This document shows positions 1-64,000 of a stretch of 64,000 nt of DNA, in pieces; position 1 is the first letter of the stretch, and each line of letters opens with the position of its first letter. Both the position numbers and the translations under genes were made by a program. This DNA comes from Marsupella aquatica (lineage: Eukaryota; Plantae; Marchantiophyta): positions 2,441,573-2,505,572 of the forward strand of contig OZ316899.1 in the NCBI GenBank assembly GCA_973895155.1. Direction: 5' to 3'. The notes below the pieces were generated by a model. That model made no database searches and was not told the origin of the DNA. It saw nothing but the letters and a program-made list of their open reading frames with translations.

Positions 1-200
1 TCTTGGCAAAGTCTTTGATGAAGCAGCGATAGTAGCTTACGCACCCGAGGAACAATTGGACTGCTTTTTGATCGACGGGAAACACAGCCGCCATCCAGGC
101 TGCCACCTTCTCCTAATCCACCTCTATACCCCATTTTGACACACGATGGCCGAGTGACACTCCTTCTTCTACCGCCAAAAAGCACTTGGCCGGATGAAAC
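1..200 (-). pseudogene. Ty3/Gypsy reverse transcriptase C-terminal fragment
   Basis: Manual minus-strand translation: FHPAKCFLAVEEGVSLGHRVSKWGIEVD*EKV...FLGCVSYYRCFIKDFAK. Rejoins the RT at 2997+ once the 201-2996 insertion is removed. Confidence 0.8.
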
Positions 201-822
201 TGTGACGCCGATGACATGGTCCTTATTCTATGATCTGATTAAGTAGGCTGCTGTATGCAAGGAGTAGCTATTGATATTGCATAACAATTAGCAAGCTGGC
301 AAGAATAAGGGCAATCATGGCGTTAAGAGTAGGGATAAAGGTATTTCAGCTTGAAGATTGCACAACCAAGGCAGACACAGTTGAGGTAGTCACTGTCAAG
401 GCCACAAAAGAGAAATTGGGAAGAGAGGATCCAGCTCTTCAAGCATACCATCTTCTTGACAAGCAAGATGGAGCATGGAGGCTCTTCAAGACGCCGGTAC
501 GGAGGTAGGTATGGTAATTCAAGGAAGCGAGTCTCCATAGCTGAATATGAATTGCGTGGTATGGTGATTGTTCTCATGATAAAATCTGAATGTCTTTGGG
601 TGTGTAGCTTCATTTTGTTATTTGAGTTAGTGGTTCATAGTCTAGTCTTAGAAAGTTAGGGAAATAAAAGCTATATCGCGGGTGGTTGGTGACCATATCT
701 CTTTCAATATGTCACCAAATCCAGATCTGTAAGAGCATTGGAAAGATCTGATCAAGGCGAGTAAAATCGATATAAAACACTCGAGAAACGGAGGTGTATT
801 AAGAAAGATACAACCTGATTAG

Positions 823-2695
823 TGTGACGGGTTAACTTGTGGCCAAAATTAGCGGATTCGGTTCAGTTTCGGGTTAACCCAAGCTCGGCCACGGCTTAGC
901 TCATGTGAACACAGCTTCAGCTTAGCTTAGGTTAGCACGGCTTCAGCTTAGCTCAGGTCAGCATAGCTTCAGCTTAGCTCAGGTCAGCACTGCTTCAACT
1001 TAGGCTTAACCCGGGTTAGATTGAACTTGGGTTAGCCTAAACTCGGTCTCAGGTTAGCATAGGCAAGCTCGGGTTCGGGCTCAGCTTAGCCTAGGTTAGC
1101 GGATAGTGGGTAGCGGCCTAACCTGAGACCACGGGTTAGCTCTACTCGGGTTAGATAGGATAGCTAGGTTAGCCAAACTCAGGTTAGCTCTACTCGGGTT
1201 AGATAGGATAGCTAGGTTAGCCAAACTCGGGTTAGCTATGTAACTCGGGTTAGCATAGCAGTGAGTACCCCCTCTCGGTTGTGGGGGCATAACTTTCTCT
1301 ATATATACCCAAATCGGCTATAATTGACCTTGTTGGAAAGAGGAGCTCAAGCTGCTTCCAACTCTACTATCCACGCAGCAAATGGTTGAATAGAGAAATC
1401 GGGAGAGGAGGCGCAAGCTCGCAAAAACCATGGAGGAGGGCCAAATCCGAAGTACATAGCCAATTCGAGATAGAAATAAAGTTGCGAGTTAGGGTTCAGT
1501 AGTTAGAGATAGTGGCGGCTCTGTTAGGGCTGGGATGGGGCTCCAACAACGTAGTATCCACCCATTTGGGCTGAGTATGAGAGTATATAGAGCAGCCCCT
1601 GGTAGAGGCAAGGGGGGGGGAACTTCAGTTGTGTGACCTCACGTAGACTGAGCAGCAGGGAGGAGCTCTGTGCAAGGAAGGCTGGGCTTGGAAGTTGTGG
1701 GTTGGGGAGAGCTTGGTTGTGTTATTACTCAGGGAGTGATTAGTCACGCTTCACAGCAACAGTTGGCCAAGTTTGCAAGCTGGATTGTGGCTCTTTCTAG
1801 TAGGCAACACAACTGGGTTCTTTTCCCCCGATACAGAGCCTTGGTGATAGGTGATGTGTTGGTGATTGTAAAATGTGGGGAGGATTTCAATGTGATTTGC
1901 GGTGAGCACATTAGGGAGGCTGAGATACTGATTGAGGGGCAGCAGGAGGAGCATTTACAGTTTAGTCTAGCAAGGCTATGTGATCCATGGGGAGTCCCGG
2001 CCTTTGTCTGGTAGAGAGCACTAAGGGATTTATGGCCAGAGTTGAGCTTGCAGGGCAAGCGTGAGGTAGATCATCGTTAGGTGTAGATTGCCGTTAGGCC
2101 TCGCTGGTACCAGCTTTGAAGTTGAGTCAACTGTGCATGCGTAACTTGTCATTATGAAATGGAGGTGTGAGATCTGTATGTGCCCCCAAGAATGAAGTTC
2201 AGTGAAGGAGGTTGAGTTCAGGATTGAGTTTGCAAGGCAAGTATGGGATTGGTTCGAGTCCAATATGTCGTCGCAATCTTGAGTGAGCCGGGCTCAGGTT
2301 CAAGATTGAGCTTGCATGGTAAGCATGGGGCTTGCAGGGCAAGCACGTCGTAATTTGGAGTAGACAGCCTTTGGGCCTATTGTTCGGATCAAGTGTTCTC
2401 AGTGAACTATTGTGCACATCTTTGAATCTAATTGAGTTTTTCTCTTCGACCTCATTTCTCTCATGGATGTGTGTGTGTGAGGCAATCTGAGTGTATGATG
2501 GGACTAGCAGTGCCACTGAGAGGTGTACCGGGTGCATTGAAGTGGGTTGGGTGAGGGCTATCACAGCTCTGATTGCTGAGAGTGGAATGGCAGAGTGGTG
2601 GGGCAATGGCTTAGAAGTCCCTAAGCCGGGAATCAGTTAGGAGTCACTGGTTTATGGGTACATTCTGGCGGCGGAATAGAAATATACCTATGACA
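823..2695 (-). mobile_element. Nested solo LTR (1.87 kb)
   Basis: TGTGAC...ATGACA termini; near-TSD ATTAG (818-822) / ATAAG (2696-2700); TATA-like TATATATAG on the minus strand near 1300; no coding domains. Confidence 0.6.
880..1260. repeat. Degenerate short tandem repeats inside the LTR
   Basis: Repeated TTAGC/GGTTAGC units; near-exact ~51-bp duplication (gttagctctactcgggttagataggatagctaggttagccaaactc) at about 1135-1230. Confidence 0.75.
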
Positions 2696-2996
2696 ATAAG
2701 CATATGTATAGACATATGTGCCCCGTAGCGCTAGGCCCTGTGTGTAGGGCCCGGTATGAAGACCCCTTCTCACCAGAACTATCATGAGCACAGGATCTGA
2801 TTCCCAACCTTGATTCCTAGGGATTGAGCTTGGGTGATGTGTGATAGAGTCTTGCTTTGATAGTCTGGTGTTAAGGGCATAAACTGGTGTTTACCGGCCT
2901 TCACAACATCCCTTCGTGATCCTCAGGTATAAGGAGATGATTTTGGCACCCAATAGTGACATTTTTGGTGTTAAAACCCATGTCAATCGCGTGACA

Positions 2997-4429
2997 GAAA
3001 CTTTGCGAAGTCATCAATAAATATTTCCAAGAATTCTCGTCAGAAATCATGGAAAATATTCATCATGAGTCTCTGGAACATGGCAGGAGCGTTACATAAT
3101 CCGAATGGCATTCTACAAAATGCAAACGTTCCCCACTCCATGGTGAACGTTGTCTTAAGCTGATCCGATAGTCGGATCCAAATTTGATTGTAGCCCGAAT
3201 ACCCATTGAGGAATGTATATATCTCGTTACCGGCTACCATATCCAGGACCATGTCCATAAATGGTAACAAGCTTACAATAGTCTTGGCAAATGCAAATCT
3301 TGGGCTTCTCTTCCGTACCTCCCTTCTTTGGTACAATGACGATGGGGGACACCCAATCACTGGCCATCATCTGGTAGATGATATCCGCAGCTAACAGGCA
3401 GTCGATTTCTTCCTTAACCAGGATGGAGTAACGTGGGTTCATGCGACGCTACCTCTATTGCACGGCATGAGCTCCCAAGTTTAAGTCAATTGTGTGTTCT
3501 CCCAGTTTAGGAGAGACACCTGTAAGATCGTGATGGCTCCAAGCGAACACATTGTCATGTTCCTTGAGTAATGATTGAATAGATTTCTCAACATCTCCCT
3601 TCAGAGCATGACCCAAGTTGAAGGACTTATCCATCCCGGTGGTGTACTTCCGGTAATGTTCTTTTTGTATGACTTCTACTTGATTCCGCAAGCCGGGGTC
3701 CAGACTAGCATCTAGTTCAGCTACCCGGATACCTCCGTACATTGGAGGGATGGGAATCGATTTTGGGACCAGGGTTGCCTCTTGCTCTAGCAGCGGAATG
3801 GATGGGTCCCAGGAGACCCGCTTCTTATGCTTTGGCCTTGAAGTTTCAACTTTGGGTTGTGAATCAGCAGCTTCTGGAATGGGTGTACTTGATGCGGCTC
3901 CCTGCTTAGCCGGAGCCGTGCCCTCCGTTCCTTTTGTGTTAATGATCGCTACTAGATGTTTGTCTGTCAAGGTGCTATATGGACCCGTAATGGCTACGTG
4001 TACTGCTTCCTGCGGGTAATTGAGGAAGTGAGTTTCCCAAATTTCCTCTACTCCAAGCACATCCTCTTCCAAAAGGGATGAAATGAGCTTGATCATATTG
4101 AGTTCTTCTTCCTCTGAGGTCTCTGAATCATATTCCTCAGGGCCTTGAGGAGTCTCGCCTTGATAATCGTCCACAACCCAGGAAACTTGTACCGCAGGGG
4201 TTCCAAACCTTAACTCTTTCTTTCCCCAATCCGTGATTACATGGCCTCCGTATAACCATGGTCTCCCCAAGAGGACCGGGTAGGATGACGGTCGGACCGG
4301 CCTCATGACCAGAAAATTTAGGAAAAACTCTACACCCCTACCAGAGTGCAAATCTTGGTGGGCATGCCTAAGGGTAGCACTCTCGCTCCATGCGCTAGCC
4401 AAATTGCACGGGTTGTAGGCTGATACGTG
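2997..4429 (-). pseudogene. Gypsy pol remnant: protease C-half and RT N-half
   Basis: YPVLLGRPWL; VFAWSHHDLTGV; WVSPIVIVPKK; YSGYNQI...RMPFGLCNAPAMFQR; FIDDF. Frameshifted. Confidence 0.9.
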
Positions 4430-4620
4430 GGGGGATCTCTCCGTGACAACAAATAGCAAACAGCAAACAACAAAACTCATACCAGCAAATGTGCACCCAA
4501 AAAAAGACACCAAATGATAAGAAAATATGGTCACATATATTGGACCTGAAGCGGCCATTGAGTACATTTATACTAGCGTTGGGCGCTATAAGGAAAACAT
4601 CCAAATAAAAACCTCTTTGA

Positions 4621-5457
4621 TCTCCCCACAAAGTCTCGCACATTTCTCTGGAGAGTGATTGCACAAGGGCTCTTCACTAACATACGGGCTTTGCGGATGG
4701 GTAAGAGTGATGGTACTTGTGGTTTGTGCCGTAATGCTCCTGAGAGTATACCCCACATTTTCTTTACATGCAAGCTTGCTGCCAAAGGTTGGAATTTGGT
4801 TGCCAGGACTTTTCCAGATTTGATCACTTGGCCAGCAGTTGATTTGAGAGTTCTAATGGAGGCATTTCAGGGCCACAGCCTAGCTCGTTCACTGATCGTT
4901 TTCATGGCGTATCAAGTACTCTGGCACATTTGGCTTGCTCGGAATGACAGTGTATTCAATAATGGCAGAAGTAGATGTTTTGATCTGTTGAAGATATTTA
5001 CGGAGGTCATTGATCAACTCCATGGACTGTGTGAGGATTTAGGCCCCTGCAATAGGCGCACACGGTTGCTGCGGATCAAGGAGGAAATTATTAAGGAACG
5101 CTCGAACTGGGCCCCCCGGGCGGAGGCTCGGTTCTCCTCTTCCTCCTGACTTCCTACTTCAGTCCTAGCCCACTAGACTTAGACTTTTTGTGCCTCACTA
5201 GTGGGATGCATTAGATAGAACCGGTATCTAGGGCTTAGCATGGTTGCTGATACCTTCTGGCCTTCTCACCCTGTGGCTCCTTGCCCGGGGTTTCTTTGGT
5301 ATGAGCTCTCTAGGTTTTAGTTGGTCTTTTGTCACCCGTCTGCCCGACGTGGGCTCCTATGCTGCCTGTTTGGTCCCCTTTCCCGTAGGGTTTTGCGGGT
5401 TTTTTTTGAATGAAAACTTTTATTAAAAAATTAAAAATTAAAAAAAAAACAAAAAAC
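4621..5457 (+). mobile_element. 5'-truncated L1-type LINE
   Basis: 12-bp TSD AAACCTCTTTGA at 4609-4620 and 5458-5469; A-rich tail about 5420-5457; zf-RVT-like ORF. Confidence 0.9.
4655..5149 (+). pseudogene. L1 ORF2 C-terminal zinc-binding (zf-RVT) fragment
   Basis: CGLCRNAPESIPHIFFTC and LWHIWLARNDSVF motifs. Confidence 0.85.
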
Positions 5458-5576
5458 AAACCTCTTTGAACTACCGGCTACAGTAATAGCATCGGGCCCT
5501 ACTCTAATTCGACACGTCACGGCGTTCTTATTTAGTGTCGTCGTTCTCCACGAACGGGTAAAAAAAACAAGGAAAA

Positions 5577-8500
5577 CTAAAGACGAGATCCACAACCACC
5601 ACTCGACTCTGAGCCCGATTCAGAACCGCTACTTTCTGATCTATCAATGGACTCTGCTTTGTCGTCCACATACTTGAATTTTGCAATATCATCTACGAAG
5701 TGATTCTGCACAAAATTTCTATCTGAGCCTCTCCTGACTCTAAGACCCTTACTTTCCCAAGTAAGCGTCCTGACTGAATCTGCCCGTCGTGCCGCCTTTT
5801 CAGCATAAGAGGGGAGAACAAATGGCTTCTCCGGGGTCTGTACAACGTTCCTAGAGACATTCCTTTGAAGTTGAAAATGCCTCCAAAGATTCCACTCTAA
5901 CCTGAGAATTTGAACTGGAGTTCTTTAGTCGAAGCCGGGAAATCGGGCAAACTTTCTAGACAAAAGGGAGTACAGGAGTTCTTTGGAAAAAAGTATACAA
6001 TGAGAGAAAGAAAGCTAAAGAACATTACTCTTCTGACTCTTCACTATCCTCATCTCCAGATCCAAGGTCCACCACATTCTTTGACACCTCATCATCTTTA
6101 GATTGTTGAGAAGCATTGCCACCCTCATCCTCATCTTCCGAATCAAAATTTAGAATAGCACGGAGCCTGTCCTGCTTCTTACTTCCAGGAATCTTCTTAG
6201 GAGGAGTTGGTGCAACCACTTCTTTGTTCTGTAAAAGATCGAGGAAGACCTTACCGGAAGTATCAACAAACTCTGGCCAATTTTCCAGCCCAACAACAAA
6301 GCGACCAGAATAATCTCCAGCCACAAACGTACTATCGGAACCTACTGTCCAGTGCATAACGATATCTCCAGGAATAGTCACCAATTCCAAAATAGTTTGC
6401 ATGAAACCCACAGGCAAGCATGAATTTCCTGCAAATTGGAGCTCAGGAGTCGGGCCATGTCGCGGCAACAATAACCCAATAATGTTAGTGACAGAAGGGT
6501 CTTTTGCATTCGATAATGGCCGGAACTTGGGGTCTTTCGGGACCCTTCCCTTTGTCGAAATGCGGCAAAATATATTAAGAGTAAGTGTGAATATCTGCAA
6601 CACAATTTCCCAATGAAGGCAATCTAAGAAAACAGACACATATATATTAGCGCTTGGCGCTAGTCAACCCTTCATCCTTACGAAAGATAAGTGAATTGTA
6701 GATATAGCGAATGCTAATAGTAGCGCCGGGCGCTAGTATGTGCAAGAGGAATTGTTACCTGAGTATCAGATTGGGGTCTATACATTGGTGTAGTCATGAC
6801 CACATTGTGGGTTGAAATACACTGGAAACACTTAGAATCCTGGCAAGCCGCAATCACTTTAGATACCTGATCATAGTCTCCTCTATGTAAAATTGCAAGT
6901 AGGCCATCGTCTGCCAGGAAAACGGCTCCATGGCTCGGAAGAAAGAGCCAGGAATAGTGTAATCCTGAAGGTTCCACTTGGGAACCTTCCGATCAAGAAG
7001 TGTTGGTTTTAATCCAGCGGGAATGTAGATGAAACCAGCATCCACACCAAAGCCCCTCTCATTTCCGCCACGCATTACTCCCTTCTCTCTGTCTCCTGAC
7101 TTTACCAATTCCTTTCCCCAGGCCTCAACTTTAGTAACCCACATGGGCTTCATCCCCTTGTTAAATATCAAATATATCGTACAATTTGTTTAAATTGGAC
7201 TCCACAAAACAGTGTCTAGAACACCTTCGCTTAAAATTCCCGACATCTCTCTAGAGTCCACATGAAATAACGTCTTGAGTAGATGATGCTGCTCTGTCCT
7301 CACCGACGCCTCTCTTTTTCTTTTTCTTTGTGCTAGTTGCGTCAACAGGGACAATGGATTTGCCAACACCATCTGGGGTCCCTTGATCCGGGGTTTCTTG
7401 AGCTCCAGTGTTTGCCTCCAATGCCTGAGGAGTTGCATCATTCTTCCCTTCGGCAACCGGGACCTCCGTGTCGGACTTTCAACCTCCTGTTAGGCACAGA
7501 AACTTGCATGAGTCCAACCTTTCAGACTAGCGCCAGGCGCTATTAATCAAAGGAATTTCCAAATGAAACTCCCGCATAAGCAGCGCCAACAAGTAACCAA
7601 AAGCGCTAGACTACTCACTTTTCTTGAAGGACCTTGTGGAGTCACTTGGTGCAGCTGACTCATTCTTTGCCTTTGCTCTTGGCTTATGGCTTTGGTCAAC
7701 GTGCATGACAAGAGACTCACAATTCTTTTGTAACTCAGATGCAGATTCGTCAACATCAGACTGGAGACCTTGCTTCATTGCAGACACATAGTTGGCAGGG
7801 ATCTGGGACTTCTGCAACTTCATGAAGGCATCATTCTCAGCTTCGTCAAACGGTAAATCCCATTTGTCTGTGTCGAGGTACCACGGACAGTGAAGTCTCT
7901 CCCTCTCCGACAATGAACGTGGTGGAAACTTTCCCTCTGCTGGGTACATCGAATACAGGTTGGCAAGAGCGTCTCCCTCTTCAATAGACACCCATTTCTG
8001 AAATGCAGCCGGGTATGCCCACAGAGTGTCAGGAGATCTAAGCTCCATCCACATGTAAAACCGGTATAGATATCGTTTGGCTCTCTTCCGGTTCCGCTCT
8101 GTGTAATCTTCCTTGTCCGCATATTTGGAAGGCCACAAGTTGTTGAAGAATTTTGCCTTGACAAGATCCCCAAAGTTTCTGAATTCATCGAGAATGATCT
8201 TAAGCATGGCCTCCATTGACTCACACCCAGACTTTGTGAGACGGTCAGTTGGCATCCGGTCAGAAATCTGTTTGAAGGAAGTGTGAAGCATTCTAGTTGC
8301 AATTCCCTCCAGAGAATTCCAAGTATGCCATGTATGGCACCACTGCTTCACAGGCTCGTTGTTGACACTTGCAGGATGGAAAAACTGTTTTCAAATCTTG
8401 GGAGTGCAGTGGGCTACTAGAAGGGTGCACCTCAATTTTGGATCCAGGTATGAAACAGCAGTAAACAACCTGGCTCGATCCATTGTGCATACAACTGTGT

Positions 8501-9640
8501 CTGGCTTCTTCTCCCGTTTGTTCTTCTCAGTTACGGGATACATCTCAGCACAGGTTCCCAAATAATCTCCAAAATCCGGAGGAAGTAAAGGGGTGATCTT
8601 TGTCACTTTGATCGACCAATCTTTGGTCGCCTCCTTCATCATTGCCTCATGCCTCTTTGTGGTCTCCTCTTCTGACCAAGGAGCCCCTTGAGCTTTGGCT
8701 AAAGCCATATCAGACTTAAATTGATTTGAGTAAGACTTGATTTTGTCCACACACAAAATGTAGAAGGGCATCCTGTGGCATTTTATGTGTAAACCAAGAC
8801 CCCTTTCTCGTCTTCTTTCGGATTGCCTCAAACTTTGCCATGTTTGCGCTGTCGATGAGTGGCTTATAGTGATCAAGATCACGTGACAGAATTTGGGAAA
8901 TTCTATCCACGTCAAGAATCCAGGAAGGCTCGATGACTGCTTGTCCAAGCCTGGATGCAATGAAAAGGAATTAGTAGCGCCGGGCGCTAGCAAAAATTGG
9001 GGAATGAACACTTTTGCAAAGCATGTTTGGTCCAAAATGAATGACACGGGTAACAACAGTTAACGAATAGAACTTACTGGTTCACGGTGTGCATTGCCGC
9101 CTCGAGCTCAACTAGCAAACCTCTGTCACCATTGAAAATGACGCAAATCACACAAGGATGATACTTCAAGTTGTCCGGATTCTCCCTCGTGACAATTGAC
9201 TAGGAGTACAATCGATGATTTCCGTCAAACACACAAAACATTTTATCTTTTAGAATATGGAACGCTGGGTCCGCATCACACTCTTCCTCAAACTTGTCGT
9301 TCTTTTCGACCCAGATTGGATCCCAAGAGTCCCGGATCTCGCTGGTGCATATCTGAGGAACCCCATCAGCATTTGCAGGCTGAACGTAGAAAGGCATCCC
9401 AATGCGCGAGTTGTACCCGGTGACCCAAAATGATTCTTTCAACTTCTCGATCGATGCACTTTCTTTCTGTAAGGTTTGACCAACCTCCATGGGGAGCAAT
9501 CTACACAGAGGAATTTGAGGTGGCTCCTTATCGAATCCTCAAAAATCCTTCCCGAACGACAATGCATGCTTTGATATTATCTCGTCCATCGATAAGCCTA
9601 TGTCACTGACTTTACCCATGGACACCTCCTTAGGGTCCAT
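5577..9640 (-). pseudogene. Spliced ParB/Srx-like + helical region + beta-class N4C/N6A DNA methyltransferase-like gene, with stops and frameshifts
   Basis: N-terminal IPLCRL...GY...DGNHRLYS*...AAMHTVN (ParB-like). C-terminal VDAGFIYIPAG...VPKWN...LADDGLLAILH, then ILELVTIPGDIVMHWTVGSDSTFVAGDYSGRFVVGLE (motif IV before motif I). GT-AG introns at about 8951-9077, 7487-7618 and 6624-6758. The start may lie further upstream. Confidence 0.72.
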
Positions 9641-9949
9641 TCTCCCTCTCCTCAACCTCGGGAAGGGCTGTGCAGATTCAGCTTCAGAAGTTGATAGGGA
9701 CGCAGTCAATCGAGTGACGCGACGGGTGTATACTGAACCAGTGAACAAAGACTGAGAGGACTCAGAATGACCACCATCAGCCTCCCCCATTCTTGTATCA
9801 CCCAGCCAAAAGTTGTCGTGGAGAGCGACTCGACCACCCAGCACTGTCATATGCACCGTGCAGTTCTTGTGACGATCACGTCTCAAAATGTACAGGACCA
9901 ATAAAGGACGCACATATGCACTTGACAACCTCGTACAGTCCGAGGTCTG

Positions 9950-12306
9950 AGCAATTAGACGGACTAAATTATCCCCAACGAGCAATCTCAACCTTGTATT
10001 AAGACACCGATACAATGACCCAGCCATTCGATTACAACGGTCCCAAGTACAGATGGCATTCTCCGATTGGACTTTCGCCAAAGATGCAAAATCTCTGGAG
10101 AGAGCCTGGCGTTTGATGCTAGAGGTTGCCAATGAAAATGGTTTACAGGATGTTACAATTTGGGGATTCATGGCGGACAATGCTCAGGCTGGTTGGAATG
10201 TTGTTCAAAATGTGTTCTTTGACGGTGTACCCGACCCAGAGTGAGAAAGATCAGATGCCTTTCATTTTTTCCAATCTTTTCATCATCATTCTCGAGAAGG
10301 TGTGAAAGAGGGAAATCACGGAGAGCACAAGGAGATGTGAGATCGTCTTCGGAACGCGCCAACTTTCTTGAAAGCATATCGAATCTCAAGGGAAATCGAT
10401 GACTGGTGGAGGTCTGGCAATTGTCACTCAGGCAAACTTCGGATGTTGCAAGGGTGGCTGTCTTGGTGGGTTGTCCAATGGAGACAATGGGGGAACTTCA
10501 TAAGACTGGTGAGTTATACACTGCTCTAGGATGCATGTTCCCATTAATAGCACTCGACGCTAGTGAAGCATGTGTGAGACATAAGAGTTCCTTATCCGCA
10601 AGAGTAGCGCTGAGCGCTAATAATCCGTTTGGACTATGAGTGATGTAAGGACTACCTTTATTTTGTGTTCAATGGTACTTTACATGGAAATATCATCATC
10701 AGTTTATTAGCGTCTGGCGCTACTGTTATTTCCATTGTGTTGCCACTTTTGTGTGCAATTTCTCACATGTACGAAACCCTTGCGTGCAATGTTTCAGAGC
10801 AAGAGTGTCGAAGAAGTTGGGATGATTCCTAATTGTACTGGTTTGGAATCTAGGCATGTTGGAATGAAAGCATGGCAACAGAAAAAAGGTTGGTCTGTTT
10901 GAAGGATGCAAAATGGACCAAAATAGAGCGGTTGCTCAAATTGCTGCTTATACTGCATACAAAAGGGGAGTGAGCAGAGGAACTGGCCCAACTATTTTTG
11001 AGCTTGCCTTCAGATCGGCGGACCTGGCGGGGTCACCGCGTCTCTTTGAGGAAGCCACCAATCTCCTCCTGTCGAACGCTGCTGAGTTTGATTTGGAAAG
11101 AAGCGTTCCATTGAATGGTGATGTTGTAACTCGATCGGTGAAACAAAAAGGACATGCAACTGGGAACGTCTCGGCAGAAGACTCGCACAAGCATGATACC
11201 ATCCTTGTTACTTCACCAAATACAAAAGGTTTGAAAAGGAGAAACCTGCATTCCACTGATTTCAAGAAAATATCGGTGGAATTGATGCGGTCCATAATTT
11301 GTCAGAAAGCAATGCTTCTGAGGAAGTTGTGGTCATTGACACACCTTTGCGTCGAGCAACGAGATCCTCTATCCCACTAGTGACCCCTGCAAGACCTGTC
11401 GAGATTGCATATTGTCATTCAATTTCCCCAATGGAAAGTGAAGTACCTCTTGGTGCCTGGTAGTTGCATCGGACCTCAAAACGGGGTGCGGGTCCAGTGT
11501 GTAACGGAACCCTTGGATGGGGAGGGAGTCGTGATGAATGTCAAAATCAAGTAAAGAAGGTAGGCCTTCCGAATCCAGATGGTGTTGTTGCAATTTCCGT
11601 GAGAGGATGCAGAATGTTCAGGGGGCAACCTTATAACGATCAGATATGGTTTTGCCCCAACAACCACTGTCACCAAAGCACAACAAGGAGAGGAGTCTCG
11701 AACATTCCCAATGTTCCTTTACATCTCCCAATTGCCAGAGGGACCAATCTTTCTGGAGCAGAGATTCAATTTTTGAAAGAACAAGGACTTATTCTCTTCG
11801 AAGGCCGTGGAGATGAAATCGAAGCACCGTTGCCTTCTGCGTTACGGATTGATGTCAATCTTTTCCCGGAGAGGATCAACCTAACTGACCCATCTGCGAG
11901 GTGCGCTTCAAGGAACGAGAAGAAATGCTTGCAAAGAGTGCATCTTACCCAAAGACATTTGAAGAGAATTGAAGCCTCTGAAAAAGAAGTCATGAGCGTC
12001 ATTGGAGAGAGAGAGATCACGAGTGGAAATGCGTCGGGGAAACAGTTTTGTATCCGGACCCATGAACATGAGAGATCAGTTGCCTCTTATTGGGTTCAGA
12101 TATGTTGTTTCCCATGTTGCTCTTGCGAGGATTTCTACCGTCGGCATACTTATCGGAAGCCTTACATGCCTTGCAAACATGTGTATTGGGTGTTCAAGAA
12201 TGTGTTCAAACTGGATGTGCTCGATTTGACATTATGTAGCCAGCCAATTCTAACGTTGGGAGAAGTCCGTTACATACTTGATAGGCAGTTGGGAATGAGA
12301 ATGTAG
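9950..12306 (+). pseudogene. MULE transposase with C-terminal SWIM zinc finger, decayed
   Basis: WGFMADNAQAGWNVV...RERSDAFHFFQS...WWVVQWRQWG (MULE-like core); probable intron 10509-10797; WFCP...GTNL..EI; SWIM CSCEDF...PCKHVYWVF. Confidence 0.75.
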
Positions 12307-12615
12307 ATTGTTGCTTTATCGTTGAACAGCTACAATTGTAGTTTGTCTTTTCTAACGGGCAGAAGTGTGAGTTCTTAAAGTGTTGTTTTTTTAGTATAAT
12401 ACAATACTAGCGCCCGGCGCTAGTATTGTATGACTTTGTTTCGACTTCATATTTTGTTGCAATATATTGGAGTCCTTGTGTGAAATCGTCAAGAAATTTC
12501 CTCTGATGTTGTACAATGGTGGGACCCACCATAATATTGTCCGCACAATTATTGCATATATGGACGCTACATACCCTGAAGAGAAGAAACTAAAATGCAT
12601 ACAAGAAAAAAAATA

Positions 12616-12729
12616 CTCATACAAGAAAACAGAAACTCGTACGAGTAAATAGATATGCTCATACGAGGAACTTGTTTACTCGTACGAGACAAAATTTTGC
12701 TTGTACGAGGAAAAATTGGCTCGTATGAG
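12616..12729. repeat. MULE right subterminal array of six CTCGTACGAG-like palindromes
   Basis: Copies at 12616, 12636, 12658, 12679, 12700 and 12720 (about 21-bp period); one degenerate copy at 4476 on the left end. Confidence 0.85.
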
Positions 12730-12767
12730 AATATCTATTTACTATTTGCTAGCACGGTGGTTATACC

Positions 12768-13920
12768 CTGATACGTGAGGTACCCCAACCTTACAAACGT
12801 TTCTTCCGTCATGATATTGACTCTTGATCCCCCGTCTATGAGGACCATCTTGATAGTACAGCCCTTGACTTTGATCGAGATGTCCGAGGCTCCCAGGTCT
12901 TTGCAAATCATATTACAGTCCGCAGTACCTACACGGGGTAGCCTTCTCCTCCTCCGACCAGTGAGTTGCTCCCTAAGTTGTTGCCGGTACTGTGAATTGT
13001 TTTGGAGTAGTTGTCCAACTGTCGCTATGACGGGGCAACTTTTCACATCTTGTTGAATGTTGTACTCTCCCTTCTTTTCCTCCGTTGGTTGCAATTTTGC
13101 CTTGGCCTCCCGCTTCTCTTGCTCTTCTTGTTGGGAGGCTTTGGTTGCTTTAAGGTCCTTATCAATGGCCTTCTAGTACTTTTGTGCTTCGTACGCCTCC
13201 AACTGTTGCTTCACCAATTCTTCAATACAAGGGTAAAATAGCTTCAGATCATCTCGGCGGTAGTCGTCATCTTTCTCGAGTGGAATCTCTACCGTGGGTT
13301 GTACTGGTTCGGTGTCCTGCTTCTTGCGACATTTTTCTTCCTGCTTCTCTTGCTTGCATTTGGCCCTTGTCAAGACGCGGTAGCATTCGGGTTCATCGGA
13401 AGGGGATGGATGTTTTGTTACATTGACCAGGTTGACCCATTTGGTTGTGTCATCTCACCACTCCACATCCACCATCTACACCACCGCATCGCTTGGGGAC
13501 GGTCCTAGTTGTGCTGGTTGAGTTAGCCCGGGCCGCTATTACCAGTGGGCAATTAGCTGTAGAATGAGCTTTGGTCTTACACACTTGGCACAATGGCATG
13601 CCTCCGCCATCTACTTGTCATCTTTGCTTGGTGCATTCTTTGGCAAAGTGTCCGGGCTTCTCACAGTTGTAACAAACAGGGGATCACCAAATCCCAAGTT
13701 TTGGAGGGATGCTCGGATTACTGATAACTTGCAATGGCCGACCATTATTAGGGTATGGGTACGCTATCCTCCCAACTAAACTGGGACCTCCCGTGGAGAT
13801 CTGATACACAGAGTCTGTGGGGTCCTCAAAGAAGTACTCAGTGGACTCAGGCTCTGGGCCCGGACTGTCAACATCATCCAACTCCACCTGATGGACGCAA
13901 TTCTTCCATCTTGGGCATTC
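12768..13920 (-). pseudogene. Gypsy gag C-terminus / aspartic protease N-half (same host element as 2997-4429)
   Basis: VLIDGGSRVNIMTEETFVRLGY active-site motif; continuous across the MULE TSD. Confidence 0.85.
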
Positions 13921-14855
13921 AGTCGCGGAACTTGACTACCTTAACACTTAGCTCCGGCGTTGCTGACTCCGACGCCGAGCTCCCTTATGGTCCAGGCCCG
14001 AATAGGCCATCCGGAGAGGACTTAGCATGTGGAGACTTGTGGGCAATGAGACGTGGCACTCGCGAAGGCAGGAGCCAAGCTGGTGATACACACTAAGGAC
14101 TTAGGCAAGCTGAGAGCTGGTCGGGTCAAGGGGAAAGGGGCCAGACTCAAGGTTGACCGTCTGGGTCCCCGGATAGACTTTGAGTTATTGGGCTTGAGTG
14201 TGAGCTCCTCTTGGGCCCAAGGTCAATGGAGTTGACGCCATGGGCAACAGACGCTTGGGGCGTGAGTTATGGCCCAATCCGGGTTTGGCCGATTGGGTAT
14301 CTCGAGCGACAATGAGACCTGAGGGCCTAGGCATGAGCACTGGGTCGGCCCAATCACAACAGGGTAAGGCACTCCGCTTGCGGACGCTAACAAGAAAGTT
14401 ATGGGCGTTGCCAGTTGGTGGCGCGCCCAGTATGCGCGATAGGATCCGGGTTTGAGGCCAAATGTTTAGGGACCAAAGCTGGTCCGGGGGTGGCAGGTCT
14501 CCAGAAGCATATATGAGGGGGGAGTGGTGTCTCCGTGGGGCCAAGGGCGAGCCGAAGTCGTGAGCCGCGACAATCGCGACACTAAGGGAAAGCGCCAAAC
14601 GGAAACGACGATATCTTCCCAACGGGAAGTCCGTTGGAGGACTTCTTCGATGCGTTGGAACGATCTCAAGGAGGGCTACATCCTCCTGAGATCAGCTGGG
14701 TCTGAAAGCGCCATGGGTTCTCAAGGTTTGTGGGTGTTAGCTCGCCCGCTTGCCAAATCCTGTCAAACAGCAGCCAAGCCACGTTCAGTCTCCCAAGGGA
14801 GCTTGCATTGGGGAGGCAAGGCCAAGTAGGCGTGGACGTTGAGTTCCAAGGTCAC
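13921..14855 (+). mobile_element. 3'-truncated LTR of the chromovirus family at 22.9-34 kb
   Basis: Starts AGTCGCGGAACTTGACTACCTTAACAC; collinear with the LTRs at 22920 and 30413 for about 930 bp. Confidence 0.9.
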
Positions 14856-16135
14856 TCATTGGATGGGGATGCTACTTTGTGAGGTGTATTTGAGGCCTAG
14901 GCTTCAGAAAGTAAAGTGTTTGAGTTTGGGCCCCAAATTGTGTTTATCACTCGTCTGGATCGCAGCCAAAAACAGTTCATTTTCCCAAGGTGACCCTTGC
15001 ATTCAGTCCACGCGACATTGGCAAACATACTAGGGATACCTTGGGGCAATTATACAAGATGGGTGATAGCAACGAGATTGATCGGATTTCCCGCATTGTC
15101 ATGACGATGATGCGGAGTATAAGGAAGAGATCAAAGCTGAGAAGGAAAACAGAGATGCGGCAGAACAACCCGTTGTCTCCAAGAGGTGTTGAAGGTAAAA
15201 GGGCAGTTTGATGGGAGGAACGTAACAAGTTATCTAAAGAGTTACCAGACAGAAGCAGCTGTCTACAAGTTCAATGAGGATACAGCCATGAAGGAGTTCC
15301 TGGTTCTGGTGGAGCCAGAGCTAACCTCCATGGTAAAGTTGATCATTGATTCGGCTGAGAATTGGGATGATTTTGATTCCAGGATGAAGGAGGAGTTCCA
15401 AGCTGAGGATGCTGATAGAGTCACTCAAGCCACGTTTCTTGATTGGGTGAATGATCGTAATAAGAAGCTAAAGGGTCCGCAAGAGTTGTTGAGGGAATTC
15501 AAGCGTAAGGTGTCCCAGTTACCAAAGAGGTATGTTGGGATCATTGAGATGCAATGCTCCACTCTCTTCTTGAGAGTAGCGGATGAGGATCTCAGAGAGG
15601 AATTGGAAAATGCAATGGAGTTATTGGAGCCGACTAGGGTGACCTTGTCGAATGATTGGAACCAAGTGGAGAAGGCGGTGTCAAAAGTGAGCAATCGGCA
15701 CCGGAGGCGAGAGTTGGACAAGGAAGCCACGACTCATGAGTTGAAGGTGCCTGAACGGTTGTTGGCTAAGGCAAAACGAGAACTAGCCAAGGAGGAAGTG
15801 TTGCCGGTAATAGATGATCTTGCGGAAATGATGCAGAACTTGAAAATCCTGATTGCACATTTGGCTGAGAAGCCAAAGGCTAGAAGCGTCCCTGAGAGGA
15901 GACAAGAGACCCAGAGCTGGCCATGTATGTGGTGCGACAATAAGGACCATGACACGAGGGAATGTCAGGATCTGAAGGAAGCAGCTGATAAGGAGTTGGT
16001 CAAGTTCACCGGAGAGATTGGCCAAAAGAAGATATCATTTCCGGACAATGAAGAGCCGATTCCTTCAATTCAAACAAGAGAGGGATGGAGGCATTGGCCG
16101 AGAGGCGGGCTGGCAAGAGAAGTGGAGAGGCATCC

Positions 16136-19100
16136 TGTGATGTCGTGCCAGGATCACGAAGTACTTAGTTAAGCCTAAAATAATGGCTAAATAAAGATTA
16201 GGTAGATATAATTAGGGAGGAATAAAGATCGAAGCCGATTGCAATATGTTCAAGGGAAATTGTGATGGGATCGGATCCAACGGTCGTGATTAAATGGGAT
16301 TAGGGTTATGACCTAATCGGGGCTTGATCAGGTAAGCCATCAGGAGGCGGCTTTGTAGGGAGGGGACCGACACTCTGTACACTTGTGCAATTGCTTGTTC
16401 GATCAACCTAGGGAGGTGGAATCAGCTGCCGATCGATCGGGGGAGGTGATTTGGGAAATTGCGCAAGTTCTTGACATTCGGTGGAATGAACACGGTGAAT
16501 CAGGCAAGGAAGTTTTGGGGTTGTTTGCTTGAAGAAGCAAGGCAGCTGATACCTACGTATGAAGACGTTGAGCCGGAGCGCGCAGCCAGAGAACGAGCGG
16601 AGCTTGCGCGATTGTGGGGAATTCACAAATCGGCATTCGTAGATACGGAGGAGGTGTTGGAAAAGTTCTCGTGAACACCCACCAGTGCGGAGCTTGACGA
16701 ATTGCTAATTCGGGAGAATAAGGTCGTGGGGATCAGGGAGGCAATCAAGAACGTCGGGCAACCACTTTGGGAATTGAAGGGTCACACTGCGAAGTGGACG
16801 AAGGTAGCTATTCTTGGGGAGTATTCAGGCGCTGAAGAGATGAAGCGCAAGGGAGGTTCGGCATCTGCAACTCCAGCAAAGCAAACTAGGTAGGAGAGAC
16901 CAATCAAGATGGAATCCGGGCCAATTAGAGATCGGGCTGTAGAAGATAAAAACATGACAGGGTGGGCGAACAGGTTACCTGCCAATTTACAATTACAGTT
17001 CGCAAGAGATGAGGATGAGGTCTTCAGTGCCATTCAAGATAATAAATATGCAGGATATATGAATGACACTGGGTTGGAGGGCTTTGTCAGGTTGTCCTGG
17101 AGAATGGTAGACATACCGGATGAGGATCTGTTGGACTTCGTGGGATGTTGGGAGGCTTCTTCCAACACAACGCTGCTGTATGGAAAGGTGTTCGAATTAA
17201 CACCTACGCTTATCGAAGCCGTGTTCGCTTTACCAACAGGAAGGAAGACAAAGGTGGAGCAGAGGAAGACGTTGCCAGACGACCAGTTCAGGTCATTTCC
17301 AGGGCCTTCCACTAAGAATGGGTTTTTCAGGAATCAATGTACCAACCCACATATAGGGCAGCTGATTGATTTCCTGAGAGTCTATCTCTTAATGCAGTTG
17401 AAGAAGGCATTAAACAAAGAGAAGTAGAGCATTGGGGAGGGAGCGATATCCAGACTAGGGTACCATCTGCAATTACTTTGCCGATATGCAAGAAGCCAGT
17501 CTTTTGCACCAGTGTTTCCTATACAGGAGCGGATGCAGATCACTGCACCACTTGAGGAGGTGGAGGAGGACGAGGAGCCTCTAAACATACGACGCCACGG
17601 GAGGAGGTCGACAACACAGGCAACACGAGAACGGGAGCATTCCCCTATCAAGGAGCCAGAGGTAGTAACATATGATGTAGTGAGAAATCCGTTACGCCGG
17701 CCTACTCGCAATAATCCATATGCAGGCATCCAGTTGGTCGAGAGGAAGATGACTGCCAAAGAGAGAAAGAAATATGATGAGCGAATGGATTCGGAGACAA
17801 ATGAGGAGGTAAGCCAAGGCCAGGAGAGGCCGGTAGTAAAAGCTTCTAACAGAGCCCAAGTGAACGGACCCGTGGAGGAAGGTCAACCAGCAGCAGCCCA
17901 ACAATTTTCAGAGGAAGAGATCGGGGGCTTTGGAGGAGAGGCCGGCATGTTAGGTAGTTAGGTTAATGTGGATGATTACGACAATGACTATGTCGATCAC
18001 GGGGAGAGGCCGGTACTAGGAGTTAGAACGATGGGAAGGTTTTGTAGAAGACTTCCCGCGGTCTTCTATGGCAAACCGGAGGACCAGAAAATGCCAGAAT
18101 CTCCTCCACCAGATGTGACGCCATTGGAATTCGACAAGATGAAGGAAGTTGAAGCCGGGCTACATGAGAAGATTAAGGAGTGGGGGGCCCGGAATGCAGA
18201 ACACGAATGCCAGCTACCAGGAGGAGAGTGGCCGGAAGGAATAAGACGGCTTAGTGAGAGGCAAGCCGAACCTCTCACTGACTTCGATCAATTACGGGCA
18301 GAAGCTTGGGAGAGACGACCTCGATGGTAGTTGCCAGTATCACCTGGGAGGTCAAACTATGCAAGAAATCGGGCTAAGGAGTATGGAGTCATGTGTGGAG
18401 TCTTAGCCTTAGAAATCTTCGGCAACTAGTTGGAATCCGGGCCATTTCTTAGAAAGGAAATGGCTGATCAGACGAGACTGGAGGAGGCAATGACATTGGA
18501 GTGACTGAAGAAGGAGGAACTGTTTGCTCGGCTTCGCTCCATGGAGGCCAAAGTTGCTAAGACAAAGTCTGGTCAACCAACTCAGTAGGATCTCTTGGCT
18601 AAGCAGCAGGAATTGGAAGTGGCAAACAATCAATTGGAAAACTACCAATTGGATAACCAGCAGATCAAGGAAAAGTTGACGAAGATAGAGCTGGAGTTAG
18701 CCGATTCAAAAGCAGAAGTACAGGGTTTAAATCGCCAAGTTGAGTGGCTCAGAAAGACGGCTAAGGAGCAGGCCACCCAGAGCAAGAAGGCCTTGGCAGA
18801 AGCCCAAAGGAAGTATGATAAGTTACTCGACCGGTTGGAGGCCATGCGTGAGAAGCATGATGACACCATGTGCACGGCGGCCAATGATCACCTAAACCTG
18901 GTTCAGCAGATACGCAAGGAGCTTCAGGAGGAGCTAACTAGGACAAAGCAGGCATGGACGAACAAGGTCACAAAACTGGAAGGTATCAACGACTCCTTGA
19001 AAGCAGCCGTAGATAAGCAAGAGTTGGAGATCGTGCAGATCTTAAATGAGGAGCTGAAGATGGCCAGGGCCAAGATACTACGGCTTAACGATGAAGTTGG

Positions 19101-20679
19101 AGACGTATCTCAGGAATTGGAGGAGGCCAAGGATAAGATGATCGGGTTGCAGAGGCGTGCCGACAATCAAATGCAGAAATTGAAGAAGTATGCCAAAGCA
19201 GGATATGGGTCACCAACTGAAAGGCTTCCCATCAGTAGTATGGTAGGCGGAAATATAGTGAAGCCAAAGCCGAAGCCAAGCTCCTTGTTGTCAAGCGTGA
19301 CTGGGGCAAAGCCATGCAGTTGGTGGCAGACTTGGCAAAGACGTTCATGGGGCTAGGCGATAATAAAGTTAAGGCCCTTAAAGCCACTCCGGAGGAAGTC
19401 GAGAGCATGGCCGCTCACATTTGTGGTACTGTGGCCCTGAAGGCAGCTGTGGTAGAGGTAAGTACTGCGGATCAACTTGGAGTTGCGGTAACAGGTTTAG
19501 ACGATGGTATTGCTTCTATGGACGCACAGACCGTGAAGCCGTGGGTTATCAAGACCGAGCGCATCGGGGAAAAGGCTTGGATTGAGGAAGTTAAGGCAAA
19601 GGCTCTCCAAGCCGTTTCCCAGGAGGATGCGGATGCGGATGCCGATGCCGAGACCGAGGCCGGGGCCGACAAACCAGAACCCGAAGTCGAGGAAGCCGAA
19701 GGGGTCAGGCCGGGGCCAATGGCAGGAGAAGGTGCAGAGTCGGAAGATTCGGACTTACCCCCGATCATCTGACAATTAAGGAGGGCCAGTCATCGGTTGG
19801 AAGGAGGACGTGGCGGCAGGAGAAGGGCTTGGGCCAGAAGGGCGCGGCCGTTGTAGGATGGGACAGGGCAAGTAGCGCCCTGTCGGCTTAGGTAGTAGCA
19901 GATGCTCGGTTCACACAGGGTTCCGGGCTATTCAAGTTTTTAGGTGATAGTTTTTTGGTAGGATTATCGCGGTGGTAGGCCGTGTGTGGTGGTTAGGATT
20001 TCCGTTGTTTTTCCCTGGACACGCTGCAAGGATAAAAACCTGGGCAGCGTGGCTTCGAGGGCTTTTTCTTAATCAAGGCTTTAGTGTTAATCTGTATTGT
20101 TGTGAGCACAGGAAGCTCTCGGCTAAATCTAGACCGCAAGGTATCAGTAAACCACCAGTTTCCTTGGATTTCTGAGCAATTGTTTGAATTGAGTTGGCCT
20201 CGTTGCATAGTTCGCAGATTCTTGCCATCCAAGAAGTTGAATGTTATGATATCTGTTGCTTGATCAATTTGAGTCAGATAGGGTGAACTGTTGAGCAAAA
20301 TACAATCGCATTGTCTTGATTGGAGACTGCCCAATCAAACTCTGAGAGAAAAGTGAGGATTGAGAGTGTTAGTCGGTGAAGTGTGGGTTGAGTCAGTCTG
20401 AAAAAGACCTTCAGCCGGCTTAAGAAATTAAGCCGTAGAGGTACATTCCGGGGGCGGAATACAAATATACCTGAAGAAGTTAAAGAGGAATTAGGTGTCT
20501 CAGTTGTGCACAATTCACAAGCCCAGTGAAAGAATCGGTCCGGTAAGTGTGGATTGAAGGAGAGTATCGCATTTCCAAGCCGAATAGCTGCCATAAGGCA
20601 AGAGGACGGACATAAACAAGTGGTTTATGATCGGTTGAGGGTAGTTCTTGGGGTTAGAGGTCTTGGGATACGTGCCACA
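16136..20679 (+). mobile_element. 4.5-kb TG...CA insertion without terminal direct repeats (ORF-bearing solo LTR)
   Basis: TGTG...CACA ends; 5-bp TSD CATCC at 16131-16135 and 20680-20684. Removal restores host gag frame SGEAS|SSHVEANIYNIE. Confidence 0.8.
16702..19772 (+). pseudogene. Retroelement accessory ORF: Transposase_32/PMD-like domain + acidic linker + long coiled coil
   Basis: GLEGFVRLSW...LDFVGCW...LYGKVFELTPTLIEAVFALPTG; heptad-rich 18595-19356; acidic tail. Broken into several frames. Confidence 0.55.
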
Positions 20680-23600
20680 CATCCTCTTCACATGTGGAAG
20701 CGAACATTTACAATATTGAGTTGGATGGCCCTGTGATCAAGTCGGATGAGTATTACCAAAGATTGGTGGATTGTGTCCAAGAGAAGTTGGGATGGGAGGA
20801 CCCGATTCTGATCAATATGATTATAGTTGAAGTAGGAGCGGCTTGGGACATAGAAGCCAACTCTAAATAGAGGAAAACTGATGAGGATGATACCTCGTTG
20901 CAGTTGGGGGAATGAGAAAGACGGGAAACTCGTGAACGAGAGAGAAAGGTTAGGTTTGAAGAGGAAGAGGAAGAGGACATTGAGAAGCAACCGGCTGCTG
21001 AAAAGCCGATTAGGAAGGATCCAGGTTGGGTTTCGGAAGAGATTTGGATCAGGACATGTATCCGGAAATGGTGGCCAAAAAGTTTTGGAGCGAGCAAGCT
21101 CAAGGGTTTACCAATGCTGAGCTATTCGGGAGCATAGAGCGAGAGATCCAGGAAGCTATTTTGGAGAGGTCGAAGAGAAAGCGGATATACAAAGACGGAC
21201 CTCATACCTTGATGGGGGAGGCCCGATGGTTGGACTTGGGTGGATTTTGGACTTATGCAACCATTGTTGATGCGGAAACTGATGATGAGTTTGAGGATGC
21301 GAACAAGGAATTCGAGGAAGAAGCTGGAAAGAACGAAGTTGGAATTGCGCTCGACAATAGGCTCGTGACCAGAGTTGAAAGTCGAGCAGCTGAGGTTCAG
21401 GTAAGGTGGTTTGGAGGCTTTGGAACGATGAAGGAAGGTTTCTCTTACCGAGATGGGCACTGGGCAAGGACTTGTCCAGAAGGCGAGTGTGAAATAAGGG
21501 GAATGAAAGGCAAAGTGAGGGCCTTGTTTGACTCAGGTTCTGAGATTAACTTGATGTCTAAGAGTGTTTATGAGAAAGGGCAATGGAAGATTGATAAGGA
21601 GTTGGTTTGGGCTATGAATTCCGTGAGTTCCATGAGGGATTTCCTTTGGGGTGGTTGTCCTAATGTTATTGTGAAGTTCAGGAATGTGGCCCAACCTTGT
21701 AATATTTTTGTTCAGAGCTGTTATCATTCCCAATCATTTTGGGCATGCCATTCATAACTACGTTGAGAATGGAGACCAAGGTACTTGATGATACTACTTA
21801 CATGGTGAAGATTCATAGTAGCGATGGGATCCAGGTGGTGCAGTTCCCTGTTGTGTTCCATGGAAATGTGCAAAACCAGAAGGAATTACGAGAGCCAAAG
21901 ACTAAGGTCAAGAGGAACTCTAACGAGGAAAGAGAACAGGGAAATGGGTTTACGCTCCGCTGAAGTTCATGGACCAGCGGAGCGCTTGTGTTTTGGCTCC
22001 ACAGGAGAACAAGTGTTTTTCCAATTTGTTTGTAGGTTGCACTCCAACTAGCAAAGTTACCTATGTTGGTGGGAGTGAGATGACCGGGCGGCATAAGAGA
22101 TATGTGAAAGAAGAAAGTCAGACTTTGGCCAAGTCTAACGAGCTTGATGATGATGAGAGTCTGGAAGGCATTTTGGTGGAAACCGGATGCGACGAGCCAC
22201 TTGAGAGTGTGGTTTCTGACTTGGAAAGTGGGAAGATGGAAATAGAGTTGAGCGAGTATCAGTACTCGCTTGTCTCTAAAATTGTCTATTCAAACACAAA
22301 GTACAAGACCGTCAACAAGAAGGTGAGACCCGCAACGATACCTTTGCCGAATAATGCGATGGAAGTGATGGAATGAGCCAGACTGGAACCGAGATTCAGA
22401 CTCAAAGGTTGAATAGGGCATGGGCTTACCTAGGAGAGTCTAGCAAGACTCAGAATAGGTTCTGATGGGCTGCTTACTAAGATGGAACAGGAAGCATTTC
22501 GAAGGATCATTATGGAGCATGGTAAAGCTTTCTTGTTCTCGATTGATGAGATTGGTTGTGCAGATCCAAGTAAGGTGACACCGACGGTCATCTTCACTCT
22601 CCCGCATGTTCTGTGGGATCTGAAGCCGATTGCCATTCCGCGGGCTTTGGCTCCAAAGCTGGCGGAACCATTGAAGGAAAAACTAAGTGCTAGGACTCTT
22701 GAGAGGTCGGATGCTCCATACTCAAACAGATGGTTTACGGTTCGGAAAAAGAATGGGAGTTTGAGGTTCATCCAAGACATGCAACCGCCAAACAAAGTGA
22801 CAATCAGGAATGTGGGAGTAGGACCACTCATGGATGAATTTGCCGAGCAGTTTTCCGGGAGGGCAATCTACTCTACGGGTGATCTATTTTTGGGCTATGA
22901 TCAGTTTCAATTGTCGCAGAATCGCGGAACTCAACTACCTTAACACTTAGCTCCGGCGTCACTGCCTCCGACGCCGAGCTCCCTTATGGTCCAGGCCCGG
23001 ATAGGCCATCCGGGGAGGACTTAGCACGGGGAGACTTGTGGGCAATGAGACGTGGCACTAGCAAGGCAAGGGGCCAAGCTGGGGACACATACTAAGGACT
23101 TGGACTAGCCTATGGCTGGTCGGGTCAAGGGCAAATCGGCCGGGCTCAAGGATGGCTGTCCGGACCGTCGGATGGGCTTTGAGTTCTGAGGGCTTGGGAG
23201 TGAGCTCCTCTTGGGCCCAAGGCCAATGGAGTTGACGCCATTGGCAACGGACGCTTGGGGTGCAAGTTGTGGCCCGATCCGGGTTGGGCCGGCCGGGGGC
23301 CCCATCAGCAATCAGACCTGAGGGCCTAGGCATGAGCACTGGGTCGACCGGGTCACAACGGGCTAAGGCACTCCGCTTGCGGATGCCTATCAAGAAAGTT
23401 ATGGGCGTTGCCAATTGGTGGCGCCCCCATTATGCACGATGGGATCCGGGTCGGGGGCCAAATGTTTATGGACCAAAGTTGGTCCGGGGGTGGCAGGTCT
23501 CCAAAAACATATATGAGGGGAGTGGTGTGTCCCTAGGGGCTAAGGCCGAGCCGAAGTCGTGAGCCGCGGCGGTCGCGACACTAAGGGAAAGTGCCAAACG

Positions 23601-24414
23601 GAAACGACGATATCTTCCCAACGGGAAGTCCGTTGGAGGACTTCTTGGGTGCGTTGGAAAGCTCTTCAGGAGAGCTACGCACTCCTGAGCTCAAATGGGT
23701 CTGGGGGTGCCATGGGTTCTCATGGTTTGCGGGTGCTAACTCGCCCGCTTGCCAAATCCTGCCGAACAGCAGCCAAGCCGCGTCCAGCCTCCCAAGGGAG
23801 CTTGCGTTGGGGAGGCAAGGCCAAGTAGGTATGGAGGCTGAGTCCCAAGGGCGCTCGGTCCCTAGACCATCAGTGGGGCGAACCGGGAGCAGTTGTTAGA
23901 GTCGGGGCCGTTCTGGTCCCGGCGTGTTGAGACAAGCTTGGGACAAGCTTTAGGACAAGCTACGCTATTTGGGCCATGAGCATGTCCTGAGGTCAGGGCG
24001 GTCAGTTGGTGATGGATAGGTACGAGGGGGAACCCGGGCCGCGCCCAAGGAAGGAGTTGTTCTGGACGAACAGTGGGCGTGGGTTTTGGTTCCAGCTTAT
24101 GGCGTCGGGAGGACCTATCGCTGACCTAGTTACCAACGTCTATTAAGCTTGAGTTAGGATGCTAGACTGGGCGAGTTCTAGATCCGGAGGGGTTACTTAC
24201 CGAGGTGCTTGGTTGTTTGTGCAGATAGTGAGGACCGTTGAGTAGCGGTCGTGTAGGTGAGCAAGTGTGGCTTCATATGGGAGTGGCCGTAGGTGGTGCT
24301 AGAGGCACTTGGATGCTTGCTCGAGGAATATAGTGGAGGCGTTCGGGCACCAAGGGCACTTAGGCGCAAGTTCTGGGATTGGTGAGGGCGCTGGGTGGCA
24401 AGGTCCACCACTTG

Positions 24415-24426
24415 TGGTATCAGAGC
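24415..24426 (+). promoter_or_regulatory. Primer-binding site for tRNA-iMet
   Basis: TGGTATCAGAGC directly after the 5' LTR. Confidence 0.9.
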
Positions 24427-24554
24427 GATTGCCGACATAGACACCGGGCCGGGGTCGTGCTAATCAGAATCCAAAAATCTTAACGGATTTTTGCGGGGAC
24501 TTAGTGCTTCAACGTGCCCGGCGGGTCAACTAGGGCAGATTCGATCGCTGGGAA

Positions 24555-26757
24555 CATGGCAAAAAACACTCGCGCAAAGAGTGGCAAGCAGGCTCCCCCC
24601 ACCAAGGGGAGAGCCCAAGTTCACGATGAACAGAAGGAGGATGGGTTGACTTCCCTAGACGAACGTTACAAGCAAGATGAAGAAGATGCAACGGCCAAAC
24701 CGTTGACCGCTGCAGAAAACAAGTCAAGTGCAGAGCGCCATCAACTTAAAGGGAAGGAGGCGGCTGATCCTTCAGAGGATGGGTCGGATGCCCACGACTC
24801 CAACGCAACCGCAAGCGACAACAACGCTGAAGCTGAGACAGAGGAAGAGGGTCAGGACCCGGAAGAGGAACTGATCCCAGCCTTGAGAGGGTTGAATGCG
24901 GAACCAGAGGATGATGCCAAGCCGGACATCATCGTGGATAATTTAACCAAGCAGAACCAGGATGACGCGGGTGATACCTCAGTCCCGGGAGGTCATGGTG
25001 CTCGCAAGACGCGGGGCTGTTACCAAAATCCACAAGAGAACCTAAGGACAGGCGGCCCGCAAAGAAAAGACGGTTGGAGGACCGTCCTCATACAACCCGC
25101 AAGGGCCCGACCGCTGACGACGGTCTGGGTCCGTTGACTCAAGACCAACGACTCATCTATGAGCAGTTGGAACACAACAAGGGGGCCCAGATTAAGTACT
25201 TAGTCTGGGTAGTCAGAGTGCGTCGCGTCCCGAGGGGGGAATGGTAGTTGGACGGAGTATGTTCCAAGTGAACCAGCTACCGACTCCTCCAACTTACGAC
25301 AGGGCCTACAAACAAAGTGGACAAAAGTTCCTGAGTTGGCTCTCCACGATGGAGATTCATCTCCAAGCGTGCGTTGAGCGTTCCACTTGGGCTACCGCAG
25401 CCGCTCCTTACCTGAAGGACTATGCCTTGACTTGATACAAGTCATGGAAGAAGTTGCGAGAGGACTCTTCCTTGCCGTTAACTTGGGAAAACCTGGTTGA
25501 GGGTATCCGTGCTCATGTCACCACTAAGTACCCAAAGCGGCACGCTCAGAAATGCGTAACGGAGATGAGTTTCAGGGGTGATATCCAAAAGTTCATCACT
25601 TATTACCAAAATCAGTTGCGTGTATCCCGGCGGGACAAGAGACCCTACATACATAGCTTCACAACTTTATCGTGAAGCTCCCGCCGTTGCTCAGGGAAAA
25701 GTTGCAGGAAAAGCGTCATGAGTTCAAAACGCTTTCTGACGCCTTCGACAAGGCCACTACGTTGGTGAATAACCAACCGGACTTGGCGAAGGTGGGTGGC
25801 AAGGGATCCGAGGGGGAAGCTGGGAAAGTGAAAGGTCCCGGGAATAAGCATAAGCAACCTGAGGGGGCGGGGGCCGGTGGTTCGGATCCCCAGCCCCAGA
25901 ATGGAGAAGCTAAGCGAAACCGGAAGGCCGGAAACTTTAAGAAAGGAGCCTCATCGGCACAGAAAGCAAAGAAGCAGGCAACCATGGAGCAGAGGCGGGC
26001 TGAAGGTTTGTGCTTCACATGTGGTGCCATGGGCCATCAAAGTAAGGATTGTTCCACGAAAGGTGGCAAACCAAACGGAGATGGTGGAGGGCAGAAGAGC
26101 ATTAAGGTAAGTATCGCTCTAACCGAACCCGTAGTAGCTAACGAGGTCCCTGTAGGGGATGTCCATGACGGAGAGAGGGTGTTGTTGCGAGAGAAGATAC
26201 CTAAAGTTAAGACAATGGATCCTGAAAAACTGATTTTTGTGAATGTCACTTCTAACGGTAATTTGGGTGTTGCTTTGGTGCATACAGGCACGACCGCCTG
26301 CTTCATAAGTGGGCAGGCGGCAGCTCGTCTTGGGGTGGACGTGCAAGAGTTGCTACAACCGTTAGTGTGCAAGTTTGCCAACGACACGAAGGGGATAGTG
26401 TCGAGAGTAGTGCATAGACTTTGGGTAGAGGTCATAGGCGAACAACAAAATTTTGTTAGTCAGGAGATGTTCTACGTTCTATACGGTCTGGCCGTAGACT
26501 TCATTTTGTCGGTAGGTTATCTCAGAAAGCACAATGTTACCTTGAAACCGGGGGGTGAGGTGCTCCATTTTCCCAATAAGGGCGGTGAGCCCATCGTTGT
26601 ACACGAAATTACCAAAAATAAAGAAAGATTTCTTAAAGTAAGTAAAGTGTCGTGGATGTCTCCGTGTGTATCGGCAAAGCAATGGTGGAAAGACTTCAAG
26701 GGTGGACATGAATGTTTCTTCTTTCATCTCCACCCAACTAAGGAGGCTGCGTCGTAG
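24555..26757 (+). pseudogene. Chromovirus gag and protease
   Basis: Gag core WLSTMEIHLQAC; knuckle CFTCGAMGHQSKDC; protease ALVHTGTTACFIS (catalytic D replaced by H). Frameshifts and stops present. Confidence 0.85.
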
Positions 26758-26829
26758 CCAAAGGTCAAGTCAGCTAAGGTTGGGCCCGACTGCGGTTGAA
26801 TTCCTGAAATTTTAGAGGAATTCAACGAT

Positions 26830-29800
26830 GTGCTCTCACAAAAGCTACTTAAAGGTTTACCCCCGCGGAGAGAAGTGGATCACCAAGTTGAGTTGGAGCC
26901 AGGATTGGCTCCTCAGGCTAAAGCTCCTTATCGTCTGAACCTGAACGAGCGAATGATGTTGAAGAACGCCTTGGAGGAGTTGATCGACCAAGGGTTCATT
27001 CGCCCTAGTAAGAGTCCTTACGGGGCGCCCGCGCTATTTGTGTCCAAAAAGGATGGTACTTTGAGATTGTGCACAGATTACCGGGCCCTCAATAAGCAGA
27101 TGGTAAAGAACAAGTACCTATTACCTCATATGGATGACCTCTTCGATTGCCTCTCCGGGGCTAAGAAGTTTTCAAAGGTGGACTTGCAGTCTGGGTATTA
27201 CCAGATCCGCATGGCTAAGGGAGACGAGTATAAGACCGCGATGCGCACAAGGTTTGGATCCTATGAGTTTTTGGTTATGCCGTTCGGGTTGTGTAATGCA
27301 ACCACAACGTTCATGAAGATGATGAATACCATCTTTCATGACTTGTTGGACCAAGGAGTGGTCGTCTTTATTGACGATATCCTAATCTTCTCGAAAACAT
27401 TGGAGGAACATGAGCAGTTGCTCGGAGAAGTGTTCTCTCGCCTCTCGGGGGTTTCACTTCCACAAAAATGGCATATCAGGTGCGACGAAGGATAGGGTCA
27501 TTTTATTGGTTGTAAGGGAAGACTTAAGAATTTTTGTAGAAGAACAATAGGGTCTTTTAAATTCAATTTTGAGACTTATAAGAACATTAGGGCCTTTTTA
27601 ATTCAATTTTTGGAATATTCCAACTTTATAGGGGTTAAAAAATAATTTTTTTTTTCTTACATTTTAGGGGGTCCAAGGCCTAAAAATGTCGCAGGTGATG
27701 GGGAGGTCCCCATGTAGTGAGACCCCCGAGTCTCGCCTTCGTAAGGCTCGTCTATTTGCTTTACCTAGCAAGTGCAAGTTTGCAATGAACAAGATTCCGT
27801 TCCTTGGCCATACCTTTACCCCGGAAGGGATTACTCCTAGTCAGGACAAGCTTAAGGAGATCAAAGAATGGGAGCGCCCATCCAATGTAAGGCAAGTTAG
27901 AGCCTTCTTAGGATTTACGGGGTTCTATCGGAGATACATGAAAGACTATGCGAGGATTGCGAGGCCCCTAAATGCGCTAACGTTCAAAAATAAAGTGTTT
28001 GTGTGGACACAAGATTGCGAGTTAGCATTCCTAGAACTTAAGCGGTTAATGATAACGCCACCGATTCTAAAGTAACCTGAGATGGGGAAGCCGTTCAAGA
28101 TTTGGATAGACGCAAGTGATTATGCCATCGGCGCCTATCTTCACCAAGATGAGCGTCCTGTGGCCTTTGAGTCATGTAAGTTGGAAAATCACTGGATCAC
28201 GCCGGAAAGGGAAATGTATGTTGTGATCTATGCGTTGAAGAAGTGGGAGATTTACCTTAAGAATAGTCCCAAAGTGGTAATCCACACAGATAGCTTGCCG
28301 GCCGGGTACTTCAGTTCTAAGCCAAGGCTGAACCCCAAGGAAATGCGCTGGCAGATGTTCTTGGCGGATTTTGATTTTGAAGTCCGCCACATTCCAAGGA
28401 AGACAAATACGGCAGCGGACGTGTTATCGCGTAAGGACCAACATCGGGTCAATGGGATCACGATGCTCGAATCCGAGTGGCCAAAGGTTCCGGCCGCAGC
28501 GTATGGGGATGACAGGTTAGCTAAGGAATGGCAAAGCAATGGGGGTAGCCAAGGCAAGGTAAGGCACGTATTGTTGGGGTTGGATAAGACGCATAATGCC
28601 CAGTTATGGCGATACAAGCAGAGGCGTGTGTACATACCGGAGTCTCTAAGGTTAAAGGTTCTGCAAAAGTACCACGACTCGCCCTGGGGAGGGCATGGAG
28701 GTCAAGTCGCTACGTATTGCAGCATGTCGCAAGATGTGTATTGGCCGGACATGAAGCAATCGGTCCTTCAACACGTGCAAAGTTGTTACTCATGCCAAAA
28801 GAACCGAACGGTCTATAGGGCAAAAGGAGGACTACTACAACCCTTAGTTACCAGTAGCTGCGGCTCCATGGGAGTCTATCTCCATGGACTTCATTGTTGG
28901 GTTACCTAAGTCCCACGGTAGTAACTCCATCTTAACAATCGTGGATCGTTTTTCCAAGATGGCGTATTTCTTGCCTACTGCAAAGATGGTTTCGGCCCGA
29001 GAGGTTGCCAATCTAGTATTTGACAATGTCTTTCGACAATGGGGATTGCCGTTGCATATCCTGTCCGACCGCGATACCAAGTTCACGGGCCATTTCTGGA
29101 AGGCGTTGTTCCGGTTATCCGGAACAGACCTGACTAGGGGATCAGCATATCATCACGAGACAGATGGCCAAACGGAATGGGTTAATGGTATTGTGGAGGA
29201 CTACTTGCGTCACTTTGTGACGGCCAATCAAAAGGATTGGGCAAAGCATTTAACAATGGCCGAGTTTAGGTATAACTTGACCAAGCATTTGGTGACAGGG
29301 TTTGCGCAGTTTGTGTTGGCCACAAGGAGGACGCCAAGGGCGCCCTCCTGGTTTATAAATCTGGAAGCTTGGCGGACGGAAAGCAAGGTTCCTTCTGCAG
29401 ACAATTTTATTTGAGAGCGGCGCCTAGTTGTGGAAGCGGCTACCAAGGGTATGAGCCTTGCCCAAAGTTGGTACAAGGAGCAAAGGGATAAACATCGATG
29501 CCAGGTTAGCTTTGAAATTGGGGAGAGCGTCTGGTTGCAGTTGAGACCTGAGCAATACCACAGGAACATAGTAGTAGGAAGCTGACTCCTAGATATGCGG
29601 GGCCCTATCGCATTATACGATGGGCCCACAAGGATAATCCGGTTTTGGTGGTGTTGGAGACACCCAAGGAAATGGGCATGGGCAAAAGCTACCATGTTAG
29701 CCGGCTCAAGAAATTTGTCAAAGACGATGATCCCAATCGGGATCAGGTCTTGCGTCCGGACGCCATGTTGGTGGAGGACGCTGAGGAGTTTGAGGTGGAG

Positions 29801-29974
29801 GCAATTCTGGACCACCATTACAAACGCAAGTTGGGAAGGCAAATCTTAGAGTATTTGGTGAAGTGGGCTGGCTATGATCAGGCCGAGAGTACTTGGGAAC
29901 CGGAGGAAAATTTGGGTAATGCCTCAGAGATCCTTGGAAGCTATCGTAAGCGAAGCGGCCTACCGCCGTTGTGA
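26830..29974 (+). pseudogene. Chromovirus pol: RT, RNase H, integrase, chromodomain
   Basis: PYGAPALFVSKKDG..DYRALN..FIDDILIFS; DASDYAIGA; HDSPWGGH..C..C; MDFIVGLP..DRD; EFEVEAILDH..YLVKWAGY..STWEPEENL. Confidence 0.95.
27444..27730. mobile_element. 287-bp MITE in the RT domain
   Basis: 8-bp TSD TCTCGCCT at 27436-27443 and 27731-27738; imperfect TIRs CTCGGGG(G)T(T/C)TCACT; AT-rich core. Confidence 0.9.
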
Positions 29975-31897
29975 ACTAGTACAGGCGGCTGTAGCTACCT
30001 TTGCGAGTTGTATCCTAGTTTCACTCCTCTCCGCCTCTTAAGGATAAAGTCGGATTGCGTTGGTGCTAGAGGTTGTTGGGCGGCCGATTTGCTTTTTGCA
30101 AGTGGAAGTTGATGGTGCCCGCCCTACATCTGTGGGCGGGCTAGTTCAAACCAAAGGGGAGCGCCTCAAGGGGAGGACAATGGGTCCGACAAGTTTGGAG
30201 TGAGCTTACCCGTTTGGACTGGGATCCTACTTGGATAAGTGGGATAGGTTGGAATTTCCTAAGTTTGGAATGCGCATACCAACCTGGTTTGCATCAGCCT
30301 TATGGGCAAACCATTTGTTACCTCATAAAAATTTTAAGGCCCAAAGTGGTCTAGGCGTGTTGGAACGTTTACTGAGGTCACGCGGACGTGACCATTTTTA
30401 AGGGGGGGTGCAAGTCGCGAAACTCAACTACCTTAACACTTAGCTTCGGCATCGCTGACTCTGACGCCGAGCTCCCTTATGGTCCAGGCCCGGATAGGCC
30501 ATCCGGGGAGGACTTAGCACGGGGAGACTTGTGGGCAATGAGACGTGGCACTAGCGAGGCAAGAGGCCAAGCTGGGGACACACACTAAGGACTTGGACTA
30601 GCCTATGGCTGGTCGGGTCAAGGGCAAATGGGCCAAGCTCAAGGATGGCCGTCCGGACCGTCGGATGGGCTTTGAGTTCTGAGGGCTTGGGAGTGAGCTC
30701 CTCTTGGGCCCAAGGCCAATGGAGTTGATGCCATTGGCAACGGACGCTTGGGGCGCAAGTTGTGGCCCGATCCGGGTTGGGCAGGTCGGGGGCCCTGAGC
30801 GGCGATCAGACCTGAGGGCCTAGGCATGAGCACTGGGTCGGCCCGGTCACAACGGGCTAAGGCACTCCGCTTGCGGATGCCTATCAAGAAAGTTATGAGT
30901 GTTGCCAGTTGGTGGTGCGCCCATTATGCGCGATGGGATCCGGGTTGGGGGCCAAATGTTTAGGGACCAAAGTTGGTCCGGGGGTGGCAGGTCTCCAGAA
31001 GCATATATGAGGGGAGTGGTGTCTCCCTGGGGGCTAAGGCCGAGCCAAAGTCGTGAGCCGCGGCGGTCGCGACACTAAGGGAAAGCGCCAAACGGAAATG
31101 GCGATATCTTTCCAACGGGAAGTCCGTTGGAGGACTTCTTGGGTGCGTTGGAAAGCTCTTGAGGAGGGCTACGCCCTCCTGATCTCAGATGGGTCCGGGG
31201 GTCCCATGGGTTCTCGTGGTTTGCGGGTGTTAGCTCGCCCGCTTGCCAAATCCTGCCGAACAGTAGCCAAGCCGCGTTCAGCCTCCCAAGGGAGCTTGTG
31301 TTGGGGAGGCAAGGCCAAGTAGGTATGGAGGCTGAGTCCCAAGGGCGCTTAGTCCCTAGATCATCAATGGGGCAAACCGGGAGCGGTTGTTAGAGTCGGG
31401 GCCGTTCTGGTCCCGACGTGTTGAGACAAGCTTTAGGACAAGCTACGCTATTTGGGCCATGAGCATGTCCTGAGGTCAGGGCGGTCAGTTGGTGATGGAT
31501 AGGTACGAGGGGGAACCCGGGCCGCGCCCAAGCAAGGAGCTGTTCTGGACGAACAGTGGGCGTGGGTTCTGGTTCCGGGTTATGGCATCGGGAGGACCTA
31601 TCGCTGACCTATTTACCAATTTCTGTGGAGCTTGAGTTAGGATGCTAGACTTGGCGAGTTCTAGATCGTGAAGGGTTACTTACTGAGGTGTTTGCTTGCT
31701 TGTGCAGATAGGGAGGACCGTTGAGTAGCGGTCTTGTTAGAGAGCAAGTGCGGCTTTGTATGGGAGGGGCCGCTGGTGATGCAAGGGGCAATAGAGTGCT
31801 TGCTCGAGGTATTCCATGGAGGTGCTTGTGCACCAGGGGCACTTAGGCGTGGGTGCTGGGATTGGTGATGGCGCTGGGTGGCAAGGTCCACCACTTG

Positions 31898-34005
31898 TGG
31901 TATCAAAGTGATTGCCGACATAGACACCGGGCCGGGGTGGTGCTAAGTCGGAATCCAAAACTCTTAACGGATTTTTGCGGGGACTTAGTGCTTCAACGTG
32001 CCCGACGGGTCGACTACGGGAAAATTTGGTCGCTGGGAACATGGCTAAAAACACTTGATCAAAGAGTGGCAAACAGGCTCCCCCCGCCAAGGGGAGAGCC
32101 CAAGTTCAAGATGAACAGAAGGAGGATGGGTCAACTTCCCTAGACAAACATTTCAAGTAGGACCACAAAGATGGGAGTGGCCGCAGGTGGTGCTAGAGGC
32201 ACTTGGATGCTTGCTCGAGGTATTTCGTGGAGCCGTTCAGGCACCAAGGGCACTTAGGCACAAGTTCTGGGATTGGTGAGGGCGCTGGGTGGCAAGGTCC
32301 ACCACTATAGGCCATCCGAGGAGGACTTAGCATGGGGAGACTTGTGAGCGACGAGACGTGGCGCTAACAAAGGCAGAGAGCCAAGCTGGTGACACACACT
32401 AAGGACTTGGGCTAGCTAAAGCTGGTCGGGTCAAGGGGAAATGGGTCGGGCTCAAGGACGACCGTCCGGACCTCCGGATGGACTTTGAGTTTTGAGGGCT
32501 TGGGTGTGAGCTCCTCTTGGGCCCAAGGCCCATGGAGTTGACGCCATGGGCAACGGACGCTTGGGGTGCAAGTTATGGCCCCATCCGGATTGGGCCGATC
32601 GGGGGCCCCGAGCGGCAATGATACCTGAGGACCTCGGCATGAGCACTGGGTCGGTCCAATCACAACGGGCTAAAGCACTTTGCTTGCGGATGACTAACGA
32701 GAGAGTTATGGGCGTTGCCAGTTGGTGGCGCGCCCGTTATGCGCGAGAGGTTCCGGGTTGGAGGCCAAATGTTTAGGGACCAAAGCTGGTCCAGGGGTGA
32801 CAGGTCTCCAAAATCATATATGAGGGGAGTGGTGTTTCCCTGGGGGCTAAGGGCGAGCCGAAGTCGTGAGCCGCGGACATCGCGACACTAAGGGAAACCG
32901 CCAAACGGAAACAATGATATCTTCCCAACGGGAAGTCCATTGGAAGACTTCTTCGGTGCGTTAGAAAGCTCTCAAGGAGGGCTACGCCATCTTGAGCTCA
33001 TCTGGGTCTTGGGGCAACATGGGTTCTTGGGGTTGGCAGGTGTTAACTCGCCCGCTTGCCAAATGCTGCCGAACAATAGCCAAACCGCGTTCAGTCTCCC
33101 AGGGAGCTTGCGTTGGGGAGGCAAGGCCAAGTAGGTATGGAGGTTGAGTTCCAAGAGTTCTTGGTCCCTAGGCCATTAGTGAGGCAAATTGGGAGTTGGT
33201 TGCTGGAGTCGGGGCCATTCTGGTCCCGGCGTGTTGGGACAAGCTGTAGGACAAGCTACGCTATTTGGGCCATGAGCATGTCCTAAGGTCAGGGCAGTCA
33301 GTTGGTGATGGATAGGTACAAGGGGGAACCCGGGCCGCGCCTAAGGAAGGAGTTGTTCTGGACAAACAGTGGGCTTGGGTTCTGGTTCCGGCTTATGGCA
33401 TCAGGAGGACCTATCGCTGACCTATTTACCAATGTCTGTTGAGCTTGAGTTATGATGCTAGACCTGGCGAGTTCTAGATCCTGAGGGGTTACTTACCAAG
33501 GTGCTTGGTTGCTTGTGCAAATAGTGAGGACCGTTGAGTAGCGGTCGTGCAGGAGACCAAGTGCGGCTTTGTATGGGAGGGGCCGCTGGTGGTGCAAGGG
33601 GCACTAGAGTGCTTGCTCGAGGTATTCCATGGAGGCGCTTGTGCACCAGGGGCACTTAGGCGTGGGTGCTGGGATTGGTGAGGGCGCTGGGTGGCAAGGT
33701 CCACCACTTGTGGTATCAAAGTGATTTCCGGCATAGACACCGGGCCGGGGTGGTGCTAAGTCGGAATCCAAAACTCTTAACGGATTTTTGCGGGGACTTA
33801 GTGCTTCAACGTGCCCGACAGGTCGACTATTGGCAAATTCGGTTGCTGGGAACATGGCTAAAAACACTTGATCAAAGAGTGGCAAACAGGCTCCCCCCGC
33901 CAAGGGGAGAGCCCAAGTTCAAGATGAACAGAAGGAGGATGGGTCAACTTCCCTAGACAAACATTACAAGCAGGACAACGAAGATGCGGCGGCCGAACCA
34001 TCGAC
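31898..34005 (+). mobile_element. Tandem chromovirus remnants: PBS-gag5', LTR 3' end, LTR (32307-33708), PBS-gag5'
   Basis: TGGTATCAAAGT plus gag leader follows the LTRs at 31898 and 33711; LTR end ...CCACCACT (32306) is joined to an internal LTR position. Confidence 0.85.
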
Positions 34006-36788
34006 CGCTATGTCCTTATGCCAGATTATGGCTTGCCCCTTCAAGCTGTCAATCTAGGCCCAAAGCCGTGAGATTTCAGCGTCTTTTTCAGCTCCGGCCT
34101 GCTCGGCCAAGGCTTACTTGGCTTTGGTGTTGGCGACCTGGGTGAGGGTGGTTGTAAGCTGAGGACAGAGATGCTATAACTTGGTATCTTGACCAGAGGC
34201 TTCATTTAAGAGTTTGGTTACCTCAGCCTGATATCGCTCAATCGCTAAACCCTAAGCCCATCCTGCCTTCACTGCCACCGCCAACACCTTGCTGAAGAAA
34301 TAGGCCACCTTGCGGGCCATGAACTCCCCCGTCTCTCAGCTAATTTGTTGGGAGAAGTCTCCCAGCAGCCCGTTCAAATATGTGCCCGGTGCAAAGAGTT
34401 CCGGGTTCACCAAGCTGTGCCCACTCGGGTTTGGGAAAGGGCAAACCTCTACTCAGGAAGAGGCCGAGGTTGTTACGTCCAGCTTGGAGGCAAGACGGTT
34501 AGAGGGGGCAAGGCGCACAGCAAGAGGGTCGGCTGGCGTTGGTGCAGATGGTACCGCGGTTCCCTCTGGACTAATGGCCTTGGGCTCGGGGTCAGCTTCC
34601 TCCTGCTCAACGGTCACTACATGGGCCTGGTTTTGGGCATCAAGGGTTGCAATTACTGCCAAATCTGGCACCAGAGAAGGTGCCTCAATGGCTGGAGATG
34701 GGGTCGGGGTGGGTACTACTGGTGCTGGAGCTCAAGCTTTGGGCTGCGGCCGTTGTTCAAGCGCTGGAAAGACCCACCGAGACGGGGTGAGCTTGGGCTT
34801 GTTGAGCCGTAGGAGGGTTTGTTGATCAAAATGGGCGTACCACTCAATAATAATCCTGATGTGGCTTGCAAGGTACGCCTTCCCCCCAAGGTACAGGGTC
34901 TTCCTTCGTCGGTCCATCTCCTTGTGGAACTTCTTGACGAAGAAGGAAGCCCACTTTCTAGGCCAAAAGCTCTCAACTTAGATCACCTGGGCGGCGGATA
35001 TCTCTCCTTGCGGCTCCATCATGTGGAAGGCATACCGCTAGAACTCCAGCCACTCCGCAATCTCCGCGATGAGGCATGTCCTCATCAGGAAGCTATTGTC
35101 CACCAAACCCTTGGGCGGGAAGCTCAAGGATTGGTACTTTGCTCCCTTGCCCCCTAAGGCTCGTGACTCCACCCGGTTTTGACCCTCGGGTAGGCCGAAA
35201 ATGAGCTTAAGCTGCTCCTCATTTAAAGATATTACCCGTCCGTGCACATGGGTCTGTTGGCAGGCCTTGTCAAAGTTTTGGATGAACTCCGTCATGTCTT
35301 GCCCGTAGTACCTGCAAGTGTTCCAAGGGAGGGCGGCGAGGTGTTCAAACCCTTGGGTCTTCAGGTACGCTGCATGCTTTGGATGGAGGATGTTCTTGTG
35401 AACATTCTCCCCCATGCGATGCATGGTCAACTTGGCCACGGCGATGGTGGCCACGGGTAGACCGGATACTGCAGCCGGCTCCTTCCTTGTCATTCCTCGA
35501 GAGTTGTTCCCGGGATGGCTCATAGAAGGGGACATCTCCCCATCTTCCCTATCTGGTAGAGGTAGCGCGACCGCAGTCAAAACTGGTGTTTGGGCCGCAA
35601 CGGTCACCATGTTGTCTATCGGGGCTGTCTGTTGGGTCCGGGCTTGTGCAGGCGGCGATGTGTTACGCAGCCCGTGTCGGTGTGCCCCTGGTGGTCTTCA
35701 GACAAGAGGAGGATGAGCATCCTTGTCCTCTGAGTTGATGTTCACTGCATTCACCACGGATTGTACCCAAATGGGTGGTGCAACCGGTGGTGGAGAGCGG
35801 CTTGAATGAGGCCAAGGTGGCGGCTGCGATAGTGCCGATGAGTCAGCTGTGGGTGTAGCTAGAGGCAGCACCATAGGATTCAGAAGGTCAGAACGGAAGG
35901 CAAGTGATGTGAGGATTGACGACTCGCCCATATTTGGACTACCAAATTGGTAGTCAAGGAAAGACTGAATTTTGGCGGTATAAGGTTGAAGTGATGTCTC
36001 TACAAGTCCATCATGCCCAGGATCGTGAAGACCTCGTTTGGAAGTCGAAGGAGTGCTTCTCCAAAGCCGAGGTACTTTGAACCGTTGAAGAAGAATTTGG
36101 CAATATTGTCATCTTGACAGAATTTTCTCTGAAATGGAAGGTTGAGGTTGTTGTTGTAGTGAGAGCGCTCGGCCAAATGGATGAGTCATTTGTACTCTCT
36201 TTTGGCTTTGTACCTGCGCGGGTTGAATTTGGCAAGCATTTTTGCTAGATGATTACCAATGGACAGAAATTGAAGCCAAAAGCAAATGGCCAAACTGGAC
36301 ATAATCGTGACAGACATATGGTGAGGTGTGGTGGATAGCTAAGGAAGGAACGGACAAACTGGGATCAAAGTTGGCGCAAGGAGTGAAGTGCCAATACTAA
36401 GCAAGGGAATGGCTTGCCTTTTATACCCTGGTGGGACCTTGGTCGATCGGCCCCTACCCCTTTCTGATAGGCCAAGTTCTTCACGCTTACAGTGTACCGG
36501 CCACTCTGCAAGTTTGAATCAGGACGTGTCAGAGAGCCGCTTCTTGATCCGTTATACGGACCCAAGATAGACGGCCACAACAAACTCATAACTCGGTGGT
36601 ATGGGTGGCGCTCCGCCGCCAGCCCGAGCAAAAATGCTCTTTATTGAGTAATTTTGTCCTATTCATGATTACTAACTATTTTAGTGTCACTATGCTAATA
36701 ACTACGGACTACTAAGTCCGTAGCGTGAGTGCTCAACACGGATTAGGCCAGATTACTCATTACCAGCCATGTTGGCGGCGTCACAACA
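34005..36788 (-). mobile_element. Truncated long LTR-like element with internal ORF
   Basis: Minus-strand start TG(T)TGTGACG at 36785-36788; TATAAAAG near 36425; ORF from 35931. The left end is lost, so no TSD can be checked. Confidence 0.55.
34010..35931 (-). pseudogene. Transposase_32/PMD-like accessory ORF, homologous to 16702-19772
   Basis: GFEHLAALPW...TEFIQNF...VHGRVISLNEEQLKLIFGLPEG..NSFLMRTC..I..WLEF; Pro-rich linker; coiled-coil start; several in-frame stops. Confidence 0.55.
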
Positions 36789-37989
36789 TGACCGGAAACC
36801 GGCCATGGATCTTGTGTAGTATCACACTAGGAATATAAATTAACATTTAAGGTCCAAAACACGGTATTTGTTCCCATGGAAGAACATGTAAGGAATGATT
36901 TTCTATGGTGTAGCAATTTTGAATGAGTAAGGTAACGAAAACACAGGTTTGAGCCTTTTACTATGATTGCTCAGCAAGGCATAGTTTTGAATGTTTGCTT
37001 AACATTGTAAATAAAATTAACAAAATGGAATCAATTAACAAAACACAATGAAAATCTTGAGGTATGGTGAGGGAGTGAAGAAACAACCAAGGCTACTCCT
37101 CAACATAACTTCATTTGATGTGATTTAGGTGATATATCCGTAAGAAACATTTTTGGAAAGAACTACTATACTAGGATGATCACTAAAATACCGTCAACAT
37201 GTCTCAACTTTTCCTTCCAAGATACTTAGTGGAGATTAGCAATCAATCACTTTTTTATCCAATCGGTACTTTGTGTACAAATAAGAGACATCATCATCAT
37301 CACCATCAAATTTGAAGTCATAAGTCATTGGAAATTAATCTTTCTTAGCATCTCGTGCCCAAGCAAGGTAACGCCAACAACTATGCATCAGGAACTTTTA
37401 GAATTATGTAGATCTCACCAATTAAGGAATCTACTTCTACACATTCCAAAGATTCAACATCTTACAAAGTTTTACTTCTTTGCTCTGAATTCTGAAGTAT
37501 CCAACTACAAGGAAGGGAGAAGAAATTATTTGCATTAAGTCACTCTGATATAGATAGTCTCTCTCTACAAAGTGAAGCTCCTTGTGCTGTAATCTGCAAC
37601 AACAGGCTTACATAATTTCCTCACACAAAAAGTGACAGAAACCCTACTACATATAGGCTAGCAGGAACTCAAGGAAAATAGGATAATGAAATGACATGCC
37701 CTTTCATATCTTGAGGGTTGTCAAACACTTGTCAAGGAGTGGCTTTTCTCCCCAAAAGACTACCTAATACCTGCTCCATATCATACCAGGGTCACAAAGG
37801 ATTGACAAAACTTCTGAAATGTGTCTACAATGTCTAATCACTCTATACATAAGTAGTTTCAACTCTCCACTTCTAGAGAGGTAGTCCCCTTGACTACTTT
37901 TGTACTCACACCCTTCCCCTCTCCTCTACTCCAAGGATCAGCAAGGGGGATCTCCACTCCAAGTTGTCACCTTAGAGTAGATTCTCACA

Positions 37990-38340
37990 CAAATACCCAA
38001 GAACCCAAAGTACTTTCCTCTTCAAGCTTAAGTCTCCTCAAGACCCTCAAAGTAGTGTTACCCCTCAACCTTGCCCCCCTGGCCTTGGTTTGGGTTCACA
38101 CATCCCCATTGAGCTCTACAGAAGGCTCCTCTATCTAAGGACTCTTCCTCTTGTACTTACTTTTTGTTAACACCACACACCAAACAAAGTACTTTCCACC
38201 CTCAAGCTATAATCCTCTCTAAGTCTCAAAGTAGTGCTCTACTACCTTGCCTCCTTGGCCTTGGTTTTGTACTAGCACATCCCCTTCAAGCTTAGACCAA
38301 GATTACATCATAGCATGGACTCTTCTCTTGCTCTCATATA
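37990..38340. repeat. Diverged ~170-bp tandem duplication in LTR-like DNA
   Basis: Two copies of caaagtactttcc...aagct..ctcaaagtagtg...accttgcc.cc.tggccttggttt...cacatcccc. Confidence 0.6.
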
Positions 38341-41300
38341 CTTCAAATGCACTCACACTTAATGGTCACAATGAAGATTGACAAGTCTCTTTTTATTGCA
38401 TCACCTTTACAACAAAAGTTCACTACACATTCTCCACACTAAGCATGGACCACCTCTCCCTCTCTCTTCCACTTAAGAGATGAGACTCCCGGTCCCTAAC
38501 AAATGAAACCTTACTCCTTATATACTATTCTCCTTCCACACCACACCAAGTTTGACCTGGGGTCCAACTACTCCTCCCCCAAGTCCTCCTAACACACAAA
38601 GTCTATAGTTTGTAGCCCACCCTACAACCTATTGTTTGGACACCTTCCAAGCCTGGAATATGCCACACATGAGTTGCATGCTTTGACCTCCAAACCTGCT
38701 CCCACTTTTGGTCCTCCTCACCAGCTTCCCAACCCACTTGAAAGCTTGCAAAAAGAGTGAGTGAGTCTCAAGTTGTGCCTAGTCAAAGATGGCCTTATTT
38801 TACTTGTAACCCCTTTACTACCCTAAGTAAACTACTCCCTATACTTACTTTTCTTAACATGATGGCCTTACACCTTTGAACAAAGGTAAGTACCCTTCCC
38901 TAGAGCCTAACTAAAGTAGTATGGGTGCAAGAAAGGTCAGCCCCTAAATCTGGTAGTCATTCCCCTATGCCGACTTTGGTTTGCAAGCTATCGGGACCCC
39001 CTCATGGCCTCGGCTAAAAATATATTTGAGTGATTCTTTTTCTGGGTTTCCATCTTCACCAAGGAGTGCCTTACCTTCTCCTAACTCAGCACAAAAACAT
39101 TTGGGCCCCAACGGATACCCCTAGCCAAAGTTATGCCCATTCTCCCAAGGCCTGTTTTTGGTATAAAGCGGGTGTAAGCGATGACCCAATTACACTTATC
39201 TTACACGCCCCTTATGGAGATTCCAGGTGTCACCAGGGGAGAGTACTCTCATTATACTCACGTTTCTTATGAAGAATTTGATAAGGCATCAATTTTCGCA
39301 GTCATTTTCCTCTCTCTTGAATTCAATCTAAAAGTGCATCATTCTCTGTTGGATTCAAATGGCAGCAGGTCAATCTATAGCTCAACCAGGTTTGCAACAC
39401 CCTTCTCAGTCCACCTCCATAGCCATCCAGCCTTGCAAGTGATTCAAAATTGCACCAGAATTTTGCAGCAGCCATAGCCCACCAATTCGCAGCTAGCCCT
39501 CTTAATTCCTTCCTTGCAGTTGGTCCGTTTGCTACTACATTCAATCAATTTGCTAGCAGTCTAGCTCTATTCTCCAGCAGCCGGCCATAGCTCACCCTTC
39601 TCAACTTTGTAGCTAGCAGAGCAGCAACACTATTGAGCTAGCAGCATACTTACTAATCAGCCAACACTCAACATCTCGTGCTTGAAGCTAGCCCTTCTAA
39701 TTCTGGTGCAGCAGTAAGTCTGATCAGCTGCCAGCCCTTCAATTTCATAGCCCACCATAGCTCACAGCCAGCCAACTATCTCTTGATCAGCAACAGCCTA
39801 TTTCTCCATAGCAAGCAGCTCTATTCCAATCAACAGCATCGAGGCAGCCAGCCAATTCTGATCAGCATCCCATGCCTGAAGCTATAGTAGCTCAATTCAA
39901 TTTCGTAGCTGCCTCTTGATCCCAATTCGAAGCAAGCATCTCATGTATTGACCCTTATGGTGGTCCTGACCTCGTGCTTGAGTCGCCCTGGCCTCGTGCT
40001 TAAGTCGTGGTCGCCGCCGACGCGGTTGACACTTAGAAAAAAATTCGGATTTTTTTGTTGGGAAAATAGTATTTCCAGGCCATTTTAAATCTCCCCCAAA
40101 AATCACACATGAGTCCAAAATGACTTCTGAGTAGATTTACATATTCTCTAGACATAGGACTATGTCCTAGTTTACTAATATCTAGACAAAACCTTATCAA
40201 CGATTTTCTAGAATTAGGTAAAGTGGGTTAATTATTATGTTTTCCAAAATTCTTCTCAACTTTGAGATGCTCCCAAAAAGTAACCAAAGATACCCAGGTT
40301 CTACCACAAGTTCCCAGGGATATAGTGGACTATATTTAACCCACTTCCAAACTTGGAACTCCTAAATTTACTCATCAGCTATTTTTCCCGGGACCCGCTA
40401 TTTTGTTAATTTAAGTCGCACCAAAACACAAGGAAACCCTAGGTTGAGACCCCACTTACATCTAACTTTTTAGGGGTGCTCTAGGGACCTCCTAGCATCT
40501 ATGGGAAAAATCTGAACCAAAACTAAGACTTCAAGTGTCGGGTTGTTTCTCCGGCTCGAAATAGTCACCTAATCTAAATAAGGACGGAACGTTGTATGCC
40601 CCATCATAAAGACCTTTCTTATCCCTTGTCACTTGCTTACAAATCAGTAACCTTCCATTCCACTATTTTTCCTATTCTACCTACTTAAGTTCCTAAAACC
40701 TAGTTACTCCGATAGCACTTAAAACGTCTTTCTTACTATTCCTTGTTCAAAAAGCAAAAAAATGACAAGTTTCTTACATAAACCTATATCGAGCGATTCC
40801 ACAAGGGTCCTGAACTGAAGTAAAAAATATCAAAATATGCTACAAGAGTACTCAAGGTTCACTAGAATGCTCTTGGAATCAAAAACTGATCAAAAGTTAT
40901 CCCTAGTATTAACTGGAGTAAAAGTGTCATTGCGCTTTTGCGGTAAAACTAACAAATAGTGAGTTTGTTGGATCGGTAAAAAGTGTTGTTGGATTAAAAA
41001 ATGCACATTCCAAAAAAAATTCTAAGTGTCGGAAGTGCCTTTGTGTTGTTACGCCTTAGCATAGTAGCGCCGTTGCGCCTTTGCACATTTACGCTTTTAC
41101 AAAACTAAAATTCGAATAACTTCTAAACGACATGTCAGTTTGAGTCGATACTTTCAGGGTAGGTTCTATTGCGTAAGGGCTACTTGTTGGAAAAGTATGA
41201 GACTTTTCTACCTACTTTGACTACTTAACAAAAATTGCAGGCATTAGCTGATCTTGAGCTGAATGGTGGAGTAGGTCAGTCTTCTTGAAGCAATGCTATC

Positions 41301-41376
41301 TGGTCCGGTGGTTGAAATTCCTGAATGTCTCTGTTTGAATCACTTCTTGAAAGAAATCCATAACCTGAGTATCATG

Positions 41377-42078
41377 TCAAGCAAAAGGGAGAGACCTAAT
41401 TTGTCGTTCAACGTTTAAAATAGGGAGTTGTCTCCTATGAAAGATAGTGTTCACCTTACTAGCTTGCATGTAGATGCCAATCAAATCATAACTACAACAA
41501 GTGGCATGATAGTTTTGGGGAAACTTGTTGATGAAGGTGTTAGAGTCCTTGGCAAGCGATAGAAGTGGAGTAACACTAGGTAACAGTTCCCGCCACTTTA
41601 GGGTGTAATCAGCCAACCGTTGTGAAGTACTGTTGTTCCAGATCCTTTGTCTCTCAGCAACCGCTGTAATAAATTGTTGAAAAACATAAGGCTCCTCTAG
41701 AAGACCACCATGGTTAACTTGATATCTTTTGTTAGTTTGCCTCAGAAAGTTGATGATGAATTCCAAGGTGAAGGCAAGTAAATTTCCAAAATAAGCCAAA
41801 GTCAGATCTCCATTCTCCAGCACAATGTGTCCAACCAGGATCATGACAGCGAGAATAGGGCAAAAATATTCAGCTTCTATCCAGATTTCATCCATTTTGG
41901 CTATCTCCAAACGAGTGACTTCTTGTAGATGAAGTTTCAGGATATAGAGACATTCAACTCTCTTCTTATGATAGTACTGCCAAAACTCTAAGATTGGAGG
42001 AGTTCTAAGGTCTGAGACTCTGAAAAACTCAGCAATTTGTTTAATACTCTCCTGAGGAGTCTTAGGGTCAATATGCAA
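41377..42078 (-). CDS. Unassigned 233-aa ORF, probably part of a longer decayed ORF
   Basis: Open for 233 codons in AT-rich DNA; frame continues about 26 codons past the TGA; no motif recognised. Confidence 0.3.
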   Translation of the reverse strand: MHIDPKTPQESIKQIAEFFRVSDLRTPPILEFWQYYHKKRVECLYILKLHLQEVTRLEIAKMDEIWIEAEYFCPILAVMILVGHIVLENGDLTLAYFGNLLAFTLEFIINFLRQTNKRYQVNHGGLLEEPYVFQQFITAVAERQRIWNNSTSQRLADYTLKWRELLPSVTPLLSLAKDSNTFINKFPQNYHATCCSYDLIGIYMQASKVNTIFHRRQLPILNVERQIRSLPFA

Positions 42079-43002
42079 TGTAGGAATGAAATTGACCTGG
42101 CAGGATTTATCTTGACCTAGTGGAAGGGTGTCAGGATAGGAAACAACAAGATGTTCACTTGCAGGTGTAACCTCAGGTTATGGAAAACTAGGATAAAGGT
42201 GGTATGGTTGGTTGGAAGGGCTGTAAGGTGAGGTGGGTGAATGACTAGAAGGAGGGGAAGAATAATAAATGGGAGAGCATCCGGTGTGACAACAAACTGC
42301 AAAATATACTTGTTTAGTGTTGCACCCAAATATATATCTATGTAAGTCTATGGACTAGATCTTCTCAATATTCCTGATGATGATCTCGCGTGAGTAGAGC
42401 TGTAGTCTTGTTCAGAAGATCATCTAAGATGTCAATTAGGTGTCTCTCGTCACATTCCAGCATGTCGATCATCTTATTGACAAGAACAGTATAGTGTTCA
42501 ACAGAATTACATGGAGAAGTAGATAGTGTCTGTTGAAGTTCTAACCTGGGTGATGTGTCATTTTCCTCCAGATGTGTCATTTTCCTCCATTGGCTCAGCT
42601 TCAACATCATTTGTAACCTTGGTATTGGAGGCAGATGGTATGGGTCGATATAGCTCTACCGTCTCTGAACATAATTGAGTAGGACCTTGAGTTGGAGAGT
42701 TCAAAGGGTTTGATTTGTGCAGCGGATTTGAGAAAATTGGCGGTTGTTAGTTTTCTTCTTGTAAAACCTGTCTATCTTTCTTTTTTGCTTTTGGCCATGC
42801 TCCTTCACTTCTTGCTGCAAGCTCAATGTGCTTCAGCTATGGCAATATGAACTTACCCTGTCCCAACGCCACTGCCGTGAGCTGCAGGACAGCCAACAGA
42901 AGTTGTGTACAGATTGCATGTAAGTCAGGGTATTTTATGGTTTGCGGAACAACTGCCCAAGTATGCTGCAGTGGTCGGTCTTGCGCAACTCAATGAGCCA
43001 AT

Positions 43003-46000
43003 TGTTGTAACTCATACTTGAGTTAAGTCTACCTTTGGGATAACTACCTATGTAACTACCCTAACTACTTAGGCCGTAGCCACATGTATATATTCTACCA
43101 AGAGTAAAGATGGAACTAACTCTTTATCTCATTTCTCCCACAACACGTTATCAGCACGAGCCTAAGACTGGCTGAATTTTTTTTAGGCCATGACTGATTC
43201 ACTCTAAGACGAAGAAAGAAGGGAAAGACGTGATTCGAATGTGCCAAAGTTTTTTTTGCGAGAGCTGCTTGAAGCGCTGCATGAGCAATTTTTCTTTGGG
43301 AGAAAGGCCAAGGAAGAATTGATCCCGGCTATGGTGAATTGAATATCAAGGCGCCATCTTATTCGGCGCATGCTTTTTTTCAAGTCGGTACAGCAGTAAG
43401 GCAATAGCAACAGTCAGTCAGAGCCAGTGTTGTTGACGCGAGCACGAATCTGGAAACGAGTCAGTGATTGGAACTCCAGCCATTCGAGGAGTCGGAAGTT
43501 GGTGGCCAAGGCATTTTCTCATTTACTGGCGAGCAAGCCTCTCACACCAACTACATCTCTGATTGATAAGATTTCTAGCGAGCACCAGCTCACTGACGGC
43601 TGGTCGTGAGCACACAACAGATTGGAGTACGACAATCTACTCTGTTTCCTGTGTTTGCTTCCAGTTCTACTCGAGTCTACCGCTGGAGGCATTCGCAATG
43701 AACGAAAGCAACATAGGATGCATTGCGTAAGGACACTACAAGTGAAAGATCGAGGCGATAAGGGAAGAAACTGAAAACGCTCGGGAAGAGAAGAAGAGAG
43801 ATCGAACGAGAGAGCACTCTTAAGAAAATTGGACATAGACATTCATCAAACATTCGAGAGGAATTGATAAGGACAGCAAGAACAGAAACGCAAATCAATA
43901 TCATCACATAAGAGAACCGATCCAAGGCGCAGATCACAGCCTCAATTCCATAAGGAACTCGTAAGGATAGCAGGAGATAAAGAAAGGCTCCCTGGACTTC
44001 GAGCCTGCGATTGGAACCATCGAGGAACACGATTCTATTTTCTTGAAGTAGGCATGGGCCCAGCAAAAGCAACAGACGCATGCTACTCCACTATTCCTTG
44101 CAGAACTATGCTCCCTTCTACGTTCACGCGCACGGTCTATGAGCTTTCGGATTCAATCATGTCGTCAACGTACCAAAGTTTCAACTGCAAAAACTGCCCT
44201 GTCCGATAATCCTTCACGATAGTACCGTACAGAGCATCATCCCAATCTCGCGTCACTTGAGAATTATTCCCTTACGCCTTCCCTAACCCCAGGGTAGCTA
44301 ACAAGCTTTCGAGCACGTTCCACGCCCGTATCTTGCGAATCTGAGAAGCTCAGACAGTTGAGATGCAGATGGAACTCCATATCGTTTTGGTCGAATCCAG
44401 ACTATCAACTCCCTTTGAAGCAGAAGAACATGGCCACTTTACTAGATTGAATTATCTAATCTTTGACATGGATGTATTCGAAGATCTGAATACATCCATC
44501 AGTCTCGGCCAAATGGCTCCCTGCAAGTCGACGACTGATTGCTTGAAGTTTTCTGCTGGTGGAGGTCACCATCCGCACATTTGATCTTTATGCCCTCGAT
44601 TTTTGTCTCCTATCACCAATGAGCATCGTTTGGAGCTCGGAAATAGCGACGAGGCCGATTACCTGAAGGACCCGAACGAGATCTGCGTTCATGGAGATCT
44701 ACGTTTTGGAACGAGTCATCAGACCTCCTATTTCCAGTCCGTGAAGGCGACCTCATACGGAAGATTGATTCATAAGGAACACCCATACGCCTAATTCCCA
44801 ATTGAAAAGATAGGAAGAGAGAAGACGCTACAGAAATCAAACACAGATCGTGAGCAAGGCAGGCAGCATTGCGAACATATAAAGACAGTCCATGATCAAA
44901 CACGAAGGGAGAAACTGAAAACTTCGAAGGAAAGAATGCGAGATAGAGGAGAAACAATAAGCACCGAAGGCAAGGAGGATAAATCCAAGAACATTGAAGG
45001 AAGCACAAACCCGAAAAAGCAAAGAGAGAACCCTGAAGAACGATGAGGCGAGACCGAAACTAATCGAGCCAAAGAGAGAACGTGAGGAACGCCAGGAGAG
45101 AGAAGGACGTCCAATGCAGATGGAGATCGTGGTACAAGCTAAAGACGAGACGCCGGGCAAAGGAGGCAAACCACATCAAACCAAAGGGAAGTCCACCACA
45201 TTTTCTTCTAAGAAGACCATTTTACACTAAGTAATGGAGAACTAAAGAACAAAGAGACTTTCTCTTCAAAAGGAAAGAAAAACCAAACAACAAGACATGA
45301 AGTAAGGACATAAAGAAAGAAGCTAAGGTACAGAATCTACATGGAGACAAATGATGACTGAAAACAAAAAAAAAACATTTCAGAGTTATTAAAGCCAACT
45401 GCAACAAGGTTGATTTGTATTAACATTCACAAGAACACTTCATGCCATGCCAAAACGATTTAAGGCACCTACGAAAACACTTATTGAAAATGTTAATGAT
45501 GGTTATTTCCACCAATTAATTTCATAAATTCAGGGGGAGATATTTTTCCCAGGGGTGCCTACTGCACATGGAAACAAATGGGTGCCTACTGTACACCCAG
45601 GCAAAAAGGACATATATTTGACAAATTGAGGGGGAGACCTCAAGTAAGACTTGACATCAAGCAATGTAACCCATGGGATGTGCCTATTGCACAAGTGCCT
45701 TTCGCACCAATGAATACCTAAAAATGGAACTCTATTCCATGCATATGGCAAATCATGAAATCTAAGGAATTTTTATAAATGATTGAACATGGTGTTAACA
45801 CAATCACTTACCAATACTTGATGAGGTATACTGGATATTAAAGTACCATATGATATATGAGGTACAGTACCAGGTCATAAGGTACCATAAGGTGAGACAT
45901 GGCATGGTAAGGCACCATAAGAGATGGTGCGCCATACCCCAATATGATAACCCTACGTTGTGGATATGGTACGTGATGTGGTGCAAATAGGTTATGCCCA

Positions 46001-46666
46001 CACCAAATCTAGGGTTGGACACCCAATCCAATTCCAAGGCCATGGATTACACCATATCATCTTCATTTTGTACTAATACTTTGCTTTGTCATGGCATGTA
46101 ATCGGTGACCATCAAGGAGTCTCCATTTCCCGATTGGAAGGAGACACGAGAAACAATCAACCAAGGAGGATCTTCAACAAGCCTATAGTGTTGACAAACA
46201 CCTTAAGATACTTTGTAGAAATTACACATACACTATATACTTAAATCCAATTATGTTTCACCCATGGGGATGGTAACACTCTTTCCTCCCACAAAGAAAG
46301 TAGGGGAGGTTTTAATGAGGTTACATCTCCCACTTACACTTTACCATACAACATGAATTATAAGACATCTATTAGGAGAAGCTTTTCATTTATAGTAGAC
46401 TTGAGATGGCTACACCATTTATAAAATAGGCTAGACATAAACAAAACCTATTGTATACCACTGAGTATGCCCAAAGTAGACTCTTGATTGTAACATTTAA
46501 ACCCCAATGTTACAAAGGGGGAGTGTTGTAACTCATACTTGAGTTAAGTCTACCTTTGGGATAACTACCTATGTAACTACCCTAACTACTTAGGCCGTAG
46601 CCACATGTACATATTCTACCAAGAGTAAAGATGGAACTAACTCTTTATCTCATTTCTCCCACAACA
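43003..46666 (+). mobile_element. Non-autonomous Ty1/Copia (Bianca/Bryco-type PBS), recent insertion
   Basis: 143-bp LTRs at 43003-43145 and 46524-46666 with one mismatch seen; TSD CCAAT; PBS CGTTATCAGCACG; PPT AAAGGGGGAG; internal (C)AGGGGGAG motifs; no intact gag-pol. Confidence 0.93.
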
Positions 46667-49089
46667 CCAATTTCATTTTCCCTGTGCACTTCTATTTCTC
46701 AGAGAATTCCCTGGTCATGCTCATTTTCCCCAAAGTTAGAAAACAAAGAAGAAGAGTTGACTAATTGTAATTCCAATCCATATCCTGATCGGTCAAGGAT
46801 TGTTCACTACATTGGCCTTGTCATTGGCCGAGGTCACCAAATTTTGCTTGGTTTCATTCCTGTTGAGCACTGCTGTGATGGATGAATAGTTTTGTCTTGC
46901 CTTGAAGTGGGACATTGGATGAATCCCTCAAGCCTTGTCTGTTTTCAAAAGCTCATAGTGTTTACCTTCAGCTATGGGCGGTTGACATCTTTTAGCATTC
47001 TTTGTGGTGGTGCCTTTCTTGCAGAGCTCCTGCTCCAACTGCCCCTTTTTCCTGGTAAGTTGTGCAACCTTGATTCCAGTATAGATTGAAGTATTCTTGT
47101 CTTAATTGTGTCTATGTACATAGTGTCCTTCATTGCAACTGTCCTTCAAAACCTGTTGAGTTCCAGCAAAGTGAATAAGGCGCCATAAGGCATTCTGCCA
47201 TCATTCCAATCAACTTAAACAAAAATGGAGCTTCAATATGAAATGAAAGCATTTATCCCCTCCCTAGACTAATCAAAGTTTCCTAGCAAAAGTTTATACG
47301 TTTTAATTGTCCAAGTGTAGGTTTAATCATGAAAGTGCAGGCCGCTACACCAAGTGCTGGTTGGTGGCCTAAGTGCAGGGTGGTAGGCGGAGTACGTTGC
47401 CTGGCCCTATTACTTTTTCATTGTTTGCCTATGGTGTTGGCATTTTTCTCACACTCATTCTCATCCTCCAATAATTATTGGCAATTCAACTATCCTCTAG
47501 AATTTAGTCAGAAGGTGAACTATTAGTAAGACTACATTTTCCCTTTGCTCACAATTGAATTTCATAATCCTACTTGTCGTAGCATTCTGCAAACTCTCAC
47601 GGTTTGCTTATGGCCATTATTTGCAATTTTCTGCTACTAAGATGTCTTCTTCTGAGCAACATACACCGGAAGTAAGCAATAGTGGAGGTTTAACTGCACA
47701 TCAACACATCCAGTGAACTACCTCTCTGCTGCTCACTGCAAGGTGAGACTTTCACTCTTTCTGGATATTATAGTTTGTAAGCAAGTTGATTAGGAGTGTT
47801 TCATGCTATGTTTATACTGTGACCTCTAGCTGGAACCAAGGGAATGACACAGTGAGTGGGAACTGATAATTTAAGGTTGGTTGCTGTTGGTGAGGCAAGT
47901 ACAGCTCCTGATCACCTTGCTGATCGAAGGTGCTTATCAGAGGACGTGAACACAGGACATCTCCACAAAAGCAGCACTTATGGTGAGGACCCACAACACT
48001 GAACATGTGCGGCTTGCACGCAAGGCAAAGATGTTGCACCTTGAGTATGTCAGACTTGGGATCCTTCCAGCCCAGTCTGCATGGTACTTTCACTAGAAGA
48101 AAACCTGTGTTTTACTACTACAGGCCTTGCAACTACTTTGCCTAAACAACTCATACGTGGTGCCAACCACTGTTTTTTTAATGGGTTGTAATAATCTGCA
48201 TTTTGTGATTCTAATTAGAACTATGTTACCTTAATCACTAATTATAACTCTTTTTTTTGCCACTAAAACTTAGATCACTTTAATTAGAGTTGTATATTAT
48301 ACAATTTTCAAATCACTACAATCCACCGTCCATTACACCGTCAATGTTTACAACTCTATTTTTAACTAAGATTTTACTACTGGCCAAAAGCACTACAAAT
48401 ACAAGTACCACCAATATTTGAATGGTAAAGGTGTTTTTTCAATCAACTCCCAATCAAGTGAATATTTTCCAAGTGATCTTAATTACTTGAAATAATGTCA
48501 TTTGTGAGCACACCTTTTGTTACTATAAATATCACCAATAGTGGAGTCATAAATGAATTTTGGCAAAATCACTTAAAATATTTTAGTGACAAGGAAATTC
48601 TTACAAACAACTTAAGATTGAGTGAATTAATTGTCAATGTACAAAATCTCTTTAAGTAAAGTCATTATTATCACAAATTGTCTGACTAGAAATGCCACTA
48701 ATATTAGAGTCCAATAAATATTATTTGATGCAACTACAAACCAAGTGCCACATCCTCTTTTGGTCCAAAATCACTCTAAAGAATGTTATTCTCTTCGCAC
48801 ATTTTAGTGACTCCAAATGCCACTAAGAGTAGAGTGTCAATGGAGGGCCTTGCAAATGACTTGAAATGAAGTAGATCATTTTTCATTCTCAGAAATCACT
48901 ATGAATAATGTCATTATTTAAATACATTTTGCAACTACAAATGCCATCAACATTAGAGTGTCAGAACAGTTTTGACAAATGACTGAAAATTGAAAGGATT
49001 ATTTTGTGATGTCCAAAATCTCTCCCAATGATGTCATTAGCAACACACATTTTCAGCCACGATATGCATGCCACCAAAATTACAGCGAT

Positions 49090-51920
49090 AAATAAATTCT
49101 TTTTTACAAATTGTACCCAAACCACTGCAGAACATGTAGTTTGAGGGTTTTGGGCACCTGTCACTTGAAATACCACCATGTTTTGAGTTGGGAAAGTTAT
49201 GTGTTTGAACTTCCAATCAAGTGCATTGGTAAATACCAGCCCAACCACTTAACATAAGGTCCTTTCGGGCTCTCATCTTCTTGCAACTACAAACTGCATC
49301 CATATTTGAGTGATGCAACACACATTGGTGCGATCATTTGCCATGAACTAGTGCTAAAAGGAGTGAATTGTGTGGATGCATCAAATAAGCCTCATATTTG
49401 TAATTCTGTAGAGTCTTGGAGTGATTTGTGTGGAGTTCATGATGTTGCATCACTTGGGTGCCTCAAATATCTCCACCTTGGCAATTTATGCATCACAATC
49501 TCATTGTCGTTGCTATAACTAGTTGGCACACGTGATGGGGCTGTCCCATGGGTTCACCATGGGGGAGCTAACACGGAGGAATTGTGGTGGCGGCGGGCCC
49601 AGCCCTCCTCCTTTAATCGTGACCCTGCGAGAATTGCGGCAAGGTGGATCCACTTCTCATTATCCATTGTAAGTCTGTCACTCTGGAAACCACTCGAAAC
49701 AATGTGCTTTAAAGCTCTCATTTCTAGCGACTAACATTGTCACTCAAGCTGGGGTGGTACATCACGCATCCTTCTAAACAACTTCTCATGAAGTGGTAGT
49801 CCTAGGATGATTGGGGGGCAAACCACTACAAATGAGGTGGTTTTAGGGTTTAGGGCAAATACAACTTAAAATACCACCTTTATTTGAGTTGAGAAATAAA
49901 TTGGGTGCAAACACTTGCAATGAAGTGTATTTATATGTACACGCCCAATTGATTCGAAAAAAGGTCCTTTCAGGCCCTCGCCTTTTGGCGACTACAAATT
50001 GCACCCATATTTGAGTGATGCAGCACACTTTAGTGTGATCCCAAACCATGAACTAGTGCTAAGAGGAGTGAATTGTGTGGATGCATCAAATAAGCCCCAT
50101 ATTTGTAATTCCGTAGAGTCTTGGAGTGATTTGTGTGGAGTTCATGCTGTTGCATCACTTGGGTGCCTCAAATCTCTCCACCTTGGCAATTTATGCGTCA
50201 CAATCTCATTGTCGTTGTTATAACTAGTTGGCACATGTGATGGGGGTGTCCCATGGGTTCACCATGGGGGGGCTAACACAGAGGAATTGGTATGGCGGCA
50301 GCCCAACCCTCCTCCTTTAATCGTGGCCCTCCAAGAATTGCCGCAAGGTGGATCCATTTCTTATTATCCATTGTAAGTTTGTCACCCCCCAAATCACTAA
50401 AAACTTTGTTCTTCAAAGCCCTCATTTCTAACAACTAACACTATCACTCAGGCTGGGGTGATACATCACGCATCCCTCTAAACAACTTGTCATGAAGTGG
50501 TATTCCAAGGGTGATTGTTATTCCCAAACCACTACAAATGAGCTGGTTTTAGGGTTTAGGGCAAATGTAACTTAAGATACCACCTTATTTGAGTTGAGAA
50601 GTAAATTGGGTGCGAACACTTGCAAAAAAGTGTATTTATATGTACACGCCCAATTGACTTGGAAAAATGTCCTTTGAGGCCCTCGCCTTTCGGCGACTAC
50701 AAATTGCACCCATATTTGAGTGATGCAGCACACTTTAGTGTGATCCCAAACCATGAACTAGTGCTAAAAGGAGTGAATTGTGTGTCGCATCACATAAGCC
50801 CCATATTTGTAATTTCGTAGAGTCTTGGAGTGATTTGTGTGGAGTTCATGCTGTTGCATCACTTGGGTGCCTCAAATCTCTCCACCTTGGCAATTTATGC
50901 GTCACAATCTCATTGTCGTTGTTATAACTAGTTGGCACACGTGATGGGGGTGTCCCATGGGTTCACCATGGGGGGGCTAACATAGAGGAATTTGTATGGC
51001 GGCGGCCCAACCCTCCTCCTTTAATCGTGGCCCTCCGAGAATTGCCGCAAGGTGGATCCACTTCTCATTATCCATTGTAAGTTTGTCACTCCCCAAATCA
51101 CTAAAGACTATGTTCTTCAACTTAGCCCTTATTTCTAGCGACTAATACTATCACTCAAGCTGGGGTGGTACATCACGCATTCCTCCAAATAACTTCTCTT
51201 GAAGTGGTAGTCCAAGGGTGATTGTTGTTCCCCGCTACAAATGAGGTGGTTTTAGGGTTTAGGGCAAATGCAACTTAAGATACCACCTTTATTTGAGTTG
51301 AGAAGTAAATTGGGTGCGAACACTTGCAATGAAGTGTATTTATATGTACATGCCCAATTGACTCGGAAAAATGTCCTTTGAGGCCCTCGCCTTTTGGCGA
51401 CTACAAATTGCACCCGTATTTGAGTGATGCAGCACACTTTAGTGTGATCCCAAACCATGAACTAGTGCTAAAAGGAGTGAATTGTGTGTTGCATCACATA
51501 AGCCCCATATTTGTAATTTCGTAGAGTCTTGGAGTGATTTGTGTGGAGTTCATGATGTTCCATCACTTGTGTGCCTCAAATCTCTCCACCTTGGCATTTT
51601 GTCACAAACCTCATTGTCGTTGCTATAACTAGTTGGCACACGTGATGGGGGTGTCCCACGGCTTCACCATGGGGGGGCTAACATAGAGGAATTGTTATGG
51701 CGGCGGGCCCAACCCTCCTCCTTTAATTGTGGCCCTCCGAGAATTGTTGCAAGGTGAATCACTTCCCCGTCCACTTCTTATTATCCTTTGTAAGTTTGTC
51801 ACTCCCGAAACCACTCAAAACAATGTGCTTCAAAGCCCTCATTTTTAGCGACTAACATTGTCACTCAGGCTGGGGTGGTACATCATGCATCCTTCTAAAC
51901 AGCTTCTCATGAAGTGGTGG
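49090..51920. repeat. ~705-bp tandem repeat, about 4 units, in the CACTA 5' subterminal region
   Basis: The same CTACAAA..GCA..C.TATTTGAGTGATGCA anchor recurs at 49287, 49992, 50697 and 51401. Confidence 0.95.
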
Positions 51921-53149
51921 TCGCTACTACCATCACCTAGTCAGTAGTGATAAATGACATAAATGTTGTAATTTACAAACAACTTACAATCAAGTAAGGG
52001 ATGGAGAGCTTGTAAATCCCACTACAAGTGATGTAGTATCGGACTCTCACCAAAGTGCAGCAACTATGTCACCAACATTTGAGTGATACATTGCTTAAAC
52101 CACTTGCCACCAGGTAGTGGGTTCAGAGGGGACTGGCAAAAGCACTTGGAATGTGGTGATTTTCCGAAGTGCAAGCCATTAAATTGCCAAAGAAGTTTAG
52201 TGAATGGTGCCAAGGGTAATTAAAACATAGAGAAAATTAAAACAACATCCTGGCCGGAACATGGTTTAGGGTACATAGAAGCTTGGGGTTTCTAGACACT
52301 CAGCGTATCTCTCAATGCAAGGGAGTGTCATAGAAAATGTATTATTTTGTAGCACCACTAGCATATATTACTTCTAAAGCTTTGTATGATTTACACAATT
52401 TCAAGGAGTAAGTAAGGTATTAAAATTGGCAATAGACAAAAAGTGATTCACATAGGGTACTCTAGAAATGAAAATGTGGGTTTAATTAGGATAAATGGTT
52501 GGCATTAGGACCCGCATTAGGACTCACATGGATAATGTCATTTCTCACTTTAAAAAGCATTGCGAGAAATTAAATGTTTACTACCCAAGTAATTATACCA
52601 CCTAGGTAACATTGTTGGTGGCATATTGGAAGTTCTTCATTTTTTGCACCACTTTGAAAGAGCCAGGTAGTCACCACTTAGCACTTATTTGTAGGGGTTA
52701 GACAAGTGGCAACGTTGGGGTGAAACTACATTCAAAAAAACCTGGGGGGTGAGTGGGTTGGCTTTATAACATAAGGGATGGATGGGATGGCCTGGGGGCT
52801 TGGGGTGTAAATTCACATGGCTAAGATCACCCTCATCCGATGGCTGAGATCACCCTAGGCGCTTCCATGTCAGAGTAAGTCTAGAGTACGGGTTCGCGCC
52901 AAACGGCTATTTGCACCCGCCTTACGTTGGATGAAGAGTTGCAGCGTTCCACTTTTCCGACAAAGTATCGAGGTGAAACGCTGAATGTTGTGGTTACTCT
53001 CTAGCACAAAGGGTTTAGGAGAAGAGAGCAAAGGGGTTTAGCAAGGACCTTGCACTACTTTTTTTGCCTCCAGAGCTGTGGAGTTTAGGGCTGCGATCGC
53101 ACCTCATGGATTGAGTCTGTGGAGTGCGAAGCTGCGGGAGTGAATGTGG

Positions 53150-53350
53150 GCACGGTGCACTGGAGTTAGTGCTGCAATCAAGGCTCATGGCTTTTTTATG
53201 AAGTGGAGTGCAGAGCTGCGCGGCGGAGCTATGGGAGCACAGAGTTGTGGGAGTGCGCGAGTGCGGAGTGTGGGAGTGGCAAGAGCTGCAGAGCTGCAGA
53301 GCCACAAACTGTGTTTGAGTGCAGAGCGATTGAGTGCGGAGCTGTGATTC
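53150..53350. repeat. Low-complexity GAGTGCG/GAGCTGCA repeats
   Basis: Direct reading of the sequence; probably within the CACTA leader. Confidence 0.6.
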
Positions 53351-55463
53351 AGCTGTAGCCTGTCGGAGCTCAAACAGAGTGCATTTCCCCACTGGAAACG
53401 TCGAGGCTAATCGGGCATTGTCAGGTTTTGGTGCCAGAGTTGTGAAGGAGCAGGGTTTTCGGTACGTTGGACATTGGCGCCGCGTGGTGGGCACTGACTC
53501 TCCAAACTCCTTGTCAGCGGTATTGCGGAGCTGGGCAATCTGCAAGAAGGGAGACAGGCGAGCTGCAATAGTGGACGTCGACCTACAGTGCAGGTTGGAG
53601 TTTCTAATTAGTCACCATTGCTGGGATTTGAGCTCTCATTTGCTTTGGGCTATTTGTCAGAGTCGTAAATGGCTGAGCTGATTTCCACCAAGCTGATTTC
53701 CGTTGAGCTCATTTGTGGATAGTGGACCTATTGGTTCACATTGGAGTTGCAAAGGAGCTGGCCAGAGCAGCTCGGGCCGTCACAGCTTGTCGGCAGCATA
53801 GGTCACAGCTCGGGGGAGGGTTGCCGGTCGGACCTTGGCGCTGCGTGGTGGACACTGGACCTGCCAAACTCCTTGTTGGCAGTTGTCAGCTTTCATCTGG
53901 CTCAACATACTCGCCACTCATTTGTTTGTCAGCTTCTTTCACTTCCCGGCCATGCCCTTGATTTCTTTCAGCTTTCCCAAACAGAGCTTACTTGCTCTCT
54001 GCTCTCTGCTACAAGTCCGGGTCTGAAATCAGCTGTTTGTCTTGTTTGTTTTGTGCGATGGCTTCCCGAATGTATTGTTGAGGCTGTATTGCAGATTAGA
54101 CCGTTACATTCTCGATCCAATAGACCCCTTTGAAGCAATCAATCTGAAGCAATCAATCTAAAACCTTCACAGTTTCTCTAGGAATTCTCGTCGTCTGCTC
54201 ATCCTATGTGCTCATTCTCTCTCTTCCTCTCTCTGTTTTGTGCATTGCCTTGTTTGGCAGGGCGCCTGCTGTGCTCTGCCTCGGATGTACCTGTACTGTC
54301 ATGGATGTGCTTGCAATATAGCAATAAATAACCTGCCCATGCTGATGATGCGCCTCCACAAACCCTTCCCTCCTTTTGTCTCTTGGAACACTATCGAATC
54401 ATTGCTGGTCTGTAAGGCTTACTTCAGCATACTGGTCACATATTGCTTGTTGTTTGCTATAGATGAGTACATAATGGAAGAATGAAATACTCTTTAGTCT
54501 TGTCATTTAATAGTCTTGTCCTCTCCACGTCCCGGGTTAACTGTTTAAATAGAGACAAACTTGTTTTGTTGTAGAGAAGAAGCTCTTTACTTGCTATACT
54601 AGTAGCAGAGTTCTATCTGTCTTGATCAATGCTACCTACTGTCTGGCTTGCTGTCCGATTCAATACTCTGGTTGCGCTGACATACGTGTATCCGACTTTG
54701 TGGTAGCTCAAAGCCAATGACGTTCACACTCTTGACCTTTGTCTGTTTTTGCTGGGGCAAGATTGCCGTAAAGTTGTTATTACTGGCTGAAAGGTTTACG
54801 TCTCCAAATTTACATTGAGGTTCTACATGTAACAAGTAGGCTACTACCCCCCTTGGTCTTTTGTGGACAATGCTATTTTATTGGCGCTATCCTTGTCATT
54901 TGTGCTTTTTCTTGAGGGTTCTCTCATTGCCGCCAATTGGAACACCTCAAGACTTTTCTTACCAGCGAGGGCGTGAATCATGCACCATGCCAAGCCCCTG
55001 AAGTGAGATCTCACTTCATTGTCTCGTATTTCCGTGGATGTTTGTAAATTTTCATTTTTACTTTCTTGACGATCCTGTCATTTTGGTCAGGAGTGGTCAC
55101 TCTGTTTCAAGGTCTGTTTTGAGTTTCTTCATCTTGTCTCGTGCTGTTGCTTCTCTTTCTATGAATCTTGGATCAATGCTACCTGCTCTCTAGGTCGGCC
55201 TCCTATTCTGTACTCTGGTATGGTTAATGGAGTCTTGTTTGTGTGCGCGGTAAATAGAATTACCAATTGTTGGCATTGGGAAAGTCTTGAGCCTGTCTAA
55301 GCTTGTCCTTTAAAACGTGAAGGGATTCATCCCTGTATATAAACTGAAATTCAGGGTCAGTCATGAAATCTCCAGTTTTTTAACCATGGTCTTATAGTTT
55401 CAGGAGCGAGTGGACCTGCTGTGGACGTGAGCAAAGCAGCACAGGACGTGATCAAGAATAGCT

Positions 55464-55721
55464 ATGGTGAGGACTCGCAGCGCTCATTCTCATAGTCTTG
55501 CAGGCACCGCAGAGAGATTGCGTCTAGAGTTTGTCAGACGTGGCACATGGCCAGCCCACTCTACATGGTATTTTCGTTATCCAGTTGTAGTGCAGAATGA
55601 CTACAGCCGGCCTCCACCTATGGCATTACCCTTTCCCACATCCGTGGTGTATGTGTCACTTATTGGCGAAGTGCCACACGTCAAGGCCATCCTAGCGCAT
55701 GGATGTATCCATTCTTGCTAG
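55464..55721 (+). CDS. Small hypothetical ORF (85 aa) inside the CACTA
   Basis: ATG start MVRTRS, upstream splice acceptor ttttcag|G near 55400, and a local GC rise; no homology recognised. Confidence 0.25.
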   Translation: MVRTRSAHSHSLAGTAERLRLEFVRRGTWPAHSTWYFRYPVVVQNDYSRPPPMALPFPTSVVYVSLIGEVPHVKAILAHGCIHSC

Positions 55722-56674
55722 TATGACTGCGTTGCTTGTAGGGTGGTGAACCCAACAACCCTGGTCGGTGCTGACAAAGCCGCTAAACAAAGTAGGAGGA
55801 TATGCATCCTTTGGAACCACTTTGCATTGTTGAATGGTGTGGATAGTGATCTCGGGTGTCCTGCCCTGCCAAACCCCGTTATTGGGGGTTTCTCGGACAC
55901 ATCATGTTTGATTTGAAGTTAGTTTACACCTGCAGGAATTCTAACACAGTACGCACGTACCAAGATGCAATGAGATAAGGCATATTTTTGGATGAAATAG
56001 TAACTTAAACACTGAGAAATAACTTATGCTTTGACTTTTTCTATATATTCGTACAATTTTGTATTGAGGGTTTGAACACCTCAGTGGAATTAAAGTTTTG
56101 AAGTACATTGCAAAACCCCTATCTACTAAGCACAACATTTTAATCTAAGATGTCACCAGTCCACTCAACATCTCTGTTCAATGACTCTGTTCCAGAAGGC
56201 CCACAATCTATTGCTAAATGAAAGTTGAATCCAATAGTTAAAGTCTTTGTCAATGACTCCCACTCCCCCCTGGCAGATATGCCTTATGGCTCTAGATCGG
56301 GTACAGTGAATGAAGAAAGTTGAAGAGTGTCCATGTAATGTTTGTCCATGCATAGTCCTTGCCAACTCAAACCAGTGCTCTGTGTAGTGGCTCCATTTAA
56401 ATGATATTTTGTGTCACATTTGTGCTGTTGCAGATTATGAATCCTTGTTTTTACATCTTGTGACGTGAGAGGGGATTGAGATCTACATCTGAAACCGATC
56501 AAGGCAGTCTCCAAATTTCATTGCCTTCCTCTTGGTTGAGTACAATTGGTGAGTCCTCTACATTCTGGCCCCACATTGGATTGCAATATGCAAGTGGTAA
56601 GTACGTGTTTTATGACAGCCAATTTAACAGTTTAATAACTCTTCAAGTTTTCTTGTTCATGTCCAGTGGTCATA

Positions 56675-57328
56675 ATGGCTAGGACCAAGCATAAAGCCAG
56701 AAAGAATGATACTCGAACGAGAAAGGAGGAAGATGTGTTGATGATTGAATTGTGGTCAGACGTTGAGAAATGTCAGTGTAGTCCCCAGCTTTGTGGCATT
56801 TGTGACTGGCATGGAGATCTGGCCATGTGTGATGGGGCTTGCCATCGGCACTTCCACCATGTTTCCAAAGTTGGTGAGGTTGTTGGTAGGTGCCCTGCTG
56901 TATTTGTTGCACCAGGCAAGGATGATGATCCTTGGTATTGTCCAGAGTGTAAGGATAAGACATACAGGTGTTTTCAGTGTGGCATTGTCTCTACTACTGC
57001 CAGGCAGTGCCCCCAGCCATATTGTGTTCGTTTTTATTGTCATGGATGCTTGCCACTTGATGTGGAGTCTTGCCCCATCCATACATGTGTTGCATGCCAG
57101 CAGGACCATGGTGACCCTCATCTGGCAGAGGCCGTGCAGTGTTTGAGATGTCCTAAAACTTGGCATCGTACTTGCCTAGCCGAGAGTAAGCGTCAAGGTT
57201 TTGCATCGGACAGAGTGCCCTGGCATCATACTGCACATGACCAGGGACGTTGGATGATTTACTGTCCTGACCATCCTATTGACCCTGCTCTAGGCACAGC
57301 GGCTCATGATCACATCTCCTGGCTTTGA
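56675..57328 (+). CDS. EDM2-like atypical triple-PHD zinc-finger protein (about 217 aa)
   Basis: CGICDWHGDLAMCDGACHRHFH...WYCPECKDKTYRCFQC...CPQPYCVRFY...CPIHTCVAC...CLRCPKTWHRTCL...MIYCPDHPIDPALGTAAHDHISW follows the plant EDM2 PHD region motif by motif, as recalled. Intact and intronless; acceptor upstream of the ATG. Confidence 0.82.
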   Translation: MARTKHKARKNDTRTRKEEDVLMIELWSDVEKCQCSPQLCGICDWHGDLAMCDGACHRHFHHVSKVGEVVGRCPAVFVAPGKDDDPWYCPECKDKTYRCFQCGIVSTTARQCPQPYCVRFYCHGCLPLDVESCPIHTCVACQQDHGDPHLAEAVQCLRCPKTWHRTCLAESKRQGFASDRVPWHHTAHDQGRWMIYCPDHPIDPALGTAAHDHISWL

Positions 57329-58591
57329 TTCACCTGGTCCATTTTGGTTCAAATACATCATTACTACTGTAGACATCGATACAGTTAGTTAATCAATGGA
57401 ACAATGACGTTTTGTCATAATCACACATTTTGTGAACTGTGTGAATGGTTAGCACAAGCATGGAGACAGTGCTCACGGTTTAATTGACTAAGGCTTCCTA
57501 AAACATCTAAAGTACTCAAACTTTATTTATTTATTTGGTAATTATTTTGTATACCAGTATGAGGAACATTCCCATTGATGTTTATGCATGGATGTCAATA
57601 TTGTGGATGTGATTGAATTGTTTGGACCCAATGTTTATACGATTGTCTTGGATGTTGGCTATCATGGATGGGGCATTGTCAACGGGATATTTTCTTCAAC
57701 CTACTGTCTGTGGGTAGCAATAGAGTTTCAAGTTTGAAAGAAGCATCCTAAACACATAAAACGTAAGAGATAAAATGTAAAACCTTTCTGCAACTAAAAA
57801 TGCACAGTATGAACTTAAAGAGACAACTACAGAGTGGCAAGACAGTACAGATTATGAGGGAGCTGAGCTTACTGTTGTGTCCATGTTGTAGGTTCTCACC
57901 AGTGAATGTTGGAGGTGAAACACTACACTCGGTATGTCGTTTTTTCCAGATTGCCATACCATATGTAGACCCCTCATACGGGTGGCTACATGGATGTATG
58001 TTGTGGTGGTTTGGCTGGTTGGTTTGGTAATCCGGCAATTTGTACCCCCACCTGGCAGAATCATTGTCAGCCTTGAATCTGTTGTACAGTATTGTAGGGG
58101 AAATGAGGAGGAGGTTTACTTTTCGGCAGATGAGTGTGAAGCCGGGTGTGAAGAGGATGATGAGGAATGTAGTAGTTTGCTACATGTTTTGCCATATGAT
58201 TTAGTAGCCACTACTTGTAGGCACAAATCGTAGACCACCATGGCATGATCTTGGGTTAGACTTAGATGACTTAATGTACCTGCCTGAGTACCTGAGGCTT
58301 GACTATCATCGAGCACAGGAGTGGTATTTGTACTGATCTGATAAGATTCACAGATCTGATATCACTGAGCTAGTGGAGTGGGATTCTATGACTATACACC
58401 ATTGTATTCTGATATGGTCATGGATGTACGTGCAGAGTAGCCTAGAGGTGTGGAGTCCAGTGCTGGTACCATTAGAGTGGAGGATTGCAGTATCCAGAGA
58501 GCTTGCAGAGGTTGCAAGGTACGTGGGTCCTCTACATTCTGGAAAATTGAGTGGAAGACATTGATTGGATTGACTTGAAGTGGCTGAAACA

Positions 58592-61500
58592 ATGTTGAGG
58601 AACTTTCGTGGTAGTCAAGATGACTTGAATAGGAGGGATGATAAGTTATGGCGTCGACAGACTGCAGCTTGTAGAGCTGCTGGGATGACAAAGATAAAAT
58701 GTCCTTGCTACATTTGCAACTGTAGGGGTAATCGTGTGAGTCTAGGGACAGTCAAAAAGCACCTCATTCAGAATTCTCGCCACCCATCGCAAAGGTATTG
58801 GTGGGGAGAGGACTGTGACTCTTCTGATGATGAGTGGAATGCACGCTGCATGGAGGGGGATGGTGCATTTGAGGGCCCTGTGGACAATGCAAGATGTGTA
58901 GAGGAACTTGCCAATGATATGGATTGTGGCATAGATATCCCTGGGATACTAGAGGACCTGGCAATACCAAGTGAAACTGCTAATGCCAGTGAACCTGTCC
59001 AAGAAACCACTGCAGAGGAGCCCACTCTGCAGGAAAGCGAAGAGGGTCTCTTCAACATGGATGATCTTCTGGAGGGGGATAGTACATCTGGAGAAGCAAC
59101 ACCTCAGATTTGGGACCACCAGGCAGAGGAGAAGATGATGCAAGCATTTGAAGAGGCGTGTGCCCCTTTGTATGAGGGGTCCACTACTTCCCAATTGTCA
59201 TTTGTGTTGACATTTCTAAACACATGCCATAATCATGGTTTCACCAACTCTGGAGTTGATGAATTGCTTTCGTTGATGGGGAAACAGTTGATGCCTGCTA
59301 AGAATCTGCTGCCTAAAAACCTGTATGCATGCAAGAAGCTGATCAGTCATGCTGGCTTGGATTATGTCAAAATTGATGCTTGTGAGGATGGATGTGTCCT
59401 ATTCAGAAAGGAGCATGCTCATTACGAAGAGTGTCCACTGTGCAAAAAGCCTAGGTATAAGCAGGTTGGACAATCAAAGCAACCTGTGAAAGTCCTTCGA
59501 CATTTCCCCCTCATACCCAGGTTGAAACGAATGTACAGGTGCAAGGCAATTTCAGAGTTGATGACATGGCATAAGGACAATAAAAGCACAGATGGAAAGG
59601 TCCGGCATGTTGCAGATTCTAGGGCATGGAAGGAGATTGATACAACCATTGATCCAACATTTGAAGCAGAGCCTCGCAATGTACACCTTGGATTGGCTCT
59701 GGATGGTGTGAACCCCTTTGGGGAAAACAACCTCAAGCACCCTACATGGCCTGTTGTATTGTTGAATTACAATCTGCCCCCTTGGTTGTCCACCAAGAAG
59801 TTCTTCATTATGTTATCTTTGCTGATCCCTGGGCCTGATTCAGTGACTGACCGCAACATTGACATTTACATGGCTCCATTGCTGGAGGAGCTTTTGGAGC
59901 TCTGGGAGGGAGTTCCATGCTTTGATGCACTTGACAGGCCTGGCCTGAATAAGTGGTTCAATCTGCGGGCCATTCTATTGTGGACAGTGAACGACTATCC
60001 AGCTTTGGGTCTCATATCGGGTCAAGTCACAAAAGGATATCATGGATGCATTGTGTGTGGTCCCAATGTGAGCTGCAGAAGGTCTGCTGCTCTATCCAAG
60101 AATGTATTTCTGGGGAGTCGAAGGTGGTTGGAGGAGAACCATAAATACCGCTCCCAAAGTTATGCAGCAAAATTTGATGGGGAGTGCGAGCCACAGGGGC
60201 CTCCCCCAAGGATGACTTGTGAGCAAAAATTAGCCTTTGCTGCTGATGTGGAAGAGTACTTGAAAACACCTGGGGCCAAACAAGGAAGCAAGAACTGTCC
60301 TTCGAAGCTTCATGGGGTGAAGAGGACACAAGATCTTGCAAAACTGCCATACTGGTCGGTGAGTAAAATCACACTGGCATTCACCTTTTTCACTTTAAGA
60401 TATTGCATAGTACCAGCATTGTACACACATGTCAATTTGCAGTTGGACTGATCTGCTTTTTGTTGTTTGGATGCAGAAACTTCTGATCAACCATGTGCTG
60501 GATCCCATGCACACAGAGAAGAACATTGCTCAGAATTTGATTCACACTACTTCTGGGAAGAAGGATACCACTGCTGTGCGGAATGATATGGAGGCTGAAG
60601 GCATTCACGAGCAGCTGTGGATGAAGCCTCATCCAAACAATAAGAAGGACCATTTTGTGAAGCCCAAGGCGCCCTATGTGATGAGCAAACCAGAGCTGGA
60701 GGAGTTCCTGGGCACTTTGAAGAACTTGAAGGTTCCCACAGATTTTGGTAGCTCATTGGCAAAGTGTGTGAGAGCCAGCAATAAGTTGGCTGGCCTCAAG
60801 TCTCATGACTACCATTGCCTCATGCAGCAGATACTTCCCTTGGCATTGAAGGACTTGATGGCAACAGGACCTCGAATGGCTATCATTAGTGTGTATCGTG
60901 TGTGGCGTAAAATTTGCTGTAAGGTCTGGGACCCTAGCACTAAGGATGAACTGATGACAGATGTGGCACATACTTTGTGTGCTCTGGAAATGCATTTTCC
61001 AGCTTCGTTTTTTGATGTCATGACACATTTGATGGTGCATATAGTGGAAGAGCTAGATATATGTGGACCTGTGTCACAACGGTGGATGTATCCAATTGAG
61101 AGATACTTGAAAAAACTAAAGGGTTTTGTAAGAAACAGGGCACGACCAGAGGCATCTATGGTTGAGGGTTATATCCTAGAGGAGGCATTAGGATTTCTCA
61201 CAGAGTATATGGTTCAGTGCGAAGTAACTCGGCAGCGGGTCTGGGACTCTGAAGAAGAGGCAGGGGTTAAAGGTGTGGTCCTGGAAGGGGCCTCAAGTAA
61301 ACTGTCTCTAAGTGTTGCTGATCGAGATGCTGCCCACACCTATTACCTACAGAACCATGTACAGGTTGCACCATGGCTCAGGTACATGAAATAACTACGT
61401 CATTTTGTTGCTGGCTGTCTGAGTGTTCAATAATGTAGTTCTAAATGCATTGTCACAACATGACAGTCTTTCTTTTGTGGTATCTGATATTGTTCTTTGC

Positions 61501-62442
61501 TTGCTTGGAAGGTTGTATGAGTCAGAAGAGGAGGAGCAAAGGATAGAAAGAGAAGCTGTTCTAAGACAGCATAATGCAGAACGACGACGAGGCAAACGTC
61601 AAGCAATGGCCTGTCCTGTTGAATTTGCTTCCATTCCTTTTGGAGTATGGTTCAGGGATACAATACACAAGGCTAACCTGGATGACAATGAGGACAAGTT
61701 GCTGTTGACTGCAATTTCTTTTCCACCAAGCCAGAAGGCTTTGTCTTACATTTCAATGAAGGCTTTTGGGAACCATTATAGAGTGATGCGCTGCAAAGAT
61801 AGGAATGGCGAATGGCGTGAGATGTCCACTCTTAGGGACACTGATTGTCAAGGATATGCTACATTTGATTCCGGGGTGGCCACAACTTTCCATGAGCAGA
61901 TCAGGGAAGAAACCGGGGTGAATTTGGCCAAGCTTACATATGTGGGGGTTCTGACACAGATACTTGTGCTTGACTATGGACCTGTGTTACATTCTGAACC
62001 AGCCATAATCTTGAAGGCAAAGTGGGTGCGGTCTAAGTGGGGAGAGGACAGGTCTAATCCATCAATGAAACATGATGAGACTGGCCTATGGCTTGCCAAT
62101 TTTAATATGCCTTATCCCTCAGCTGAGAAATTAGATTATGTCTTGCCCAGTCAGATTGAGCAGGTTTTCTTTTACCCAAACACAGCCAGGGCCTCTTGGA
62201 GACATGTCCTCCATAAGGAAGGGAGGTCTCGACGAGTTGTTGAGGGTACAAATGACCTTGAGTTTAATGATCTTGTGGATCGTCATGAGGCTGTTGAGGC
62301 TGAGCTTGTTGCAGCAGCTAACAGACGAGTGCCCTTGGATGAAGGAGAAATTGTAGTTTTTCAGGAGATGGCAGTGTTGACAAGAAGTGATAGTGATGAT
62401 GATGATGTCTGGGAAGATGAAGAAGATTCAGATGAAGAGTGA
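58592..62442 (+). CDS. CACTA transposase (TnpD/Tnp2-like), intact, 3 exons, about 1200 aa
   Basis: Exons 58592-60358, 60477-61381 and 61512-62442 join in frame (LPYWS|KLLINHVLDPMH; WLR|LYE; 3603 nt). Motifs CPC..C, LGLALDGVNPF, DYPAL, GLKSHDYH, FDVMTHL, RWMYPIER, DUF4216-like C-terminus. Confidence 0.93.
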
Positions 62443-62515
62443 GAATGTGCCTCTTGGGGCAGGAAGTACTGATTGCTCTTTGGTGATAGTGTTTTTTATG
62501 CAGTTTTGAATTGAA

Positions 62516-64000
62516 ATGCATGATCGGTCTGGGGTGAAAGGTTCTGAGAATGCCTATGAGGCACAGAGGAATAAGAACATAGCAGCCAACCAAGCTATAC
62601 TTGACCAGTTCGTAGGAACTGCTGCAAGAGATTTAAAGTATGTACTCTATCCCTATATAGTTTTGAATTTATGCCTTGACTTTATTACTAATGGTTCACA
62701 CTCATGACATTGCCAGGGTGATTGCAGTTTACAGGGTGAGGCAAGGGTCAAGCGTCTATCTAAGTTGTCAAAGAAGACTGAACAGAATCAGCCGTCTATA
62801 GCAAAGCGTAGGAGTTCACGATTACTTGGCAGGCACCTGGAGAAAATCATGGAGAGTGACAACAGTGGGAGTGATGAGTCTGAAAAATCAGCTGAGACAA
62901 ATTATGGGGCAGGTTTAAGTGATGGCTTTGAATCAGATGGTGTTCAAGAGCTACGTAAGGTAAGAGAAGACTCATTGTCATTTTCTACTTCACTTGAAGC
63001 TAATTGCATTAATTGTCCAATTTCTGTATATCTCAATCTGGTGCTACTGTTACTAATTACTTGAATGTGCACACTGTTATCCTCAGGCTCCCCGAAAGTC
63101 AGGGCTTAAATATTATGTGGATCCTAGGACAAAGGAAGTGAGTGTGTGTAAGTAATTTATTCATTACCTCACTTGCCATGAACTTGTTTTTGACTTGCCA
63201 AGTGAATCCTGAGTTCAGAGATTCTCACAGTTGCAGATTGATTGTCACAAGTTACATAAATGTTTGACTTGCTAACAGAATCTCTTTGGTTGGTTGTGGT
63301 AGTGACACCCTTGCCTAGAGCATCTGCTCGTGATCTGGATGATGGAATTGTCACAAAAAGATCAGAACAGACACACGTACGACAATCATCTCGTGCTGCA
63401 AAGAAACAATGGGAAGAGAACACAAGCGAGCGTCGCAAGTTGGGCATGAAGAAAGTTGCAATCACTGTATGTTGCTTGTGAAAGATCATGCTTGTGATTT
63501 ATTGTTTGTCCTCTGTTATTGGTCTCTTATGATGCATTGTGTGCAGATTTGGAACAATGATGTTGATCCCAATGATCCATATCGGGCACGTTGGGGAGAT
63601 GATCTTCGTGCTGTGTGTATGGGTAAACTGAATCCTTCTATCCGTGAGATTAAGAAGCAAGACTTAGGGGTTCTTCTTCATGTTTATGCTGTGTTGGAGA
63701 ATGATTGGGAGTATGTACAGGGGACTCTGTCAATGAAGAAGTTCAGGTCTCATTGTTCAGCAGTAATGAAAGCACAGCGAGCAAGACTCCACAAACATTT
63801 TCAGGAAGGTGGAAGACGCTTGGACAAGAAGCCCCCTGAGAATGTGAAGCCTGAACATTGGAAGGCATTGTGTGAGTGGTGGCTGTCTCCAGAAGGGATG
63901 TCTAGCATTGACAAGATGAAGTATGCAAGATCTAAAGTCATTAATCCATCAAGGGTTGGACGAGGTGGCTACCGTGGGAAGGAGTCTGACCTTGTAAGTA
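62516..64000 (+). CDS. CACTA TnpA-like (Ptta/En/Spm) multi-exon gene, running off the window
   Basis: Short GT-AG exons from 62516 to 63465, then an open exon from 63547: ...RARLHKHF...KPPENVKPEHWKALCEWWLSPE...KYARSKV.NPSRVGRGGY. Confidence 0.75.

Follow-up and report, generated by a model that had tools for sequence, protein, structure and literature searches.

A CACTA element of the liverwort Marsupella aquatica carries, upstream of its Tnp2 transposase, a conserved gene for a predicted triple PHD-finger protein of the EDM2/NSD type

The window analysed here is the whole 64-kb stretch of DNA from Marsupella aquatica. On its forward strand, positions 56675-57328 hold an unbroken and intronless open reading frame (ORF) of 217 codons plus a stop (ATG at 56675, stop at 57326-57328), whose product begins with a short basic tail and otherwise consists of a three-finger PHD module of the EDM2/NSD type. 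This PHD ORF sits between CACTAGAAGAAAACC at 48091, which is accompanied by subterminal repeats, and a Tnp2 transposase encoded on the same strand; the left terminus lies 8.6 kb upstream of it and the transposase 1.26 kb downstream. A preliminary description, made from the sequence alone, had reported an uninterrupted, intronless and Cys/His-rich ORF of about 217 aa placed between a CACTA terminus with its subterminal repeats and an intact same-strand transposase. Both points were borne out, the first by direct reading at 56675-57328 and the second by the terminus at 48091 and the Transposase_21 domain found downstream. The features of the locus are the following (a slash marks a splice junction):

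48091-48109, forward strand: left terminus of the CACTA element, CACTAGAAGAAAACCTGTG, preceded by TTT
48393-48960, forward strand: subterminal repeats with a spacing of about 124 bp (repeat families D6 and D10)
49118-51934, forward strand: four tandem 705-bp units in the subterminal region (families D1-D5 and D7)
55463-55575, forward strand: internal segment resembling 47979-48091, the DNA that flanks the left terminus on its outer side (71% identity, E 2.7e-8)
56460-56548, forward strand: putative non-coding leader exon of the PHD gene, ending TTG/GTGAGT
56549-56665, forward strand: putative 5'-UTR intron of the PHD gene, 117 nt, with acceptor ..CATGTCCAG/TGGTCATAATG
56675-57328, forward strand: PHD ORF
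57329-58591, forward strand: spacer from the PHD gene to the transposase, with no BRCT gene, unlike loci L002 and L008
58592-60358, forward strand: transposase exon with a zinc-motif N-terminal region and Transposase_21 (Tnp2; Pfam 3.1e-69)
60359-60476, forward strand: phase-0 GT..AG intron of 118 nt (TCG/GTGAGT at 60359, GCAG/AAA at 60476/60477)
60477-61381, forward strand: transposase exon with DUF4218 (Pfam 7.9e-35), donor CTCAG/GTACAT at 61381
61423-62442, forward strand: ORF homologous to the DUF4216-type C-terminal part of Tnp2 (tblastn to loci L002, L005, L006 and L007)

The left terminus CACTAGAAGAAAACCTGTG is one mismatch away from the pattern CACTACAAGAAAA; it is unique in the 64-kb window, where 0 occurrences are expected by chance. 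The subterminal repeats and the array of 705-bp units, which are 83-89% identical to one another by self-BLAST, all lie within 4 kb of this terminus, and about 4.5 kb (about 52000-56400) separates them from the PHD gene. A matching right end (expected ..TTCTTCTAGTG) was not found at 48100-64000, and the right TIR and the TSD of the element fall beyond the window. The 25 TAGTG sites present in this interval pair with the left end at 15 of 30 bases at most, and none of them is followed by TTT. Since no right end occurs inside the window, the element that starts at 48091 is not closed there and has the PHD ORF and the transposase within it. The TAGTG at 55592 was considered as an alternative right terminus and rejected (it agrees with the left end at only 12 of 30 bases and lacks the TTT flank). 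The 113 nt shared by the left flank and 55463-55575 are not consistently coding on either strand, and this likeness suggests that the element may be nested in an older related element. The copy sits in DNA rich in transposable elements (TE), with gypsy genes at 25.6-29 kb of the window.

Four public sequencing runs contain DNA nearly identical to this locus, in the form of many fragmented high-depth contigs over 55300-61299. In these runs the depth of the bins covering the PHD ORF is similar to that of the transposase bins and exceeds that of the adjacent non-coding bins. For example, PHD bins reach 43,000-69,000 in run X3, versus 10,000-21,000 for the non-coding bins at 55900-56499 and 57300-57899, these depths not being equal to copy number. 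Over the same interval the four runs behave as genomic DNA, with no GT..AG joints, and the window copy shows a few private amino-acid changes when compared to the majority of the run contigs. The ORF and both its flanks are thus as repeated as the transposase, indicating that the PHD ORF lies inside the repeated unit. The preliminary description had allowed that the ORF might lie outside the element; no right end intervenes between the terminus and the ORF, and the ORF belongs to the repeated unit, so that this possibility can be dismissed. An exact copy of the PHD ORF protein was not found in public assemblies.

Downstream of the PHD gene, Pfam searches identified Transposase_21 (3.1e-69) in the ORF at 58580-60451 and DUF4218 (7.9e-35) in the ORF at 60429-61394. 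The exon at 58592-60358 is 41-44% identical to the transposases of loci L002, L005, L006 and L007. Removal of the 118-nt intron joins ..LPYWS to KLLINHVLDPMH, restoring a sequence that is conserved in the relatives, and the counterparts of the ORF at 61423-62442 in these relatives carry DUF4216. Because GT..AG joints restore conserved sequence, the breaks in the transposase ORFs correspond to canonical introns and not to damage, and the transposase of the element looks intact, as judged from its sequence. No BRCT remnant was found in the spacer at 57329-58591 that separates it from the PHD gene.

The product of the PHD ORF is rich in Cys and His and retains all the zinc-ligand columns that are invariant or nearly so among 61 aligned PHD blocks. 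Pfam detected PHDvar_NSD at the curated cut-off (4.7e-6), as well as sub-threshold matches to PHD_NSD, PHD-1st_NSD and PHD spread over residues 38-199. In a sequence search against the PDB, the NSD3 and NSD2 PHD block aligned to residues 37-169 (E 3e-5 to 5e-4). In a profile search against 1.8 billion representative proteins, 350 proteins matched the PHD ORF at E <= 0.001. The best 150 of these 350 are mostly proteins of 1000-1400 aa, matched at about residues 210-435, and matches among these 150 reach position 218-220 of the 221 positions of the profile. Since alignments run to position 219 of 221, the similarity to EDM2-like proteins extends to the C-terminal DHI tail. Those of the matches that were scanned with Pfam showed DNMT1-RFD plus PHD_NSD, which is the architecture of EDM2, and MTase_EDM2 was also present in host-type matches. 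By contrast with EDM2, Pfam detected neither a DNMT1-RFD-like nor an MTase_EDM2 domain in the PHD ORF, which stops two residues past the PHD block; SET, AWS and PWWP were likewise absent from the Pfam results.

The structure of the protein was modelled with AlphaFold from the 61-sequence alignment (pLDDT 89.4, pTM 0.84), a five-sequence alignment having given an unusable pLDDT of 43. Confidence is low for the first 20 residues or so, and pLDDT falls below 50 for the first 8 only. A Foldseek search of Swiss-Prot with this model returned Arabidopsis EDM2 (F4K3G5, residues 193-432) as the top match, with E 3.7e-12, a TM-score by query of 0.66 and 26% identity, followed by a Dictyostelium PHD protein and by NSD1/2/3. 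This fold match, together with the profile alignment to position 219 of 221, agrees with the earlier claim that the ORF matches the EDM2 PHD block through to its C-terminal tail, and the Pfam results agree with the claim that the rest of EDM2 is missing. The model also superposes in part on the PHD5-C5HCH modules of NSD3, NSD2 and NSD1, including NSD3 bound to H3K9me3 (Z 5.8), the scores of this set being moderate (Z 4.7-5.8, below 6). In addition, the first finger carries the signature C-x-x-C-D-x-x-G-D-L..C-D-G-x-C, which resembles that of fingers holding the free N-terminus of H3 and offers a lead towards such a function. The similarity of this finger to H3-bound AIRE PHD1 is weak (Z 2.2), AIRE- and BHC80-type fingers scoring about 2.

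Locus L001, the one relative with available DNA that is near enough for codons to be compared, shares with the window a 30-nt island located about 190 bp 5' of the PHD ATG (90% identical). The donor TTG/GTGAGTC, the branch region and the pyrimidine-rich acceptor ..TTCATGTyCAG/TGGTCATAATG are also kept in L001, and the middle of the intron is unconserved. The putative leader intron of 117 nt is similar in size to the 118-nt intron of the transposase. Its first 20 nt recur with one mismatch at 58523-58542 (family D16), where they are followed by AG/TGG and an ATG (58592), as at the PHD gene. This recurrence before the transposase ATG suggests that the two genes share a leader and intron design. 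The PHD gene thus probably has a short spliced leader, and alternative splicing of one leader for the PHD gene and the transposase, by analogy with En/Spm, is possible.

The preliminary description had proposed that the PHD ORF could be spliced onto TnpA or TnpD. In such a case the ORF would be an exon joined to the transposase or to a TnpA-like product, yielding a PHD fusion. The PHD ORF does share its strand with the transposase, which starts 1.26 kb downstream of it, the copy of the intron start before the transposase ATG hints at a shared leader or splice architecture, and En/Spm elements are known to splice one precursor in alternative ways. However, among the nine homologues that are complete at the C-terminus, eight have a stop 0-2 residues past the motif HISW[LIF], the last motif of the protein, and this holds down to about 40% identity. 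Moreover, no GT donor is present in the last 35 nt or so of the PHD ORF, the C-terminal residues are predicted to belong to a confidently folded third finger, and L002 and L008 have a distinct BRCT ORF standing between their PHD gene and their transposase. A PHD-transposase fusion is therefore improbable. We favour, with somewhat better than even confidence and as part of the explanation developed below, a PHD protein that is made separately from the transposase, with its own start and its own conserved stop.

The preliminary description had left open the possibility that the gene is present in this copy only. A word-indexed protein search retrieved four stand-alone PHD proteins of 213-304 aa with 45-77% identity to the window protein, and the exhaustive profile search added further stand-alone proteins of 109-245 aa, the homologues being 39-77% identical to the window ORF overall. 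About half of the lineages share the start motif MARxKxKA. At every homologue locus long enough to show a neighbour, a Tnp2 transposase lies downstream on the same strand. Three independent and deeply diverged public loci link the two genes in this manner (four with the window), which does away with the idea of a gene private to this copy. On one strand of L002, a 13-kb ENA contig, the order is PHD, BRCT, Transposase_21, DUF4218, DUF4216, a Transposase_24-like region (TnpA-type) and DUF8039. L003 and L004 represent one locus recovered from two Logan runs, in which about 420 bp separate the PHD ORF from a downstream ORF bearing the transposase-associated zinc motif. L008, a JGI contig, carries PHD, BRCT and transposase. 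Compared to the window, the PHD ORFs of these linked loci are 39-45% identical and their transposases 33-57%, indicating that both genes diverged to a similar degree. The BRCT domain of L002 and L008 weakly matches that of Pol lambda.

Phylogenetic analysis of 99 transposases placed the four PHD-linked ones in a single clade of 14 rows (support 97). At two other loci a SET-domain ORF, which has no sequence match in the PDB, occupies the slot of the PHD gene, and the transposases of these loci fall into a second clade. The transposase of L005, which shows no PHD gene within 10 kb upstream, belongs to a third. L006, from Riccia sorocarpa, lies inside the PHD-linked clade and also shows no PHD gene within 10 kb upstream, indicating that loss occurs and that at least some copies can do without the gene. 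Upstream of the PHD gene, homology among the loci is limited to L001, and no related terminus or subterminal repeats were found in L002 or L003.

Gene predictions in metagenome and Logan assemblies list stand-alone PHD proteins of this type as ordinary genes, which would suit a host gene, or a former TE gene now domesticated, that merely adjoins transposases. But the ORF and both its flanks are highly repeated in the four runs, and a same-strand Tnp2 gene follows at each locus where the neighbour can be seen. We thus consider this explanation very improbable.

The selective regime was measured on one pair, the window and L001. Over 216 codons, dN/dS is 0.25 (pN 0.166, pS 0.477, dN 0.187, dS 0.759), and the nucleotide homology between the two sequences ends within about 50 bp of the ORF on one side and 4 bp on the other. 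As judged from this single pair, the PHD ORF is under purifying selection, and its conserved stop points in the same direction; the preliminary description had named this as a check. It had also called for a phylogeny against host EDM2. In a tree of 113 PHD blocks, 13 stand-alone proteins split from 100 EDM2-like ones with an SH-aLRT support of 99 and a branch length of 1.0, so that the TE-type proteins fall outside the EDM2 clade, in a tree that is midpoint-rooted only and whose EDM2-like side includes liverwort proteins of 690-770 aa. Within the stand-alone group, branches are as long as those across the EDM2-like set, and the window protein is 26-34% identical to host-type PHD blocks. With at most 34% identity to host proteins, a long-branched group of its own and an intact frame with a dN/dS of 0.25, the ORF is neither a near-identical copy of a host gene nor a decaying one, contrary to what the preliminary description had admitted as possible. 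As for its proposal of a captured gene, the stand-alone and element-borne nature of the gene stands; a recent pick-up from host EDM2 does not, given the identity of at most 34% and the separate group. If the gene was captured from an EDM2- or NSD-like host gene, the sequence divergence would make that capture ancient.

CACTA elements capture host gene fragments, and the PHD ORF could accordingly be a non-functional fragment of the Pack type, carried as cargo and decaying neutrally. The presence of a few private amino-acid changes in the window copy relative to the majority of the run contigs is in line with such an origin. Against it stand the dN/dS of 0.25, an intact ORF with complete zinc ligands, the retention of the PHD gene beside transposases that are only 33-57% identical between lineages, and the lack of a close host parent. 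On these sequence comparisons the decaying-cargo reading is largely refuted, and we regard it as extremely improbable.

Altogether, the explanation that we hold to be the best, and rather more probable than its negation, is that the ORF is a real accessory gene, selectively maintained by one CACTA lineage (En/Spm, Tnp2-type), whose product would act as a histone reader at silenced copies. We read the gene as long-standing and element-encoded, and from its sequence we infer that the product reads H3 tails. The gene would encode a small nuclear-type protein made of a basic tail and three interlocked PHD fingers, corresponding to the chromatin-reading block of EDM2 and NSD. EDM2 is reported to have 2.5 atypical PHD repeats, to bind H3K9me2 and to promote full-length transcripts at TE-containing genes (PMC7529245). 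The PHD protein could similarly bind histone H3 tails, either through H3K9me2-containing marks, as reported for EDM2, or through unmodified H3K4, and the transposon would use this binding at its own silenced copies. There, the bound protein might mask the mark from the host silencing machinery or imitate EDM2, and in either case full-length transposase transcripts could still be made from heterochromatin. Anti-silencing, integration targeting and a decoy role, as put forward in the preliminary description, are candidate functions.

The main alternative is that the PHD protein binds its mark in order to tether the transposase or the transposition complex to marked chromatin, which would direct insertions into heterochromatin or another preferred compartment, in the manner of the chromodomains of chromovirus integrases. 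The same conserved and transposase-linked reader gene would serve this purpose, and the present copy does lie in TE-rich DNA near gypsy genes, maybe inside an older related element. The BRCT partner found in L002 and L008, as a protein-protein and phospho-binding domain, would fit a step of transposition or repair. On the other hand, the reader is a separate protein and not a domain of the transposase, and a preference is not readable from one insertion site. Targeting is in our view unlikely.

The PHD protein and its element resemble several known systems. The three-finger atypical PHD block of EDM2 and EDM2-like plant proteins is present over its full length, but the present ORF is transposon-encoded, is 26-34% identical to them and does not have their N-terminal DNMT1-RFD-like region or the ELP/MTase_EDM2 part. 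The likeness to NSD1/2/3, with their PHD1-3 block and their PHD5-C5HCH, appears in the NSD-type Pfam PHD families, in the NSD2/NSD3 sequence matches and in the PHD5-C5HCH fold, whereas the ORF carries no SET, PWWP or AWS and identity is about 20%. With En/Spm of maize and other plants, the window element shares a left CACTA terminus that resembles the En/Spm TIR, subterminal arrays and an intron-bearing transposase of the Tnp2/TnpD type, and its relative L002 adds a TnpA-like Transposase_24 region. It differs from En/Spm in having an extra conserved chromatin-reader gene 5' of the transposase, relatives having BRCT as well or, in the sister clade, SET.

To our knowledge, very few transposons fight or exploit host chromatin with proteins of their own, examples being VANC of VANDAL elements and the chromodomains of chromoviruses. 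The chromodomain of chromovirus integrases directs integration to heterochromatin. Like these Ty3/gypsy elements, the window element is a mobile element that encodes a predicted reader of histone marks, but their chromodomain is fused to a retrotransposon integrase while the PHD protein is a separate product of a DNA transposon. VANC is reported to counteract the epigenetic silencing of its own family of VANDAL (Mutator) elements (PMC5735166, PMC10398659). VANC is likewise a separate accessory protein of a DNA transposon, and this functional analogy is the one that we favour. VANC was reported to bind DNA motifs whereas the PHD protein has a histone-reader fold, and no kinship in sequence or domain is expected between the two.

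The presence of BRCT and SET genes at the same position in related elements suggests a general strategy and not an accident. A broader proposal, to which we give slightly less than even credence, is that an old CACTA clade has an exchangeable slot for chromatin genes upstream of its transposase, which would be filled by PHD with or without BRCT or, in the sister lineage, by a minimal SET, and that such elements read or rewrite marks in order to escape silencing or choose sites. If so, a histone reader encoded as a separate protein would be known for the first time from a DNA-transposon lineage, where it would form a natural counterpart of the EDM2 pathway in the host. Full-text searches of the literature on CACTA/EnSpm together with EDM2, PHD or BRCT returned no description of such an element.

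In the host, EDM2 allows transcription to proceed through transposon DNA in heterochromatin, and a DNA transposon lineage appears to have kept a clean and minimal copy of its reading module. If this 217-aa protein binds the same marks, it would provide both a simple tool and a natural experiment, which could show the effects of a reader devoid of effector domains on silencing, polyadenylation or target choice. It would also extend to bryophytes the arms race between host and transposon over H3K9 and H3K27 methylation. Among named organisms, liverworts (Riccia, Marchantia and Calypogeia) provide the nearest relatives of the PHD block and of the transposase alike. Separately, proteins of Calypogeia fissa, a leafy liverwort, share about 70% identity with the product of a gypsy RNase H-integrase ORF located in the window.

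The place that the PHD gene occupies in the window element, immediately 5' of a same-strand Tnp2 transposase, is taken in two public CACTA loci (L009 and L010) by a small SET-domain ORF. The transposases of these SET-carrying loci form a clade of their own, and a PDB sequence search with the small SET ORFs gave no match. Other ORFs were found between or near the CACTA genes of public loci.

Additional ORFs in public CACTA loci
L009:8893-9363, transposase strand: SET-domain ORF, 156 aa (Pfam SET, 1.5e-11)
L010:8820-9359, transposase strand: SET-domain ORF, 179 aa (Pfam SET, 1.8e-9)
L002:3587-4402: BRCT-domain ORF, between PHD gene and transposase
L008:1577-2053: BRCT-domain ORF, between PHD gene and transposase
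L005:205-1689, (-): NIF/CTD-phosphatase-like ORF, near CACTA genes
L010:861-1823, (-): NIF/CTD-phosphatase-like ORF, near CACTA genes

The two loci with an intervening BRCT ORF are diverged elements, and the ORF of L002 matches the BRCT domain of DNA polymerase lambda weakly in the PDB; no BRCT trace was found in the window element between 57329 and 58579. The NIF/CTD-phosphatase-like ORF may be a further accessory gene in related elements. In L010, a DUF8039 ORF lies beside it in the same orientation.

The spacer 5' of the transposase was also compared with the four public runs holding DNA near-identical to this part of the window. Contigs diverge from the window sequence at 58437 in all four, with a common loose end starting GCAGTACATGTGAGGAC, and several also diverge at about 58207-58211, indicating that other copies are unlike the window copy in this spacer. 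A 20-nt repeat, GTGrGTCCTCTACATTCTGG, occurs at 56549-56568 and 58523-58542 with one mismatch, each copy beginning at a splice-donor-like site, 5' of the PHD ATG and of the transposase ATG respectively; it is absent from the other loci compared.

The PHD protein itself begins with M-ARTKHKARK (56675-56704), in which seven of nine residues are as in histone H3 residues 1-9 (ARTKQTARK). The tail may serve the PHD fingers as a self-ligand or histone mimic, or it may be no more than a basic nuclear-localisation tail. Relatives begin with MAR[PY]K.KA.K, so that only the skeleton AR.K..A.K is common with H3, and the structure model has low confidence in this tail.

Since the DNA directly outside the left CACTA terminus (47979-48091) resembles an element-internal segment 1.1 kb 5' of the PHD gene (55463-55575; 113 nt, 71% identity, E 2.7e-8), the sequence suggests that the window element sits within an older, related CACTA copy. 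Other repeats and mobile-element genes were located in the window.

Other repeats and mobile-element genes
49118-51934: tandem array of four 705-bp units, 83-89% identical, within the element's subterminal region
43003-43146 and 46524-46667: 144-nt direct repeat on the left side of the CACTA element, 99.3% identity, copies separated by 3.5 kb
25672-28906: gypsy-type ORFs for gag-protease, reverse transcriptase and RNase H-integrase

The gypsy RNase H-integrase ORF shares about 70% identity with proteins of the leafy liverwort Calypogeia fissa, a sign that the host too is a leafy liverwort. The tandem array is satellite-like.
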